A stretch of DNA of 64,000 nt, from the NCBI GenBank assembly GCA_001829315.1, contig MIAY01000014.1, positions 60,801 to 124,800 of the forward strand, given 5' to 3'. This stretch comes from Spirochaetes bacterium GWE1_32_154. Lineage in GTDB: Bacteria > Spirochaetota > GWE2-31-10. The position numbers and the translations under genes are program-made. How positions within the stretch are numbered: position 1 is the first letter of the stretch; the number at the start of each line of letters is the position of its first letter. The notes under the pieces were generated by a model. The model was given only the letters and a program-made list of their open reading frames with translations, did not search any database and had not been told where the DNA came from. This document shows positions 1 to 64,000 of this stretch, in pieces.

Positions 1-524
1 TATTGAACACCTGAAATCGCACTAAATAAAAATAAAATGACCATTGTAAAAAAAAATAGGTAATAAAATTTTTTATTTTTTACTACTATATATAGTATAT
101 AAAAAATCATAATTATACACAATAAAATAATTAGGATATTAAAAATTATTGATGGTTTTATAAACAGAATAATTTTATCTAAATATCGACCATCATCAAA
201 ATCATTGTGATAAATTTGTTTATTTAATTTGTTAAGAAAAAAAATAGTATCTGATTTAAAAGGTGAATAATAAAATGCTTTTTCAAAGTGATAGACAGAT
301 TTGCCGATTCTACCGATTTTATCATATGAATAACCCAGATTATAATTGATTGTGAAGTTATCATACCCTGCAGAAAGTAATGTATTATAAACTATTATTG
401 CATCTGTAAATTTATTATTTGAAAATAATAAATTTGCTTTATCAAATAATTCCTTTTCTGTTTGAGAATAATTAAAAAACAAAATAAATAAAAATATAGA
501 AATTGAGATAATTTTTTTACTCAT
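1..524 (-). CDS. TPR-like membrane protein, partial (start codon at 524..522, runs off the window start); possible Bat-operon BatC/BatE-like component
   Basis: Manual minus-strand translation from ATG at 524 gives MSKKIISISIFLFILFF...TPR-like segment...hydrophobic stretches with no stop before position 1; absent from ORF track because it has no in-window stop; lies 7 bp downstream of batD on the same strand. Confidence 0.4.
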   Translation of the reverse strand, partial: MSKKIISISIFLFILFFNYSQTEKELFDKANLLFSNNKFTDAIIVYNTLLSAGYDNFTINYNLGYSYDKIGRIGKSVYHFEKAFYYSPFKSDTIFFLNKLNKQIYHNDFDDGRYLDKIILFIKPSIIFNILIILLCIIMIFYILYIVVKNKKFYYLFFFTMVILFLFSAISGVQ

Positions 525-530
525 ACAATG

Positions 531-2225
531 TTACTCCAAATGCGATAATATATCAGTACACGTTTTAATAATAACATCTTCAGATATCTTTATACCTGAA
601 AACCGAATATAATCTAAATCAGTAAGAATTTTTTTAATAAATAAAGACATTGTTTCACTGACTTTGTCTTTTAATATCACTTCAATTTCATTACTTTTAA
701 TATTTGAAACATCTAATCCGGATTTAGCTCGAATAAAGTTAATAAGAATTAAGTTAATAGCATCTAATGATTTTGAAGAATCATATTTATGAATATTTTT
801 TTTAATTATTAATAATTCATGTTTTAAAATAATCTCCGGTGACTTTTTTATACATAATGAGGTAATACAAATTAACTTTTTTGAGAAAAAATGTATTAAG
901 AATATAATTATTATAGATATATAAATTAAAATAATTATATAAAAATTATATTGTAAATAATTAACCCTATTTTTCTTTCCCAGAATAGTTGAAATATAAA
1001 ATTTCTTTTCGGGATTTTCAATGATTATTTTATCCTGAATAACAGAATTCTTTTTTACATTACTTACTGACGGATCATCTTTAACATGCAATGTAATTGG
1101 ATCAGGATTAATAGAGATGAAATCTTTTAATTCAGGATCAAAATAAACAAAATCATCAAAAATAATTGTATGAACCCCCGGTTCTTTAGGAAGAATTAAT
1201 ATATCCCAGTTTTTCCTGACTATCTGATTATTATCTTTAACAAGATCACTTTTTGATGAAAATATTTCAATTTCTTTATTAGATCTAAATGGAATATCTT
1301 CAATATTATGAAAATCACCTACTCCTTGTAAAATAAGTTGTAATGTCAAAGGTGAATTCTCGATAATTTCATTTTTATTAATTGTGTAATCTAACTTAAA
1401 TTTGCCAACCCTGATATCTTTATTTACATACTGAGTATCAGGAAGTTTTTTAACAGTTAACACAATTGGTTCGGTTTCTAAAGATACAGGTGTTGAATAA
1501 AATGAGAACATTGAGGATCTGGTAAAAACATAAAAATCCAAGTGTGCTGATTCTAGCTTAAAAACACCAGGTTGATTAATATATACTCTTTTCCTTTCAA
1601 TGAGATACTCATCATATATTTTATTATTAATATTTTTTTTGCCACGATAATCATCTCCGATTTTATTATTTTCAATCCACGTATTTGGAGGAAATTGAAT
1701 TGACGTATAACTATTAAATCTCACTTCGATTGTAGTATAAAAAACAATATCAACATCAACATATTCATTTACATATATAGAATCCTTTGAAACTAATGCT
1801 TGAATCAAATAATCAGGGGAATTTGAAATATTTACAGATGTCTTAGACAAAGACGATTCTATTACTTTAATACTTTTTGATGATATTTCTATTGTTTCGT
1901 TTTTATCACTCAAACGAAAAGGTCCAATGGTATAATTTCCCGGAGAATTGATTGTTATAATATATGAATTTGTTACTGATAAAGATTGAACTCCATTAAT
2001 CAAACTTAAACTCTTTGAAACCCCGGCTTGTTTAATTGATATTGAATCATCTTGCTTCAGTAATTGAATATCAACTTTTGCATTATTCATAACTTCTATA
2101 TCCATTCGAAAAGGAACGCCAACTTCGACCTCATTATCAATATTTAATGTAAAATTATAATCTATACAAAATATTAATTGAGGTAGAAAAAAAATAGTAA
2201 AAAAAATTATCGTAATATTTTTCAC
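531..2225 (-). CDS. batD: BatD-like oxygen-tolerance protein (signal peptide, large beta-rich ectodomain, C-terminal TM anchor)
   Basis: 564 aa ORF; N-terminal signal peptide, C-terminal hydrophobic helix, architecture and operon position typical of BatD. Confidence 0.6.
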   Translation of the reverse strand: MKNITIIFFTIFFLPQLIFCIDYNFTLNIDNEVEVGVPFRMDIEVMNNAKVDIQLLKQDDSISIKQAGVSKSLSLINGVQSLSVTNSYIITINSPGNYTIGPFRLSDKNETIEISSKSIKVIESSLSKTSVNISNSPDYLIQALVSKDSIYVNEYVDVDIVFYTTIEVRFNSYTSIQFPPNTWIENNKIGDDYRGKKNINNKIYDEYLIERKRVYINQPGVFKLESAHLDFYVFTRSSMFSFYSTPVSLETEPIVLTVKKLPDTQYVNKDIRVGKFKLDYTINKNEIIENSPLTLQLILQGVGDFHNIEDIPFRSNKEIEIFSSKSDLVKDNNQIVRKNWDILILPKEPGVHTIIFDDFVYFDPELKDFISINPDPITLHVKDDPSVSNVKKNSVIQDKIIIENPEKKFYISTILGKKNRVNYLQYNFYIIILIYISIIIIFLIHFFSKKLICITSLCIKKSPEIILKHELLIIKKNIHKYDSSKSLDAINLILINFIRAKSGLDVSNIKSNEIEVILKDKVSETMSLFIKKILTDLDYIRFSGIKISEDVIIKTCTDILSHLE

Positions 2226-3970
2226 CAGTAAACACCCCTATCTAATGAAGATTTTTCTTTATTTTGATCAACCACATCTTTCAAATCATTTTTTTCTTTT
2301 TGTTCGAGAGCTTTTAATAATTGATCAAAATTTTCACTTTCTTTTTTTTGTTCATCTGATTTAGAATCTGATTGTTCTTTATCACTTTTATCTTCAGATT
2401 TTTCTTTATCATCATCTTTATTCTCACTATTTTCCTGATTAAGAAACAATTTTGCAATACTATAATTATATCGTGCTTCATCTGTGGGATTGTTTTTCAG
2501 TGATTCTTTAAAATAACTGACAGATTCTTTGATTTTTTTATTTTTGAAATTTATAATACCACGATTATAATAAATATCTGATAATATAAGCTCGTTTTTA
2601 GTATTTTCTATTGCTTTAGCATAGGATTTATCTGCATTCTCAAAATCATTCATTTTTTCAAAAACACTAGCAATATTAAAATGTAACTTAGCAAGATTAT
2701 CCTGTTTAAATGAATTAATTGATCTTGCATATTCTTTTAATGCTTTAGAATAATCTTTTTTATTAAAATAATGATTTCCCAAAAAAGCACCATTTTTATA
2801 TATACTATTCGATAGAGAATTATTTTTAACATTCTCTTGAGATATGAGTTGTAAATTAAATACAAATAAAACTGAAAAAATTAAAATTGTTTTATTAAAT
2901 ATATTACTTAACACCCATCTTTTTTCCTTTTTATATAATTTACCGAGATCTAATAAAAATCCAATACATAAAAAAAAGAGTGCCGGACCAAGAAAAAGAA
3001 TATATTGATCTTTAATTTGCCTGACTTGTTGATTATCTTTCGATGTTCTTTTTATAGCAGAAATAGTATTTATGAAAGTTATAAAATCATCGGAAATTGT
3101 TGAAGCTCGAAAATATGTGCCATTTGAAATAGTTGATAATTCTTTTAAAAAAGACTCATCTAATTTACTAACAACAGGATTTCCTGATCTATCTCTTAAA
3201 TATGATTCAATTTCACCTTTTTCATTTCTAACAGGTACCGGTTGCCCATTCGTTGTTCCAACTCCAACAGTATACACCTTAATTTTTGATTTCTTAATTT
3301 TAGTTATATTTTCTTCTTTGTTTTTTGATAGATCTTCCCCATCAGTTATTAATAAAATCATTTTATCAGATACAGAACTATCATCAAAAAAACTTATTGC
3401 ATCAACTAATCCTTTGCTAATATCTGTACCGCCGGTTCCAATCATACCGGGATGTATAGAATCAATAAAATATGATAAAGCGGAATAATCATGAGTTAAT
3501 GGAACAAGTAACTCTGTTTCAGATGTAAAAACCATTATTCCTATTCTATCGGTCACGCCGGAATCAAGCATTTTATTCAATGTTCTTTTAACAAGTTCAA
3601 GTCTTGTTGGAAAAACATCCGGAACCGACATTGAAACAGAGACATCAATTAAAACCAGAATATCGCGTCCGACTATCTTTTGATTAATTTCCTCAATTCC
3701 CCATTTGGGTCTTGCAACTGACAATACAATAAAAATAAAACCTATTGTGTAAAAAATATTCCTGATCCACTTTTGCCCTTCAGTGAAATATGGAATAATC
3801 ATTTCTTTATTAGCACCTGCAATCTTTTGAGTTCTTTTTCTATACAAAAATATTTCTACAAAAAAAGCAATAAATATAAATGGAAGCATCAGTAATAATA
3901 ATAATAAATGTGAATACTCGAACATTAACCAAGCCTCCTGAAAATAAAAGTATATAAAAATAAACCACAT
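2222..3970 (-). CDS. batB: BatB-like von Willebrand factor A domain membrane protein with C-terminal TPR repeats and acidic low-complexity tail
   Basis: VWA/MIDAS-like motif LVLIDVSVSMS, N-terminal TM helices, TPR-like region, Asp/Glu/Lys/Ser-rich C-terminus; 4 bp overlap with batD; true start may be an internal Met. Confidence 0.7.
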   Translation of the reverse strand: MWFIFIYFYFQEAWLMFEYSHLLLLLLMLPFIFIAFFVEIFLYRKRTQKIAGANKEMIIPYFTEGQKWIRNIFYTIGFIFIVLSVARPKWGIEEINQKIVGRDILVLIDVSVSMSVPDVFPTRLELVKRTLNKMLDSGVTDRIGIMVFTSETELLVPLTHDYSALSYFIDSIHPGMIGTGGTDISKGLVDAISFFDDSSVSDKMILLITDGEDLSKNKEENITKIKKSKIKVYTVGVGTTNGQPVPVRNEKGEIESYLRDRSGNPVVSKLDESFLKELSTISNGTYFRASTISDDFITFINTISAIKRTSKDNQQVRQIKDQYILFLGPALFFLCIGFLLDLGKLYKKEKRWVLSNIFNKTILIFSVLFVFNLQLISQENVKNNSLSNSIYKNGAFLGNHYFNKKDYSKALKEYARSINSFKQDNLAKLHFNIASVFEKMNDFENADKSYAKAIENTKNELILSDIYYNRGIINFKNKKIKESVSYFKESLKNNPTDEARYNYSIAKLFLNQENSENKDDDKEKSEDKSDKEQSDSKSDEQKKESENFDQLLKALEQKEKNDLKDVVDQNKEKSSLDRGVYW

Positions 3971-4887
3971 AAAAAAAATATAATACCGAAAATTGAAATT
4001 ATATAACCGATATTTTTAAAATTTGTAAATTCTATGGTATTAAGAGTTTGTTTTTCAAGAGTATCAATAGTATCAAATGTTGTTTTTATTTCATTTGAAT
4101 TCCTCGCAAAGAAAAATTCACCGCTTGTTTGTTCTGCAATATTTTTTAATAAAGACATATCCAATTCTTCAGCAGTACCAATACCAATTGTGTATATTTT
4201 TATTGCAGATTTCTTTGCAATTTCTGTAGCTGTTTGAGGAGTTATTTCCCCTGAATTATTTTCACCATCAGTAATTAAAATTATTATTTTCGATTGATTT
4301 TCCAGGTTATCCTTTATACTTAATAAACGATTTACTCCACTTGCTAAACCTAATCCGATAGATGTAGAACCTTGTTTTTCCGGTGAAATAAAAATTCTAC
4401 TCAATATATCCTTCAGTAACTTATAATTATTAGTAGCCGGAGCTTTCAAAAATGAATTCGTAGAAAATGTTACTAAACCTAACCTGTCACCATGCCTTTT
4501 ATCAACAAAATTAGAAGTTACAAGTTTTGCAACATCCAATCGTGTATAATTACCATAATCTTTAGTTAACATACTCGGAGAAACATCTAAAACTAACATA
4601 ATATCAATCCCGCTATATTGAGTAATTTCTCTTTTAGCTCCGGATTGCGGTTTTGATAAACTGAAAGCAATTAAAAAAAGTCCAAGAAACAGTAGAACAA
4701 CTGATAAATAATGAAACAGTATCTTGTAAGAAAAATCACGCTTTAAACTACTGATTTCAGATAAAAAAACACCTTTTTTAATAACTCTACTGGAAATAAA
4801 ATAATAAGTCAGCAATAAAACCGGAAGTAACAGATATAATAATCCGGGTAAATTATCGAATCGTATTGAGCTCATTTTCCCTCTCAT
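3925..4887 (-). CDS. batA: BatA-like von Willebrand factor A domain membrane protein
   Basis: 320 aa; two N-terminal TM helices, VWA motif IMLVLDVSPSM, C-terminal TM; operon context. Confidence 0.7.
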   Translation of the reverse strand: MRGKMSSIRFDNLPGLLYLLLPVLLLTYYFISSRVIKKGVFLSEISSLKRDFSYKILFHYLSVVLLFLGLFLIAFSLSKPQSGAKREITQYSGIDIMLVLDVSPSMLTKDYGNYTRLDVAKLVTSNFVDKRHGDRLGLVTFSTNSFLKAPATNNYKLLKDILSRIFISPEKQGSTSIGLGLASGVNRLLSIKDNLENQSKIIILITDGENNSGEITPQTATEIAKKSAIKIYTIGIGTAEELDMSLLKNIAEQTSGEFFFARNSNEIKTTFDTIDTLEKQTLNTIEFTNFKNIGYIISIFGIIFFLCGLFLYTFIFRRLG

Positions 4888-5815
4888 TCTTTAATTTTAC
4901 AAAATTATTTATATTCACCCCAATATCTTTAATTGAATCAATATATTCATAAAACTGTTCTTTTGTAACCGATGCTTTAGCAAATTTTATCATATCCAGT
5001 TTATTTAAAATAGTACTTGTTTTGTATATTAATTCATTTTCAACTTGAGATTCACGTAAAGATGAAATAAGTTCTCTTGTTGTTTCTGAAACAGCATTAA
5101 ATGCTAATAATCGATATATAAACTCTTTAAATGTTTCTGATAAAACGGATATTTTCATCTCATATTCTTTTCTGTCTTCAGTTTCTAATCGTATTTTTTC
5201 AAGATCAGAAATAAATTTTTCAAATGAAGATATTGCATTAGAACTATCTTTATTTTTTTTACTCTTTATTAATCTTTTAATAATAAATTTATATACAATT
5301 AAAATAATAAATACGATTAATATGACAATAAAAATTAATAACAAAATATTTTCAAAATAAAATCTGAATTTATATATATCTTTATTGTTCTTTAATTCAA
5401 TTTTTTCAGGTTCTTTGATTTTTGAAAATGCGGTTTTCTCATCCTCAGTTAATACTGATTCGATTATAATTGTAAATTTCTTTGTTTCATATTCAATTAC
5501 AGTTCCACTTGATAATGAAACAGGAATTGTGAAAAATAAATTATCAAATGTACCGTCTTCAAAAATAGCACAAATATAAGTACACTGAATTGTATCATTT
5601 GATTGAACATAGGTTGAAGAAACAATCTCAAGAGGAGCTGTTACTTTCTGAATTTCTTTTAAAACAGAATATTTTTCTTGTACCGGTAAATTAAATGTAA
5701 CGGTAAATTTATCACCTATTTTTAAATTTGTCTGTGAAATATTGATATCAATTGAAGTATTAGAATAAATAAGAACATTTATAAAAATGAACAAAAAAAT
5801 AATTATATTTTTCAT
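4853..5815 (-). CDS. Hypothetical membrane protein of the MoxR/Bat operon (occupies the position usually held by a DUF4381-type protein)
   Basis: 320 aa ORF with signal peptide and one internal TM helix; overlaps both neighbours; family assignment is by position only. Confidence 0.5.
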   Translation of the reverse strand: MKNIIIFLFIFINVLIYSNTSIDINISQTNLKIGDKFTVTFNLPVQEKYSVLKEIQKVTAPLEIVSSTYVQSNDTIQCTYICAIFEDGTFDNLFFTIPVSLSSGTVIEYETKKFTIIIESVLTEDEKTAFSKIKEPEKIELKNNKDIYKFRFYFENILLLIFIVILIVFIILIVYKFIIKRLIKSKKNKDSSNAISSFEKFISDLEKIRLETEDRKEYEMKISVLSETFKEFIYRLLAFNAVSETTRELISSLRESQVENELIYKTSTILNKLDMIKFAKASVTKEQFYEYIDSIKDIGVNINNFVKLKNERENELNTIR

Positions 5816-6705
5816 TTTCGAATTTTTTTCCTTTTTTCAAAATATGAAATGATTGCTTTCTCAGTGTTTTCATTGGTATTAATAATAAGCGGTGTTATAT
5901 TATTTTTTTTAAATTCCTGCAAAATTGCTTCTCTTTTTTCAATTCTATTTCTTATCATTTTTTTATAGGATGCTGAGCTTGTGTCAATTAGCATTCTTTT
6001 ACCATTTTCATTGTCAATTGCATCAACTAATCCGACATTGATTTCTGAAAATTCAAATACATCATTAATTATAACTGGAATTAAGTCATGTTTTCTTGAT
6101 AAGATATACAATTTTGAGCTGTCTATCTCAGAAAAAAAATCAGAAAATAAAAAAATAACACCCTTTCGTTTCATTGTTTTCAGCGTAAAATCAAAAGCCC
6201 CATTAATATCAGTTAACAGCCCCTTTGGTTTGTAAAACAAAATATCTCTTATAAGACGCAATATTGAATTCTTATTTTTTGTAGGCGGAATATACTCTTC
6301 AATTTCATTTGTAAAAAAAACAGCACCGATTTTATCCTGATTAAATAAACCTGTAAATGATAAAATTGCTGCAGTTTCCAGAAGAATATCTTTTTTTAAT
6401 TTTAATCCTGAACCATATTTTAAAGAACCTGATAAATCAAGAAGCATAAGCACATTAAGTTCTCTTTCTTCCTTATATCTTTTTATATAAGGAACTCCAT
6501 GGCGTGCAGTAACATTCCAATCTATTTTTCTTACATCATCACCTGGAATATATTCTCTTACTTCCTGAAATTCAATTCCCTGTCCTTTAAAAACTGAAGA
6601 ATAACCGCCGGAAGAAACATCAGCAACAAGTACACCTGCTTTCAACTCTATTCTTTTAATTCTTTTTAAAAGCTCAGGGGGTATTTTGTCATTTTCATTT
6701 TTCAT
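5812..6705 (-). CDS. DUF58 family protein (MoxR-associated VWA-like)
   Basis: 297 aa; motifs VREYIPGDDVRKIDWNVTAR and LLDLSGSL typical of DUF58 proteins encoded next to MoxR ATPases. Confidence 0.75.
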   Translation of the reverse strand: MKNENDKIPPELLKRIKRIELKAGVLVADVSSGGYSSVFKGQGIEFQEVREYIPGDDVRKIDWNVTARHGVPYIKRYKEERELNVLMLLDLSGSLKYGSGLKLKKDILLETAAILSFTGLFNQDKIGAVFFTNEIEEYIPPTKNKNSILRLIRDILFYKPKGLLTDINGAFDFTLKTMKRKGVIFLFSDFFSEIDSSKLYILSRKHDLIPVIINDVFEFSEINVGLVDAIDNENGKRMLIDTSSASYKKMIRNRIEKREAILQEFKKNNITPLIINTNENTEKAIISYFEKRKKIRK

Positions 6706-7691
6706 TATGGAACCACTACCGAATTAAAAATTTGTTTAATAATATCTTCCGATGTAACACCCTCAGCTTCTGCTTCATAACTCAAAATTAATCGATGTCT
6801 TAAAACCATCAGGCTTACATTTTTTATATCATCTGCTGTTACAAAACCTCTTCCATTTAATATGGCAATCCCTTTTGCTGCTCTTGCCAGGAAAATACTG
6901 GCTCGCGGTGAAGCAGGATAATTAATTAAACTTTGTATTTTCAAACCATACTCAGAAGGATTTCTTGTTGAATCTACTATATCAACAATGTATGATTTTA
7001 TTCTATCACTTATGTAAACGTCATTTATCAAATTTGATAATTCAATTATTTTATTCTGATCGATAACCTGGTTTATTGAAATTTCTTTATTACTTATCAT
7101 TCTATCGAGTATTACTTTCTCTTCATCTTTTGTCGGATACGTTATTTTTATCTTCATCATAAATCTATCGATCTGAGCTTCAGGTAAATTATAAGTTCCT
7201 TCCTGATCAATAGGATTTTGTGTTGCCATAACAAGAAATGGAGAAGGTAAAGCATATGTAACATCACCCAAAGTGACCTTTTTCTCTTGCATAGACTCTA
7301 ATAAAGCTGATTGAACCTTTGCAGGGGCTCTGTTTATTTCATCAGCAAGTATAATATTGGCAAAAACTGGTCCTTTTTTAGGCTGAAAATCACCGGTTTT
7401 CTGATTATAAATTAATGTACCGATAATATCAGATGGCAGCAAGTCAGGAGTAAATTGTATTCTTTTAAAGTCTAATTTAACAGCTTTTGATAGAGTGCTT
7501 ACCGCTAATGTTTTTGCAAGACCGGGTACACCTTCGACAAGTATATGCCCACCGGTAATTAAACCGATTAATAAACCGTCCAGCATTTCATTTTGACCGA
7601 CAATAACTTTCTTTAACTCATTTTTTAAAGTTTCAATTAAAGGTAATTCCTTTTCTACTTTTGTTTGAATCTCTTGTACTTGTAAATCCAT
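6705..7691 (-). CDS. moxR: MoxR-family AAA+ ATPase
   Basis: 328 aa; Walker A GVPGLAKT, MoxR-type sensor motifs, typical length. Confidence 0.9.
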   Translation of the reverse strand: MDLQVQEIQTKVEKELPLIETLKNELKKVIVGQNEMLDGLLIGLITGGHILVEGVPGLAKTLAVSTLSKAVKLDFKRIQFTPDLLPSDIIGTLIYNQKTGDFQPKKGPVFANIILADEINRAPAKVQSALLESMQEKKVTLGDVTYALPSPFLVMATQNPIDQEGTYNLPEAQIDRFMMKIKITYPTKDEEKVILDRMISNKEISINQVIDQNKIIELSNLINDVYISDRIKSYIVDIVDSTRNPSEYGLKIQSLINYPASPRASIFLARAAKGIAILNGRGFVTADDIKNVSLMVLRHRLILSYEAEAEGVTSEDIIKQIFNSVVVP

Positions 7692-7927
7692 TTTTTAACA
7701 CCTGTTCATTAGTAAAATTAATTATTACAATAATACATTTACGTTGTATGGTAAATATATATTTCATAATATAACACTTTAAACTGTTGTTTTACGAAGT
7801 GCTTTTACATAACTTTTACACAGACACGTTAATACAAATCAAAAGAAGCATATGCAAAAATTTGATTTAAAAAATAAATCTTTTATCATTAATTTAAATT
7901 TATATTCAATAAATTGGATAATGTGAT

Positions 7928-8539
7928 ATGATTAAATCTCATAAAAAAATATTAACTGGAGTATTTAGTTTGACTTTAACCTCTTTTAGAAAAAATTTAA
8001 TATTAGATTTTTTATTAATTCTTTTATCATTTTTTATTTCGATTTTAGTATATAACGCTAATTCAGTACTTTTCGAAAAATCTATTTCAAAAAAAGTAAT
8101 AGACACTTTGATAAAAGACAGTTCAATACCCAATGTTCCGGGTAACATTATAGATATTGTATGGGTAACAAAAGATTTTGAAAACTGGTTACCTTATTTT
8201 TATAATACAAATAAATATAAAAATTCTACACTATTTAAAAGCATGCATCCTAATATTCATTCAAAAACAATTAAATCAATTACCATTAATAAAAATAATG
8301 TAATTTTTACTGTGTGGATTAACAAAAATTCAGCAAGTGTTATTTTTAAATACTTAATTATCCCTTTTTTACTTTTAATTCTATTTTTATTCATTGTTAA
8401 ATTATTCTTTACATGGACTCTACAATTACTTAATATCCATTCTTTACCAGTTGAAAACATAGAAGAAACTAATAGTGACGGGCGAAAACCGTATGATTTA
8501 ACAAATGATGAAATAGAAGGTTTAATAGGTCATAAATAA
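7928..8539 (+). CDS. Hypothetical membrane protein
   Basis: 203 aa ORF with two predicted TM helices, divergent from moxR operon; no recognisable domain. Confidence 0.4.
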   Translation: MIKSHKKILTGVFSLTLTSFRKNLILDFLLILLSFFISILVYNANSVLFEKSISKKVIDTLIKDSSIPNVPGNIIDIVWVTKDFENWLPYFYNTNKYKNSTLFKSMHPNIHSKTIKSITINKNNVIFTVWINKNSASVIFKYLIIPFLLLILFLFIVKLFFTWTLQLLNIHSLPVENIEETNSDGRKPYDLTNDEIEGLIGHK

Positions 8540-8548
8540 TTAAATTAT

Positions 8549-9286
8549 TTATTTGTGAAGAAAATCTAAAACATCTTGAGAATTATATGAGTATTTTTTT
8601 TGCCAGTCATTTTCTGAAACAAAATGACCATATTCTTTAAGCATTTGCAAATAATCAGTTCGTTCAATTGTAACAGCACCAAAACGCTCAAGGTTTGCAG
8701 TATACACCTGACAATCTATTAACTTATAACCGGCATTAAAAAGCATTGAAGCTAACGCTATAAAACCGACTTTTGATGCATCATCAACTAACGAAAACAT
8801 TGACTCACCACAGAATATTTTTCCGACTGCTACTCCATACAATCCTCCACATAATCTATCATTGCTCCAAACCTCTACAGAATGTGCATACCCGGATTTA
8901 TGCAATGCAGTATAATGCTTAATAATATCAGATGTAATCCATGTACCATTTTGAGAAGGTCTTGAAATGAAACTGCATTGTTCGATTACTTCTTTGAAAT
9001 TGGCATCTACCGTAACGGTAAAAATATTTTTCTTAATCGTTTTAAGCAGTGATTTACTGCAATGAAGGGAATCAGGAAACAAAACAAAACGCTCAAAGGG
9101 CGAATACCACTGAACAGGAGGATGTGAATACCAGGGAAATATCCCTTTAGAATATGCATCCAGGAGAATTTCTTTTGAAATTCTCCCCCCGACTGCTATG
9201 ATATCTGAAGAAATATTTTCAGGATAGGGTAATTGTTGAGTAAGAGAATCAAGAAAAAGAATATTATTATACGTGAATGTTGACAA
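8549..9286 (-). CDS. aat: Leucyl/phenylalanyl-tRNA--protein transferase
   Basis: 245 aa; motifs FPWYS, GGLYGVAVGKIFCGESMFS; immediately downstream of clpA as in many Gram-negatives. Confidence 0.85.
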   Translation of the reverse strand: MSTFTYNNILFLDSLTQQLPYPENISSDIIAVGGRISKEILLDAYSKGIFPWYSHPPVQWYSPFERFVLFPDSLHCSKSLLKTIKKNIFTVTVDANFKEVIEQCSFISRPSQNGTWITSDIIKHYTALHKSGYAHSVEVWSNDRLCGGLYGVAVGKIFCGESMFSLVDDASKVGFIALASMLFNAGYKLIDCQVYTANLERFGAVTIERTDYLQMLKEYGHFVSENDWQKKYSYNSQDVLDFLHK

Positions 9287-11500
9287 TTAACTGTTCTCCA
9301 AAACAATTTTATTATCAACAAGTTTTATTGTTATATTTTTAAGATTACTTTCAATTTCATTAAAAAGCACCAGATCAATTAATTTGTCTTTTATTTCATT
9401 TTGAAAAACCCGTGTTATTTCTCTTGCACCAAATTCATTTGAATACCCTTTATCAGCAATCCAATTAATTACTTCTTCTGTTAACAGAAGATTAAAATTT
9501 TTGTTTTCAAGCGACTTCTGAAATAATGAAATTTCTTTATGAACAATTTTTAATATCTCATCTTTATGTAAAGCATTAAATTTAACAATACTGTCAATTC
9601 TATTTCTAAACTCAGGCGTAAATACATCCTTTAAAGCATCATTTATAGCATAATCTTTACTTTTCTCAGAACTACCGAAACCTATAAATGCCTTTCCAAT
9701 ATCTTTAGCACCGGCATTTGATGTCATAATAATTATGACATTTCTAAAATCAGCCTTTCGCCCCTGATTATCGGTAACAGTTGCATAATCCATGATTTGT
9801 AATAATGTATTAAAAATATCTTTATGCGCTTTTTCAATTTCATCAAGCAGTAGAACCGAATGCGGATTTTTTCTTATCTGATCGGTCAGTAACCCACCAT
9901 CTTCGTATCCGACATACCCTGGGGGTGACCCAATTAAACGGGAAACAGTATGTTTTTCCTGATATTCACTCATATCAAATCGAAGTAAAGGAACACCAAG
10001 ATGAACAGATAATTGTTTTGCCAGTTCTGTTTTCCCCACCCCGGTCGGCCCTACAAATAATAATGATGCAATTGGTTTTGTCCCCTCTTTAAAACCTGCA
10101 CGGGACCTTTTTATAGCATGAACCATAGTTTCAATTGCCTCATTCTGCCCAAATAAAACCGATTGTAAATACGATGATAAATCTTTAAGCTTTAAGCGTT
10201 CATCATTACCCATTGTTTCAACCGGAATATTAGCTATTAAGGATATAACTTTTTCTATATCAGTTTTTGTAATATTTATTGTTGTATTATCTTTCTTCAA
10301 TAAATGTGTCAGAGCACCAGCTTCATCAAGTACGTCAATTGCTTTATCCGGTAATTTTCTTTCATTTATGTATTTGTATGATAACTCAACGCATGAGCGA
10401 ATCGCTTCATCATCATAAACTACTGAATGATGTTTTTCATACAATTCTTTAAGCCCGTACAGAATTTTTACTGCAGTCTCAATATCAGGTTCTTTAATTT
10501 CTATTTTTTGAAATCGCCGTGTTAATGCTCTATCCTTTTCAAAATATTTATTATACTCTTCATACGTCGTAGAACCAATACATCTGATATCGCCTGAAGA
10601 AAGAAATGGTTTTAAAATATTTGAAGCATCCATTGATCCACCCGATACGGCACCAGCTCCTACAACAGTATGAATCTCATCAATAAACAGGATAACTTTT
10701 CCTGCCTTAACCGCTTCATTTAGAACAGATTTTAATCGTTCTTCAAAGTCCCCCCTGTATTTTGTTCCCGCTAATAAAGATCCCATATCAACAGAATATA
10801 TTGTAAACCCCTTAATTATATCAGGCACTTCGTTTTTTGAAATTAAATCAGCCAAACCATTTGCTATTGCAGTTTTACCGACCCCCGGATCACCTACAAG
10901 AATCGGATTGTTTTTTGATCTCCGGCATAACACATGAATTACTCTTTGTATTACATCTTCACGACCGATTAGCGGATCAAACGTATGTAAAGCAGCTTGC
11001 GCAGTTAAATCAACACAAAATTTTTGCAAAGCTGTTTCTTTTTTCTTATTTTCAGAACTATTATCTTGAGTCTCAATATTTCCAATGGCCAGTTCGCGTA
11101 ATAAATCCAATAAAGCAACACCATTTTTCTTCAAATAATATGATGCATACGATTGTTCAAGATTATATATTGAAACAAGATAATCGCTCACTTCAATACT
11201 ATTTTTAGCGGCTGACAAACAATGTGCATACGCATCATTAAGTGCTAACACAACATCATTACTTTGAATTGGTTCTTTTTTTCTGTTATAAAGTTTCGGG
11301 ATTTTACTATCAAAAAAATCCTGCAGTGCTGATACAATACCTTCACAATCTCCGCCAATTGAAAGAATAATTTCCTGATAATTTTTAATTTGAAGGATCA
11401 GAAATAAAATATGCTCAGGGGTTACATACTCATGCTTATTATCCTGGGCAAATTTGTAAGCTTTATCAAAAATATCATTAAGCTCTTGTTGAATTTTCAT
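9287..11500 (-). CDS. clpA: ATP-dependent Clp protease ATP-binding subunit ClpA
   Basis: 737 aa; two AAA modules ([10 protein letters not shown] and GPTGVGKTE), ClpA-type N-domain; follows clpS. Confidence 0.92.
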
Positions 11501-11811
11501 TTTAATTCCTCAATAGTACACAGTAAAGGATATGTATTTTTTTCAGATAGTTTATTAGTCTGATCGAGCTTTGTTTTTGCTATATCATAAATATACGTTC
11601 CCGCAACACCACTTCCTTTAGTATGTATATTAATCATAATTTCTTTCGCTTCATCTTCAGATTTGTTATATACTTCCTTTAAAATGAATATAACAAATTC
11701 CATTGTAGTATAATCATCATTATGCATTATAACATTATATAAACTAGGTTCCTGTATTTCGATTTCCTCTTCATTACTGTATGAAAAATCATTACTAAAT
11801 CCAAATGACAT
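11497..11811 (-). CDS. clpS: ATP-dependent Clp protease adaptor ClpS
   Basis: 104 aa; YNVIMHNDDYTTMEFVI and HPLLCT motifs characteristic of ClpS; overlaps clpA start. Confidence 0.9.
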   Translation of the reverse strand: MSFGFSNDFSYSNEEEIEIQEPSLYNVIMHNDDYTTMEFVIFILKEVYNKSEDEAKEIMINIHTKGSGVAGTYIYDIAKTKLDQTNKLSEKNTYPLLCTIEELK

Positions 11812-11826
11812 ATAAACACTCCATAA

Positions 11827-12384
11827 CTAACAAGAATAAACGATAGATTTTTTTATTTTATCTGATAATTCTTTATTTCTAAATATTTCAACTAATTTCA
11901 AACCGAGATCAATTGACGTTCCCATTCCCCTGCTTGTAATAACTGTTCCATCAACAACAACTTTATCTTCTTTATAATATCCATGAATGACTGCATCTTT
12001 CATAGAGGGATAGATTGTAAAAGATTTATTATCCATAATACCAATCTTTTCCAGAATAGAGGGAGCTGCGCATATTGCAATAATCCATTTTTTATCATTA
12101 TAAAATTTTTTAACAATTGAAAGTACCTTTGAATCAGCAATAATATTTTCAACTCCGGTTCCACCACCTGGTAAAAAAATACCATCATATAAATCTAAAT
12201 CAACTTCAGAAACTAATAAATCGGAAACGATAGAAATATCATGACCACCTATAACAATTTTATTTTTTAATGATGCTAAAGTCACTGATATTTGAGCTCT
12301 TCTTAAAATATCAACAACAGTTACCATCTCACTCTCTTCACACCCGTCAGCCAATACAGTTAATACATTCATATAATTCCTCAT
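11827..12384 (-). CDS. DJ-1/PfpI (ThiJ) family protein
   Basis: 185 aa; nucleophile-elbow motif AICAAP and glycine-rich FLPGG motif. Confidence 0.8.
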   Translation of the reverse strand: MRNYMNVLTVLADGCEESEMVTVVDILRRAQISVTLASLKNKIVIGGHDISIVSDLLVSEVDLDLYDGIFLPGGGTGVENIIADSKVLSIVKKFYNDKKWIIAICAAPSILEKIGIMDNKSFTIYPSMKDAVIHGYYKEDKVVVDGTVITSRGMGTSIDLGLKLVEIFRNKELSDKIKKSIVYSC

Positions 12385-12508
12385 TAATTAAAAATAATAT
12401 TTTTTATTATTGACACTAATTCAAAAAACAGTTACACTTAGAATAGCCTTATAATAAGCGAATGGATTAGATTAACCCCTCCCCAATCGAAATCCATTCG
12501 TTTTCATT

Positions 12509-13528
12509 TTAATATAGTTTAACATCAAATAATTTTTTAAATTCTGCTATTTTTTGAATTCTTACTTCTTTACGTTTTTTTTCAATTGTATCAGATATCA
12601 AAATATTTTGCGCAATTGATGCAGCTTCAGATCCCTCAATTACTTTCTCAGGTTCTCTATTTACTATTTTAAAAATATACAATCCATTGTCTGTACCAAA
12701 TATTTTATGTAAAACTCCAATTTTCTCAGTTGCAAAAGCATCCATAATATCAGTAGAAAAACGCTTAAACATATATTCATCATTTTTTTCTATTGAACCT
12801 ATTAATCCGGGCGGATTAGTTCTTAAAGATAAGGAATCATCAGAATATTTCATTGCGACTCCACTAAAATTAGCACCTTTTTTTAACTCATCAAGACATT
12901 CTGCTGCTTTTTTTACTTTTTGCTTAATTTTATCATCACTCAATAAATTACCCTGCTTATCAAAATAAGAAAAATAAATCATCATAATTTCATATTTTTC
13001 ATTTTTAATAAATCTTTCCGGATGACTCTTAACATACTCTGCGATTTCATTACTACTAATATATGAAGAATTATTCACAACCTCTTCATATAATTTATTT
13101 AAATATTCAGAAACCATAATCTGTTTTTTAGTATATTCAACATACTCAGACATCGTTCCATTACCAATTCCGGCTGCATTTAAAAATTCTAAATTTGTTA
13201 TAGCCGATTCATCTTTAATAAATTGTGCAGCATAATATTTTTTATCATTTTGAATATGCTCATCGATAGCTTTCATATCAGGCTCTTGAAGTTCAATTTT
13301 AGCAGCTAGATAAAGCAATTCGAATTCCACAATCTCCTCTAACGCTACATCAAATGATATGGAATACTTTATTGATCTTTTAACGACATCTTGCTTAGTT
13401 ATAATTTTATCTAATATTTTTGCTACGATATTTTTCTTAATTTGAATAACCTGAGCATTAACACATATTGTAAACATTATTATAAAAATTGATATTACTG
13501 TTTTTTTCATGATTACCTCTTGCATCAA
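12509..13528 (-). CDS. Periplasmic parvulin-type peptidyl-prolyl isomerase (SurA/PpiD-like)
   Basis: 339 aa; signal peptide, SurA-N-like chaperone region and C-terminal PpiC-type rotamase region; divergent from tig. Confidence 0.6.
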   Translation of the reverse strand: MMQEVIMKKTVISIFIIMFTICVNAQVIQIKKNIVAKILDKIITKQDVVKRSIKYSISFDVALEEIVEFELLYLAAKIELQEPDMKAIDEHIQNDKKYYAAQFIKDESAITNLEFLNAAGIGNGTMSEYVEYTKKQIMVSEYLNKLYEEVVNNSSYISSNEIAEYVKSHPERFIKNEKYEIMMIYFSYFDKQGNLLSDDKIKQKVKKAAECLDELKKGANFSGVAMKYSDDSLSLRTNPPGLIGSIEKNDEYMFKRFSTDIMDAFATEKIGVLHKIFGTDNGLYIFKIVNREPEKVIEGSEAASIAQNILISDTIEKKRKEVRIQKIAEFKKLFDVKLY

Positions 13529-13599
13529 TGATTACCATAAATTAATTCAAATATCAATAGACGTTACAAAATGATGATAGTATCATTTATAGAACTGTC

Positions 13600-13628
13600 T
13601 TGACTTTTAAATGATAAATTGCTATTTA
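13600..13628 (+). promoter_or_regulatory. Candidate sigma70-type promoter for tig-clpP-clpX-lon (TTGACT-17-TATTTA)
   Basis: TTGACT at 13600-13605, 17 nt spacer, TATTTA at 13623-13628, about 70 bp upstream of tig start. Confidence 0.3.
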
Positions 13629-13701
13629 TAGCGGAATAATCTAAAACTACTTAATTAAGATAAATGAGTAGTATAACTTTTAATAATTTTTAAAGGAAAG
13701 T

Positions 13702-15042
13702 GTGGTAAATAATATGGAACTAAAATTTCAAACAGAAAAGAAAGAAAACTCACAGATTCAATTATCAGTAACAATTGATAAAAATGAAATTGCATCACAA
13801 TACAAAGAATTACTTAATGAAACACAAAAAAACATTGTTATGAATGGTTTTAGAAAAGGAAAAGTTCCTTTATCAATTATAGAAACAAAATATAAAAAAG
13901 CATTACTTGCCGAAGTTGCCCATAAATTAGTTGATAAAAGTTATCAGGAAATTTTTGAGAAACTAGAAGATAAACCATTGGCAACAAGTACTCCGACACT
14001 TGATGATATAGAAGAAATTAAACTGGATAGTGATTTTACTTATAAAATTACATACGAAACATATCCAACAATTACTTTTGGTGAATATAAAAATATTGAA
14101 ATTGAAAAAGATGAAATTACAGCTTCAGAAAAAGACATTTCAGAAGAAATAAATAGGTATTTATCAGAATTTTCATCAATCGAAACAAAAGATTCTCAAA
14201 TTGAAGACGGTGATATAGCATTAATTGAATACAAAGTATTCGAAGGTGATACTGAAATAGAATCAAAAGACAATGAGTATGTTCATATTGGTAAAGATTA
14301 TGATAAATATAAAATCGGTAAAGAATTAATCGGTTTAAAAAGCAGTGATACTAAAGACTTCAAAAAGAAATTCACTGATAAAGATGGAGACGCATTTGCC
14401 GGAAAAACATATAAATTCAAAGCAACAGTTAAAGAAGTAAAAGTTGAAAAAAAACCGGAACTAACTGACGAACTTGCTAAACAAATTGATAAAACTGTTG
14501 AAACTGCTGAAGCATTTAAAAATAAAGTTAAAGAAAATCTTGAACACTATGCAGCTGATACAACAAAACAAAAAGCAATTGATAAAATAATGGATAAAAT
14601 TATTAAAACATTCAAAGGGGTTGTACCTCAATCAATGATCGACGCACAAATCGACTCATATTATAAAGAGCTTTTACAAAAAGTTGGCGGTGATGAAAAG
14701 CGTGCTAATAATATGCTTAGTCTTGAGGGGTTAAATAAAGAAACATACAGAGAAAAAATGAAAGAAAAAGCAACTAATGCTATTCAACGTTCATTAATAC
14801 TCAATGAAATTATAAAAAAAGAAAGCATAAAAGCTACAGAAGAAGATATAAAAGCTCATATTAATAAATTTGCAAAATTTTATAATCTCAATACAAATGA
14901 TCTTTTTGATAATTACAAAAAGAACAATCAATTAGCAATGTTTGAAGGCGAAGTAGAAATAGAAAAAGCTATTGATATTATTTATAATTCACTTAAAGCT
15001 AAAAAAATTAACAAACTTTCACTAAAAGAGCTTGACGATTAA
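13702..15042 (+). CDS. tig: Trigger factor
   Basis: 446 aa; N-terminal ribosome-binding GFRKGKVP motif, FKBP-like middle domain; conserved tig-clpP-clpX-lon order. Confidence 0.92.
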   Translation: MVNNMELKFQTEKKENSQIQLSVTIDKNEIASQYKELLNETQKNIVMNGFRKGKVPLSIIETKYKKALLAEVAHKLVDKSYQEIFEKLEDKPLATSTPTLDDIEEIKLDSDFTYKITYETYPTITFGEYKNIEIEKDEITASEKDISEEINRYLSEFSSIETKDSQIEDGDIALIEYKVFEGDTEIESKDNEYVHIGKDYDKYKIGKELIGLKSSDTKDFKKKFTDKDGDAFAGKTYKFKATVKEVKVEKKPELTDELAKQIDKTVETAEAFKNKVKENLEHYAADTTKQKAIDKIMDKIIKTFKGVVPQSMIDAQIDSYYKELLQKVGGDEKRANNMLSLEGLNKETYREKMKEKATNAIQRSLILNEIIKKESIKATEEDIKAHINKFAKFYNLNTNDLFDNYKKNNQLAMFEGEVEIEKAIDIIYNSLKAKKINKLSLKELDD

Positions 15043-15081
15043 CAACTTAAATACGTATATTATACATTCAAGGGGAAATAA

Positions 15082-15696
15082 ATGATAATTACACCGTATA
15101 TGGGACATGGAATACTTCCGAGAATAGTAGAAAGAACAAGTCGCGGTGAAGAAGTCTGGGATATTTATTCAAGACTCATTAAGGATAATATTATATTTAT
15201 TGGTGGTGAAATCAATGATTTTGAAGCTGATACTGTAATGGCAACTTTACTATTTATGGAAAGTCAGGATCCAGATAAAGATATATCGCTTTATATAAAT
15301 TCTCCCGGTGGCTCTGTTACAGCAGGACTTGCAATATTTGATACAATAAAAAATATCAAACCTGATGTTTCAACTATTTGTATTGGACAAGCTGCAAGTG
15401 CAGCAGCATTAATACTATCAAGTGGAACGAAAGGTAAAAGATTTGCATTGCCTCATTCACGAATAATGCTTCATCAACCCTGGGGTGGCGCAGGTGGTCA
15501 GGCTTCAGATATCATTATTCAGGCTAATGAAATAAATAGAATAAAAAAACAAATAAACACTATTTTAGCCGAAAACTGTAGTAAACCTTTAGAACAAATA
15601 GAGCAGGATACACAAAGAGATTTCTTTTTATCCCCTACTGAAGCATTAGAATATGGATTAATTGATAAAATTTTGAAGAGAGAAGATAAAAAATGA
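15082..15696 (+). CDS. clpP: ATP-dependent Clp protease proteolytic subunit ClpP
   Basis: 204 aa; catalytic Ser motif GQAASAAA and MLHQPWGG. Confidence 0.95.
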
Positions 15697-16964
15697 GCAA
15701 ATATAAAATGAATTTTGAAGACATCTGTTCGTTCTGTGGTAGAAATTTAGAAGAGTATAATCTAAAATTCGTACGGGGTTTTAATTGCAGTATTTGTTCT
15801 GATTGTATAAAAAAAGGATACACGGCAGTTAAATCAACTGAAACAGATGGTGTACTCAATTCATTAGAAGATAGCAAACTTCCTTCTCCAAAAGAGATTA
15901 AAGGTTTTCTTGACCAATATGTTATCGGTCAGGAAGATGCAAAAAAATATATGTCTGTAGCCGTATACAATCATTATAAAAGAATTGTATACGGTTTAGA
16001 TTTATCTGATTCAGAACATTATAAAGATCTTGAAGTAGAAAAATCAAATATTCTTTTAATAGGACCCACCGGTTCAGGTAAAACACTGATTGCAAAATCA
16101 TTAGCAAAGAAATTAAACGTTCCATTTGCAATCGCTGATGCAACAACGTTAACTGAAGCCGGTTATGTTGGCGATGATGTTGAAAATATTTTACTTAAGT
16201 TAATACAGGCAGCTGATTACAATATACCTCTTGCCGAAAAAGGCATCATATACATTGATGAAATTGATAAAATCGCAAAAAAAGGCGAAAATATGTCTAT
16301 TACAAGAGACGTATCAGGTGAAGGTGTCCAACAGGCCTTATTAAAAATTATTGAAGGAACTGAAGCCTCAGTACCTCCGCAAGGCGGACGAAAGCACCCT
16401 AATCAGGAATTGCTTCAAATTAATACAAAAAATATTTTATTTATTTGTGGCGGTGCATTTGTTGGTCTTGATAAAATATTAGAAGCTCGAATTAATGTTA
16501 AACCTATGGGTTTTGGTGCAGAAATAGTAAAATCAAAAGACAAAAATATGGTTTCACTTTTTAAAAATCTTCATCCTGAAGATTTAGTGAAATTTGGTTT
16601 AATCCCTGAGTTTGTCGGACGACTTCCAATAATTACAACATTAAACCCGTTAACTGAAGATGATCTTGTTAAAATAATTAAAGAACCAAAAAATTCAATT
16701 CTAAAACAATTTGAATGGGCTTTCTCAATTGAAAATGTTTCATTTGAATTTACTGAAGAAGCTATACGTGCAATGGCGATTAAAGCAATCAAGCAAAACA
16801 CCGGTGCTCGAGGTTTACGATCCATTATGGAAAAATTAATGCTTGATGCAATGTATGAAGTCCCGTCAGTTGATGATATCGAAAAAATTATTGTTGACGA
16901 AGAAGTCATTAATCAAGATATCCCTGTAAAGATTATAAAAAAAGGTGCATCTAAAACAGCATGA
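15693..16964 (+). CDS. clpX: ATP-dependent Clp protease ATP-binding subunit ClpX
   Basis: 423 aa; N-terminal C4 zinc finger (CSFCGR...CSICSDC), Walker A GPTGSGKT. Confidence 0.95.
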
Positions 16965-19345
16965 AAATATTAAAAAAAGACAATAGTTTCTCATATAATA
17001 CTCTTCCAATAATACCATTGAGAGAGATGGTTATTTTTCCCAATGTCATAAAAACATTTTATGTCGGTAGAAAGGAATCAATTACAGGAATTGAAAAAGC
17101 AATTGAAAATTTTGACAGCAAAGTTTTTTTAGTTACTCAAAAGAGTTCAAATATTAATAATCCGGGAATAAATGATTTATATGATATCGGTGTTATCGCT
17201 AATATTATCGAAGTTAAACCTACACCTGATAAAAAGGTTTTAAAACTTGTAATAAAAGGTATAAAACCTTGCAAACTTACAGAGATTATCGATTGTAATG
17301 ATTTCAACACAGCAAATATTGAATATCTTGGAGATGCAATAATTGAAGATCCCAAAAAAGTAGAAACTTTATTTTCTTTAATCAATAAAGAATTTAAAAA
17401 ATTTGTTGAGCAATCAAGATTTCAACCTGATATAGTACGAAATATTGAATCATCTAAAAATCATATTGATTTTTTCAATAACATAATGCAGTATTTAACT
17501 GTAAATATTGAAACTCAAATTGAAATACTTCGGGATAACAGGATCGACACTTATTTTTCGAAACTCGCTGAACTAATTTATGCTAATATTGAAAATGTCC
17601 AACTTGAAAAAAAAATAACCATGGAAGTTCGTAAAAAGATGGAAAAAAATCAAAAAGATTTTTTCCTTTATGAACAAATGAAAGAAATACAAAAAGAACT
17701 CGGTAATTCTCCTGAGGAGAATGAATTTTATAATATTGATGAATTTATAAAAAAACTTGATTCAATGGGTATTCCCGCTGAAATAAAAGAAAGAATTGTA
17801 AAAGAACAAAAGCGACTAATGAAAATGCCTCCAATATCACAGGAATCAGGTATAATAAAAAATTATATTGATACACTTCTTGAATTGCCATGGAGTATAA
17901 ATAGTGAAGATAATAAAGATTTAAATAAAGCAAAAGAGATCCTTGACTCGAAACATTATTCTTTAACAAAAGTAAAAAGTAGAATTTTAGAGTTTCTTGC
18001 AGTCAGACAATTAAATCCAAATACAAAAGGTCCAATACTTTGTTTTATAGGTCCTCCGGGAACCGGAAAAACAAGTCTTTCAAAATCTGTCGCAGATGCA
18101 ATTAATAGAGAATTCCTTCGTATTTCCTTAGGCGGAGTTCGCGATGAAGCAGAAATTAGAGGACATAGAAGAACGTATTTAGGTGCTCTACCCGGAAAAA
18201 TTATACAATCGATGAAAAAAGTTAAGACACTTAATCCGGTATTCCTTCTTGATGAAATTGACAAAATGAGTTCTGACTTTCGTGGTGACCCAGCATCAGC
18301 ACTTCTTGAAGTATTAGACCCTGAGCAAAATCAACAATTTGTTGATCATTTCCTTGAGGTTCCCTATGATTTATCAGCTGTTATGTTTATTTGTACAGCT
18401 AATTCAGTACAAGGAATTCCATACCCCCTACTCGATCGAATGGAACTAATATATATAAACAGTTATTCTGATGAAGAAAAAATAAAAATTGTACGAAATT
18501 TTATTATCCCAAAAGAAAAAATAGAAAATGGAATAGGTAATGTTGAATTAGCTATATCCCAAGCAGCTTTAAAAGAGATAATAAGAAATTATACTATGGA
18601 ATCAGGTGTGCGATCACTTCAAAGACAAATTGCTTCAATATGCAGAAAAACGGCAAAAGAAATCGTTTTAAATAACACACATACTGAAAAAATGACTATT
18701 TCAACAAAAAATCTTTCAAAATTCCTTGGTAAAAAGAAATACCTTGAACCTTCAATTGATGATTTTTTAGACATTGGGGTTGCTCATGGTCTGGCATGGT
18801 CCGAATTAGGCGGTGCATTATTACCAATTGAAATAGTATTATACCCCGGTAAAGGCGGAATTATATTAACGGGTAAACTTGGTGAAGTTATGAAAGAATC
18901 TGCTCAAACAGCTTTTTCTTACATTAAATCAAAAAGTCATTTATTTGCAATTAAATATCCTGACTTTAGTAAAGAATATGATTTACATATTCATTTTCCT
19001 GAAGGTGCCACACCAAAAGACGGCCCTTCCGGAGGTATAGCAATAACCTGCGGTATTTTATCAGCATTAACAAAAACCCCGATTAAGACAACTGTAGCGA
19101 TGACCGGAGAGGTTACACTTACCGGCAGAGTATTAGCAATTGGCGGATTACGGGAAAAATCACTTGCTGCACTACGGCATGGAAAAAAAGAAGTTGTTGT
19201 CCCTTTTGCAAATACGAAAGATTTACAGGATTTACCAGGTAATGTAAAAAGTAAAATTGAATTTAAAACGGTAAAAAGAGTAGAAGATTTATTTGGTATT
19301 GTTTTTGACAGTTCAATATATTTAGAAAATGAAAACAACAATTAA
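16961..19345 (+). CDS. lon: ATP-dependent protease Lon
   Basis: 794 aa; LON N-domain, Walker [10 protein letters not shown], protease domain with PKDGPSGG. Confidence 0.95.
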
Positions 19346-20303
19346 TAAACCAAAACTATTAGTAGCATCACCTTTTCATACTACCTTGCTTGATACATTA
19401 CATTCTAATTTTTCAATTACATATATTCCAAATGCAAAAAAAATTGATATTGACAGCATCATAGATCAATATGAATGTATAATTATAGCAACTAAACCAG
19501 GGCTTGATCAAACTATACTATCTAAAGCACATAAATTAAAAATGATAATCAGACTGGGAATTGGCATTGATCACATCAATATTGAATATTGCCGGGAACA
19601 TAATATCATAGTTGCAATAACACCAAATTCAAATATATCACCGGTACTTGAATTAGTTTTTTCAAAATTAGTTTATGTACTTCGCAATTTTGATAAAGCA
19701 ACTAACAATTTATTTTCAGGACATTTTCGAGACCATTTAGAAAACGGTACTGAACTTAATTCAAAAACAATTGGTGTTATAGGAACGGGTCGAATCGGTT
19801 CAAATATATGCCGTCTTGCTTCACTTTTCGGTATGAAAGTATTAGCCTATGACCCATACATAACTAATAGGTCTGAAATTCAGGCTTTATTTGTAGAAAA
19901 AGATGTATTAATTTCACAATCAGATATTATTACAATTCATACACCTCATACTTTGGAAACTGATAATATGGTTGATTTTGATTTTCTTGAATTAATGAAA
20001 AAAGACAGTATTTTGATAAACACAGCAAGAGGTCGAATTGCCCCTATGAAAACTCTCATCGAATATTCGAAAAAAGAAAAAATTAAAAATTTCATAATTG
20101 ATGTATATGATAACGAACCTTTTATACCTGATAATGATGATATTTTTTTCTTAAGAAAATATTTTACACTATCTCCTCACATTGGTGCATTTACAGAACA
20201 ATCGTTACACAATAGATCACAAGAAGCACTTATTCAATTAAATGATTATTTTATTAAGAGCAAGCAACCTCATGGAATGATTGATTTACTAAAAGGGTAT
20301 TAA
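19329..20303 (+). CDS. D-isomer-specific 2-hydroxyacid dehydrogenase family protein
   Basis: 324 aa; NAD-binding GVIGTGRIGS motif; overlaps lon stop. Confidence 0.8.
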   Translation: MKTTINKPKLLVASPFHTTLLDTLHSNFSITYIPNAKKIDIDSIIDQYECIIIATKPGLDQTILSKAHKLKMIIRLGIGIDHINIEYCREHNIIVAITPNSNISPVLELVFSKLVYVLRNFDKATNNLFSGHFRDHLENGTELNSKTIGVIGTGRIGSNICRLASLFGMKVLAYDPYITNRSEIQALFVEKDVLISQSDIITIHTPHTLETDNMVDFDFLELMKKDSILINTARGRIAPMKTLIEYSKKEKIKNFIIDVYDNEPFIPDNDDIFFLRKYFTLSPHIGAFTEQSLHNRSQEALIQLNDYFIKSKQPHGMIDLLKGY

Positions 20304-20756
20304 TTGTATAAATATATATGATATATAGGATGAAAAAAAACCAATAATGATGCCTGCTATACAATCACTTGGATAATGAAACCCTTTTACAATACGTGCA
20401 ACTGATACAATTATCGCAATGAACAAAACTGAGTATATTATTAGATACATCCCGTATAAGGGTGCAAGAACCGCTGTTATTCTTGTCACATGTCCAGATG
20501 GAAATGAATAAGGATCCAATTCACGGAGAAAAACATCATTTCCAACAGATTTACGTTTTCTTTTAATTGTAAATTTAAGAATAAAAACAATGATTGTCGA
20601 AATCAAAAAGGATAAAAAAGAAAATAAAATCACCATATTCTTCATGGAAACTTCAGTAAAAATTGAAATGGCAACAAAATATAGAACAATATAATACATA
20701 TTTCCTATAGTAGATACAAATGAAAATAATTTATTGTTACTAAATTTATTGTACAA
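20289..20756 (-). CDS. PAP2-family membrane phosphatase
   Basis: 155 aa; PSGH and HYPSD phosphatase motifs within TM helices. Confidence 0.75.
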   Translation of the reverse strand: MYNKFSNNKLFSFVSTIGNMYYIVLYFVAISIFTEVSMKNMVILFSFLSFLISTIIVFILKFTIKRKRKSVGNDVFLRELDPYSFPSGHVTRITAVLAPLYGMYLIIYSVLFIAIIVSVARIVKGFHYPSDCIAGIIIGFFSSYISYIFIQLIPF

Positions 20757-20820
20757 AAAATCAGAAACAACCGTATCAAATTTTAATATTTTTTCGATTT
20801 TTTTAATTCCTTATTTACTA

Positions 20821-21129
20821 CTATGGTGTAATTCGAATATAAGCAATTGATTTTTTTGTTATAAAAATATAATTATTAAACGCAGTTTGAATATAAATAC
20901 CATCACTATATGCAGAAATAAGTTTACCACTTAACGTATTATCAGTTACACTGATAGTTACCGATATATTTTCACCTATTGCATTTGATATAAAAGAGTC
21001 AAACCCTGGTACTAAAGTTGATGATTGTTCAGTAGCTGAAGAACCATCGTTAATTATTATATCTTCAGCATGTACTGAAATTAAAGCCATTAGAAAAACA
21101 AAAAATATAATCAAATGTTTACTGTTCAT
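20821..21129 (-). CDS. Hypothetical small secreted protein
   Basis: 102 aa ORF with signal peptide; no recognisable domain. Confidence 0.4.
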   Translation of the reverse strand: MNSKHLIIFFVFLMALISVHAEDIIINDGSSATEQSSTLVPGFDSFISNAIGENISVTISVTDNTLSGKLISAYSDGIYIQTAFNNYIFITKKSIAYIRITP

Positions 21130-21196
21130 TGATAACTCCTTTTTTTTTATTTATACTTCTTTTTTATTATTTTTCAAATATAAATTGTTATTTATT

Positions 21197-22066
21197 TTAT
21201 AAAATTGATTCAATTATTTTTACATTCTGCCTTACATGCTCCGGTCTTGTCATAGTGATGAGTGCTGTTGTAACCCCGTCTGTCTCAAGCACATACTTTA
21301 ATGAGGAATACAACGGCGAAACAGCTAAAGACTCTTTTATTGTTAATGCATTACTAAAGTTATTGCTATTTGAAAAAACCGGATTAAATCGTCGCACATC
21401 TTTTTTTGACAATTTAAAATCAGCATTAATTTTATCCGTAAATAGTCCCTGTGATAACGGACTATAAGCAAAATATCCCATTGAATTTGCTTTACAAAAT
21501 GGAATGATTTCATTAACATCATTTGAATCAATCAAATTAAATTTATTCTGAATAATAGTTACTCCACATGAATGTGCAATTCTAACATTCTCAATTGAAA
21601 GATTAGAAGCTGCTATATTTTTAATAACATTGTTTTTTTTGAGCAATAACAATTCATTAAAAACATTTTCTAATGAATTAATTCCATCAGGAAAATGAAC
21701 AGTATAAATATCAATATAATCCGTCTTTAATCGTGTAAGACTAGTATCAAGTTCTCTTAACATGGAATCTCTTGATAAATCATGTTGAATCTTCCCGAAT
21801 CCGTTATCAACCAGACCAAATTTTGTAGAAATAATAACGTATTTCCGCCATGAAGAAAGCATAGCCCCAAGGATGGCCTCTGACATACCATTCCCATATA
21901 ATGGTGAAGTATCAAATATATTAATGCCATATTTAATAGCTTCATTAATTGATTCGCATACTTTTTTTTCACTCACATCCGGCCACCCTTTTATTCCGGC
22001 CCCCCACCCTCCATATCCAATAACAGAAACAAGAAGATCAGTATTTTGTACTTGTCTATAAATCAT
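21197..22066 (-). CDS. Aldo/keto reductase family oxidoreductase
   Basis: 289 aa; AKR-like N-terminus with IGYGGWG and FDTSPLYGNG motifs. Confidence 0.75.
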   Translation of the reverse strand: MIYRQVQNTDLLVSVIGYGGWGAGIKGWPDVSEKKVCESINEAIKYGINIFDTSPLYGNGMSEAILGAMLSSWRKYVIISTKFGLVDNGFGKIQHDLSRDSMLRELDTSLTRLKTDYIDIYTVHFPDGINSLENVFNELLLLKKNNVIKNIAASNLSIENVRIAHSCGVTIIQNKFNLIDSNDVNEIIPFCKANSMGYFAYSPLSQGLFTDKINADFKLSKKDVRRFNPVFSNSNNFSNALTIKESLAVSPLYSSLKYVLETDGVTTALITMTRPEHVRQNVKIIESIL

Positions 22067-22216
22067 TGATTATCCCTCAGAAGTTTCTTTTATCATACTT
22101 AATAAAATTATTCGAGCCTCTTGTATAATTTATTTATTTTTGTTAGAAAAGAGGGTCTCTTAAAAAAATCAAGATAGAAAGACTATTTTAGGAGAAATTA
22201 TTTTGAGGAGAAACAT

Positions 22217-23197
22217 TTGAAAGCATTAGCATTATTTTCAGGAGGACTTGACAGTGCCCTTGCTGTAAAACTTATTCAATCACAAGGGATTGAAGTTATA
22301 CCACTAAATTTTGTATCGCATTTTTTTGGTGGTGCTAATGAAAGAGCTTCTAAAATGGCACAACAATTAGCTGCTGATATTCAATATATTGATTTTAAAC
22401 AAGAACATCTTGATATTGTAAAAAACCCGCCTCATGGTTATGGTGGTTACATGAACCCATGTATAGATTGTCATGCACTAATGATAAAAACAGCAGTTAA
22501 TCTTTTACCTCAATATAATGCTTCATTTGTTATTACCGGTGAAGTACTTGGTCAAAGACCGATGTCACAAACATCAAGGTCAATACGATTAATAAATAAA
22601 TTAGCAGGTGATACTGAATTAATAGTACGCCCCTTATCAGGTAAACTGATGAATGAAACTCTTCCGGAAAAAAACAAATGGATTGATAGAAATAAGCTTC
22701 TTGATATATCAGGCAGAAGTCGGACAAGACAGATTGCTTTAGCTATTGAATATGGGATAGTTGAATATCCGACTCCGGCCGGTGGCTGTTTATTAACGGT
22801 TGAAGGGTATTCAAATAGATTACGGTCTATTAAAAAAGACAATCAGATGAATAATGAGGATTTGTTTGAAATAATTAAAACATCGAGGTTTTTCAGACTT
22901 GATGAGGGTAAATATGTCATTGTTAGCAGAAATGAAGAAGAAAATACAATTCTTGACAGCTTTGAAAATAAAGTTGATTATTTTATCAGACCGGCGATTG
23001 ATACTTTTGGCCCCCATATAGCAATTACAGGAAAAAATTTCACCGATAATGATTTTGAGCTAATTTATCGAATTTTTTCACGATATTCAAAAGGAAAAGG
23101 AACAACACCGGTAGACTTTACTATTAATAATACACTAACTCATAGAGGTATTGGAACAATGACCGATGCAGAATTTGACAAATATATTATACGCTAA
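22217..23197 (+). CDS. PP-loop ATP pyrophosphatase, ThiI-like thiolation domain without a THUMP domain
   Basis: 326 aa; SGGLDS PP-loop, ITGEVLGQRPMSQT motif resembling the ThiI C-terminal domain; no THUMP-like N-terminus. Confidence 0.6.
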   Translation: MKALALFSGGLDSALAVKLIQSQGIEVIPLNFVSHFFGGANERASKMAQQLAADIQYIDFKQEHLDIVKNPPHGYGGYMNPCIDCHALMIKTAVNLLPQYNASFVITGEVLGQRPMSQTSRSIRLINKLAGDTELIVRPLSGKLMNETLPEKNKWIDRNKLLDISGRSRTRQIALAIEYGIVEYPTPAGGCLLTVEGYSNRLRSIKKDNQMNNEDLFEIIKTSRFFRLDEGKYVIVSRNEEENTILDSFENKVDYFIRPAIDTFGPHIAITGKNFTDNDFELIYRIFSRYSKGKGTTPVDFTINNTLTHRGIGTMTDAEFDKYIIR

Positions 23198-23224
23198 AAG
23201 GTTTGTCGTAATGACAAACCTTTT
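23196..23224. terminator. Bidirectional intrinsic terminator hairpin between convergent genes
   Basis: Perfect inverted repeat AAAAGGTTTGTC-gtaat-GACAAACCTTTT, A/T-flanked on both sides. Confidence 0.7.
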
Positions 23225-23242
23225 AGCAAAACGATAATCAAT

Positions 23243-24550
23243 TCAGGTAAACATAAAATATCTGATATAAAAATAGATCGTTGCAACAAATAAATTAATA
23301 ACTGTTGTAATCCCACCAATTTTAGTAAACTCAATAAATGATATATTATAACCTGATTTTTTTGCAATACCTGCAGAAACAACATTAGCAGATGCACCTA
23401 TAAGTGTTCCATTTCCACCGATACAGGCACCTACTGACAATGCCCACCAAACAGGCTCCATTTCCTGAAATGGTATATTATTTCCTACTTCTTTTAGAAT
23501 AGGTATCATAGTAGCAACATAGGGAATATTATCTATAAATGCAGAGAAAAAGCCGGATGCCCAAAGAATTATATTAGTTGTAAAAAAGATATTGCCTTTA
23601 GTTGCATCGATCATATATTCTGCGATTTTTTTTATAACGCCAACCTGAACAAGACCATCTACTAAAATAAATAGCCCGATAAAGAAAAAAATTGTCCCCC
23701 ATTCCACTTCTTTATAAAATTCCTCAGCAATTTCCTCAGATTTTTCATTTTTCGGGAAAACGCTTAATAACATTAATAATGAAGCCCCTGATAATGCAAT
23801 AATTGAAGCATCAAGATGTACTGTATCATGCAAAATAAAACCTGAAATAACCAATGCTAAAACGATTAAAGATTTAATTAACAATGGAAAATCTTTAATA
23901 GCCTTATTTTCATTAAAATCCATAATCCGGGCTTTTTTCTCCTGGGTTACTATAAGTTGCTTTTTATATTTTAATAGGACAACAAATAAAGTAACAATCA
24001 TCATGATAATAACTATTAAAGATTGATTTGTAATAAAATCATTAAAGCTTAATCCTATAGCACTTCCAATCATAATATTGGGAGGATCGCCTATAAGTGT
24101 TGCTGTTCCACCAATATTTGACGCGATAGCCTGAGAAATAATAAATGGAATTGGTGACAAACCCAATTCTACAGCAATTAATATTGTCACCGGAGTCAGT
24201 ATTAAAACTGTTGTGACATTATCAAGAAAAGCAGAAAATAAACCTGTAATAATAAATAACATTATTATTATCTTAACAGGATCTCCTTTTGCAATTTTTG
24301 AAGCTTTAATAGCAACATATTGAAATAAACCCGATCTTTTCGTAATTCCTACAATTATCATCATACTAATTAAAAGGAAAATTACGTTCCAATCTATAAC
24401 ATTAAATACATTTTCTTTATTAATAACACCTAATATTATTACAAGTGCAGAGCCTACTAATACAGCTATTGTTTTATTTATGTATTCAGTTGTAATAAAT
24501 ACATATACAACAGCAAAAATTGCTATTGCAAAAATCATATGAAAATTCAT
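23243..24550 (-). CDS. Anion/ion permease of the ArsB/NhaD/CitMHS superfamily
   Basis: 435 aa polytopic membrane protein with duplicated hydrophobic halves typical of this transporter superfamily. Confidence 0.6.
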   Translation of the reverse strand: MNFHMIFAIAIFAVVYVFITTEYINKTIAVLVGSALVIILGVINKENVFNVIDWNVIFLLISMMIIVGITKRSGLFQYVAIKASKIAKGDPVKIIIMLFIITGLFSAFLDNVTTVLILTPVTILIAVELGLSPIPFIISQAIASNIGGTATLIGDPPNIMIGSAIGLSFNDFITNQSLIVIIMMIVTLFVVLLKYKKQLIVTQEKKARIMDFNENKAIKDFPLLIKSLIVLALVISGFILHDTVHLDASIIALSGASLLMLLSVFPKNEKSEEIAEEFYKEVEWGTIFFFIGLFILVDGLVQVGVIKKIAEYMIDATKGNIFFTTNIILWASGFFSAFIDNIPYVATMIPILKEVGNNIPFQEMEPVWWALSVGACIGGNGTLIGASANVVSAGIAKKSGYNISFIEFTKIGGITTVINLFVATIYFYIRYFMFT

Positions 24551-24552
24551 AA

Positions 24553-25452
24553 CTATCCCCTTAAAATCTTTTTTAATATGTCCATATAACTGATGACACC
24601 AACAATTTTTTTATCTTTGACAACCGGAATTTGTCTTCTTTTATGTTGCGTCATTTCAAATGTAGCCTCAATAATTGAAGCCTCGGGAGCTAATTGGACA
24701 AGAGGTTTATTCATAATTTTCTTTATTTGAATCGTATCTTCATTCTCAAGCAGTTTATCAAAAGGGTCTAATGTTGATAAGAAACTTAAATTATCCAACA
24801 TCATCGCATAATTGGGAATACCTTCTTTTAATAGATCAAGCGTTGTTACTTCCCCGATAAATTCATCTTTTTCGTCAACTACAGGAATATAACTGATATT
24901 GTTTTTATAAAAAAGGTCTGAAAGCGTTTTTAAAGTATCACTTGGCTTTAAAGTAATGACATTTTTCGTCATTATATCATTAACTGTAGACCCCTTAGTC
25001 AATAAAAACCCGGCCTTTTCAATATTGCTAATAAAATGCCGGGGGTCTTTACTCTTCAAAATAGTTTCAAACAAACTCTCATTACTACTTATTTGAGCAA
25101 ATGCTGATAATATTTTTAAATATAGATTAGAAGTTGTTTTACCAATTAAAAATAATACAACCATTTTTACTGATATACCTTCCTGAATAAATTCCTCTTC
25201 AGGAATATAAATCGAAACAATAATATCATTAAAATTTTCTAATCTGCCATGTGGAATCCAAACACCAGTTGGTAATACAGTTCCACCGAGTGATTCTCTT
25301 TCTTCTATAGTATTAATAACCTTTGGAGAATCAATTTTAAAATCATAGTTTCTTTCAAATTGTCTTATTAAAAAAGAAATTATTTCTTCTTTATTCTTCA
25401 AATTTCCATTAATTACAATGTAATCTTCATTTAATATACTTGATAATTTCAT
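24553..25452 (-). CDS. Regulatory protein with PTS EIIA(Ntr)-type domain fused to a CBS domain pair
   Basis: 299 aa; N-terminal EIIA-2-like region with conserved His in a VWIPHGR context, followed by a CBS-pair-like C-terminal half; 2 bp from the permease gene. Confidence 0.55.
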   Translation of the reverse strand: MKLSSILNEDYIVINGNLKNKEEIISFLIRQFERNYDFKIDSPKVINTIEERESLGGTVLPTGVWIPHGRLENFNDIIVSIYIPEEEFIQEGISVKMVVLFLIGKTTSNLYLKILSAFAQISSNESLFETILKSKDPRHFISNIEKAGFLLTKGSTVNDIMTKNVITLKPSDTLKTLSDLFYKNNISYIPVVDEKDEFIGEVTTLDLLKEGIPNYAMMLDNLSFLSTLDPFDKLLENEDTIQIKKIMNKPLVQLAPEASIIEATFEMTQHKRRQIPVVKDKKIVGVISYMDILKKILRG

Positions 25453-25500
25453 ATATCCACCTTTAAATTTTTAAAATTCAGAATTATGATATATATACCA

Positions 25501-25812
25501 CTATGGAAATGAAAGAACAAAAAGAAGTTTTTTTAATATATATTTATAAAATAATTGATTATAAATAAAAATACGATCAAATTTTATTATATAATCATTA
25601 AAAAAGTCAGAAAATAAAAAAATTATAAGTAAATTTTTATCAAACTTAGTTGTATCATTTTCATTACATGTCATTAAATTAATCTCATAATCTTCATTAT
25701 AAAATAATTGGTTCTTTGTATTTATTCCACACGATTGAAGAAAGGTTAATAATACTAACATTATAACTATAATTTTATTTACCATTTTATAATTATACAA
25801 AAAAAAATTCAC
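25501..25812 (-). CDS. Hypothetical small lipoprotein
   Basis: 103 aa ORF; signal peptide ending in LQSCG lipobox-like sequence. Confidence 0.35.
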   Translation of the reverse strand: MNFFLYNYKMVNKIIVIMLVLLTFLQSCGINTKNQLFYNEDYEINLMTCNENDTTKFDKNLLIIFLFSDFFNDYIIKFDRIFIYNQLFYKYILKKLLFVLSFP

Positions 25813-25888
25813 AAATGCATTTTCTTTTACATTTATATTGATATTTTACTCTATAGAGTTTATTTTAATGTATTAGTAAGGAATCAAA

Positions 25889-26098
25889 ATGAAAGAATTA
25901 AAATGGAGAAAATGCCCTCTATGTGGTGCATGGAGTTTCTACATAGATATTCCTGGTAATGTAATTATTACTTTTAGAATAACAAATACTGGAGAAATTA
26001 CATTTACCTGTCATGATAGAACATATCCAATAACTGATCAAACTCGCATTCATTGTTTAAGTTGCTCATGGTCAGGAACAATTGACGATTTGGATTAA
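25889..26098 (+). CDS. Small zinc-ribbon-like protein (69 aa)
   Basis: Cys pairs CPLCG and CLSCS plus CHD; located 70 bp upstream of mnmG on the same strand. Confidence 0.45.
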   Translation: MKELKWRKCPLCGAWSFYIDIPGNVIITFRITNTGEITFTCHDRTYPITDQTRIHCLSCSWSGTIDDLD

Positions 26099-26166
26099 TA
26101 ATATTTTACTAATTTTCTATTATATGATAAAACCGCAATAGTAACATACAAGGAAGGTTTTTTTCA

Positions 26167-28038
26167 ATGATACATAGAGATTACGACATTATAATAGTAG
26201 GTGGTGGGCATGCAGGTTGTGAAGCTGCATATATAGCATCAAAAAGAGGATATAAAACCATTCTAATAACCCAGAATCCTGATACAATTGCAAAAATGAG
26301 TTGTAACCCATCAATTGGCGGAATCGGGAAAGGACACCTTGTAAGAGAATTAGATGCATTAGGCGGTATAATGGCTAAAACAATAGACCGTTCAATGATT
26401 CAATTCAGAATGTTAAATACTAAAAAAGGACCTGCTGTTCAAGCAATGCGTTCACAAGCTGATAAACTTGATTATCATGTCGCAATGAAAAAAACTCTTG
26501 AAAACAGTAAAGATCTTGATATATTTATGGATACTGTTGTGGACTTAAAAATAGAAAACAACGCAATTATTGGTGTCATAACAGAGCGGGGAAATACAAT
26601 TTCTGCTAAAGCTGTAGTATTAACCACCGGAACATTTATGGAAGGAAAAATACACATCGGACAATATAACAGTATGAATGGAAGAATTGGAGAATTAGCA
26701 GCATTAGGTTTATCTGCTAATCTTCGAAAGATCGGATTTGATGTCGGTAGATTAAAAACAGGAACCCCTGCACGAGTTACCAAAAGAAGTATAGATTTTT
26801 CAATACTTGAAAAACAGGATGGTGACCCGATGCTATTTCGTTTTGCAAATTTTGATGACACTCCAATAGACCGGCCAAATGTGCCTTGTTATGTCACTTA
26901 TACAAATGAAAAAACGCATTCAATTCTTCGTGATAATTTTGAACGCTCTCCTTTATTCTCAGGACGTATAAAAGGTGTCGGCCCCCGTTACTGCCCTTCT
27001 ATAGAAGATAAAGTAAAGAAATTCCCGGATAGAGAAAGACATCAGGTTTTTATAGAACCGGAAGGTTTGTATACGGATGAACTTTATTTAAACGGGTTAT
27101 CAACATCAATGCCGGAAGATGTGCAATACGCATTCTTAAAATCTATTGCGGGGTTTGAAAATATTGAGATAGTCAGACCGGCATACGCTGTAGAATATGA
27201 CTATCTTAATCCGATTCAATTAAAACCATCACTTGAAACAAAACTTATTTCAGGGTTATTTTTAGCTGGTCAAACCAATGGCACTTCAGGATATGAAGAA
27301 GCTGCAGCTCAAGGTACTATTGCAGGGATTAATGCATGTCTATTCGTAGAAGGTTCAGAACCATTAATACTGGGAAGAGATGAAGCGTATTTAGGTGTTC
27401 TTATTGACGACCTGGTAACTCAAGGGACTACTGAACCATATAGAATGTTTACATCGCGTGCTGAATATCGTTTACGACTGCGACAGGATAATTGTGATTT
27501 ACGACTCACTCAATATGCAATTGAAAGAGGTTTTATTTCCGGGGTTGAAAAAGATAGATTTGAAAATCGAATCATTGAAATATCCACAATAAAAGACCTT
27601 CTTAATAAAACAAAACTAAAAAAAGATCAGATTGAATTAATCAATCTGCAAGGAATAAAAAGCGGTTCAAAATGGGAAGATTATATAAAAAACCCGAATA
27701 CTGATTTTCAAGATGCTTTTAGTTTATTTATTAAAGATTTTTCAAATATCACTCAATCCTCATTTAATACTGCTGCTATAGAAATAAAATATGAAGGGTA
27801 TGTGGCAAAACAGGAAAAAGATGTTCAAAAAACAAAAAAACAAACAGAACGAATCATCCCGCTTGATATAAACTATGATGATATCCGTGGCATTTCAAAT
27901 GAAAGTCGGGATAAGTTCAAATCAGTAAAACCTGTGAATATAGGTCAGGCATCACGAATCAGCGGAATAACACCGGCAGACATTACAATTTTAAGTATTT
28001 ATATATACACCCAAAATCAGAAGAAAAATAAATTATAA
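26167..28038 (+). CDS. mnmG: tRNA uridine 5-carboxymethylaminomethyl modification enzyme MnmG (GidA)
   Basis: 623 aa; FAD-binding [13 protein letters not shown]-terminus, full-length GidA architecture. Confidence 0.95.
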
Positions 28039-28056
28039 ATGAAGTAAAAGGTGAAA

Positions 28057-29466
28057 TTAATCAATATCACCTTTTGTTTGTAATAAATGCCCTATTTCTT
28101 TTAATATTTCTGTCAATTGTTTCTTTTCTACAACCTCAAGCATTCTTGATTCAATAAAATTAATAGCAGTATCACTAAAACTGCCGGCAGTAATACAAAC
28201 TCCTTTATCTGTTTTTTCATCTTTTAACATATTATAAATATTTCTAACTGTAAAATCACCAATGATTGTATTTGATCTAAAAAAAATAAAATAATATGTT
28301 AAAACAAATTTATTACTGGAAACTTCAACACGTATCTCCATTTCACCTCTTTGATTTAACTGAGTCGAAATATATTTAAGATTACCTGTCAGCGTTGAAT
28401 ATTTTGAAATATAATATTTCACAAACATTTTACAAATATTGGTAAATTCGTTGATAGAACCAATCAAATATTTTTCTAATAAAGTATTTCTCGCAAGCTG
28501 TGCATATAAATCGATTTTTTGTTGAACATCTTTATATGACGCATCGATTTTAGCAGCTTCTTCTAAATAATACAGAGATTTTGCAACATTATGGATATTA
28601 AAATAACATTCAGATAATAAATAATACATTTCCAATAAATATGCTGTTTTTGATGAAAATTTATCTTTCATTTTAATTAATTTTTCTAGCATTTCTATTG
28701 CTTGAACATATGCTTTATCTTTTTTATTAATATTTGCAATAATAAATAATGCATCAATAGAATATTTATCAATATTCATAATATTAACTAAAATCCGTTT
28801 TGCATCTTCACTTTTATTCAATTTATAAAGTCCATACCCCATATAATATAAAGCTTCATAGTCATCAGGTTTCAATTCAATAATTTTACTCATAGAATTA
28901 ACACATTCACGATATGAACCTGCTTGAAATGATAAAATTCCTTTAATTTTTTGAGACTCTTCGTCTTCCGGCTTAACCCTTGAAGCAATTGTCATAAAAG
29001 CCAATGCTTTTTCGAAATTTTCAGCATCATATTCAATTTTACCCAAATAAAAATTAGTTTCAAAATCAAGATCATCAATTTTTTTAGCAAATGAAAAATA
29101 TTTTTTTGCATCAGCAATATTATTGAGATGATAATAACTTTTTCCGGCTGTTACAGTATATTTTAATTCACTTATATCAGGATTTGAAACTGAAGCATCA
29201 ATTAATAACATGCATTCTTTGATAGCCGGTAAATACATTTTTGACAAAAACAAAACCTCTACTAATTTTTCTCTTGTTTTATGATCTGATGGTTTATTTT
29301 TCAAAATTTTCCTTAATTCATCTATAGCAAGGTAACTATTTTCTTTATTGATATTTTTTAAATTGCTGTCAACTTTCTTTTTTCCCATTTTTTTTAACAC
29401 TGTAATGGCAATTGAAAAAAAAACTATTAAACCACACAAAAGAGTAAGTATTAAAAGTATATCCAC
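28057..29466 (-). CDS. Membrane-anchored TPR-repeat protein with C-terminal restriction-endonuclease-like (Mrr-cat-like) domain
   Basis: 469 aa; N-terminal TM helix, several TPR-like repeats, C-terminal segment (TIIGDFTVRNIYNMLKDEKTDKGVCITAGSFSDTAINFI) resembling the Mrr catalytic-fold region. Confidence 0.5.
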   Translation of the reverse strand: MDILLILTLLCGLIVFFSIAITVLKKMGKKKVDSNLKNINKENSYLAIDELRKILKNKPSDHKTREKLVEVLFLSKMYLPAIKECMLLIDASVSNPDISELKYTVTAGKSYYHLNNIADAKKYFSFAKKIDDLDFETNFYLGKIEYDAENFEKALAFMTIASRVKPEDEESQKIKGILSFQAGSYRECVNSMSKIIELKPDDYEALYYMGYGLYKLNKSEDAKRILVNIMNIDKYSIDALFIIANINKKDKAYVQAIEMLEKLIKMKDKFSSKTAYLLEMYYLLSECYFNIHNVAKSLYYLEEAAKIDASYKDVQQKIDLYAQLARNTLLEKYLIGSINEFTNICKMFVKYYISKYSTLTGNLKYISTQLNQRGEMEIRVEVSSNKFVLTYYFIFFRSNTIIGDFTVRNIYNMLKDEKTDKGVCITAGSFSDTAINFIESRMLEVVEKKQLTEILKEIGHLLQTKGDID

Positions 29467-29496
29467 TTGTCCTCCAAAAAATTTTTATATGAAAAA

Positions 29497-29606
29497 CCTC
29501 TTGCAAAAATACTTTTCTTTTCTCGAATTTTTGCATGAGGGTACTTCTAACGCAATTATATTGCGTATGGCGGGAGCAAAAATAATGTACTCATGATTTT
29601 TGCAAG
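29497..29606. promoter_or_regulatory. Divergent intergenic region with three copies of 12-mer TCTTGCAAAAAT (one direct, two inverted), candidate operator cluster
   Basis: TCTTGCAAAAAT at 29499-29510; ATTTTTGCATGA at 29527-29538; ATTTTTGCAAGA at 29595-29606; the first two form a 13/14 bp inverted repeat. Confidence 0.4.
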
Positions 29607-29802
29607 AACCTCTGAATATTCTAAATTATTTTTTAATTTTTTACAATAGCTGTACATGCAAATAAAAAATTTAATACTGATTAAAGATCTGCTTTATAGT
29701 TAAAATATTTTACAAGTATCTCTTAAGATAATACATTATAATGCCGAAAAAATAAATACTGCAATAAAAAAAAGCAGAATTTTACAATGTAAGGAGGACA
29801 AA

Positions 29803-30726
29803 GTGGCTCTCCCAAAAAGTATTGGAATTAGATTATTTGATGACAGTTTTGTTCCTGTTTTAACTGAAGGTGAAGTAAAAAATAAAAGAGTAATTTTAAC
29901 AACAGTAAGAGATAATCAGGAAAAGGCAATTATTGAACTGTTTGAAGGAACAAGTGATACTTGTTCTGAAAATGAATATCTTGGTAAATTAACAATCGAT
30001 ATAAATAGGAATACTGACAAAGGTGAACCGGGACTTGAGGTTAATCTACGATTAGATGATGATGGTGTTCTTTATGCAAAAGCATGGGATCAGGAAAGTA
30101 AAGAAGAGAGTGAAATAGTGATTGAACATTCTTCTGCAAGACAGATTATTCCTGAAACATTGACTGATGATGAGATCAATGATATGGGGGATACAAAATA
30201 TCAGGAAATTCCGAGTTATTATGAAGACTCAAATCAGGATTATGTGACTCACAAAATGAATAATGAACCTGTAACATCTTACAGCGAAGAAAAATCTCCG
30301 GATAAAAAACTGATTATTATAATTTTAGCAATTATTCTTTTATTAATTCTTGGTATCTTAGTATTTTTTATGCTAAAAAACAATGCTAAAAAAGAACCAA
30401 AACCAGTTGTTACCGAAACTATTGTTGAGACAACAAATGTTATTGAAGAACCTGAAATATTACCTCCGCCTGAAGAAATAAAACCGGTTGAAATGAAGCA
30501 GGAAACAGAAACAATAATTGGAACAAATAAACTTGAAGGTAAAAAGCACTTTGTAAAAAGAGGTGACAATCTATGGAATATTTGTAAAAAGTACTACAAA
30601 GATCCATGGTATTATCCGAATCTCGCTGAATTAAATCAAATAAATAACCCACGATTGATATTAGCAGGATCATATATTATAATACCGCAAAAATCATCAG
30701 TTAAAAGGTGGGATTTTTCCAGATAA
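29803..30726 (+). CDS. Membrane protein with N-terminal Hsp70 (DnaK) substrate-binding-domain-like region, single TM helix and C-terminal LysM domain
   Basis: 307 aa; GTG start preceded by AAGGAGG; residues 5-125 align by eye with the DnaK beta-sandwich SBD (SIGIRLFDD..VLTEG..DNQEKAIIELFEG..YLGKLTIDI..LEVNLRLDDDGVLYAKAWD); hydrophobic helix about 170-192; C-terminal LysM-like motif (HFVKRGDNLWNICKKYY..LAELNQINNP..ILAGSYIIIP). Confidence 0.6.
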   Translation: MALPKSIGIRLFDDSFVPVLTEGEVKNKRVILTTVRDNQEKAIIELFEGTSDTCSENEYLGKLTIDINRNTDKGEPGLEVNLRLDDDGVLYAKAWDQESKEESEIVIEHSSARQIIPETLTDDEINDMGDTKYQEIPSYYEDSNQDYVTHKMNNEPVTSYSEEKSPDKKLIIIILAIILLLILGILVFFMLKNNAKKEPKPVVTETIVETTNVIEEPEILPPPEEIKPVEMKQETETIIGTNKLEGKKHFVKRGDNLWNICKKYYKDPWYYPNLAELNQINNPRLILAGSYIIIPQKSSVKRWDFSR

Positions 30727-30815
30727 TATGTATAATCGATAAAAGCGTAATTATTTATAATTACGCTTTTTTTAGCATTTCGACACTTGTATTAATTTAA
30801 AAAAAATCGTAAGTT

Positions 30816-31808
30816 ATGAAAATGAATAAAAAACTCAATCATATAATTGTACTCTTAATTTTAATTTTTATTGGATGTAAATCTACTGTCCCCCCAATAG
30901 TATATGATCAATCATATTCAAATTTAAAAAATGAAATTGAAATTATAACACTATTAATTAATCAAAATGACTTTAATAATGCACAAAAAAGAATCAATCA
31001 AAACCTTTCAGTTTACAATAATGATTTACAACTATTGACACTATCGATTCATTTATTAACAAAAGAAGGTAAGTATTCTGAAGCATTAAATAATGCTGAG
31101 AATTTATTATTAAAAAACAAGTCAAATCCCCTGCTCTATGCTCTATTAGCAACGATTTATTATCATAATGGTGATATTGAAAAAGCACACAATTATATTA
31201 AATTATCATTAAGTATTTCAAAAAATATTTCTTATACATGGTATCAAAAAGGTTTTTTTGAATATAATGAAAAAAATTATAATGCATCTGAAATAAGTTT
31301 TAACAGAGCTTATTTATTGGATAAAAACAATACCGATGCTTATTTTTTTCGATATTTATCAAGACTTTACATACAACAGAATATTGACGAATTAAAAAAA
31401 GAATGGAACTTTATTAAAGAAAATATCATACTTTCGTCAGCTCATTATGTATATCATGCTATTGTTTTATATGAAATAAAGAGTATCAAAGATGCTGAAG
31501 AAATAATTAATGAAGGGTTCTCATTATTTCCCGATGATCCTTTTATTTTAAATTGCATCGCATACTTAATTACAATAAACTATAGTAATACTCAAGAAAA
31601 AGATGACTTGCTCTTAACAGATGCATTGGATAAAATATTGAAATCATTATCCTATACTATTCTGCCGGAATTCGCAGATACTCATTTACAAATACTTTAT
31701 TTACAGAAAAATTATACTGAACTGGAAAATAACTATAATAAATATAAACTTCTATTTCCTGAAAATCAAATTATTCAGGAATGGAATATAAAAATCAAAC
31801 CGGAGTAA
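30816..31808 (+). CDS. TPR-repeat lipoprotein
   Basis: 330 aa; signal peptide with LIFIGC lipobox, TPR-like repeats. Confidence 0.5.
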   Translation: MKMNKKLNHIIVLLILIFIGCKSTVPPIVYDQSYSNLKNEIEIITLLINQNDFNNAQKRINQNLSVYNNDLQLLTLSIHLLTKEGKYSEALNNAENLLLKNKSNPLLYALLATIYYHNGDIEKAHNYIKLSLSISKNISYTWYQKGFFEYNEKNYNASEISFNRAYLLDKNNTDAYFFRYLSRLYIQQNIDELKKEWNFIKENIILSSAHYVYHAIVLYEIKSIKDAEEIINEGFSLFPDDPFILNCIAYLITINYSNTQEKDDLLLTDALDKILKSLSYTILPEFADTHLQILYLQKNYTELENNYNKYKLLFPENQIIQEWNIKIKPE

Positions 31809-31812
31809 AATA

Positions 31813-33087
31813 ATGAAATATTCAATAATGAAAAACTCTTGCAAAAATACATTTTTTACTTCTTTTTTTTGCAAAAGCTTTTATATACTCTTTCTATTTA
31901 TAAGTCTGTCATGTTCAAACATGAAGGATAAAAGTAAAATAGTCCCGATTTTTTCTTTTGATATAGGTTATGATGAAAAAGAGTTAGGGCTGGTTAATGA
32001 AGTAATACATCAGGAACAAAAAAATATAAATTACTGTTATTCTAACGGTTTTTATTTTATTTCAGATAGAATCAATAATAAAATACTCAAAGTTACCGAA
32101 TCGGGAGAAATATTACTCACTATTTTTAATAAAATAAATTATCCTGTTATTGCTGAAAATACAGGTAACACTGATAATAATCAAACAAGTGATGTAGACT
32201 ATTTAATTCTATATAGTGAATACAATTTAATGTCTCCAGGGTTAATATCAGCTGATAATGAAAAGAATATTTTCATAATTAATAGCAACCCGGATTATAA
32301 AAAACTGAAAAATAATGTTGTTGAAGATAAAATAATCTTAAAATTTAATCCTAATGGTATACTGGAATTTGAATTAGGTCGAAATGGTATTAATACAGAA
32401 CCCTTTGGCTATATTATCAGCATGAAAAATGATGTAGATAATAATCTTGTTATTATTGAAAAAATGAATGATGGTTTTCAAATCTACAAATTCTCATCTC
32501 AAGGCACATTAATATTAAAATCAACAATTACATTAAAAAATATTCCTTTATTAAAAAATGAAATTAGTTACATTATTTCGTTTGTTGACATCAGATCAGA
32601 TTATCGGGAAAATGAAATTTATATTACCTGTCAATTTGCAAGTAAAGAAACGACAATGATGTTGGAAACATATTCTATTGAATATGAAAAGATTTATTTA
32701 TATTCGCTAAAAGAAAACAAAATATCAAAAATGTTATTAAAAATTAACCAGGAATATGAAGATTTATCTAAATTTAAATTAAATCAGGATATTACAGAAC
32801 TTTATGGAGATAAAAAATCAATTGCCAAGCCATTTCAATCAATAATCGGTTTAGATAATGTAAACAATATATATTTATTTCAGAAAGAAATTCCTTTTCA
32901 GAGTATTACTGCTAATAATCAATATATTATGAAATATCTCGAAACAGGTAAACTTAGTAAAACTTCTTTTGTTGAATTTGAAAAAAACGCACTTTTTGTT
33001 AATAATTACTATTTAACTAATGATGGAAGAATAATAACATACATAATTAAGGAAGATAAAATTAACTTTGTTAAAATACTACTGTAA
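31813..33087 (+). CDS. Hypothetical lipoprotein
   Basis: 424 aa; hydrophobic N-terminus with LSC lipobox-like motif; no recognisable domain; contains a fourth copy of the TCTTGCAAAAAT 12-mer at 31837-31848. Confidence 0.45.
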   Translation: MKYSIMKNSCKNTFFTSFFCKSFYILFLFISLSCSNMKDKSKIVPIFSFDIGYDEKELGLVNEVIHQEQKNINYCYSNGFYFISDRINNKILKVTESGEILLTIFNKINYPVIAENTGNTDNNQTSDVDYLILYSEYNLMSPGLISADNEKNIFIINSNPDYKKLKNNVVEDKIILKFNPNGILEFELGRNGINTEPFGYIISMKNDVDNNLVIIEKMNDGFQIYKFSSQGTLILKSTITLKNIPLLKNEISYIISFVDIRSDYRENEIYITCQFASKETTMMLETYSIEYEKIYLYSLKENKISKMLLKINQEYEDLSKFKLNQDITELYGDKKSIAKPFQSIIGLDNVNNIYLFQKEIPFQSITANNQYIMKYLETGKLSKTSFVEFEKNALFVNNYYLTNDGRIITYIIKEDKINFVKILL

Positions 33088-33098
33088 GTTGGTAATTC

Positions 33099-33647
33099 AT
33101 GAAAAAAAATACATATAACAAACCGGAAAACATCGTTGTAGATGGAGAAGTTGTTAGTTTTCATTACAAAAGAGATGACAGATTAAAAATGACCGGTGTT
33201 TTGACTGGTAATGAAAAAACATCTTTTTTTTCCAAAAAATATAGATATTTACACATCATGTTAGTTGATTTACTTATAATAGCTATTATCGGGATCATTT
33301 TAACCTCCTTTTACGGAAGAACAAAATCAGTTATTCATAATGATATCAAGTATTTATTTTCACGAAAATCATATTCAAATAATTCAATAATGAGTTTTAA
33401 TCTACAAATCAAAAATGAAAGTTCCGAGATCAGAGAATTGCCCGGGAATTATTACAATTGCTATCTTCTTGATGAAAATAATAACAAACCTTTTTCCAAA
33501 GAAATTTTCATACAAAAAACACGACTTATGCCATCTGAATTTTATATTGAAAATATTGTAATTAATAATTTACCTCCCGGTATGTATACATTTGTTTTTA
33601 TTATTGATAACAATATAACATTTGAAATGAATTTTAAAACAAAATAA
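33099..33647 (+). CDS. Hypothetical membrane protein
   Basis: 182 aa ORF with one TM helix (residues about 55-75); no recognisable domain. Confidence 0.4.
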   Translation: MKKNTYNKPENIVVDGEVVSFHYKRDDRLKMTGVLTGNEKTSFFSKKYRYLHIMLVDLLIIAIIGIILTSFYGRTKSVIHNDIKYLFSRKSYSNNSIMSFNLQIKNESSEIRELPGNYYNCYLLDENNNKPFSKEIFIQKTRLMPSEFYIENIVINNLPPGMYTFVFIIDNNITFEMNFKTK

Positions 33648-33648
33648 T

Positions 33649-34422
33649 ATGAGTAATACACTTATTGATACACACGCACATATTTTTTCTCATGAATATG
33701 AAAATGACCTTGAAACAGTAATTAAAAACTCAATTGCATCAGGTGTAACAAAAATAATTATACCCAATATTAATGCCGATTCAATCCTTCCTATGATTGA
33801 ATTGTGTGATGCCTATCCCGGTATTTGTTTTCCGGCTATAGGTATTCATCCGACTGACATTGAAAGCTCACCAGTTGAACAAATTAAATGTTTAGAAAAA
33901 GAACTATTAAAACGCAAATTTATTGCTATTGGTGAAACTGGTATTGATTTATATTGGGACAAATCAAATCTTTCAAATCAAATAGTTGCACTTTCTACTC
34001 ACATTAAATTAGCATCTTCTTTTGATTTACCTTTAATTATACATTCAAGAAATTCATTTCAAGAAACAATAGATACTATTGTAACACATAAAAAAAGTAA
34101 TACTCGAGGTGTTTTTCATTGTTTTTCCGGAACATATAAAGAAGCATGCACAATAATTGAATCGGGGTTTTTACTGGGAATCGGGGGAACTGTTACTTTT
34201 AAAAATAGCACTCTGCCTGATATATTACCGTTAATAGACTTAAAAAATATTGTATTGGAAACTGATAGCCCCTATCTTGCTCCGATTCCATATCGGGGAA
34301 AAAGAAATGAACCTGCTTATATAAAAGATATTGCAAGAAAAATTTCTGATATATATACAATTTCAATAGACGAGGTTGCAAAAATTACGACAGAAAATGC
34401 GAATATTCTCTTCAATTTCTAA
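33649..34422 (+). CDS. tatD: TatD-family metal-dependent hydrolase/DNase
   Basis: 257 aa; N-terminal IDTHAH motif and TatD-like TIM-barrel spacing of His/Asp residues. Confidence 0.85.
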   Translation: MSNTLIDTHAHIFSHEYENDLETVIKNSIASGVTKIIIPNINADSILPMIELCDAYPGICFPAIGIHPTDIESSPVEQIKCLEKELLKRKFIAIGETGIDLYWDKSNLSNQIVALSTHIKLASSFDLPLIIHSRNSFQETIDTIVTHKKSNTRGVFHCFSGTYKEACTIIESGFLLGIGGTVTFKNSTLPDILPLIDLKNIVLETDSPYLAPIPYRGKRNEPAYIKDIARKISDIYTISIDEVAKITTENANILFNF

Positions 34423-35449
34423 TATCTAAAGCCTCTTGTGATTTTTCATAATACAACTGACCACAATCAGCTTTTATATCATCACCCCGCCGGTATCTTC
34501 TTGTTACGCAAAACCCCTTATTTTCTAAAGTATCAATAAAGTGTTTAATTGCTTTTTCATCCGGTCTTGAAATTGAGTTATCAGAGTGATTTAAAGGAAT
34601 TATATTTAAATGAAATGCTTCATTGTTAAATATTTCAAGAGCGTTAATATCTTCTATTGTATCATTAACACCTTTAATCAGAACATATTCAAGGGTTATA
34701 CGATTCTTGAATGTAAAATAGATTCTTTTTAATTGTGATTCGATATCCCGTACTGAGAATTTCTTTGTAATAGGCATAATTTTCATTCTTTCTTCTTGTA
34801 TTGCACTATTAAGTGATACCGCAACTCGTAATGTAGGATATATAGTCAGGATTTGTTCAATTTTATCGAGAATACCACAGGTTGATACGGTAATACGTGT
34901 TGGTGACAAAGAAAAATTATTTTTTTCAGTAATAAAGCCAATTGCCTTGATAACTTCATCAATAGTATCTAGTGGTTCACCCATTCCCATAAATACAATA
35001 TTAAATAATCTGTCATCAATTTTTTTCTCATTAACCATAAATGAATATAAAAAAATTACTTGTGAAACAATTTCATAAGATGTTAAATTTCTTAATAACC
35101 CCATTTTTCCTGTCTGACAAAATACACACCCCATTCGACAACCGACTTGTGAAGAAATACAGAATGTTACATGATTATTTTTATCAATAAGAAAAACTGA
35201 CTCAATAAAATGATCATCATTAAGTCTGAATAAAAACTTTACAGTACCATCAGTTGATACCTGCCTTGTTTCTTCCCGAAGAGAAACAATCTCAAATTTT
35301 TCAATTAATTGATTTCGTAATGGAAATGGAATAGTAGTTACATTATTAAGATCGATTATTCCATTAGAAAAAACAGCTGTTTTCAGCTGTTTTATTCTAA
35401 ATGGTTTATCAACATCAGAATCATTTATCGTAAGAAAGGAATCTTTCAA
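34412..35449 (-). CDS. rlmN: 23S rRNA/tRNA adenine C2 methyltransferase RlmN (radical SAM)
   Basis: 345 aa; radical SAM CxxxCxxC (CRMGCVFCQTG), RlmN/Cfr-type conserved regions including MGMGEPL. Confidence 0.88.
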   Translation of the reverse strand: MKDSFLTINDSDVDKPFRIKQLKTAVFSNGIIDLNNVTTIPFPLRNQLIEKFEIVSLREETRQVSTDGTVKFLFRLNDDHFIESVFLIDKNNHVTFCISSQVGCRMGCVFCQTGKMGLLRNLTSYEIVSQVIFLYSFMVNEKKIDDRLFNIVFMGMGEPLDTIDEVIKAIGFITEKNNFSLSPTRITVSTCGILDKIEQILTIYPTLRVAVSLNSAIQEERMKIMPITKKFSVRDIESQLKRIYFTFKNRITLEYVLIKGVNDTIEDINALEIFNNEAFHLNIIPLNHSDNSISRPDEKAIKHFIDTLENKGFCVTRRYRRGDDIKADCGQLYYEKSQEALDIRN

Positions 35450-35454
35450 TCTAA

Positions 35455-36573
35455 TTATATTCTCCGCTTTAATTCATTGTACAACTCAGAAACAATAGGA
35501 GTTACATGACCTGTAGAAATATACTTATCAAGTACTTTTATCCCTTCCGCGTAATCTCCGCTTTCCTTATAACAAAGAGCTAATTCATACAATGATCGAT
35601 TATTACCAGGATCTCTATTATATGCATCTTTCAAAATATTGATCGCTTTACTATAATCTTTACGTTCAATATTGATAAATGCCAATCCTAAAATAGCATA
35701 ATAATCATAATCAACATCTAAAGCTTCTTTATAATACTTTTCAGCATCATCTAAATAACTAAGATTTCGATACGCGTCTGCTAAACGGGTCATAATAACT
35801 TTATTATTCGGACTTAAATCCAACAGTTCCTTCCAGGCATGTAAACTCTCTTCATGCATAGCAAGCCCTCTGTAACAATCTGCCAAACCATATAATGCAT
35901 AAAAATTCTTACCTTGAACTTTCAAGGCATTTTCAAAAAAGACAATACCTTCATCAAATGATTTTCGTTTTCTATGACAGTTACCAATTGCTGTTAGTAT
36001 TCGAATATTATCAGGTTCCAGTTCAAACATTTTCATCCAATATTCTAAAGCCCAATCATATTTCTTATTTTCAAAAAATAAATATCCGATACCGGTTAGT
36101 GCATAAGAATTATTTGGATCTATTTCAAAAACTTTTAAATAGAATTTCTTTGAATTCTCATAATCACCAAGTTTTCTATACGAATCCGCCAATCGTGTTA
36201 AAACGGTAATATCAACACCATAGTGAACAATAAAATGTTCCCATAAACTAATCGACTCTCGAAAATTACCTGTTTCTCTATACACATCAGCAAGACCAAT
36301 TAGTGCATATTTATTTTCGTGATGATGATCTAAACAACTTTTATAAAACGTAATTGCATTATTATAATTACCTGTTTTTCTGGCAATATCACCTAAACCA
36401 ACAAGTGCATAATGATTAAACTGATCTAAACTAACAATTTTATTAAATAACTCTTTAGCTTCTTCAAATTTAGAATGCTTCACAAGGTCATAAGCTTCTT
36501 TAGAAATTTTACTCAATTCATCTACCGGATCTATATCATTCCCAAACAATTCTTCATTAAATTCACTTCCCAT
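35455..36573 (-). CDS. TPR-repeat protein
   Basis: 372 aa; at least seven tandem TPR-like 34-residue repeats. Confidence 0.6.
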   Translation of the reverse strand: MGSEFNEELFGNDIDPVDELSKISKEAYDLVKHSKFEEAKELFNKIVSLDQFNHYALVGLGDIARKTGNYNNAITFYKSCLDHHHENKYALIGLADVYRETGNFRESISLWEHFIVHYGVDITVLTRLADSYRKLGDYENSKKFYLKVFEIDPNNSYALTGIGYLFFENKKYDWALEYWMKMFELEPDNIRILTAIGNCHRKRKSFDEGIVFFENALKVQGKNFYALYGLADCYRGLAMHEESLHAWKELLDLSPNNKVIMTRLADAYRNLSYLDDAEKYYKEALDVDYDYYAILGLAFINIERKDYSKAINILKDAYNRDPGNNRSLYELALCYKESGDYAEGIKVLDKYISTGHVTPIVSELYNELKRRI

Positions 36574-36925
36574 TTTTATTCCCCGTCATCATAATTTTAT
36601 CGTATGTTTTAATTTCTTTAATAGTTTTATTAGTACCATCTTCATTAATTAATGAACTTATAATCCTGGCACAATTTTCTGAAAACATCCGTATTTTTTG
36701 TTCATTACCGGACATAAAGTACATTTCAGCCGCTTTATAAATTGTATTATTATCATAATAATAATCACCAAGTCGCAATATACCATCTTTATAGTCAACA
36801 CTGACAAAAATTTTTTCTGCTGCTTTAATATTACCTTCAGAAAAAAACTGATTACCTTTCCTAATAAGCATAGCTCTAGTTGAAGGATCTACATTTTTTT
36901 TGTAAACATTACCCTTTTTTATCAT
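36563..36925 (-). CDS. Hypothetical protein
   Basis: 120 aa ORF overlapping the downstream TPR gene start by 11 bp; no recognisable domain. Confidence 0.4.
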   Translation of the reverse strand: MIKKGNVYKKNVDPSTRAMLIRKGNQFFSEGNIKAAEKIFVSVDYKDGILRLGDYYYDNNTIYKAAEMYFMSGNEQKIRMFSENCARIISSLINEDGTNKTIKEIKTYDKIMMTGNKNGK

Positions 36926-37013
36926 ATTATATACTCATGTGTCAATTTTTATTATCTATAATAACTACAAATCTTAGTATCGTCAACTCAAATAAAAAAA
37001 AATAATAGAACTC

Positions 37014-37493
37014 TTACTTATGGTCCTTAGAACCATTTTGAACCTGATCTATTAAATGCTCTAAAATCGGTTCAACTATTTTAAAAGTCTGATAAGCTCC
37101 ATCGGGTGAACCGGGTAGATTAATGACTACTTTTTTATTTATTATTCCTGAAACACCTCTTGATAAAAAGGCATTAAGTGTTATCTCGGAACTTTTATAC
37201 CGTATCAATTCAGATATACCCGGAATTATTTTTTCGACAACATCAATAGTTGCTTCAGGCGTTACGTCTCTATCAGTACACCCGGTTCCTCCGGCTGTAA
37301 TAATCAAATCAATCTCTTTTATCTCAGAAAATTCTTTAATTACATCACTAATTATCCCCTGAATATCGGGCACTAACTTAAAATACGATCCATACCCTTT
37401 AGATGCAAAATATTCAAGCATTTTAGGGCCTGTCCGATCAACCCTTTCATTAGAAAAACCTTTATCACTTACAATGATTAATCCAATCTCCAT
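37014..37493 (-). CDS. mogA: Molybdopterin adenylyltransferase MogA/MoaB family
   Basis: 159 aa; GGTGCTDRDVTPEA motif typical of MogA/MoaB. Confidence 0.85.
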   Translation of the reverse strand: MEIGLIIVSDKGFSNERVDRTGPKMLEYFASKGYGSYFKLVPDIQGIISDVIKEFSEIKEIDLIITAGGTGCTDRDVTPEATIDVVEKIIPGISELIRYKSSEITLNAFLSRGVSGIINKKVVINLPGSPDGAYQTFKIVEPILEHLIDQVQNGSKDHK

Positions 37494-37899
37494 TTTTAAT
37501 AACTCCCCCTTTTAACACTTTGCAAAAAATCCCTGTTTCCGGCATAATACATTTCCCTGTTGTTTGTTGTATAATACAAGGTGTATGACATTCTTTACCG
37601 ATTATTGTTACTAACAATTCGATACTTTCATTAAAAACGAAAGTATCGCCAATTGATATTGCACCTATTTCGATACCTGATATAATAATATTCTCACCAA
37701 AAGCACCGATTCCCGGCGTATACCCTGCTTGTATTATCTTTTCAATTTCATTATCCAGCAAAAGACTTACTTGCCTGTTACTTCCTGTTGCAGCGTGATA
37801 ATCACCAATTACACCCCAATTTTCTAATAACTCAATGCAGTCAACTTGTATCTTCGGCCCTTTATTACTATTTAAACAGACTGCTTTGACTTGCTGCAC
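37465..37899 (-). CDS. MOSC domain protein
   Basis: 144 aa; GENIIISG...IGD...PC motifs characteristic of MOSC beta-barrel domains. Confidence 0.7.
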   Translation of the reverse strand: MQQVKAVCLNSNKGPKIQVDCIELLENWGVIGDYHAATGSNRQVSLLLDNEIEKIIQAGYTPGIGAFGENIIISGIEIGAISIGDTFVFNESIELLVTIIGKECHTPCIIQQTTGKCIMPETGIFCKVLKGGVIKNGDWINHCK

Positions 37900-38336
37900 A
37901 ATGAAACCTCCGAAATAACCATATTTTTATCAACTGCTTTACACATATCATAAATAGTTAATGCTGCTACAGTTACAGCATGTAATGCCTCCATCTCGGC
38001 ACCGGTTTTATCTAAACACTTCACTAAACTATGAATCTGTATGCTATCTTTATGCACGGTAAAATCAATATCAACAGAAGACAAACTAATCTGATGACAA
38101 AGAGGAATTGTTAATTGCGTTGACTTTGCTGCCATTATGCCGGCTATTTTTGCAGTGGTTAAAACATTTCCTTTTTTAATATTTCCGCTATTAATCATTT
38201 CTATTACTTCGCTTGATATATGAATTGTAGCTACGGCACGAGCGACTCTTTTTGAAACGGTTTTTTCTGAAATATCAACCATTTGAACAAAACCATCTTT
38301 ATCAAGATGTGAAAATTCTGCCATATTAACCTCCAA
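37872..38336 (-). CDS. moaC: Cyclic pyranopterin monophosphate synthase MoaC
   Basis: 154 aa; MoaC-like sequence including GAEMEALHAVTVAALTIYDMCKA. Confidence 0.9.
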   Translation of the reverse strand: MEVNMAEFSHLDKDGFVQMVDISEKTVSKRVARAVATIHISSEVIEMINSGNIKKGNVLTTAKIAGIMAAKSTQLTIPLCHQISLSSVDIDFTVHKDSIQIHSLVKCLDKTGAEMEALHAVTVAALTIYDMCKAVDKNMVISEVSLCSKSKQSV

Positions 38337-39174
38337 TATCTTTCATAACTCTATCAATTGCTTTGAAACCTTTAAAAGGTTTTTTTATTATACATTCATG
38401 TATTGCTTCAGAATACGTTTCAAATTGTTCAGGATCAACAACTACATCAGAAAATAAACATGGTAATAATTTCCCGTCAGCTGATAACCTGATTCGAGAG
38501 CATTGAGCACATACAGGGGGTTTTTCTGTATCACAATTTTCAGATAATTCTTTATTTTCTTTAAGATTCATCATATTTATCGTCTGATGACCTACATTAA
38601 GAGAAGAAGCAAATTCTTTAATTTTTTTTATTTCATCATTGTTAACGCCGTCAATTAATACTGTATTAATTTTTAATGGTACTAACTTAGCACTAATGGC
38701 TGTATGTATACCATCGATTACAGATTGTAACGAATCAAAACCCGTGATTTTTCTATATTTTTCTGAATTCAATGAATCAAGCGATACATTGATTCGATCA
38801 AGCCCTGCATTTTTTAATTGAAAAGCCATATCAGCTAATAACACACCATTGGTTGTTAATGAAATATCAGTGATACCTTTAATTTTTTTTGTTTCTGACA
38901 AAAGGTAATATAAATCAGCTCGTAATAACGGTTCTCCACCTGTAAATTTCACACGTTTTATACCTAGCAATGCAGCTTCATGTATAAACGTAAGTATTTT
39001 GTCTGAAGAAACTGCCGGAGAAGAATTAATTATACTTTCTTCAGATGGAGCACAATAAAAACACTTTAAATTACACGATGATGTTATTGAAATGCGAATA
39101 GTATCAATTTCTCTATTAAAAGTATCAAGCAAATATAACTCCGATAGAAAGTATAAGAAGAAAATAATATACAT
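38326..39174 (-). CDS. moaA: GTP 3',8-cyclase MoaA (radical SAM)
   Basis: Radical SAM motif CNLKCFYCAP, FTGGEPLLR, C-terminal Cys cluster for the second Fe-S cluster; annotated start probably too far upstream (hydrophobic N-terminus). Confidence 0.85.
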   Translation of the reverse strand: MYIIFFLYFLSELYLLDTFNREIDTIRISITSSCNLKCFYCAPSEESIINSSPAVSSDKILTFIHEAALLGIKRVKFTGGEPLLRADLYYLLSETKKIKGITDISLTTNGVLLADMAFQLKNAGLDRINVSLDSLNSEKYRKITGFDSLQSVIDGIHTAISAKLVPLKINTVLIDGVNNDEIKKIKEFASSLNVGHQTINMMNLKENKELSENCDTEKPPVCAQCSRIRLSADGKLLPCLFSDVVVDPEQFETYSEAIHECIIKKPFKGFKAIDRVMKDIGG

Positions 39175-39248
39175 TTAATACTGTAAAAAGTAAAGGTCAT
39201 GCACAAGATCTAATACAGTTTAGATGTTATACAAGAACCATAATAATG

Positions 39249-41237
39249 CTACATTTCCCTGTCAATATCAAAAGAAAATGATATTTCTATAGTACTGTCT
39301 TTTTCAAGTATAAATGATGCAATAAACTCATAATAATTCCCGAGAATCATTTTTCGCTCTTCAATTTTTAAATCAATTAAATCATCAGATAAAACTTTTA
39401 ATTTGACTAATCCATTTCCATCTGATTTCAATACAATACCCTTTTCAGCTACCTTCGACGATAAGGATTTCATACCACGATAGAGCATTTCAATAGTATC
39501 ATAAGAAAAACCTGTTGCAGAATTAAGAGAAATTTTTCTTTTTCTATGAGTCATATCCTGAAATACATAGGTAAGTAATAATGAATTTTCAGAAAAATCA
39601 TACACTTTATCAATATGTAAACCATCATGCACATAGCTATAGGTAATTACATCATTTGAAAATTTTTCCTTCATTTGTGTATTAGCCATAGTATTTCTTA
39701 AAACCCATTTTTCAATAAAATCAAGCCTTTCAATTTTAGTTTCTTCACCAATATAAAACCGGTTTACTTTGATGGTATCTTCAAACCCTTTTCTTTTAAA
39801 ACGAACTTCATTATCAAAATCCATAAAATGTTTTGTATTATAATCATAAATATATGATGAATTATTTTTCCATTTTCTTTGCCAATCCTCATACAGCGGA
39901 TTACCAATAATATCAACGCCTTTTTCTAAATCATAACAATGTATTATTTTTCCACCAACCGGAGATAATACATAAAACAAATTATTTCGTACAACACACA
40001 TTTCAGTAATCGAGTCACCATCTATATCTTTATGATAAAACTTTTCTTTATAATTACGAACATGCTCTATTGCTTCAAGAACAAACAAAACTTCCCGTAT
40101 ACATTCCCAATTTGCAGAACCTTTATTACACATCGGATAAATCGTATCCTCAGTACCTGCACTACCAAAAGCACAGCCAAATTCATATTGATAAACAGCA
40201 TAAATATGCTTTGCCAGATTAAAAAGTTTTAATACACTGGAGTTCTCTTCATCAGGAATCTTAGTTTCAATAATACTCATTTTATTTGAAATGTTTTTAT
40301 AAAGCTCGCGGTAATATACAATACCCTCATAATTTTTATTAAAATCAAACCAGTCGGCAAACCCCTCTCTTTGTGCAGAATCAATCATCCAGGTTGCCTG
40401 ATTTTCCGGAATACTTTCAATGTGAGTCGAAATCTCATTATCTTTTAAGTAGTCCGAGAAAGTTGTAATTCGTAACCAGGGTGTTTTTTCAAACATCGTT
40501 AATAATGTATCAAGGTTTTCAATTACAGATGCTGCTGACTCATTATTCTGAACTTGCCACATTCCTGTAGCCTCGGCATCTTCGGCATAACAAATAACCG
40601 ATGAGTCACTATCATCACCATTTTCATAAATTGATTGATAGAATTGAAATAACTCATCAAATTTACCTTTGTTTAAAGCCTCACTCACCCGTAGCTGATG
40701 AGTCAGATCATCGGTAAATAACTTAAGTGAACCTGAGTTTATACCGTCAGTATTTCGCACCTGATCCAGTCCTTCAGTAATACCGGCTTCTCTTAGAAAC
40801 CTCTCTTCAATTAATGTATATTCATACCCGTTAGTTGCTATCAAATCAACATACTTCTGATTCCAGCATCGTTCAGGATTCCAGAAACCCTTCGGTTCAA
40901 CACCAAAATATTCGCTAATTACCTCTTTATGAAGTTTAATCTGATTATCATTATCATAACTATTACATGAATACATGACATTTTGTGAATAGGTGCTTCC
41001 TAATATTTCAAATTGACCATCGTCAATTCCTTGTTTAATACTTGCAATACGTTCTTCATTAAAATATTTTAAACCATGCAAAAGGGTTCCTGAAATATGC
41101 AGTACAATTTTCACTGAAGGATGCTTTCTGAACATTTCAAAAAGGTTTTTATAACAAACTTTATCAGCATACGGTATAACCCCGTTAAAACATTGATTTG
41201 CATGAAAAACAAAAACGACATTCAATTTTTTACCCAT
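39249..41237 (-). CDS. Glycoside hydrolase family 57-like protein
   Basis: 662 aa; GH57-like conserved regions (GQFEILGSTYSQ, WNPERCW) by eye. Confidence 0.5.
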   Translation of the reverse strand: MGKKLNVVFVFHANQCFNGVIPYADKVCYKNLFEMFRKHPSVKIVLHISGTLLHGLKYFNEERIASIKQGIDDGQFEILGSTYSQNVMYSCNSYDNDNQIKLHKEVISEYFGVEPKGFWNPERCWNQKYVDLIATNGYEYTLIEERFLREAGITEGLDQVRNTDGINSGSLKLFTDDLTHQLRVSEALNKGKFDELFQFYQSIYENGDDSDSSVICYAEDAEATGMWQVQNNESAASVIENLDTLLTMFEKTPWLRITTFSDYLKDNEISTHIESIPENQATWMIDSAQREGFADWFDFNKNYEGIVYYRELYKNISNKMSIIETKIPDEENSSVLKLFNLAKHIYAVYQYEFGCAFGSAGTEDTIYPMCNKGSANWECIREVLFVLEAIEHVRNYKEKFYHKDIDGDSITEMCVVRNNLFYVLSPVGGKIIHCYDLEKGVDIIGNPLYEDWQRKWKNNSSYIYDYNTKHFMDFDNEVRFKRKGFEDTIKVNRFYIGEETKIERLDFIEKWVLRNTMANTQMKEKFSNDVITYSYVHDGLHIDKVYDFSENSLLLTYVFQDMTHRKRKISLNSATGFSYDTIEMLYRGMKSLSSKVAEKGIVLKSDGNGLVKLKVLSDDLIDLKIEERKMILGNYYEFIASFILEKDSTIEISFSFDIDREM

Positions 41238-41255
41238 CTTAAACCCCTTATTTAA

Positions 41256-42656
41256 TTAACTATTTTCGTCAAGTAAATTTGATCGCACCATTTCCTCGGT
41301 ATCCGCCTGCATTGTACTATTAATTTTTCCTTTTATCCACTTCCCGCTTCTAAATCTATAAAAAAATATCACTGACTTTGAAATTTCCTCAATAGTCATC
41401 GCCGTAAATATACCGACAATACCTAATTGGAATACCGGTCCGGCTAAAAATGTTAATGGTAATCCAATCATTACAAATGCTATAAATGATGTAAAAAAAG
41501 GAAATTTTGTATCTTTTCCTGCCCGTATTGCTGCCGGTAAAACGCCATTTGCCGTAGCAAACGGTTGTCGCAAACCAAGTATAATTATTGTAATTATACA
41601 AAATCTAACCGATTGTGCTTCGAGTTTAAAAATACCGGGAATAAGCGGAGAAAATAAAATTATCAACACACCTGCTACTGCACCAAACAGCATAGAAAAC
41701 CACAACGCTTTATAGCCGAATTTCATTGCCTTATCTGATTTGCCTGCACCAATTATCTGACTCACACTTACCCCTGTCCCTGTTACAAACCCGCTTACTG
41801 TTAAGTATAATACAGAAAAAAACAAACCGATTACACCATAAATAGCAACAGCTTCCTTACCCGCCATACCAATGAATTTTAAATAAACCATCATAGCAAA
41901 CTGCCAGAAAAACATATCACCCAGAACCGGTAACCCGATATGCAATATTTCTTTGATATTACTCATTGCAGGCCTTACAATGCTTTGTAACGACGGTAAT
42001 CGACCTGTTCTGACCGCAACTATATACATATATAATAAACCGGTTAATGTCGAAATTAAAGACGACCATGCAGCACCCGAAACACCCAGTTTTGGAAAAC
42101 CGAAATTTCCGAATATCAGCAGATAATTAAATATGACATTTAAAACCGTCGTAATAACCTGCTGGTAAAAAGGAATTTTTGTGTCCCCCTGGGATGTAAA
42201 TATTACCGACATTCCAATACTGATTCCGGTGAACACAAAACAAATTGCAATAACACGCATATACTCAGCAGAATACTGTATAATTTTAGCATCACTGATA
42301 ATTATAGCTGCTGATACTCTGCTACCGAAAAACATAATTAAACCAAAAAGTAATGAAATAAGCGTTGAAATAAATAAAGTCACTCCACAAACATTATAAA
42401 ATTCTTTTTTATCCCCCCGCCCCCACAACTGCCCGGCGATTATTGACCCTGCATTTGAAAATGCAAATAAAAGAACAATAAAAAAGAAAAAATAACTTGT
42501 AGAAATCCTTAACGCAGCCATATAATCAGGCCCCAGCACTCCAACCATAAAATTATCTGTTAATCCGACAATATTCCTCAATAAAACCTGAAGAGTAATC
42601 GGGAAGGTAAAAATAAGAAATTTCTTTAATTTAAAATCCTCTTGAATAGTGTGCAT
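41256..42656 (-). CDS. MATE-family multidrug/efflux transporter
   Basis: 466 aa; 12 predicted TM helices with duplicated MATE-like halves. Confidence 0.75.
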   Translation of the reverse strand: MHTIQEDFKLKKFLIFTFPITLQVLLRNIVGLTDNFMVGVLGPDYMAALRISTSYFFFFIVLLFAFSNAGSIIAGQLWGRGDKKEFYNVCGVTLFISTLISLLFGLIMFFGSRVSAAIIISDAKIIQYSAEYMRVIAICFVFTGISIGMSVIFTSQGDTKIPFYQQVITTVLNVIFNYLLIFGNFGFPKLGVSGAAWSSLISTLTGLLYMYIVAVRTGRLPSLQSIVRPAMSNIKEILHIGLPVLGDMFFWQFAMMVYLKFIGMAGKEAVAIYGVIGLFFSVLYLTVSGFVTGTGVSVSQIIGAGKSDKAMKFGYKALWFSMLFGAVAGVLIILFSPLIPGIFKLEAQSVRFCIITIIILGLRQPFATANGVLPAAIRAGKDTKFPFFTSFIAFVMIGLPLTFLAGPVFQLGIVGIFTAMTIEEISKSVIFFYRFRSGKWIKGKINSTMQADTEEMVRSNLLDENS

Positions 42657-42753
42657 TGTATACCTTTGTATTGAATTTTTGATTATTTTATTATACTATA
42701 ATTTTAATATACTGAATGTGACATTAATCAAATAATTAAAATAAGGGAAAAAT

Positions 42754-43107
42754 ATGGAAACTTTCATTTTAGTACGGCCTGAGCATCTTAATCACTACGG
42801 CTATTTATTTGGCGGTATGATGTTAAAATGGGTCGATGAATTTGCATGGATTGCCGCATCTAAGGAGTTTACAGGAGCGAAACTTGTTACAATCGCAATG
42901 AACAATATATTATTTAAAGAGCGTGTCGTTAATGGTTCAATTCTCCGCTTTCATATCAATCTGGCAAAAAAAGGAACTACATCGGTTGAATATGCTGTTG
43001 ATGTATACGCTGATGAACCCGATAATCAAATTGAAAAAAAAGTATTCTCAACAAGCATCACATTTGTTAATATCAATGAACATGGAGAAAAATTAAAAAT
43101 TATTTAG
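42754..43107 (+). CDS. Acyl-CoA thioesterase (hotdog fold)
   Basis: 117 aa; ILVRPEHLNHYGYLFGGMMLKWVDE motif typical of YciA/4HBT-type thioesterases. Confidence 0.8.
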   Translation: METFILVRPEHLNHYGYLFGGMMLKWVDEFAWIAASKEFTGAKLVTIAMNNILFKERVVNGSILRFHINLAKKGTTSVEYAVDVYADEPDNQIEKKVFSTSITFVNINEHGEKLKII

Positions 43108-43909
43108 CACCGATACGTCTTTTCCACTCCCACAGTACAATTGAAATTGAAACTGATGCATTTAATGATTCTACACCACTTTGCATCGGAATAGATATTG
43201 CCATATTCCGGACTTTCTGTGGTAATCCCTGACCTTCAACACCGGGAAGTAAAATAAAATTCTCGGGAAATGAGAAGTGGGATAAGTCACGTCCTTTCAT
43301 ATCAAGGGTAATAAGATTAGAATATGATTTTGTGTTACTGATAATTTCATCCAATGACGGTCCATACAGTAGTTTAACTTTAAAAACAGTACCCGATGAT
43401 GCACGAATTGATTTGGGATGAAAAGGATTAGCAGCTTCTTTCAACAAAACAACCCTGCCAGCCCCCATCGCAGCAGCACTCCTTATAGCAGAACCTATAT
43501 TAACCGGATTTTGAAATGGTAATAAAACAGTACAACCAGCTAATGTTTTATCATTCCATTTATCTAAATTTGGTAATGCAGCAATTAAAAGCGGTGATTT
43601 AGTTCTAAATATATCAAGTTCATTGAATAATATTTTACTAAGCACAATAAGAGCATTTTTATTTTTATACGATGCAATACAATCTAATAATTCTTTATCG
43701 GTTTCTTTATAATCTTCATGTACTATCAATTCCATAGACTTCACACAATTTTCTCTAAGTAACTCAAGTATTATCTTTTTCCCTGATATGAGGATTTTAT
43801 TATTTTTTACAATACCGGCATTTTCAGATAATGATTTTATTTCTTTAAATTTAGTGTTTTCTTTTGATGTTATCGTTTCAGAATTATTCATACATAAGCT
43901 CCATGTCAT
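43100..43909 (-). CDS. SpoU/TrmH-family RNA 2'-O-methyltransferase
   Basis: 269 aa; SPOUT motifs (GSAIRSAAAMGA, LLPGVEGQG, SLNASVSISIVL). Confidence 0.8.
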   Translation of the reverse strand: MTWSLCMNNSETITSKENTKFKEIKSLSENAGIVKNNKILISGKKIILELLRENCVKSMELIVHEDYKETDKELLDCIASYKNKNALIVLSKILFNELDIFRTKSPLLIAALPNLDKWNDKTLAGCTVLLPFQNPVNIGSAIRSAAAMGAGRVVLLKEAANPFHPKSIRASSGTVFKVKLLYGPSLDEIISNTKSYSNLITLDMKGRDLSHFSFPENFILLPGVEGQGLPQKVRNMAISIPMQSGVESLNASVSISIVLWEWKRRIGAK

Positions 43910-44033
43910 TTTTTTAAAGCCTTTTTATTATCGCATTATTTAAAACAAAAAGCACTAAAATAATGTTTAAATTGATTTTAGCGTGGTTCTAAAAACTAAA
44001 AACCAATTTTTATTAAATTTAATAAAAATATTA

Positions 44034-44062
44034 TTGACACCGGGTCTATAACATGGTATAAG
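44034..44062 (+). promoter_or_regulatory. Sigma70-type promoter for the tRNA cluster (TTGACA-17-TATAAG)
   Basis: TTGACA at 44034-44039, 17 nt spacer, TATAAG at 44057-44062, about 12 bp upstream of tRNA-Pro. Confidence 0.6.
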
Positions 44063-44074
44063 CGTCAATGTCTA

Positions 44075-44149
44075 CGGGATGTGGCCTAGTCCGGTTATGG
44101 CGTCTGGCTTGGGACCAGAAGATCGGGGGTTCGAATCCCTCCATCCCGA
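44075..44149 (+). tRNA. tRNA-Pro (anticodon TGG)
   Basis: Hand-folded cloverleaf: acceptor CGGGATG/CATCCCG, anticodon loop CTTGGGA, T-loop TTCGAAT. Confidence 0.85.
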
Positions 44150-44153
44150 ATTT

Positions 44154-44227
44154 GCGCCAGTAGCTCAGTTGGATAGAGCAACAGCCTTCTAAGCTGTGGG
44201 TCAGGAGTTCGATTCTTCTCTGGCGCA
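44154..44227 (+). tRNA. tRNA-Arg (anticodon TCT)
   Basis: Acceptor GCGCCAG/CTGGCGC, anticodon stem ACAGC/GCTGT with loop CTTCTAA, T-loop TTCGATT. Confidence 0.85.
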
Positions 44228-44240
44228 TTCTCAATTTTAT

Positions 44241-44313
44241 GGTGGATGTAGTTCAGTGGTAGAGCGCCAGATTGTGATTCTGGTTGTCGTGGGTTCAAAC
44301 CCCATCATTCACC
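44241..44313 (+). tRNA. tRNA-His (anticodon GTG)
   Basis: Anticodon stem CCAGA/TCTGG with loop TTGTGAT, T-loop TTCAAAC, encoded 5' G(-1) and discriminator C. Confidence 0.8.
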
Positions 44314-44319
44314 CAACAC

Positions 44320-44393
44320 GCGTCCGTGGCTCAGCTGGATAGAGTAGCGGACTTCGAATCCGTCGGTCGCAGGTTCGAATCCTGCCGGGCGCA
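44320..44393 (+). tRNA. tRNA-Arg (anticodon TCG)
   Basis: Acceptor GCGTCCG/CGGGCGC, anticodon loop CTTCGAA, T-loop TTCGAAT. Confidence 0.8.
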
Positions 44394-44400
44394 TGATTTT

Positions 44401-44473
44401 GGGCCGTTAGCTCAGTTGGTAGAGCAGCAGACTCTTAATCTGCGGGTCAAAGGTTCGACCCCTTTACGGCTCA
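44401..44473 (+). tRNA. tRNA-Lys (anticodon CTT)
   Basis: Acceptor GGGCCGT/ACGGCTC, anticodon stem GCAGA/TCTGC with loop CTCTTAA, T-loop TTCGACC. Confidence 0.8.
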
Positions 44474-44485
44474 TGTTTATTTATT

Positions 44486-44566
44486 GCGAGCGTGGTGAAA
44501 TTGGTAGACACGCTAGACTTAGGATCTAGTGCCTTTGGTATAGGAGTTCGAGTCTCCTCGCTCGCA
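44486..44566 (+). tRNA. tRNA-Leu (anticodon TAG), long variable arm
   Basis: Acceptor GCGAGCG/CGCTCGC, anticodon stem CTAGA/TCTAG with loop CTTAGGA, extended variable arm, T-loop TTCGAGT. Confidence 0.8.
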
Positions 44567-44580
44567 TTTTTTTTATTTAC

Positions 44581-44653
44581 GCGAGAATAGCTCAGTTGGT
44601 AGAGCGCAACCTTGCCAAGGTTGATGTCGAGAGTTCGAGTCTCTTTTCTCGCT
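44581..44653 (+). tRNA. tRNA-Gly (anticodon GCC), copy 1
   Basis: Acceptor GCGAGAA/TTCTCGC, anticodon stem CAACC/GGTTG with loop TTGCCAA, T-loop TTCGAGT. Confidence 0.85.
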
Positions 44654-44721
44654 CATTCCGGTACTGTCATTTTTGATATTTACCGGACAAACAGTCACTT
44701 TTTGTGATAAAACAAACATAC

Positions 44722-44794
44722 GCGAGAATAGCTCAGTTGGTAGAGCGCAACCTTGCCAAGGTTGATGTCGAGAGTTCGAGTCTCTTTTCTCGCT
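44722..44794 (+). tRNA. tRNA-Gly (anticodon GCC), copy 2 (identical to copy 1)
   Basis: Exact repeat of the 73-nt sequence at 44581-44653, separated by a 68-nt spacer. Confidence 0.85.
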
Positions 44795-44796
44795 TT

Positions 44797-44830
44797 GTAG
44801 CGGTAAGTTAATCTTACCGCTTTTTTTATT
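44797..44830 (+). terminator. Intrinsic terminator closing the tRNA cluster
   Basis: Hairpin AGCGGTAAG-ttaat-CTTACCGCT followed by a T-run. Confidence 0.75.
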
Positions 44831-44896
44831 TTTAAATATAATCCACCTGTATTTCGACTATTTATATTCAAATAAATTTATATACAACTTGACAAA

Positions 44897-44941
44897 TGAC
44901 ACGTGTCATATTATATATAACACATATTATGACACATGTCA
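44897..44941. promoter_or_regulatory. Two copies of a 12-bp palindrome TGACACGTGTCA (second copy TGACACATGTCA), candidate TetR-type operator pair
   Basis: Perfect palindrome at 44897-44908 and one-mismatch copy at 44930-44941, centres 33 bp apart, immediately upstream of the QueG-like/TetR gene pair. Confidence 0.5.
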
Positions 44942-44962
44942 CAATGTTCTTCAGGGGATAAA

Positions 44963-46009
44963 ATGAAAACAAAAAATGAAATAAAATTTACTGCTTTTCT
45001 AAAAAGATATCCGGAAAAATTCTTACTATCAGGAAAAAACTCGGTAATGGATGGATTCGAATATTTTGAAACTTCTGAATATAAAAACAAACCGGGAGCT
45101 ATTTTAAGTCGCCCGAAAGCAATGATAACTAATAAAAGTGTTAAAGATATAATACGAATAGGAATGACATTTATTACAATTCTTCCATGTATGCTAAAAA
45201 ATATTAAAAAAAACTATACAGATATGAATGGATATTTAAAATCCGTTAAAAATGGTTCTTTTAATAATGTTTCTATTGAAAATAACAACTCATATCCCAA
45301 TAAAAACGTATGGGTAGAACTGAAGAATTATGCCTGGGAAAACCATCAGTTAATAGTCGGATTTACAGAACTGCCACAGGAATATGTATTCAGTGGTAAA
45401 GCATCACCTTTTAGACATGCATTAGTTTTTGCACAGGAAATGAAAAAAGAACCAATTGAAAAAGCTCCTGAGTTGGATGCTGGAATTGAAGTAATGAGAG
45501 TATACAACTCTTTAGGTATTGCAACAAACGATATTGCCAATTGGTTGAGAAAAACATACAATGTTGTTTGTATGGCAAATCATCCTTTAGGGGGATTGGT
45601 TGATACAGTGCCTCTTGCAGAAAAAGCCGGCCTAGGCGCTATCGGAAAACATGGAATGTTAATTACTAAAGAATTCGGCCCCCGCTGTCGAATATCACCA
45701 CTATTTACTGAGCTAAAACTTTTTGAATACACGGGTTCTCATGAACATTCATGGATCAATACATTCTGTTCAAAATGCAGACATTGCATTAGTTCATGCC
45801 CTACTTCAGCTATATATTCTGAATCAAAACTTTCAAAAAGGTATAATAAAATCGGTTTAAAAGATCGTTACGAAAATTATGATAGAGAAAAATGCTTTAC
45901 TTCTTTCGCAGCAACAATGGGATGTGCAGTTTGTATAAGCGTCTGCCCTTTTTCAAAAAATCCGGCTATCTACGATACAATGAAGTTAAAATATACAAAT
46001 ACAAATTAA
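44963..46009 (+). CDS. QueG-like/reductive-dehalogenase-like iron-sulfur protein (two 4Fe-4S ferredoxin motifs)
   Basis: GLGAIGKHGMLITKEFG motif resembling epoxyqueuosine reductase, CSKCRHCISSCP and CAVCISVCPF cluster motifs; start placed at ATG 44963 (AGGGGA upstream) rather than the ORF-track ATG 44936, which lies inside the palindrome. Confidence 0.6.
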   Translation: MKTKNEIKFTAFLKRYPEKFLLSGKNSVMDGFEYFETSEYKNKPGAILSRPKAMITNKSVKDIIRIGMTFITILPCMLKNIKKNYTDMNGYLKSVKNGSFNNVSIENNNSYPNKNVWVELKNYAWENHQLIVGFTELPQEYVFSGKASPFRHALVFAQEMKKEPIEKAPELDAGIEVMRVYNSLGIATNDIANWLRKTYNVVCMANHPLGGLVDTVPLAEKAGLGAIGKHGMLITKEFGPRCRISPLFTELKLFEYTGSHEHSWINTFCSKCRHCISSCPTSAIYSESKLSKRYNKIGLKDRYENYDREKCFTSFAATMGCAVCISVCPFSKNPAIYDTMKLKYTNTN

Positions 46010-46018
46010 GGATAAAAA

Positions 46019-46639
46019 ATGCCACAGGATACTTTCTTTAATTTACATGAAGAAAAACGGGATAAAGTTCTTCAAGCAATAATAAATGAATTCACAAAAG
46101 TAACGTTAGAAAATGCGTCTATAAAAAACATAGTGCAAAACGCCGGAATCCCACGGGGTAGTTTTTACCAATACTTTATTGATAAAGAAGATGCCATGCG
46201 ATACATAATTTTCAATACATGCATACAGGAAGAAAAAAATGTTACCAGAGATACAAATTTCGAGCCTGGTGATTTATATGATTTTATTCTATATATCTAT
46301 AACCGGGAAATTCGATTCTTAGAGAAGAAAACAATTTCTATTCGTATGCAACTTCTTAAACAGATTTCAGAAAGTCCACGTGCAACTGCATTATTTAATG
46401 AAGAAATTACAAATGCTATAACACAAAGTGCAATGTTCAAAAAATATTGGGATATTTCCGGATTAAATCATTTAACAGAAAAAGAAAACATCACTTTAAT
46501 GGATCTATTAATTACGTCATTAAAAGAAACCTTAATTAACGTTCTTCGAGATAAAAATTGTATTACCATGGCAGAAGAACAACTCAGGTTAAAACTAATA
46601 ATAATAAAAGAAGGCGTTAGAGCAGTTTTCAAAATATAA
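46019..46639 (+). CDS. TetR/AcrR-family transcriptional regulator
   Basis: 206 aa; N-terminal helix-turn-helix region (SIKNIVQNAGIPRGSFYQYF) typical of TetR family. Confidence 0.8.
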   Translation: MPQDTFFNLHEEKRDKVLQAIINEFTKVTLENASIKNIVQNAGIPRGSFYQYFIDKEDAMRYIIFNTCIQEEKNVTRDTNFEPGDLYDFILYIYNREIRFLEKKTISIRMQLLKQISESPRATALFNEEITNAITQSAMFKKYWDISGLNHLTEKENITLMDLLITSLKETLINVLRDKNCITMAEEQLRLKLIIIKEGVRAVFKI

Positions 46640-46848
46640 GTTTAATATAAATAAATTTTATGCTAAAACAGATGAAACGGGAGAATAGCGTGGAAATTAA
46701 GAAAAATGATGATAACAAAAAAAAACCAAAAAAATTATCGTACAAAGAAGTAAGAAGAAAAAAAACAGATAATATAAAGAAAAATAAAAAACTTGCTCTG
46801 GAAAAAAAGAAAAAAAAGAAAACAAAAACCAACGAAGATGGAAATCAG

Positions 46849-49800
46849 CTAAAGCCCCTCTAAAGTCTCTTTAATAATCCTGCCTTTATCTTCGATAGTA
46901 AATTCATCATATTCACCAATCTTAATGAAAATTGAAGAGCTTTTACTTCCTTGTAGATAGACTCTTCCTTTCGATTGGGTCACCATAATCATTAATTTCC
47001 CGAAATTGATTTTATCTGATGAGTTAAATTTTATTTCAATACAATTTGATTTCTCAATAATCTCATTAACACCCATTTTCCTGCAAATTATTCGTATTTC
47101 ACCAATATATAATAATCGCTTCACATCTTCAGGAATCGGACCAAATCTATCAAGTAATAAACTCTTTATTCTATCTAAATCTTCCTCGTGAGTTATACCG
47201 GAAATTCTTTTATAGATTTCAATCTTTTCTTTAGGATCAGAAATATAACTATCCGGGATAAAACCATTATATTTAATATCAAGAAAAATATCATCATCCT
47301 CATCAACTAACTCATCAAACATTTCAGGGGTATCAGACGTCTTTTTTAACTCTTTTACAGCGTCAGTTAATAATTTACAGTATAAACTAAAACCGACGGC
47401 AAGAATATCACCATGCTGTTCAGGGCCTAACATATTACCGGCACCTCTGATTTCCATGTCTTTCATTGCAACTTTAAAACCACTACCCAACTCAGTATAC
47501 TCTGAAATTACCCGCAATTTCTTCATAGCATCCTCAGAGACAGCTACATTATCATCGTAGAACAAATATGCATACGCTTTAATATTTGACCTGCCAACAC
47601 GTCCTCTTAACTGATACAATTGAGCTAAACCAAACATATGCGCTCTATCAATAAATATAGTATTAACACGTGGAATATCAATTCCTGATTCAATAATTGT
47701 CGTTGTTAATAAAATGTCATATTTATAATTAATAAAATCATGAATAATATCTTCAAGTTCATCACCTTCCATTTGTCCGTGAGCGACAACAATTCGTGCT
47801 TGCGGAACAACGGTTTCAATATACTTTTTCATCTCGTTAATTGTCTTTACTCTATTATAGAGAAAAAACACCTGTCCTTCTCGCGCTAATTCATGTTCAA
47901 TTCCCATTTTAAGAATATCCTGATTAAACTCCATAACAAAAGTTTCAACAGGAAGACGTTCACGGGGAGGTGTATTTATTATTGACATATCACGAATTTT
48001 TGCTAAAGACATATGAAGTGTCCGTGGTATAGGCGTTGCAGTCATTGATAAACAATCAAGATTCTTTTTTACCTGTTTAATTTTTTCTTTATGCTTTACA
48101 CCAAAACGATGTTCTTCATCAATTATCAATAATCCAAGGTTTTTATAGACAACATCATCTGAAATCAACCGGTGCGTTCCTACGATTATATCAACTTCGC
48201 CATCCGCTAAGAGCTTAATAATTTTCTTTTGCTCAGCGGGTGTTCTAAAACGTGATAACATTTCCACTTTTACAGGGTAATCTGATAGTCGTAATGAAAT
48301 ATTTTCAAAATGCTGCTCGGTTAAAATTGTTGTCGGAACTAAAATTGCCACTTGCCGACCACTCATAACAGCTTTAAATGCAGCCCGAATTGCAACCTCA
48401 GTTTTTCCAAAACCGACATCCCCGCAAATTAACCGGTCCATCGGTCGATTGGATTCCATATCACGTTTAACTTCTTCTATAGTAAGTAATTGATCTTCAG
48501 TTTCATCATAAGGAAATTTAGCCTCAAACTCTTTCTGCCAGGGTGTATCGGGTAAAAATGAAATTCCTCTTTGATTTAATCTGAATGAATATAATTTCAC
48601 AAGTTCAGCAGCAAGTTTATTAACCGACTCTTTAACTTTTTCTTTAGCACGAGCCCACCCTTTTGAACCGATTTTATCAAGTTTCGGTTTTTCAAGATCA
48701 CCTGAACTATATTTTTGTACAAAATTCATTTGTTCAATAGGAATAAAAACTTTATCATCATCAGCATACAAAATAGCTATATAATCTTTTTCAACTTCCT
48801 TACTCTTTACTCTTTCAATACCAATAAATTTACCAATTCCATGATGAATATGAACAACATAATCACCCGGTTTTAAATCAATAAATGATTCGATACTTTC
48901 AGTTCTTCTCGTATAAAAATGTTTCGAAAGTTTATTTCGCTTACCAAATATTTCATAATCATTAAGAAACATTATTTTCATACTCTCAGAAATAAACCCG
49001 CTACTTAGTACAGAGGGAATAATTGAAACCCCTTCCGGCCTGAAATCATTCATATCATTTACCGGATTAAATTCATCAAATAAAACAGTAAGTCTTCCAG
49101 CTTGAGCTTCGGTAACTGCAAATATAACAATTCTGAATTTATTTTCAAGATATCGTCTTATGTCTTCTTTAAATAAGTCTAATGAACCTGCATAGGCATT
49201 AACACCTTTACAGTCAAACAAAACATTAAATGTTTCACCGGCTTTATTAAAATAATTTGCTTCTATAATTTTAAATGATTTACTATATAAATCCTGCAGG
49301 GAAAATAATAAAGCATCTGGATGAAATTTCGGTCTGTATTTATTATAACTTGCATTAAAATTCTGTGAAAATTCAATACAAATTGAATCACATCGCTTCT
49401 CAATCATATCACGATCATTAACTATAATAACAGAATCATTAACAAAATCAAGTATTGATGTTTTTTCATAGAATAAAGGAAGAAAAAAATGTTCACCATC
49501 AAATGTATTAAATTGTGATATTTTATGTTCAATATGATGTACATTTTCCTCATCACCACCAATTGTTTTCAAAACTGATAATGCATGTGATAATTCATCT
49601 TTCCCATAAAGAATCTCTTTAAAAGGTGGAATTTCTACACAATCCAATCTATCACAACTTTTTTGAGTTTCGGGATTAAAACTTTTTATTATTTCAATTT
49701 CATCATCAAAAAATTCTAACCTCACCGGGTTTCTTAATGTTGAAAAATAAATATCAACAATTTCACCACGTACGGCAAATTCACCGGGATATGTTACCTG

Positions 49801-50298
49801 TTTCACACGACTATACCCGGATTCAATTAAAAATGAAAAAAGTTGTTCAATTGGATATTTTAAACCAATTGATATTTTTAAAAAATATTTTTTAAGTACC
49901 GCTTTAGGAGTAAAAGTCAGAACTAAGGCATCAATCGTTGTTATAATTAACATCTTTTTTGAATTGATTAACCCGTTTACAACATCAAGCCTCATAGAAA
50001 CAATTTCTTCATTAACAACAGATAATTGATATGGTGTTAAACCCAGTGAAGGAAACCGGTATAAACTTTCGGTCTCCAAAGCTTCAAGATCATTATAAAC
50101 TGCTTCTAACTCATCATTATCTTTACATATAAAAAAAATAGAATTAGAATATTTTTTAATAAGATTATCAGATAATAAAGATAAAAAACTACCTGAACAT
50201 CCGCTTAATCGAATTGTTTTGTTTGAATCTATTGATTTATACAGGTTATCAAGAGATTCTGTATTAATTTTTTCATTTACCCAGTTTTTAAATCGCAT
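46849..50298 (-). CDS. mfd: Transcription-repair coupling factor Mfd
   Basis: 1149 aa; UvrB-homology N-terminal region, CarD-like RNAP-interacting domain, superfamily-2 helicase motifs (GDVGFGKTEV, DEEH), TRG motif region. Confidence 0.95.
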   Translation of the reverse strand: MRFKNWVNEKINTESLDNLYKSIDSNKTIRLSGCSGSFLSLLSDNLIKKYSNSIFFICKDNDELEAVYNDLEALETESLYRFPSLGLTPYQLSVVNEEIVSMRLDVVNGLINSKKMLIITTIDALVLTFTPKAVLKKYFLKISIGLKYPIEQLFSFLIESGYSRVKQVTYPGEFAVRGEIVDIYFSTLRNPVRLEFFDDEIEIIKSFNPETQKSCDRLDCVEIPPFKEILYGKDELSHALSVLKTIGGDEENVHHIEHKISQFNTFDGEHFFLPLFYEKTSILDFVNDSVIIVNDRDMIEKRCDSICIEFSQNFNASYNKYRPKFHPDALLFSLQDLYSKSFKIIEANYFNKAGETFNVLFDCKGVNAYAGSLDLFKEDIRRYLENKFRIVIFAVTEAQAGRLTVLFDEFNPVNDMNDFRPEGVSIIPSVLSSGFISESMKIMFLNDYEIFGKRNKLSKHFYTRRTESIESFIDLKPGDYVVHIHHGIGKFIGIERVKSKEVEKDYIAILYADDDKVFIPIEQMNFVQKYSSGDLEKPKLDKIGSKGWARAKEKVKESVNKLAAELVKLYSFRLNQRGISFLPDTPWQKEFEAKFPYDETEDQLLTIEEVKRDMESNRPMDRLICGDVGFGKTEVAIRAAFKAVMSGRQVAILVPTTILTEQHFENISLRLSDYPVKVEMLSRFRTPAEQKKIIKLLADGEVDIIVGTHRLISDDVVYKNLGLLIIDEEHRFGVKHKEKIKQVKKNLDCLSMTATPIPRTLHMSLAKIRDMSIINTPPRERLPVETFVMEFNQDILKMGIEHELAREGQVFFLYNRVKTINEMKKYIETVVPQARIVVAHGQMEGDELEDIIHDFINYKYDILLTTTIIESGIDIPRVNTIFIDRAHMFGLAQLYQLRGRVGRSNIKAYAYLFYDDNVAVSEDAMKKLRVISEYTELGSGFKVAMKDMEIRGAGNMLGPEQHGDILAVGFSLYCKLLTDAVKELKKTSDTPEMFDELVDEDDDIFLDIKYNGFIPDSYISDPKEKIEIYKRISGITHEEDLDRIKSLLLDRFGPIPEDVKRLLYIGEIRIICRKMGVNEIIEKSNCIEIKFNSSDKINFGKLMIMVTQSKGRVYLQGSKSSSIFIKIGEYDEFTIEDKGRIIKETLEGL

Positions 50299-50333
50299 CT
50301 TCGCTAAACCTTTTAAATTATTGTTCCGATATT

Positions 50334-51305
50334 TTGTTTATGAATAAGCTAACACTAATATTAACAATTATACTATTTTCTTTTTCACTTTGTGCCGTTG
50401 AAAATCATTCGACTGAAATTTCATATAATGATGTTGCAGTTATGATACGGTTTAGTGAACCGAAAATTTTTAAAATCAATGATTCAATTTATATCGACAT
50501 AGAAATTAAGAACAAATCAAATAAGCCTTCGGCAGTTCTTATTGCAGATGATAAAAGATATACATTCGATTTTGAATTAGTTTCACTTCAAAACAAACCG
50601 GTAGGATACAACAAAGATTATAGCAATTTTTTTAACAGGGTGCAACCGATTTTTAATTCAATGATTCGATTAAATAAAGATGAAGGTTTTACCTACAGAG
50701 TATTGTTAAATGATTATTATGATATTGATACAAGCGGTCAATATTATATTAGAGCAGTTTTTCATCCGGCATTAAAATTAAGTGAAAATAATGTAAATGT
50801 TATGAAATCAAATTATCTCACGATCAACGTCAGACCGGAATCAATCAATGACCGTTACATTGTTGAACAAAAAGAAGCTGAGATGGAACGAATGTTATTT
50901 GCAGAAAAAAAAGCACCTGATGAAGTAATAGAATATATGTTAAATGCAAGAATGAAATCAGAATGGGAAAAATACTTTCTCTATATTGATGTATCAAAAA
51001 TGATTTTAACAAACAGTAAATTTAAAGATAAATATAGAAAAGCTGATAGTGAAAGACAAAGTAAAATTATTGAAGAATATAAAGAATATTTAAAACAAAA
51101 TACAATTGACGAAATGAGTTATATACCAATTCTTTTTAATATTGTTAAAACAGAATATTCAACTGGTGAAGCGAAAGTTGAAGCAATTTTGAAGTTTAAA
51201 CAATATGACTTTATTGAAGACAAATATTATACTTACTTTTTGAATAAAAAAGATGATAAATGGTTTGTTACATCCTATACTGTATTAAATATCGGTGCAC
51301 GATAA
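50334..51305 (+). CDS. Hypothetical secreted protein
   Basis: 323 aa ORF with signal peptide; no recognisable domain. Confidence 0.45.
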   Translation: MFMNKLTLILTIILFSFSLCAVENHSTEISYNDVAVMIRFSEPKIFKINDSIYIDIEIKNKSNKPSAVLIADDKRYTFDFELVSLQNKPVGYNKDYSNFFNRVQPIFNSMIRLNKDEGFTYRVLLNDYYDIDTSGQYYIRAVFHPALKLSENNVNVMKSNYLTINVRPESINDRYIVEQKEAEMERMLFAEKKAPDEVIEYMLNARMKSEWEKYFLYIDVSKMILTNSKFKDKYRKADSERQSKIIEEYKEYLKQNTIDEMSYIPILFNIVKTEYSTGEAKVEAILKFKQYDFIEDKYYTYFLNKKDDKWFVTSYTVLNIGAR

Positions 51306-51310
51306 AAAAA

Positions 51311-51332
51311 AGGGTAGCTTTTCAGCTACCCT
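51311..51332. terminator. Bidirectional intrinsic terminator between convergent genes
   Basis: Hairpin AGGGTAGC-ttttc-AGCTACCCT flanked by A-run upstream and T-rich sequence downstream. Confidence 0.65.
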
Positions 51333-51348
51333 TTATCAATTAAATAAA

Positions 51349-51621
51349 TTAAACCATGCCATTACCGGAAAATGAACTCCCCGACTTTTCATTACTCATC
51401 TTGTCCATTAAAATCTGCTGTAATTCAACAGGATTAATGTAAGTCAACCAGCTTTTTGTTAAGGTTGTATAATACTTTACAAGATAGTCCTCATCATCAA
51501 CAAGATAATCCTTGATTCTGTTAGATGCACCGGGGTGTTTTTCATTAAAAATCTGAAATGCATGATCAAAGAAAATCTTTTCTATAGAGTTTACAAGTTT
51601 CATTCTTTCGCTGATTCCCAT
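51349..51621 (-). CDS. Hypothetical small protein (90 aa)
   Basis: ORF at the distal end of the minus-strand gene string; no recognisable domain. Confidence 0.4.
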   Translation of the reverse strand: MGISERMKLVNSIEKIFFDHAFQIFNEKHPGASNRIKDYLVDDEDYLVKYYTTLTKSWLTYINPVELQQILMDKMSNEKSGSSFSGNGMV

Positions 51622-51695
51622 AGCATCCTCCTGTGATTAAGTTATAATAAGTATAATGTAAATGATTAAAAAAATCAAAATAAAATGAATAAATA

Positions 51696-52652
51696 TTACA
51701 AATGAGCGTTTAACTTATTGTTTAAATAAATACAATCAGAAGATACACTAACCATATTAAATGTAATCATTAAAAAAATTGCCCGGTCAATAATCCTTTC
51801 TATATCTTCGAATGTATAACCTGTTGGAAGATGAGCTCTAATCGGGCGATTTAAATAATCTATAAAAGTTTTAATGGCACTATCTTTCTTTATTCCCTGA
51901 TTATTATGAAAAAAAAGCTCTAATACAGGTATTATATTATTAATAACCATGATTTCGCTGTCATTTCTAAATTTTTTAATTTTTTTTGTATACAATAACC
52001 AATCTTTATCTGTCGGATTGAAAACATCACCATGTCCCGGACAAATTACTTTAATTCCTGAATTTTTAATTAACTCATAACTTTTCTCTAACTCATCAAG
52101 GCTTTGATTTAAAGCATAATTATAATCAACTTGAGTAATTACACCCTTATAGATTAAATCACCGGTAAATAGAGTATTTGTTTCTTTTAATAACAATGAT
52201 ATTGAATCTTTAGAATGTCCCGGTGTATGATACAATACTGCAATATCATTGCCAAGATCAATTTCATAATAATCAGAAACTTTGATATCATGATTAAATG
52301 GTTTAAATGAGACTTCTAGTTCAGGGTATAAATTAAGGGCTGATTTTTTTAACACATAATCTTCTGATAAAGCAGAAATAACCACCTTGGCATTAACAAA
52401 AAAATCATTAATAAACGTTGCAGTTCCGCCAATATGATCAAAATGAGTATGTGTATTTACAATATATTTAACAGAATCAGGTACTAAACCAAAATTCTTT
52501 AATAAACTCAAATTTTTTTCATCGTCTAATGGATGACCAGTATCAATCAAAACACCATTTTCCCTCTTAATATAATAAATATGACTTCCCCGACTTCCCG
52601 GTAATCGATAGATATTATTGCCTAAATCATCCATTATTGTTTTCCTGTCCAT
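51696..52652 (-). CDS. MBL-fold metallo-hydrolase
   Basis: 318 aa; HTHFDHIGG metal-binding motif plus downstream HTPGHS and CPGHG motifs; start overlaps the kinase gene stop by 19 bp. Confidence 0.8.
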   Translation of the reverse strand: MDRKTIMDDLGNNIYRLPGSRGSHIYYIKRENGVLIDTGHPLDDEKNLSLLKNFGLVPDSVKYIVNTHTHFDHIGGTATFINDFFVNAKVVISALSEDYVLKKSALNLYPELEVSFKPFNHDIKVSDYYEIDLGNDIAVLYHTPGHSKDSISLLLKETNTLFTGDLIYKGVITQVDYNYALNQSLDELEKSYELIKNSGIKVICPGHGDVFNPTDKDWLLYTKKIKKFRNDSEIMVINNIIPVLELFFHNNQGIKKDSAIKTFIDYLNRPIRAHLPTGYTFEDIERIIDRAIFLMITFNMVSVSSDCIYLNNKLNAHL

Positions 52653-54067
52653 AATTTTTTTTCAATTATTGAATAAAACTCTTCATTTTTAAAAGGTTTC
52701 AAAATAAGTCCAACTCCATACTGCTTAATTAATGTATCAACAATATTTTCATTGGATGTTCCGGTTAACATTATCACGGGCATATCTTTTTTCTTTTCAA
52801 TAATCTTAAAATATAACTCATCTCCGCGTACCCCTGGCATCATTATATCAAGAAGTACCAGATCAATATTCTGATTATCCAGTATATCTAATGCCTCCGT
52901 ATGATCTTTCGCAGAAAATGTGGTATACCCTTTTACTTTTAATAACAATGAAGCTAAATTCCTGATAGATTGTTTATCATCAATAATAAGTATTGTAGCA
53001 TGAAGAGGTTCACTTTGTTCATCATTTACAGGTGTTTCAATATCATGAAGATCAACAAATTTATTTGGTATAATAAATGTGAATACACTTCCCTTTTTAT
53101 GCTTTGTTTCAACTTCGATTCTTCCACCCATATTTTTTATGATACCGTCAGAAACGGCAAGCCCTAAACCTGAATGATATTTCAAATTTTTTGTAGTGAA
53201 ATTTTTTTGAAAGATTCGGGATTTGAATTCATCAGGGATTCCAAGACCATCATCTTCAATTTTTATATAAATAGCATCTTTATCCATAGTAGTATATATC
53301 CCTATTCTACCGGTTGATAATTTACTTTCGATTGCTTCTTTTGCATTCATAATTGCATTTATTATTAATTGATTTACCTGATTTTCATCCCAGAAAATTA
53401 ATGGCTCACCGGGATATAATGAAAGATCTATTCTAATTTTAGCCGGGAAAACTTTTCTTAAAATATCAACATTTTGAGTAATAATTTTATTAATATTAAT
53501 ATATTTTTGTCTAAAATAATCAATGCCGGTATACGTCAATAACTGATTAGTTAAACTAGCTGCATGAACTGCTGCATTTTCTATGATATTAAAATATTTA
53601 AATAAATCACTCTCAGGATTTAAAGCTGTTTTTGCAAATGATGCAAAACCAAGTATAGCTGTTAATTGATTATTGTATTCAATCGAAATCAAATCAGTAA
53701 TATTTTTATAAATTTCAATTCTGTTTTTAAAATAAATCTTTGATAAAAAAGGATCCAGGGCTGTGCAATCAAATGCTGTAATAATAAATTCATTATCATC
53801 AAGCTTACTCACAATAAGTTTTACACATTTTCTTATAGTATCGTCGTTTGCTAATTCGAAAACTTCCTCATAGGTAACAGCTGATTCATACTCATTAATA
53901 ATTGAGTCTAAAAACAAATCTATTTTATTTGAATATAAATTAAAACCATCTTTTACAAATTGGTCATAACTAAAACCCATAATTACAAAAAAAAGATTAT
54001 TTGACTCAATAATCTTCTTTTCTTTATCAACGATTAATATGCCATAATTAAGTTTTTCAATATCCAT
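52634..54067 (-). CDS. Hybrid sensor histidine kinase/response regulator (PAS-like N-terminus, HisKA, HATPase, C-terminal receiver domain)
   Basis: 477 aa; HATPase G-box GLGLAVSDG, C-terminal REC domain (ILIIDD...DLVLLDIMMPG); no TM segments, so cytoplasmic. Confidence 0.75.
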   Translation of the reverse strand: MDIEKLNYGILIVDKEKKIIESNNLFFVIMGFSYDQFVKDGFNLYSNKIDLFLDSIINEYESAVTYEEVFELANDDTIRKCVKLIVSKLDDNEFIITAFDCTALDPFLSKIYFKNRIEIYKNITDLISIEYNNQLTAILGFASFAKTALNPESDLFKYFNIIENAAVHAASLTNQLLTYTGIDYFRQKYININKIITQNVDILRKVFPAKIRIDLSLYPGEPLIFWDENQVNQLIINAIMNAKEAIESKLSTGRIGIYTTMDKDAIYIKIEDDGLGIPDEFKSRIFQKNFTTKNLKYHSGLGLAVSDGIIKNMGGRIEVETKHKKGSVFTFIIPNKFVDLHDIETPVNDEQSEPLHATILIIDDKQSIRNLASLLLKVKGYTTFSAKDHTEALDILDNQNIDLVLLDIMMPGVRGDELYFKIIEKKKDMPVIMLTGTSNENIVDTLIKQYGVGLILKPFKNEEFYSIIEKKLWTGKQ

Positions 54068-54070
54068 TTG

Positions 54071-56515
54071 TTATTCCAAATAAAATAAATCTTTAAGTTC
54101 ATTATGCGTTTGCATAATCATCTTTATTTTAATTATAGTTATTTCTTTATTTAATAAAACACTTTTTACAATATTTATTAATTTTGGCCCCGGATTAATA
54201 CGATTTATTGTAAGAGAGATTGAATTATTGCTATCAACTTCAAAAAAAACAAATTGTTTCAAGTCGAAAGTGATTTCTTTCTCAATAAGTTTAAATTCAC
54301 TAGCTGTATTATACAAATTAATATAATTAATACTATCAGTAACATCCGCGTTATTACATTCTATCCGATACACTGTAGAATATAAATTATCATAAAGCGA
54401 TGATTTTTTGGTACTCTCGCATCTTCGAATTCTATTTATTACGATATCATTATTTGTAATACTATTAAATTTAGTTAATAATATTTCATCAGGGTAAAAT
54501 GTTGTCGTATACAATTCAAGCAATTCACACATCGATTCAAGACCAAGTGACATTGCACTGGAAAACTGAAATCGCGGATGAGGGTTAAACCCTTCGCTTA
54601 ACATAATATCAATACCTAAAATCCTCGATAAAGTCTCAAAATATCTCATTAAATCTTTATGTGAAATATATTTAGAAAGACCTTTCTTTGTGAATTCTAC
54701 AATATATCTGTATCTTCCTTTTTCAATAGATTTACATTCTTCAACAGAATCTGTTTTGAGAACATAGTTGTTTGTACTATTTTTTTTTAATACTTCACTG
54801 TTACATATTGAACAATCAGATTCGCATTCATCTTTACACAAAGAAGTGAGAGTGTGTTGTATTGATTTTTCTCTTTCATTAATTAAATATTCTTCATTTA
54901 ATAAAGAGTCAACCATATTCCATGGTTTTTTTGTATAATTCCCCGTTAAATACGTATCATAAATAATTGATTTTTTTTCAAATTCATTTAAATACAATGA
55001 AAAATTAAATTTATCATTCCAACCGTCAAAGCGTGCCCCTTGTAAAAAAGCAGCTTCAATACCATACCCGACACTCTCATCACCCCTGGCAATAAATCCT
55101 TCAATGTACGACATTTCAGGCGGATGATATTTAACATTTACCCTGGTTTTCTTATAATAATTTTTGATATACATTAACTTTTCTTTTGACTCGGGATAAT
55201 CTAATTGTTTAACAAGCTCATACGGTGTATGCGGCTTAGGAACAAATGTTGAGACATTAAGATTTATTGTCAGACCTTTAAATTTTTTTAGAACATTATC
55301 TACAAATGAGATAATATGAGCTACATCATCATTATCATCCGGTAATCCCACCATAAAATAAAATTTAACAAGACGCCAGCCCTTTTTAATAGCATATTCA
55401 ATAATTGAATATATTTTCTCAATATCAACCATTTTATTAATTGACAACTGACCTTCATTACTACCTGATTCAATGGCGAACGTTAAACCTGACTTTCTAA
55501 TTAATGATATTTTATCAAGAATATCAATATCAAATGATTCAACCTTTAAAGACGGTAATGAAACAGAAATACCTTTTTTTGAATATAAATCATTAAAGTA
55601 ATCACATAATTCGACAATATAAGTATAATCTCCACTTGATAAACTTGCAAATGTTACTTCATTGACACCGGTTAATCGTAAACCTTTTTCGATAGAATCC
55701 ATAATTGTCTGAGTATTTTTTTCACGATACGGTTTATATAAAACGCCGGCCTGACAAAATCTGCATTTATTAGGACAACCACGCATTATTTCTACAACAA
55801 GCTTATTCTGAACTATATCAATCGATGGAATAATCGAAATATCTACACCTTTATCATTTTCAAAGTTGGTATAAACCTGTCTTGTAACTTTATTTTCTGA
55901 ATATTCAGGACTCAAAACTCCTGGAATCTCTGATAAATGCTTAATTTTTTCACTTCTTGATCTATTTAATTTTTTTAATTGATCAATTTTAGAAATAATC
56001 TTCGCAATTACTTCCTCCCCTTCACCAATTACAATTAAATCAACAAATGGGAAATAAGGAACAGGATTTGAAACAGCCGGACCGCCAATTATTATAATCG
56101 GATCACTTTCGATTCTATTTTCACGTCGTAACGGGATTCCCCCCAAATCAATTATATTTAAAAAGTTTGAAAATAATAATTCGTATTGTATTGATATCCC
56201 AACAATATCAAATTGATGTAATGGGGTTTTTGTTTCTAATGAATACAGATCATACTTTTTGTCACGCAGATATTTCTCAAAATCAGGCCACACTGAAAAT
56301 ACACGTTCGCATGAAGCATATTCAATCTTATTAACAATATCATATAATATTTTAATTCCATTATTTGACATTCCAATTTCATAAATATCAGGATATGAAA
56401 TAACCATTCTTACATTTGTATTTGTAAAATCTTTTTTTGGGATGCCGGCTTCATTTCCAATATAGCGTGCCGGCTTCTCAACAAAAATTAAATCTTTCTC
56501 TATTTCGCTAAACAT
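54071..56515 (-). CDS. B12-binding-domain radical SAM protein fused to a C-terminal DUF2344-like (radical-SAM-linked) domain
   Basis: 814 aa; radical SAM CxxxCxxC (CPNKCRFCQAG) after an N-terminal Rossmann-like region; C-terminal about 220 aa resembles the separately encoded radical-SAM-linked protein family; 12 bp downstream of rodA. Confidence 0.65.
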   Translation of the reverse strand: MFSEIEKDLIFVEKPARYIGNEAGIPKKDFTNTNVRMVISYPDIYEIGMSNNGIKILYDIVNKIEYASCERVFSVWPDFEKYLRDKKYDLYSLETKTPLHQFDIVGISIQYELLFSNFLNIIDLGGIPLRRENRIESDPIIIIGGPAVSNPVPYFPFVDLIVIGEGEEVIAKIISKIDQLKKLNRSRSEKIKHLSEIPGVLSPEYSENKVTRQVYTNFENDKGVDISIIPSIDIVQNKLVVEIMRGCPNKCRFCQAGVLYKPYREKNTQTIMDSIEKGLRLTGVNEVTFASLSSGDYTYIVELCDYFNDLYSKKGISVSLPSLKVESFDIDILDKISLIRKSGLTFAIESGSNEGQLSINKMVDIEKIYSIIEYAIKKGWRLVKFYFMVGLPDDNDDVAHIISFVDNVLKKFKGLTINLNVSTFVPKPHTPYELVKQLDYPESKEKLMYIKNYYKKTRVNVKYHPPEMSYIEGFIARGDESVGYGIEAAFLQGARFDGWNDKFNFSLYLNEFEKKSIIYDTYLTGNYTKKPWNMVDSLLNEEYLINEREKSIQHTLTSLCKDECESDCSICNSEVLKKNSTNNYVLKTDSVEECKSIEKGRYRYIVEFTKKGLSKYISHKDLMRYFETLSRILGIDIMLSEGFNPHPRFQFSSAMSLGLESMCELLELYTTTFYPDEILLTKFNSITNNDIVINRIRRCESTKKSSLYDNLYSTVYRIECNNADVTDSINYINLYNTASEFKLIEKEITFDLKQFVFFEVDSNNSISLTINRINPGPKLINIVKSVLLNKEITIIKIKMIMQTHNELKDLFYLE

Positions 56516-56527
56516 TCTAAATCCTAT

Positions 56528-57856
56528 TTAATATTGAAATCTATTTATATGAAAATTTAATAATAATCCCGTAGTTAAAAAACATGATACGATAAATGTT
56601 CCACCATAGGAAATAAATGGTAAAGGAATACCGGTAACAGGCATTATACCAATACACATTCCGATATTTTGAAGAATATGAAATAATAAATAGGATAATA
56701 ATCCGGCAGTTACACATGAAGACCACAAATCCTTACAGTTGATCGCAATATAAAAACCTCGGAAGAAAAATAAACCATACAAAAAAACGATTAAAACGGT
56801 ACCAAGAAAACCAAGTTCTTCTGCAATAACTGGAAAAATGAAATCAGTTGATTGTTCCGGTACAAATAAATTTTGAATCATTTCACCTTTTTGCCAGCCT
56901 TTTCCCGAAAAACCACCATTACCAATGGCCGTCATTGCTTGAATAATATTATATCCACTATTCATAGGATCAGAATATGGATTAAAAAAAATCAATAATC
57001 TGTCTTTCTGATACCCCTTCAAAACAAACTTATTAACCGGATAAGATAATAGTAATCCAAAAAAAGCAATTGAAGCAAAAAAAACAAACCAGTAAAATAA
57101 TAATTTAAATTTATTTGAAATTCCTTTAATAATATCTAAATATGCCAGAATAGATATTGCGATTGTAATAAAAAGAAAAATAAAAACAAGAATAACATAT
57201 TTCATATTAGTCATAAGATAAATAATTTCATTTTCATTTTTAAAAAATAAACTATTAACTGTTGTGATAATTGGTATAAAACCAACGGTAAAAAAAAATA
57301 ATACGGTATACAATAAATATCTTTTTCTAATACCTGCAACAAATGATATAGCAAGAATTATTGGGATAAAAACTAAAGATGACCCTAAATCAGGCTGAAG
57401 CATTATTGCACCTACCGGAATAAATGCAATAAGAGAGCCTTTTAAATAAACAGTCAATGATTTAATATTAACATAATTTGAAGAATAAAATTTTGATAAA
57501 TAAAATGTCACTGCTATTTTCATAAATTCAGCAAACTGAATAGATACGCCAAATAAACTAAATCGCCGTTGACCTTTTACACTTGGAAAAAATAACGTTA
57601 AAAACAAACCAATAAAACAAATAATATAAAAAATCTCAACTGAACTTTTCATTGTCCGCATATTCATAAACAAAACTGAAATTAAAACTGCCAAACCTGC
57701 CAATGCAAAAATTATCTGTTTTAAATACTCTATTTTTAAATGCTCATTTTTATTTATATTCGCTGAATATATAAAAGCTATTCCAACAACACTTAGTATA
57801 ATAGAAGTTAATAATAATGTATAATCAAAATTCACAACTATTTTTCTTAAATTCAT
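56528..57856 (-). CDS. rodA: Rod shape-determining SEDS protein RodA
   Basis: 442 aa; FtsW/RodA/SpoVE family polytopic membrane protein; follows mrdA. Confidence 0.85.
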   Translation of the reverse strand: MNLRKIVVNFDYTLLLTSIILSVVGIAFIYSANINKNEHLKIEYLKQIIFALAGLAVLISVLFMNMRTMKSSVEIFYIICFIGLFLTLFFPSVKGQRRFSLFGVSIQFAEFMKIAVTFYLSKFYSSNYVNIKSLTVYLKGSLIAFIPVGAIMLQPDLGSSLVFIPIILAISFVAGIRKRYLLYTVLFFFTVGFIPIITTVNSLFFKNENEIIYLMTNMKYVILVFIFLFITIAISILAYLDIIKGISNKFKLLFYWFVFFASIAFFGLLLSYPVNKFVLKGYQKDRLLIFFNPYSDPMNSGYNIIQAMTAIGNGGFSGKGWQKGEMIQNLFVPEQSTDFIFPVIAEELGFLGTVLIVFLYGLFFFRGFYIAINCKDLWSSCVTAGLLSYLLFHILQNIGMCIGIMPVTGIPLPFISYGGTFIVSCFLTTGLLLNFHINRFQY

Positions 57857-57954
57857 TTACTATTCCTCATTTAGATACTTAAAATATTTGAGCTGTATGC
57901 AAAATCATTTATACGTGACTATTACTACAATTCGAAGCCTCTTCGATACATAAA

Positions 57955-59820
57955 TTAATTATAACTATCTTTTACTGGATACCACATTCTTTTTGCGGTT
58001 GCAGGAAAATCTTCTTTATGTATCCATGAACTGAAAACCATTGCAGCAACATTACCGGCATATTTTAAAGGTTGTCCATTTTCAAATTCAATTAAAACAG
58101 CAACTACTACTTGTTCCTCAATAGGAATATCAAGTGGTCCAAACCCGACAAATAAAGAATGAGTTTGTTTTTTTTGTCCGACACCAACTTCAGATGTACC
58201 TGTTTTCCCTGCAAATGGTCTTTTTAAATTATAAAATGCCTTATTTGCAGTACCCTGACTTATAACCATACCCATAGCCTGATTTACTACAAAAAAAGTA
58301 TCCTGACTAATATTAACTTTATTTAGAATCTCAGGTTTAATTTCTTTTTTAACATCACCAGTATTTGGATCAATAATTTTCTTTAAAACATGTGGTTTAT
58401 ATGAAACACCCCGGTTAGCAATTACAGATACATAATCAGCTAATTGTAAAACCGTTGTTGTAACATCACCTTGTCCAATAACTGTATTTAATGTATTTCC
58501 AAGATACCATGTTTCACCTTTTTCTTTTAATGCAGTTACAGAAGGTATAAAACCTCTTCGTTCAAAAGGAATATCAACTCCGGTAGAAGCACCTAAACCG
58601 AATAATGATGCATATTCAGTAATCTTTTCTATACCAAAAAGTAAACTTGTATTATAATAATATGTATCACATGAATTTGCCAGTGCTTCAAAAAAATTCT
58701 CATTACCATGATAAGCCCAGCAACCAAAAGTTTGGCTGTTCAATCTAAAACTCTTAGAACAAAAATATGATTTCGTTAATGGAACAACATTTTCTTCTGC
58801 AATAATAAAAGAACTAATCATTTTAAAAGTTGAACCAGGCGGGTACTCAGACTGAATTGTTCTATTAATTAAGGGAGTTCCTTTAGTATCTAATGACATT
58901 TCAATTCGTTTAGTATAATTCTCAGGATTTTGCAGTATGTAAATGTTCGGGTCAAAATTCGGGTAACTAACCATTGCAAGTATTTCTCCGCTTGATGGTT
59001 TCATTACTACTATACCGCCTGCTCTATCAGCTAATATAGCTTCAACATTTTTTTGAAATTGTAAATCAATAGACAATAATAAATCATCTCCCGGTAAAGC
59101 AGCTTCTTTTCTAACAAAATTATTTCTGCTGACATTCATTTTTGCATCAATTTCATAAGCTACAAAACCATCCTTACCACGAAGTTCTTTCTCATAACTA
59201 TTTTCAATGCCGATTTTGCCTATCCAATCCTGTTTTTTATACCCCGAAGCTTGTAATTTTGAAAATTCATTAAAATTAATAGGTCCAATATAGCCAATAA
59301 CGTGACTTGCTAATTGTTGATTCGGATAATCCCGAATAAGAAGCTCTTCCGGCTCAACACCTGGCATTGTATCAATATTTTCAAGGATTTTTATATAATT
59401 AGTAAATGAAACATTTTCGGCGATTGTTAATCGTTCTTTTTTTATTTTTGCAGTTTGAACCATTTTCTCAATATCAGGGTAATCAATATCAGTCATTTCA
59501 GATAAATACAATAATGTTTTTTGCCGTTTAATTTGATCTTTACTTAAATTATTCGGATCAATAATAATATTATAGATTTTTTTATTTGAAGCTAAAATAG
59601 AACCATCATCAGAAAATATCCGTCCCCGAATTGGAGGAATTCGTATTACAACTTCTCTATTTCTTTGAGATCTTTCACTAAAATTGGTATTCTTAACAAT
59701 TTGTAAATATCCTGCACGTAAAACAATAATAACAAGTATAAATGTAGTAAATAGTGCTAAAATAATTAATCTGAATTGAATATCTTTCTCAAAAGAATCA
59801 TTATTACTTGAATTATACAT
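57955..59820 (-). CDS. mrdA: Penicillin-binding protein 2 (peptidoglycan D,D-transpeptidase)
   Basis: 621 aa; N-terminal TM anchor, transpeptidase motifs STFK and KTGT. Confidence 0.9.
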   Translation of the reverse strand: MYNSSNNDSFEKDIQFRLIILALFTTFILVIIVLRAGYLQIVKNTNFSERSQRNREVVIRIPPIRGRIFSDDGSILASNKKIYNIIIDPNNLSKDQIKRQKTLLYLSEMTDIDYPDIEKMVQTAKIKKERLTIAENVSFTNYIKILENIDTMPGVEPEELLIRDYPNQQLASHVIGYIGPINFNEFSKLQASGYKKQDWIGKIGIENSYEKELRGKDGFVAYEIDAKMNVSRNNFVRKEAALPGDDLLLSIDLQFQKNVEAILADRAGGIVVMKPSSGEILAMVSYPNFDPNIYILQNPENYTKRIEMSLDTKGTPLINRTIQSEYPPGSTFKMISSFIIAEENVVPLTKSYFCSKSFRLNSQTFGCWAYHGNENFFEALANSCDTYYYNTSLLFGIEKITEYASLFGLGASTGVDIPFERRGFIPSVTALKEKGETWYLGNTLNTVIGQGDVTTTVLQLADYVSVIANRGVSYKPHVLKKIIDPNTGDVKKEIKPEILNKVNISQDTFFVVNQAMGMVISQGTANKAFYNLKRPFAGKTGTSEVGVGQKKQTHSLFVGFGPLDIPIEEQVVVAVLIEFENGQPLKYAGNVAAMVFSSWIHKEDFPATAKRMWYPVKDSYN

Positions 59821-60322
59821 ATCTTTTTAATTTTTCCATAAATGAATATATATTTTTAAAAATGAAAAATACAGGTATAGAAATTAATATCGTATATATA
59901 AATTCACCCATAAAAATAGTATTAAAATAAACTGCCAATGAATTTGTAGTAAAAAAAATATAAGCTAAAATCATATAAATAAAAGCTTTTATAAGATAAA
60001 AAATAAATATGACTATCGGTGATAATATTACAGACTCAATATGAAATAATTTATGCGGTAAAATCGCAATATATCCGATTAATGTATACATTAATGCATT
60101 TACTCCCAATAGATTTGAACCTGACATAATATCTATTGTTAAACCACCAAAAAAACCAAAAATAATTGAATGATATTTCCCTTCAAATAAACCAATAAAT
60201 GTAACAAAAATTAACAATAAATCAGGTCTTGCACCATACAAACTAATATCCACATATCTTGTATATAATAAACCAACAATAGAAAGAATTAATAGTGCAT
60301 CTATAATTAATTTTCTTATCAA
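59813..60322 (-). CDS. mreD: Rod shape-determining protein MreD
   Basis: 169 aa polytopic membrane protein between mreC and mrdA. Confidence 0.75.
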   Translation of the reverse strand: MIRKLIIDALLILSIVGLLYTRYVDISLYGARPDLLLIFVTFIGLFEGKYHSIIFGFFGGLTIDIMSGSNLLGVNALMYTLIGYIAILPHKLFHIESVILSPIVIFIFYLIKAFIYMILAYIFFTTNSLAVYFNTIFMGEFIYTILISIPVFFIFKNIYSFMEKLKRYV

Positions 60323-61203
60323 AATGGATTCTCCAACAAATTAAAATCATCTTTCTTAAAATTTACAATTAAAACAAGTACAAATTCTATTTTATTGTAG
60401 TTTTCTGTAAGTTTAATAACAGCTTCATTATATATTTCATATTTTTTTGAAGGTAATACCTCAGTCATCACCCCGATTTCAATTCCTTTAGGATAAAAAA
60501 TTGAATCACCGGAAGTATAAACAAGAGATGATTTTGAACCTGGAAAATCATAGTCTTTAGGTAAATAGAGTAATTTAGCATAATCTAAAGATGAATTATC
60601 GCCTTGAACAACACAATGAGTATTTTCATTACCAACAACTACTCCGACATTCATTTCAGGATTATTTAATGTAATTACCTTGGAAGAAAATGGTGTTACA
60701 AGGCTTACTCTCCCAATCAGTGCTTTTCTTCCTTTTTTATAACTGATAACAGGCATATTCTCTATAATTCCTGCATTAGACCCTTTATCAATTATTAAAT
60801 AATCAAAAAAATTATTTGGATCCCTACCGACTATTTGTGCTGCAACAGTTTTATAATCAAGATTATCTTTTAAATCCAGAGTGTTTCTTAAATCAGAATT
60901 TTCTTTAATAATTACATTAAAATCAACCATCATTTTCCGATATAAATCTAATTCATCCCGAAGTCCTTTAACTTCATCCTCAATTTGTTTTATTTGAGAA
61001 ACAGCGTTTACCATATCATTAAATTTATCACCTAATGAATTTATCATAAATTGGAAAGGATATATTATTGACAAACCAATTTTTGAAAATGAAATCAAAC
61101 CTCTTGTATCGCTAAAAATAATAAGAATAAATGAAATAATTACAAAAAAAAGTGTAAGAAGACCTCTTCTTGACCTATAAATTAAACCTTTTATTGCTGA
61201 CAT
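60319..61203 (-). CDS. mreC: Rod shape-determining protein MreC
   Basis: 294 aa; N-terminal TM, coiled-coil, C-terminal beta domain; follows mreB. Confidence 0.8.
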   Translation of the reverse strand: MSAIKGLIYRSRRGLLTLFFVIISFILIIFSDTRGLISFSKIGLSIIYPFQFMINSLGDKFNDMVNAVSQIKQIEDEVKGLRDELDLYRKMMVDFNVIIKENSDLRNTLDLKDNLDYKTVAAQIVGRDPNNFFDYLIIDKGSNAGIIENMPVISYKKGRKALIGRVSLVTPFSSKVITLNNPEMNVGVVVGNENTHCVVQGDNSSLDYAKLLYLPKDYDFPGSKSSLVYTSGDSIFYPKGIEIGVMTEVLPSKKYEIYNEAVIKLTENYNKIEFVLVLIVNFKKDDFNLLENPF

Positions 61204-61204
61204 A

Positions 61205-62215
61205 TTACTTTTTTATCGACTCCAGAAATTTTCCGGCTCCAAGAGCAACGCATAATAAAGGATTCTCTGCAATAATTACCGGTACACCTGTTTGTTGAGA
61301 TAATAATTTTGGTAAACCACTCAATAATGCACCACCGCCGGTTAAAACGATTCCTCGTTCAACTATATCAGCAGCTAATTCCGGAGGTGTCTGATCCAGA
61401 GTCTTTTTGACTTCTTCAATAATTATATTAATTGGCTCCTGTAATGCTTCTCTAATCTCAACTGAATCTACTTCCTGAATTTTTGGCAATCCACTAATTG
61501 CATCCCGTCCTCTAATTTCTATCTTTTTCACTTCACCTTCAGGGTATGCATTACCAATTTTTATTTTTACATCTTCAGCTGTTGACTCTCCAATTATAAG
61601 ATTGTGTACTAATTTTACATGTTTTAAAATTGCTTCATCAAATTCATCACCGCCAATTCTTATGGCATTTGATATTACCATACCACCTAACGAAATAACA
61701 GATATTTCTGTTGTTCCACCACCAATATCGCATATCATATTTCCGGCAGGTTCATGAATAGGAATATTTGCTCCGATTGCAGCTGCCATTGACTCTTCGA
61801 TTAAATAAATTTCTTTAGCACCTGCTTGTTCAGCAGATTCTTTCACAGCACGCCTTTCAACCTCTGTTATACAAGAAGGAATACCTATGACAATTCTTGG
61901 CTTTATACTGAAAAGACTTTTTGGAGAAACCTTTTCTATAAAATATTTTATCATTTTTTCTGTTGTTTCAAAGTCAGCAATAACACCATCCCTTAATGGT
62001 CTGATTGCAATAATATCTCTATGAGTTTTTCCCAGCATTTTTTTAGCTTCCTGACCAACAGCAATTACTTTTTTAGTACCCCGTTCTACAGCAACAACAG
62101 AAGGCTCAGACAAAACGATCCCTCTTCCTCTTACATGAATCAAAGTATTTGCAGTTCCAAGATCTATACCAAGATCTAAAGAAAACATGTCTGAAAATTT
62201 CCCCATATGTATCAC
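61205..62215 (-). CDS. mreB: Rod shape-determining actin homologue MreB
   Basis: 336 aa; actin-fold phosphate-binding motifs ([15 protein letters not shown]); true start likely a few codons downstream of the annotated Met. Confidence 0.95.
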
Positions 62216-62221
62216 CTCTTT

Positions 62222-63178
62222 TTATAATCTTCTATATGCTTTTATATGACTGGGATTAATACTCAGTGTCTTACGCCACTCAGATCGTGCCCTTATATTG
62301 TCTTTATAATAAATAAAATAAATCTCGCCTCTCAAAAAAAAAGCATCTGCATTGTTTTCATTTAATTCAGTAACTGAATTTAAAGTGAATAATGCTTTTT
62401 CATATTCTTTTTTATTCAATTGTATTTCTGCAAGTGTTATTAAAGCTGTTTCCTTTATTTTATCACTGCTTTTATTTTCCAGTACTTTATTTATATATTT
62501 TTCAGCGTTATTAAAATCACTGCTTCTATAGTAATTTAGGGCAACAGCTATTGAAACAATATCAGAATACTCAATATCTAAAGATCTTTTAAAAACCTTA
62601 TTCGATTCTTCATAATTACTTATATTTGAATAAACCAACCCCAAAACATACAATAAATCAACCCGTTCATTGCCATAGGATAATGATTTTTTTAAATAAT
62701 CAATACTCTGATTGTAATAAGAACGACCATAAAAATAATATATTTTACCGATACAAAAATATACATCAGGTGCAATATTATCAGCCACACCAACAGCTAA
62801 AGATCTTCGTAAATCAATAATCGATAATGAGAAATAAAGTGATCTTTTATTAACATCTTTCTCAGCTTCTCCTAATAAATAATAAGAAAAACCACGGTAA
62901 ATTAAATATTCGACTCTTAAGGAATTATTCTTAAGCTCATTATCCATCTTATCAATGAGTTCCAAGTAATTTTTACTATCATATAACTTTCTATATGATT
63001 CCCGTAACTCAAAACTTATTTTCTGATTTCTTTTATAATTTTTATAGAAATAACCAATAGAAGTTATAAAAAAAACAATAAATAGAAATAAGAATAAAAA
63101 CAGTAAAACTTTATTTACTACATGATTATTATTTCTTCTAACCGTTTTTCCTTGAAAAGATGTATATTTATAACTCAA
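62222..63178 (-). CDS. TPR-repeat membrane-anchored protein (first gene of the mre operon)
   Basis: 318 aa; N-terminal TM helix, TPR-like repeats; 6 bp upstream of mreB. Confidence 0.55.
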   Translation of the reverse strand: MSYKYTSFQGKTVRRNNNHVVNKVLLFLFLFLFIVFFITSIGYFYKNYKRNQKISFELRESYRKLYDSKNYLELIDKMDNELKNNSLRVEYLIYRGFSYYLLGEAEKDVNKRSLYFSLSIIDLRRSLAVGVADNIAPDVYFCIGKIYYFYGRSYYNQSIDYLKKSLSYGNERVDLLYVLGLVYSNISNYEESNKVFKRSLDIEYSDIVSIAVALNYYRSSDFNNAEKYINKVLENKSSDKIKETALITLAEIQLNKKEYEKALFTLNSVTELNENNADAFFLRGEIYFIYYKDNIRARSEWRKTLSINPSHIKAYRRL

Positions 63179-63400
63179 AGTTGGAAATCCTAAAATTTAA
63201 TTATCAGACCTTAAAAACTCTTATAATAAAAAGTATTGTTTGTCAATAGAACGAGTTGCAAATATCAAAAAGTGTCATAAATATTGATAATGGAATCTTT
63301 TACAAAAATCAAGAAAACTTGATAAATAATTCTTTATATAATAACACTTTAATGTATCATTTTTTTTAAATTTTATCTATTGAATAAAAAGATTCTACAT

Positions 63401-64000
63401 CTAAACAGTTTTTTCAATAGTATCTCTTAATAGAACATCTTTAAAATGTTTGGGTAATTTCACTTTAAAATCCAATAATTGATTGCTGAATTTATCAAAA
63501 AAACTGATTCTTGATGAAAGCAGGCATAAAGTTGACTCAGGATATCTTTTATCTTTTCGTGAGTAAACAGGATCCCCTAATACAGGATAACCAATACTTG
63601 AAGCATGAACTCTAATTTGATGTGTTCTTCCGGTTTTAATATTGATAGCGGCTAATGTAATATTATCAAAATGTTTCATTACTCTAAATATTGATAAACT
63701 TTCCTTACCACCAGTTTTTAAAACAGTCATTTTTTTTCTTGATCTTTGATCTCTCCCGATATTCGTATCAACCCTGATACTTAACGGCATCATACGACCT
63801 TTCAAAATTGCCTTGTATACTTTTCTTACCTTTCTATTTCTAAAAAGTCCACTTAAATACTCATGAGCCTCTATATTTTTTGTTACAACAATTAAACCTG
63901 ATGTATCTTTATCAAGCCTGTGAACAATACCCGGACGAACATCCGCATCCAATGAAATTTTCTTCATACCCATTAAAGCGTTAACCAGCGTTCCTGAATA
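63401..64000 (-). CDS. RluA-family pseudouridine synthase, partial (N-terminus lies beyond the window end)
   Basis: Catalytic motif HRLDKDTSGL and C-terminal HQIRVH motif; reading frame is open to the window edge. Confidence 0.8.
   Translation of the reverse strand, partial: YSGTLVNALMGMKKISLDADVRPGIVHRLDKDTSGLIVVTKNIEAHEYLSGLFRNRKVRKVYKAILKGRMMPLSIRVDTNIGRDQRSRKKMTVLKTGGKESLSIFRVMKHFDNITLAAINIKTGRTHQIRVHASSIGYPVLGDPVYSRKDKRYPESTLCLLSSRISFFDKFSNQLLDFKVKLPKHFKDVLLRDTIEKTV

What the first reader, a model, noticed from the sequence alone, without database searches (positions are those of the whole stretch)
44897..46639. Tandem 12-bp palindromes upstream of a QueG-like Fe-S protein and a TetR regulator
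A perfect palindrome TGACACGTGTCA and a one-mismatch copy lie 33 bp apart immediately upstream of a two-gene unit encoding a QueG/RdhA-like double 4Fe-4S protein and a TetR-family regulator. This looks like a ligand-responsive operator controlling a reductase of unknown substrate. The longest-ORF start (44936) sits inside the second palindrome, so the real start is more likely 44963.
Basis: partly seen in the sequence, partly recalled or inferred. Interest (0 to 1): 0.5.

Follow-up and report, generated by a model that had tools for sequence, protein, structure and literature searches.

The report
TetR-controlled RdhA-like reductase gene cassette
Two conserved 14-bp palindromes straddling the promoter are very probably the binding sites of the co-encoded TetR repressor. 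That repressor has the DNA-reading head of the haem sensor HrtR, and it switches a rare, uncharacterised vitamin-B12/iron-sulfur reductase related to reductive dehalogenases. The wiring is ordinary; the enzyme's substrate is unknown.

Summary
ATGACACGTGTCAT (44896-44909) lies between a TTGACA -35 and a TATATA -10. ATGACACATGTCAC (44929-44942) lies just downstream, ahead of an AGGGGA ribosome-binding site and the ATG at 44963.

The same double operator, in the same promoter positions, precedes the orthologous gene in nine other loci with unrelated flanks (Thermotogota, Alkaliphilus, Vallitalea, MAGs). One of these has the regulator gene moved upstream.

The 206-aa TetR shares its DNA-binding domain with Lactococcus HrtR, including the DNA-contacting Arg46 and Tyr50. 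HrtR's proven operator, ATGACACAGTGTCAT, has the same half-site. HrtR's haem ligands His72 and His149 are absent, so the inducer is something else.

Best reading: a self-contained, autoregulated, inducer-responsive cassette for a cytoplasmic corrinoid reductase of unknown substrate. Regulation is classical. The enzyme family is rare and unnamed.

The parts
44799..44821 (+). Intrinsic terminator closing the upstream 8-tRNA cluster. It insulates the cassette promoter from tRNA read-through.
   Evidence: 9-bp stem with 5 G-C pairs followed by TTTTTTTATTT. tRNA genes.
44889..44894 (+). -35 hexamer TTGACA
   Evidence: Read. TTGACA or a near variant occupies the same position 2-3 nt before operator 1 in the orthologous promoters.
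44896..44909 (+). Operator 1: ATGACACGTGTCAT, a perfect 14-bp palindrome filling the -35/-10 spacer
   Evidence: Conserved in 10 orthologous promoters. Same half-site as the HrtR operator ATGACACAGTGTCAT.
44912..44917 (+). -10 hexamer TATATA, 17 nt after the -35
   Evidence: Read. Orthologues have TATAAT at the same offset, 3 nt after operator 1. The consensus scan missed it because it requires T at position 6.
44929..44942 (+). Operator 2: ATGACACATGTCAC (one central and one flank mismatch), at about +5 to +18 of the predicted transcript. It contains the spurious ATG at 44936.
   Evidence: A second site 26-34 bp after the first is present in all 10 orthologous promoters.
44953..44958 (+). Shine-Dalgarno sequence AGGGGA, 4 nt before the ATG at 44963
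   Evidence: Read. GGAGG-type sites sit at the same place in orthologues.
44963..46009 (+). rdhA-like gene. It encodes a 348-aa cytoplasmic protein with a corrinoid-binding-type fold and two [4Fe-4S] motifs: C269-x2-C272-x2-C275-x3-C279-P, and C311...C321-x2-C324-x3-C328-P. Invariant Y181 and R243 align with the catalytic Tyr246 and Arg305 of PceA.
46019..46639 (+). tetR gene encoding a 206-aa protein, 9 nt after the rdhA-like stop codon, with its own AAGGA ribosome-binding site. The DNA-binding domain is HrtR-like (invariant R46, G47, S48, F49, Y50). The C-terminal ligand domain is divergent.

Best explanation
This is a self-contained two-gene operon, rdhA-like then tetR, driven by one sigma-70-type promoter.

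Proposed mechanism:
- Dimers of the TetR protein bind two 14-bp palindromes of consensus ATGACACGTGTCAT.
- One palindrome occupies the spacer between -35 and -10. The other lies just downstream of the transcription start.
- Without inducer, RNA polymerase is therefore blocked, and the repressor also limits its own synthesis.
- A small molecule bound by the divergent C-terminal domain of the TetR releases it from DNA and switches on the enzyme. This molecule is not haem held by HrtR's two histidines; most likely it is the enzyme's substrate or a close analogue.
- The enzyme is a cytoplasmic, ferredoxin-type-fed corrinoid/2x[4Fe-4S] reductase of the reductive-dehalogenase lineage. It most likely removes a halogen, or reduces a comparable leaving group, from a toxic or usable organic compound.

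Shown: the sequence features, their conservation across genomes, homology of the TetR DNA-binding domain to HrtR with a matching half-site, and the RdhA-like fold with its cysteines and Tyr/Arg pair.

Inferred: actual binding, repression, induction, corrinoid content, and the substrate.
For: Operator and promoter:
- The anatomy can be read directly.
- The same layout (-35, operator 1, -10, operator 2, RBS, ATG) recurs in L054 (Thermotogota), L057 and L001 (Alkaliphilus), L183 (Vallitalea), L059, L060, L061 and L062, all with unrelated flanking genes.
- In L186 the tetR gene has moved upstream, yet the two operators remain in front of the reductase gene.
- Clades of the enzyme that carry a different regulator carry a different palindrome or none of this type: MarR in L002, unrelated TetRs in L005 and L021.

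TetR and the palindrome:
- The TetR profile hits L. lactis HrtR (3vok, the complex with target DNA) at E 2.5e-23 over residues 1-73.
- HrtR reads DNA through R46 and Y50 (PMC12839281). These residues are invariant in 38 relatives.
- The HrtR operator, taken from the PL(HrtO) part sequence, is ATGACACAGTGTCAT.

Operon structure:
- The gap between the genes is 9 nt here, and the genes overlap in orthologues.
- No terminator or promoter lies between them.

Enzyme:
- Profile against PDB: PceA 1e-27 and 2e-22, QueG 1e-10.
- The AF2 model has pLDDT 92.9.
- Eight invariant cysteines.
- Y181 and R243 align to SmPceA Y246/R305 and DhPceA Y337/R396. Mutagenesis established the roles of those residues.
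- No twin-arginine motif and no hydrophobic segment.
Against: - No binding, expression or activity data exist for any member.
- The operator has 14 bp, not the 15 bp of HrtO, so the dimer geometry must differ somewhat.
- A large group of other TetRs with the same IPRGSFYQYF helix has no ATGACAC palindrome near its own genes. The helix motif alone therefore does not predict the site.
- Pairs of TGACACRTGTCA also occur in many unrelated metagenomic contexts, mostly satellite repeats.
- Spacing between the two sites varies from 26 to 34 bp, so cooperative binding in a fixed phase is unlikely.
- The enzyme falls below the curated cut-offs of both RDH (69 against 160 bits) and QueG (60 against 200), and it has no PF13486 hit.
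- Its first 150 or so residues have no sequence match to anything known, and PceA Asn272 is replaced by Gly.
- The dehalogenase chemistry is therefore a guess from two residues and a fold.
Confidence: 0.7

Rival explanations
1. The Fe-S protein is the organism's epoxyqueuosine reductase (QueG), a housekeeping tRNA-modification enzyme, as some database records name its relatives.
For: Some homologues are labelled 'epoxyqueuosine reductase' by their sources. The C-terminal 130 residues match TIGR00276 at E 1.6e-16. QueG structures are significant fold matches.
Confidence: 0.04
2. The enzyme is a respiratory reductive dehalogenase used for organohalide respiration.
For: The best sequence and fold matches are the respiratory PceA enzymes.
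Against: There is no twin-arginine signal in any of 38 family members and no transmembrane segment. No rdhB-like membrane anchor gene is present: the neighbours are tRNA genes and tetR. The protein is 100-150 residues shorter than PceA, and TIGR02486 scores below its cut-off.
Confidence: 0.05
3. The TetR is a true HrtR orthologue that senses haem (or another tetrapyrrole such as a corrinoid), so the cassette responds to tetrapyrrole load rather than to the enzyme's substrate.
For: The DNA-binding domain and operator half-site are those of HrtR. The partner enzyme is predicted to use a corrinoid, so a tetrapyrrole signal is conceivable.
Against: HrtR's haem ligands are not conserved: His72 aligns to Glu and His149 to Phe. 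No histidine is invariant in the C-terminal domain of 8 or 38 relatives. The modelled structure matches HrtR no better than generic TetRs, with TM 0.46. No hrtBA-type ABC exporter is linked.
Confidence: 0.08
4. The palindromes are not operators of the adjacent TetR. They are chance repeats, restriction/methylation sites (CACGTG core), RNA hairpins, or sites for some other global regulator.
For: CACGTG-centred palindromes occur widely, and the double pattern is found in many unrelated metagenomic contigs. A loose shuffle test is not significant.
Against: The composition-based expectation for this pair is 1.3e-7. Both sites keep their exact promoter positions in 10 loci from different phyla while the surrounding intergenic sequence diverges. 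The sites travel with the tetR gene: clades with MarR or other TetRs lack them. Site 1 lies upstream of the transcription start, so it cannot act as RNA.
Confidence: 0.05

Closest known systems
HrtR and its hrtO operator (Lactococcus lactis haem-efflux regulator; PDB 3vok, 3vox, 3vp5)
   Same: Both are TetR-family repressors with near-identical N-terminal DNA-binding domains (MPxxTYFxL...IPRGSFYQYF) and the same DNA-contacting Arg46 and Tyr50. The operator half-site is the same (ATGACAC). Both autoregulate, because the regulator gene lies in the operon it controls.
   Different: HrtO is a 15-bp palindrome with a central A, whereas here the sites are 14 bp and there are two per promoter. The haem ligands His72 and His149 are absent and the C-terminal domain is not specifically similar. 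The target is a corrinoid reductase gene, not the HrtBA ABC exporter, and tetR is the last gene rather than the first.
Reductive dehalogenase catalytic subunits: PceA (4uqu, 8q4h) and the cytosolic NpRdhA (4ras, 6zxu)
   Different: About 20% identity. The protein has 348 residues, against 460-700. It has no PF13486 hit and scores below the TIGR02486 cut-off. It has its own conserved N-terminal region with an EGFEYF motif, no fused NAD(P)H reductase module, and Gly in place of PceA Asn272.
Epoxyqueuosine reductase QueG (5d08, 5d6s)
   Same: Same superfamily, cytoplasmic, similar length, and the same Fe-S module.
'Cytosolic / simplified cytosolic' RdhA-like proteins from metagenome surveys (PMC12219181) and putative Asgard RDases (PMC6737245)
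   Same: Short RdhA-like proteins that lack a TAT signal and RdhB, found in anaerobic sediments and often next to one-component regulators (IclR/MarR in that survey).
   Different: Those sets were defined by RdhA/PF13486 similarity and are described mainly from Desulfobacterota, Chloroflexota and Pseudomonadota. This family lacks the PF13486 hit and was not named there. I could not test whether any of its members are in those data sets.
FhtR of Enterococcus faecalis (TetR with two 14-nt palindromes in the hrtBA promoter)
   Same: The regulatory layout is the same: two 14-nt palindromes in the -35/-10 region, each bound by a TetR dimer, with derepression by ligand.
   Different: An unrelated TetR, a different palindrome (TTATCAATCGATAA), and a regulator that is monocistronic and constitutive.

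Membership tests
TetR-family repressor/operator system | N-terminal TetR-type helix-turn-helix domain | tested here: met
   PF00440 scores 26.6 bits against a cut-off of 24. The all-helical 9-10 helix model has pLDDT 92.6, and its top fold matches are TetR proteins.
TetR-family repressor/operator system | Palindromic operator overlapping the promoter of the regulated gene | tested here: met
   Two 14-bp palindromes, one in the -35/-10 spacer and one at about +5 to +18. They are conserved in 10 loci.
TetR-family repressor/operator system | Protein binds the operator and is released by a ligand | not testable with these tools
   This needs EMSA or footprinting and inducer screening. It is supported only by homology to HrtR.
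HrtR (haem-sensing TetR) | DNA-contacting residues Arg46 and Tyr50, and an ATGACAC half-site | tested here: met
   R46 and Y50 are invariant. The half-site is identical to that of hrtO.
HrtR (haem-sensing TetR) | Haem iron ligands His72 and His149 | tested here: not met
   These positions hold Glu and Phe, and there is no invariant His in the ligand domain.
HrtR (haem-sensing TetR) | Controls the hrtBA haem-efflux ABC transporter | tested here: not met
   No ABC transporter is present in the operon or next to it in the eight loci whose called genes were listed.
Reductive dehalogenase RdhA | Curated family models (TIGR02486 RDH; Pfam PF13486 Dehalogenase) | tested here: not met
   TIGR02486 scores 69.3 bits against a cut-off of 160. 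PF13486 gives no hit at E up to 0.1.
Reductive dehalogenase RdhA | Two Fe-S motifs: CxxCxxCxxxCP and (C...)CxxCxxxCP | tested here: met
   C269, C272, C275, C279 and P280, and C311, C321, C324, C328 and P329; the eight cysteines and P329 are invariant in 38 sequences, P280 in at least 90%.
Reductive dehalogenase RdhA | Corrinoid-binding core fold | tested here: met
Reductive dehalogenase RdhA | Catalytic Tyr (proton transfer) and Arg (SmPceA Y246/R305) | tested here: met
   Profile alignments place invariant Y181 and R243 on Y246/R305 of 4uqu and on Y337/R396 of 8q4h.
Reductive dehalogenase RdhA | Respiratory type: TAT signal and an adjacent rdhB | tested here: not met
   No RR motif in 38 N-termini. 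The neighbours are tRNA genes and tetR.
Reductive dehalogenase RdhA | Dehalogenating activity | not testable with these tools
   No member has been characterised. The literature searches found nothing on this family.
Epoxyqueuosine reductase QueG | Equivalog model TIGR00276, with the DUF1730 N-terminal and HEAT-like C-terminal domains | tested here: not met
   60.3 bits against a cut-off of 200, with only model positions 131-255 matched. No PF08331 hit.

The most novel reading that the evidence does not exclude
The enzyme could be a third functional branch of the corrinoid/Fe-S reductase superfamily, beside the dehalogenases and QueG. It would catalyse a reduction that is not a dehalogenation (for example of an epoxide, N-oxide or other activated group on a natural product or xenobiotic). 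Its dedicated TetR would be a ready-made sensor for that unknown substrate.
Probability: 0.25. Interest if true: 0.7.

Novelty: new variant of a known kind. Interest (0 to 1): 0.45.

Why it matters
Corrinoid-dependent reductases of the RdhA/QueG superfamily have only two established chemistries. Most environmental 'RdhA-like' genes have no known substrate and are hard to express.

Here a rare, compact, cytoplasmic branch comes packaged with its own repressor and a sharply defined operator. That repressor's DNA-binding head is the one already used in E. coli haem biosensors, in HrtR/PL(HrtO) circuits. The substrate question therefore becomes directly testable. Place a reporter behind the 44880-44962 promoter, express the TetR, and screen organohalogens and other compounds for induction. 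The inducer should point to the enzyme's substrate.

The cassette also corrects a recurring misannotation as epoxyqueuosine reductase. It also shows one DNA-binding head and half-site joined to different ligand domains and placed before different target genes.

If the enzyme is simply a cytoplasmic dehalogenase for detoxification, the finding is a useful but ordinary addition.

Tried and rejected
(1) QueG identity was rejected.

(2) A respiratory RdhA was rejected: no TAT signal and no RdhB.

(3) A cobalamin or other riboswitch in the leader was looked for. Rfam finds only the tRNAs, and the leader is about 40 nt.

(4) Integration at the tRNA cluster was considered. There is no att-like partial tRNA repeat after the cassette and no G+C anomaly, so horizontal acquisition is inferred only from the differing flanks in other genomes.

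(5) A scan of metagenome contigs for the double operator was meant to define a regulon. Most hits are tandem satellites. The scan was uninformative for specificity, but it turned up L142 and the actinobacterial TetR/ligase loci.

(6) A single-sequence search with the TetR found only 9 relatives; the profile search was needed.

(7) The original HrtR papers (PMC3281666, PMC3436319) are not held. The operator sequence was instead taken from a synthetic-biology supplement, and the R46/Y50 and H72/H149 roles from a review.

Close orthologues were fetched by exact-protein look-ups instead.

(9) A paralogue or second queG in the window was looked for and none was found. The rest of the MAG could not be searched.
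Full report
OBSERVATION

TGACACGTGTCA lies at 44897-44908 and TGACACATGTCA at 44930-44941, 33 bp apart start to start, directly upstream of two co-directional ORFs. With one flanking base on each side, the first site is a perfect 14-bp palindrome, ATGACACGTGTCAT (44896-44909). The second is ATGACACATGTCAC (44929-44942).

No further copy with up to two mismatches exists in the 64-kb window. From the window's composition (29% G+C), about 1.3e-7 such pairs would be expected. Of 36 perfect 12-bp palindromes in the window, this is the only one with a near-copy within 60 bp. A generic test is weak: 48 of 300 shuffles contain some palindrome with a nearby near-copy. I did not inspect those shuffles; in DNA this A+T-rich they are presumably A+T-only pairs. 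I therefore rest the case on comparative data rather than on within-window statistics.

ANATOMY

The region is laid out as follows.
- A cluster of eight tRNA genes (44075-44794) ends in a good intrinsic terminator at 44799-44821.
- TTGACA follows at 44889-44894, then a 17-nt spacer filled by operator 1, then TATATA at 44912-44917.
- Operator 2 sits roughly at +5 to +18 of the predicted transcript.
- AGGGGA lies at 44953-44958, and the ATG at 44963.

The consensus promoter scan missed this promoter only because it demands T at the last position of the -10 hexamer.

The longer ORF starting at 44936 begins inside operator 2 and has no ribosome-binding site. The N-termini of 37 homologues (MxxKxExxF), and the deposited 348-aa protein from 'Spirochaetes bacterium GWF1_31_7', agree on 44963.

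The second gene (46019-46639) starts 9 nt after the first stop codon, behind an AAGGA site. No terminator or promoter is predicted between the two genes. Downstream lies an A-rich spacer and then the convergent mfd gene.

CONSERVATION OF THE CASSETTE AND ITS OPERATORS

Exact-protein look-ups of close homologues showed the same pair of genes: a Fe-S gene immediately followed by a roughly 200-aa TetR gene, which usually overlaps it. The pair occurs in a Thermotogota MAG (L054), Alkaliphilus serpentinus (L057), A. pronyensis (L001), Vallitalea okinawensis (L183) and several unnamed assemblies (L059-L062). The flanking genes differ completely each time. In L054 a transposase fragment lies immediately downstream of the pair.

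In every one of these loci the upstream region reads the same way: a -35 hexamer, 2-3 nt, operator 1, 3 nt, TATAAT, operator 2, a GGAGG-type site, then the start codon. Across 20 sites the consensus is ATGACACGTGTCAT, with eight of the 14 positions invariant. The distance between sites varies from 26 to 34 bp.

Three observations tie the sites to this TetR and to the reductase gene as its target.
- In L186 the enzyme is 43% identical and tetR has moved upstream of it. The two operators, now somewhat degenerate, still sit in the promoter of the reductase gene.
- In the next clade of the enzyme (L002, 46% identity) the downstream regulator is a MarR protein. The promoter there carries a different palindrome, AGTTTACTGGTAAACT.
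- More distant members have unrelated TetRs in other arrangements (L005, L021) or no detectable TetR-family neighbour (the Asgard loci), and none of these palindromes.

THE REGULATOR

Pfam recognises only the TetR N-terminal domain.

Against solved structures, the best informative match is Lactococcus lactis HrtR (3vok, 3vox, 3vp5). It scores E 4e-14 with the single sequence and 2.5e-23 with a profile of eight orthologues. The first 73 residues align almost without change, including IPRGSFYQYF. According to a recent review, HrtR represses hrtRBA by binding a 15-nt palindrome through Arg46 and Tyr50, and binds haem through His72 and His149 (PMC12839281). Entry 3vok is the complex with target DNA. 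Arg46 and Tyr50 are invariant in 38 relatives of the window protein.

The original HrtR papers are not in the library. The operator can still be read from the PL(HrtO) part sequence in the supplement of PMC8136830: ATGACACAGTGTCAT, present twice. Its half-site ATGACAC is the half-site found here. The only difference is that the two half-sites abut here (14 bp) instead of flanking a central A (15 bp). This is the strongest available evidence, short of an experiment, that the adjacent TetR reads these palindromes.

The similarity ends with the DNA-binding domain.
- His72 aligns to Glu and His149 to Phe.
- No histidine is conserved in the C-terminal domain.
- A confident model (pLDDT 92.6) matches HrtR no better than it matches generic TetRs (TM 0.46).

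The inducer is thus not haem bound in the HrtR manner.

One caution applies. A much larger group of TetR_C_19 proteins shares the same recognition helix but shows no ATGACAC palindrome near its own genes. The helix motif alone does not dictate the site.

THE ENZYME

Pfam sees only the 4Fe-4S dicluster module at residues 269-330. NCBIfam gives sub-threshold matches to RDH (69 against 160 bits) and QueG (60 against 200 bits).

The features that point to a dehalogenase-type enzyme are these.
- All eight cluster cysteines are invariant, in the RdhA-type pattern.
- The profile alignments put the family's invariant Y181 and R243 on Tyr246 and Arg305 of the Sulfurospirillum enzyme, and on Y337 and R396 of the Desulfitobacterium enzyme. 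Those residues were assigned to proton transfer and its stabilisation by mutagenesis.

The features that set it apart are these.
- PceA Asn272 corresponds to Gly here.
- There is no twin-arginine motif, no hydrophobic segment and no rdhB.
- The first 150 or so residues, with an invariant EGFEYF motif, match nothing by sequence.

The family is rare. An exhaustive profile search of 1.84 billion cluster representatives finds 223 proteins at E up to 1e-30, but only about ten full-length clusters above 350 bits. Sources label members as 'hypothetical', '4Fe-4S double cluster binding domain-containing', 'ferredoxin', or, wrongly in my view, 'epoxyqueuosine reductase'.

Metagenomic surveys have described cytosolic RdhA-like proteins without a TAT signal or RdhB, and putative Asgard dehalogenases (PMC12219181, PMC6737245). 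Those sets were defined through the dehalogenase domain that this family does not hit. I found no paper dealing with this family or with a TetR-controlled RdhA of this kind. The TetR in the Sulfurospirillum OHR region has no shown role.

MECHANISM AND CONFIDENCE

I consider it very likely (about 0.85) that the TetR represses the operon through the two palindromes and thereby autoregulates. Ligand-induced release follows from the family's general behaviour.

It is likely (about 0.7) that the enzyme binds a corrinoid and two clusters and works in the cytoplasm.

That its reaction is a reductive dehalogenation is only the best guess (about 0.5). It rests on the Tyr/Arg pair, the fold, and the detoxification-like logic of an inducible two-gene cassette that sits in a different place in every genome. 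The overall figure reported (0.7) reflects the regulatory and structural core of the statement.

VERDICT

The regulatory design is classical. What is new is modest but concrete:
- an unnamed, rare branch of the RdhA/QueG superfamily that fails both curated family definitions while keeping the dehalogenase catalytic pair;
- its coupling to an HrtR-type DNA-binding head on a new ligand domain;
- a 14-bp variant of the HrtR operator.

Its practical value is that the repressor-operator pair offers a direct route to the unknown substrate.

Noticed in passing
window 44578-44653 and 44719-44794: An exact 76-nt duplication gives two identical tRNA-Gly(GCC) genes at the end of an eight-tRNA cluster (Pro, Arg, His, Arg, Lys, Leu, Gly, Gly), immediately upstream of the cassette. 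No att-like partial repeat lies beyond the cassette.
   Followed up: partly
L142 700-636 (minus strand): A 1.5-kb metagenome contig carries the same promoter architecture (TTGACAAAA-ATGACACGTGTCAT-ATATAAT...GTGACACGTGTCAT-GGAGG-ATG). The gene behind it encodes a membrane protein, not the reductase. Its N-terminus weakly resembles RND/HpnN-type transporters (E 2e-4, far below the cut-off). This suggests the same operator type also controls an efflux-like gene elsewhere.
   Followed up: partly
L070, L103, L131 (high-G+C metagenome contigs): Two TTGACACGTGTCAA palindromes 27-29 bp apart lie between a divergent TetR-family gene and an AMP-dependent ligase-like gene. This is an unrelated TetR system that uses almost the same palindrome.
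   Followed up: partly
L187 2790-3000: A decayed copy of the cassette. The promoter and both operators are followed by only the last 40 or so codons of the reductase gene, and then by an intact tetR. A 306-aa distant paralogue of the reductase is transcribed divergently from the same intergenic region.
   Followed up: partly
L062 3783-3794: A third perfect TGACACGTGTCA lies 218 bp upstream of the reductase gene and 22 bp from the start of a divergent LacI-family gene next to an ABC transporter operon.
   Followed up: no
L063-L182 (metagenome scan): Most contigs matching two TGACACRTGTCA within 10-30 bp are tandem satellite arrays with periods of about 22-42 bp, in DNA of very varied G+C content. 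Their origin is unknown.
   Followed up: no
window 46660-46863: A lysine-rich 67-aa ORF sits in the A-rich spacer after tetR and overlaps the 3' end of the convergent mfd gene (46849-50298). It has no family hit and is probably not a gene.
   Followed up: partly
L002 3800-6510: In the neighbouring clade of the enzyme (46% identity, Tissierellales MAG) the gene is followed by a MarR regulator and then an AraC/GyrI-like regulator. Its promoter carries a different palindrome, AGTTTACTGGTAAACT. The regulator has been swapped around the same enzyme.
   Followed up: partly
proteins P0249, P0355, P0362, P0363: Several representatives of about 800-830 residues carry the family domain at their N-terminus, fused to something else. 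They were not examined.
   Followed up: no
L184 and L185 3501-4109: A very large group of roughly 200-aa TetR_C_19 proteins has the same IPRGSFYQYF recognition helix and lies next to DUF308 membrane-protein genes. No ATGACAC-type palindrome is nearby, and their operators are unknown.
   Followed up: partly
window 41256-43909: The upstream neighbours are a MatE efflux protein (41256-42656, minus strand), a 4HBT thioesterase (42754-43107) and a SpoU-type RNA methyltransferase (43100-43909, minus strand). None is conserved next to the cassette in other genomes.
   Followed up: yes

What the first reader, a model, noticed from the sequence alone, without database searches (positions are those of the whole stretch)
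51349..56515. Cell-shape operon continues into a radical-SAM fusion protein, a cytoplasmic hybrid histidine kinase, an MBL-fold hydrolase and a small protein
On the minus strand, TPR protein, mreB, mreC, mreD, mrdA, rodA, the 814-aa radical SAM fusion, the hybrid kinase, the MBL hydrolase and a 90-aa ORF lie with tiny gaps or overlaps (12 bp, 3 bp, a 19-bp overlap), implying co-transcription. The radical SAM protein fuses two domains that are separate adjacent genes of unknown function in other bacteria, and its placement with a soluble kinase/receiver and a metallo-hydrolase directly behind rodA suggests an uncharacterised enzymatic/signalling module coupled to rod morphogenesis.
Basis: partly seen in the sequence, partly recalled or inferred. 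Interest (0 to 1): 0.6.

Follow-up and report, generated by a model that had tools for sequence, protein, structure and literature searches.

The report
Cell-shape operon with orphan radical-SAM enzyme
A spirochaete's rod-shape (MreB/RodA) operon runs straight into a widespread but uncharacterised radical-SAM enzyme whose tail looks like a catalytically dead RNA-modifying enzyme, so it more likely works on RNA or the ribosome than on the cell wall.

Summary
On the minus strand TPR-mreB-mreC-mreD-mrdA-rodA is followed, with gaps of 12, 3, -19 (or -1) and 74 bp, by an 814-aa radical-SAM fusion, a 477-aa kinase/receiver protein, an MBL hydrolase and a 90-aa ORF. No terminator-like hairpin lies between genes until a strong one at 51309-51334.

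rodA->rSAM adjacency is conserved across Spirochaetota and in Acidobacteriota/Aminicenantes. However, in 47 of 87 loci the same family sits directly upstream of RNase E/G, in some followed by rplU-rpmA-obg. One acidobacterial locus has mreB..pbp2-rodA-rSAM-RNase G in a single array.

The "hybrid kinase" lacks its phospho-acceptor His (Ile129; Leu in six of seven orthologues). It stays next to the rSAM gene in several divergent spirochaete lineages, in one of them away from rodA. The MBL and the 90-aa protein are lineage-specific additions.

This is a new member of known but uncharacterised families, of moderate interest.

The parts
62222..63178 (-). TPR protein, first gene of the co-directional array
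   Evidence: ORF. TPR Pfam hits on the orthologue in L001. Found directly upstream of mreB (position -6) in 15 loci in the ORF clustering.
61205..62215 (-). mreB
   Evidence: ORF. 100% identical over the aligned region in L001, where the product hits MreB_Mbl.
60319..61203 (-). mreC
   Evidence: ORF. The orthologue in L001 hits PF04085.
59813..60322 (-). mreD
   Evidence: ORF. The orthologue in L001 hits PF04093.
57955..59820 (-). mrdA (PBP2 transpeptidase)
   Evidence: ORF. The orthologue hits PBP_dimer and Transpeptidase.
56528..57856 (-). rodA (SEDS glycosyltransferase)
   Evidence: FTSW_RODA_SPOVE 258 bits. NF037961 RodA_shape 190.6 bits against a cut-off of 150. TIGR02210 314.7 bits, just under its cut-off of 336.7.
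54071..56515 (-). 814-aa radical-SAM fusion protein (TIGR03960 + TIGR03936)
   Evidence: NCBIfam and Pfam hits above their cut-offs. AlphaFold model pLDDT 89.8, pTM 0.90.
55901..56515 (-). N-terminal Rossmann-like, cobalamin-binding-type domain (about residues 1-205; Radical_SAM_N2)
   Evidence: PF19864 at 174.5 bits. PF02310 B12-binding only 21.8 bits against a cut-off of 32.1. Foldseek best matches are class-B rSAM methylases MgmA, TsrM, CysS and TokK.
55136..55810 (-). Radical-SAM core with CxxxCxxC (C247, C251, C254)
   Evidence: PF04055 at 62 bits. The three Cys are invariant in 38 homologues.
54803..54838 (-). Cx3Cx3Cx2C motif in the linker (C560, C564, C568, C571); possible auxiliary Fe-S or Zn site
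   Evidence: C560 and C568 are invariant and C571 is at least 90% conserved. Metal binding is inferred, not tested.
54074..54724 (-). C-terminal DUF2344/TIGR03936 domain: TruA-like pseudouridine-synthase fold without the catalytic Asp
52634..54067 (-). 477-aa PAS-like + DHp + HATPase_c + receiver protein lacking the phospho-acceptor His (pseudo-histidine kinase)
   Evidence: Pfam. Ile129 aligns with the phospho-His of ThkA, CckA and KinB. Six of seven orthologues (P0122-P0127) have Leu at this position and one (P0128) has His. The N, G1 and G2 boxes and the receiver Asp407 and Lys457 are conserved.
53681..53683 (-). Codon of Ile129, the position of the missing phospho-acceptor His
   Evidence: Alignments to 3a0r, 5idj and 3d36.
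51696..52652 (-). MBL-fold hydrolase with a roughly 100-aa C-terminal extension (alternative start at Met7, 52634)
   Evidence: Lactamase_B 96 bits. The HTHFDH motif is visible in the sequence. No specific subfamily reaches its cut-off. Full-length homologues other than its own genome's copy (P0241): only P0242 (89%) and P0243 (31%).
51349..51621 (-). 90-aa protein of a very small family
   Evidence: AGGAGG ribosome-binding site. 97% identical in L001. Three homologues (56, 39 and 35% identity) among 1.84 billion representatives.
51309..51334 (-). Intrinsic-terminator-like hairpin ending the array, shared with the convergent + strand gene
   Evidence: 11-bp stem with 5 GC pairs, followed by a T-run.

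Best explanation
The region is the 3' end of a single co-directional unit of about 12 kb: TPR-mreBCD-mrdA-rodA-rSAM-pseudoHK-MBL-90aa. It is most likely one transcript that ends at the hairpin at 51309-51334.

The 814-aa protein belongs to the widespread, uncharacterised TIGR03960/TIGR03936 family. Its build is a cobalamin-binding-type N-domain, a radical-SAM core, a 4-Cys motif and a TruA-like domain that has lost the catalytic Asp.

I infer that the TruA-like domain binds RNA and presents a nucleotide, or a ribosome-bound residue, to the radical-SAM active site. The enzyme would then be a ribosome/RNA-modifying enzyme, probably carrying out a methylation or another radical C-H functionalisation.

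I also infer that its position behind rodA is part of an old neighbourhood, mre/mrd - rSAM - RNase E/G - rplU - rpmA - obg. That neighbourhood would co-express envelope elongation with ribosome maturation, rather than mark a step in peptidoglycan synthesis.

In this spirochaete clade the enzyme has acquired a tightly coupled partner. This is a soluble kinase-like protein without the phospho-acceptor His but with an intact ATP-binding domain and receiver. It probably acts as a regulatory pseudokinase or phospho-receiver.

The MBL hydrolase and the small protein are later, lineage-specific additions of unknown substrate.

Shown here: gene order, spacing, domain content, folds, loss of the His, and synteny. 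Inferred: co-transcription, RNA as the substrate, cobalamin use, and the regulatory role of the pseudokinase.
For: - Anatomy and spacing. Only one strong terminator, and it lies at the end of the array.
- Family membership is above the curated cut-offs.
- Full-length model: the best matches are class-B cobalamin rSAM methylases (MgmA E 1e-14, TsrM, CysS, TokK), then MiaB. The tail matches TruA, Pus1 and PUS3. The nearest solved sequences are MgmA, MiaB and RimO.
- The C-domain is basic on median (pI 8.5), against 5.9 for the rest of the protein.
- RNase E/G lies immediately downstream on the same strand in 47 of 87 loci. L21, L27 and Obg follow in a subset of them.
- L070 carries mreB..pbp2-rodA-rSAM-RNase E/G in one array. 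E. coli has mreBCD-yhdE-rng.
- The rSAM-pseudoHK pair is conserved, with gaps of 3, -4, 12 and 9 bp, in four lineages. One of these (L090) is detached from rodA.
- His replaced by Ile or Leu.
Against: - No experimental or transcript data exist for this locus.
- RNA binding is inferred from fold and gene neighbourhood only. The window's own C-domain is not basic (pI 7.0).
- The B12-binding Pfam match is below threshold, and cobalamin use cannot be tested here.
- The closest structural neighbour, MgmA, modifies a protein, not RNA.
- rodA->rSAM coupling is very tight (0-12 bp in several lineages) and persists across Spirochaetota. This would also fit a real functional tie to the elongasome.
- Most spirochaete loci show no RNase E/G next to the gene.
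Confidence: 0.5

Rival explanations
1. The rSAM fusion, the kinase/receiver protein, the MBL and the small protein form an enzymatic and signalling module that acts on rod morphogenesis. For example, it might modify a wall precursor, a lipid carrier or an elongasome protein.
For: - Tight, translationally coupled rodA->rSAM junction.
- The linkage is conserved in Spirochaetota and Acidobacteriota/Aminicenantes.
- In L003 a Ser/Thr kinase and a metallophosphoesterase-like gene follow the rSAM gene. From memory, this recalls the kinase/phosphatase genes next to rodA-pbpA in actinobacteria.
- The closest solved structural relative, MgmA, modifies a protein.
Against: - The C-terminal domain has a fold known here only from RNA-modifying enzymes.
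- Most family members examined lie next to RNase E/G and ribosomal genes, not mre genes.
- The rSAM-pseudoHK pair persists away from rodA in L090.
- The MBL and the 90-aa gene are not conserved with rodA.
Confidence: 0.2
2. Pure operon hitch-hiking. The genes after rodA are functionally unrelated to one another and to the elongasome. They share a transcript only because of genome compaction.
For: - Genes downstream of the rSAM gene differ between lineages: aroE, pabB-like, a DHOD electron-transfer subunit, or a convergent MazG.
- The genome is compact, with many short gaps and overlaps.
Against: - rodA->rSAM and rSAM->pseudoHK adjacencies survive at 37-54% protein identity, and the second survives relocation.
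- HK-like->small protein adjacency recurs in L095, and MBL->small protein adjacency in L093.
Confidence: 0.15
3. The rSAM fusion modifies a ribosomal protein rather than RNA. This would parallel RimO acting on S12 or MgmA acting on its protein substrate. The TruA-like domain would only dock the enzyme on rRNA.
For: RimO and MgmA are among the nearest solved relatives. L21 and L27 genes lie in the conserved neighbourhood.
Against: There is no direct evidence. The data here cannot separate this from RNA modification.
Confidence: 0.15

Closest known systems
TIGR03960 (B12-binding radical SAM) / TIGR03936 = DUF2344 (radical SAM-associated protein)
   Same: Both models score above their curated cut-offs. 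The CxxxCxxC motif is present. Fused and split forms both exist.
   Different: Nothing distinguishes the window protein from the family. The family itself has no assigned function, and I found no functional literature on it.
E. coli mreB-mreC-mreD-yhdE-rng cluster
   Same: Cell-shape genes are followed on the same strand by an RNA-maturation gene. L070 shows mreB..pbp2-rodA-rSAM-RNase E/G.
   Different: E. coli has no TIGR03960 gene at this locus, and the window has no RNase E/G after the rSAM gene.
MiaB/RimO methylthiotransferases (N-domain + radical-SAM core + RNA-binding TRAM domain)
   Same: Three-part build with a C-terminal nucleic-acid-binding module. Detectable sequence and structure similarity of the core.
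   Different: No TRAM domain. The N-domain lacks the three-Cys auxiliary cluster motif, with only C69 near-invariant. The tail has a TruA fold.
Class-B cobalamin-dependent radical-SAM methylases (MgmA, TsrM, CysS, TokK)
   Same: Best structural matches over the N-domain plus core. The class is defined by an N-terminal cobalamin domain plus a radical-SAM motif (PMC9692996).
   Different: The Pfam B12-binding match is below threshold. None of the best-matching class-B structures carries a pseudouridine-synthase-like domain. Cobalamin binding is untested.
TruA-family pseudouridine synthases
   Different: No invariant Asp. No significant sequence or profile similarity to E. coli TruA. It is fused to a radical-SAM enzyme.
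DivL-type pseudo-histidine kinases
   Same: A histidine-kinase fold with the phospho-acceptor His replaced. DivL was repurposed as a sensor rather than a phosphodonor (PMC4211667).
   Different: Here the replacement is Ile or Leu, whereas in DivL it is Tyr (from memory; not read here). The protein is soluble, carries its own receiver domain, and is linked to a radical-SAM gene in spirochaetes. Its function is untested.

Membership tests
TIGR03960 B12-binding radical SAM family | Score above the NCBIfam curated cut-off | tested here: met
   543.4 bits against a cut-off of 462.3.
Radical SAM superfamily | CxxxCxxC cluster motif in the core | tested here: met
   C247, C251 and C254 are invariant in 38 homologues. 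PF04055 at 62 bits.
TIGR03936 / DUF2344 radical SAM-associated protein | Score above the curated cut-off, and fused or adjacent to TIGR03960 | tested here: met
   97 bits against 71.9. PF10105 at 90.6 bits against 23.8. Fused here, split in L055, L075 and L087.
Class-B (cobalamin-dependent) radical SAM enzymes | N-terminal cobalamin-binding domain | tested here: inconclusive
   The fold matches MgmA, TsrM, CysS and TokK, but Pfam B12-binding scores 21.8 bits against a cut-off of 32.1.
Class-B (cobalamin-dependent) radical SAM enzymes | Cobalamin actually bound and used | not testable with these tools
   Needs purified protein.
Pseudouridine synthase (TruA family) | Catalytic-domain fold | tested here: met
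Pseudouridine synthase (TruA family) | Strictly conserved catalytic Asp | tested here: not met
   The only invariant residues in the domain are K, H, G, P, G, E and Y, with no invariant Asp. hhalign to E. coli TruA is not significant.
MiaB/RimO methylthiotransferases | Three-Cys auxiliary cluster in the N-domain, and a C-terminal TRAM domain | tested here: not met
   Only C69 is near-invariant in the N-domain. No TRAM hit. TIGR00089 scores 22.7 bits against 251.
Histidine kinase (HisKA/CckA-like) | Phospho-acceptor His in the H-box | tested here: not met
   Ile129 aligns to the His of 3a0r, 5idj and 3d36. Leu in six of seven orthologues.
Histidine kinase (HisKA/CckA-like) | ATP-binding domain with N, G1 and G2 boxes | tested here: met
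   HATPase_c at 68 bits. N237, N241, D272, G274, G276, G300 and G302 are invariant.
Response-regulator receiver | Acidic pocket, phospho-Asp and conserved Lys | tested here: met
   Response_reg at 86.6 bits. D363, D364, D407 and K457 are invariant.
Metallo-beta-lactamase fold hydrolases | HxHxDH metal-binding motif and a Pfam match | tested here: met
   HTHFDH in the sequence. Lactamase_B at 96 bits. No specific subfamily reaches its cut-off.
Single operon (co-transcription) | One transcript from the TPR gene or mreB to the 90-aa ORF | not testable with these tools
   Only spacing and the absence of terminator-like hairpins support it. Transcript data are needed.

The most novel reading that the evidence does not exclude
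The TIGR03960/TIGR03936 family may be a cobalamin-type radical-SAM enzyme that modifies rRNA or tRNA, using a catalytically dead TruA-like domain to capture the nucleotide. None of the class-B enzymes matched here acts on RNA, so this would be an unusual substrate for the class. It would be expressed from the end of the elongasome operon so that ribosome maturation tracks envelope growth. In this spirochaete clade it would be controlled by a dedicated His-less kinase/receiver pseudokinase.
Probability: 0.25. Interest if true: 0.75.

Novelty: new member of a known kind. Interest (0 to 1): 0.4.

Why it matters
TIGR03960/TIGR03936 is a very large family: at least 7,997 clusters reached E<=1e-10 among the 8,000 candidates scored. 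It spans many phyla and sits in a conserved neighbourhood between the cell-elongation genes and the RNase G/L21/L27/Obg ribosome-maturation genes. I found no functional literature on it.

The fold evidence makes a concrete test possible. One can compare rRNA/tRNA nucleosides and ribosomal-protein masses in a deletion mutant of any tractable carrier.

The window itself adds a lineage-specific twist, a conserved His-less kinase/receiver partner. That partner could show how such an enzyme is regulated.

If the enzyme instead acts on the elongasome, it would be a new radical-SAM step in rod morphogenesis.

Tried and rejected
- **Literature.** Searches for TIGR03960, TIGR03936, DUF2344, COG5011, PF10105, PF19864, and combinations of radical SAM with rodA/mreB/rplU/obg found no functional work.
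- **Sequence link from DUF2344 to solved structures.** A profile of the domain finds nothing in the PDB. hhalign to E. coli TruA is not significant. Only the fold comparison works.
- **Promoters.** The scan is uninformative: 100 sites against 95.7 expected. A TTGATT-17-TATACT match before the 90-aa ORF is therefore not evidence for a promoter.
- **Rfam.** No riboswitch or other RNA family in the region, only eight tRNAs at 44.1-44.8 kb.
- **rodA upstream of the split Clostridia genes.** L087 has a his operon there instead. My recollection that Clostridioides and Streptomyces place this gene pair between rodA and rne/rng was not verified.
- **MBL homologue fragment upstream of the 90-aa homologue in L093.** BLASTP missed it. 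An ungapped, end-anchored comparison scored 66, matched by 0 of 100,000 shuffles.
- **L095.** The gene upstream of the small-protein homologue proved to be the kinase-like protein, not an MBL.
- **AFDB fold search.** Not available.
- **Anti-Pycsar Apyc1 similarity of the MBL.** This appears only as a weak precomputed hit and did not appear in my Pfam scan at E<=0.01. I rejected it as an assignment.


Full report
**Source and observation**

The window is 100% identical, at the protein level, to hypothetical proteins A2015_06685 and A2015_06690 of the metagenome-assembled 'Spirochaetes bacterium GWF1_31_7'. Its G+C content is about 28%.

On the minus strand the ORFs are:

| Coordinates | Gene or product |
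|---|---|
| 62222-63178 | TPR protein |
| 61205-62215 | mreB |
| 60319-61203 | mreC |
| 59813-60322 | mreD |
| 57955-59820 | mrdA |
| 56528-57856 | rodA |
| 54071-56515 | 814-aa protein |
| 52634-54067 | 477-aa protein |
| 51696-52652 | 318-aa protein |
| 51349-51621 | 90-aa protein |

- 12 bp between rodA and the 814-aa gene, with an AGGA 8 nt before the ATG.
- 3 bp to the 477-aa gene.
- A 19-bp overlap with the longest MBL ORF. If Met7 is the start, as called in the closest relative, the overlap is 1 nt.
- 74 bp to the 90-aa ORF, which has an AGGAGG site.

The only strong terminator-like hairpin on this strand is at 51334..51309, directly after the 90-aa ORF. It is shared with a convergent + strand gene. 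The promoter scan has no discriminating power in this AT-rich DNA, with 100 sites found against 95.7 expected. Co-transcription is a reasonable inference from spacing, but it is not shown.

**What the proteins are**

- rodA, mrdA and mreBCD are ordinary.
- The 814-aa protein passes the curated cut-offs of TIGR03960 (543 bits against 462) and TIGR03936/DUF2344 (97 bits against 72). It also has Radical_SAM_N2 and Radical_SAM domains.
- Thirty-eight homologues share an invariant CxxxCxxC (C247, C251, C254) and a Cx3Cx3Cx2C motif at 560-571, in the linker before the C-terminal domain.
- The fused form is common. All of the 120 best database hits except one (P0048) have both parts. Split adjacent genes occur in Clostridia loci.

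**Fold evidence**

The domain has no invariant Asp. The conserved residues are K610, H619, G642, P645, G658, E664 and Y716, within motifs GFNPxP(K/R) and LSLGIES. A profile comparison with E. coli TruA is not significant. The domain therefore has the fold but fails the defining catalytic feature of pseudouridine synthases. I read it as a binding module.

The full-length model (pLDDT 89.8, pTM 0.90) matches cobalamin-type class-B radical-SAM methylases over the N-domain and core: MgmA at E 1e-14, then TsrM, CysS and TokK. AprD4 and MiaB follow, and TruA/Pus1/PUS3 match the tail. By sequence, the nearest solved cores are MgmA, MiaB and RimO.

The Pfam B12-binding match is sub-threshold, so cobalamin use stays open. 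The three-part build (N-domain, radical-SAM core, C-terminal nucleic-acid-binding-type module) parallels MiaB/RimO. However, the methylthiotransferase hallmarks, an N-terminal three-Cys cluster and a TRAM domain, are absent.

The C-domain is basic on median (pI 8.5 against 5.9 for the rest), although it is not basic in the window's own protein (7.0).

**Synteny**

Relatives with 94, 54, 50, 43 and 40% identity all keep TPR-mreBCD-mrdA-rodA-rSAM on one strand. The rodA->rSAM gaps are 0 to 107 bp.

I scanned one genome per species and combined the 80 loci it returned with the seven fetched earlier by look-up. Among these:
- rodA lies at position -1 in 20 loci, and PBP2 at -2 in 23 (plus one at -3, 24 in all). 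These are mostly Spirochaetota, but also Aminicenantes (L038, L077) and Acidobacteriota (L070).
- The commoner neighbour is RNase E/G, directly downstream on the same strand in 47 of 87 loci (Pfam RNase_E_G at 370 bits).
- In some of these loci L21, L27 and Obg follow. In Desulfobacterales, rnpA-yidC-jag follow instead.
- L070 joins the two contexts in one array: mreB..pbp2-rodA-rSAM-RNase E/G.
- E. coli, which lacks this family at the locus, has mreB-mreC-mreD-yhdE-rng.

I infer an old neighbourhood in which this gene lies between the elongation genes and the ribosome-maturation genes. In most spirochaete loci examined the gene after the rSAM gene is unrelated or convergent, so the rSAM gene appears to end the mre unit.

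**The kinase-like protein**

It has a PAS-like N-terminus, a weak HisKA match, HATPase_c and a receiver domain. HMMER alignments to ThkA (3a0r), CckA (5idj) and KinB (3d36) all put Ile129 opposite the phospho-acceptor His.

Six of the seven orthologues (37-44% identity) have Leu at this position (ISLEYNN) and one has His. More distant hybrid kinases have the canonical AHDFNN. The ATP-binding boxes and the receiver residues Asp407 and Lys457 are conserved. The protein therefore fails the defining test of a histidine kinase. The closest known analogy is a pseudokinase such as DivL (PMC4211667). Its function here is inferred.

Its gene follows the rSAM gene with gaps of 3, -4, 12 and 9 bp in the window, L088, L089 and L090. 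In L090 the pair is no longer next to rodA. The partner of this protein is therefore the rSAM enzyme, not RodA.

**MBL hydrolase and 90-aa protein**

The MBL has the HxHxDH motif and an extension of about 100 aa. No subfamily reaches its cut-off. Apart from its own genome's copy, only P0242 (89%) and P0243 (31%) cover its full length. The 31% relative lies after two other B12-type radical-SAM genes, in a lipid or polyketide-like cluster.

The 90-aa protein has three homologues among 1.84 billion representatives:
- In L093 the homologue follows the C-terminus of an MBL-extension homologue.
- In L095 the homologue follows a 53%-identical kinase-like gene and precedes a beta-branching (HMG-CoA synthase/ECH) cassette.
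- In L094 the homologue lies on a 523-bp contig with no neighbouring genes.

L088, L089 and L090 carry neither the MBL nor the small protein. These two genes are lineage-specific additions with loose ties to the kinase-like gene. Their substrates are unknown.

**Verdict**

The sequence observation is right. It overreaches in treating all four genes as one morphogenesis module and in calling the kinase a functional hybrid histidine kinase.

The best-supported mechanism (confidence about 0.5) is a ribosome/RNA-directed radical-SAM enzyme, co-expressed with the elongasome and paired with a pseudokinase in this clade. A direct wall or elongasome role (about 0.2) is not excluded.

I found no functional literature on the family. 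The locus is a new member of known but uncharacterised families. Interest is moderate and comes mainly from the testable RNA hypothesis and the His-less partner.

Noticed in passing
window 44075-44794 (+): Cluster of eight tRNA genes in about 720 bp (Rfam).
   Followed up: no
window 63401-63973 (-): RluA-type pseudouridine synthase ORF directly upstream of the TPR-mreB array. L001, L002 and L006 show the same order, so another RNA-modification gene flanks the shape operon.
   Followed up: partly
window 50334-51305 (+): 323-aa protein with a signal-peptide-like N-terminus and no Pfam or NCBIfam match. It converges on the same hairpin as the operon and is 97% conserved in L001.
   Followed up: no
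L003/L004 12493-15537: In a relative with 54% rSAM identity, the rSAM gene is followed by a metallophosphoesterase-like protein (364 aa) and a Ser/Thr kinase (643 aa). This is a non-homologous 'metallo-hydrolase + kinase' pair at the place where the window has a pseudokinase and an MBL.
   Followed up: partly
L095 1-9339; L092 4793-8981: Homologues of the 90-aa protein (L095) and of the MBL (L092) lie next to lipid or polyketide-type genes: KS, methyltransferase, KR, HMG-CoA synthase, two ECH, ACP, KAS III, a thioesterase and other B12-type radical-SAM genes.
   Followed up: partly
window 53675-53689 (-), residues 127-131 of the kinase-like protein: Tyr131 (LEYNN, or IEYNN in the window) replaces the Phe of the canonical HDFNN H-box in all eight members of this group. 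This includes the one that keeps the His.
   Followed up: no
window 46849-50298 (-): mfd (transcription-repair coupling factor; TIGR00580 at 1092 bits) follows the convergent gene downstream of the operon.
   Followed up: no
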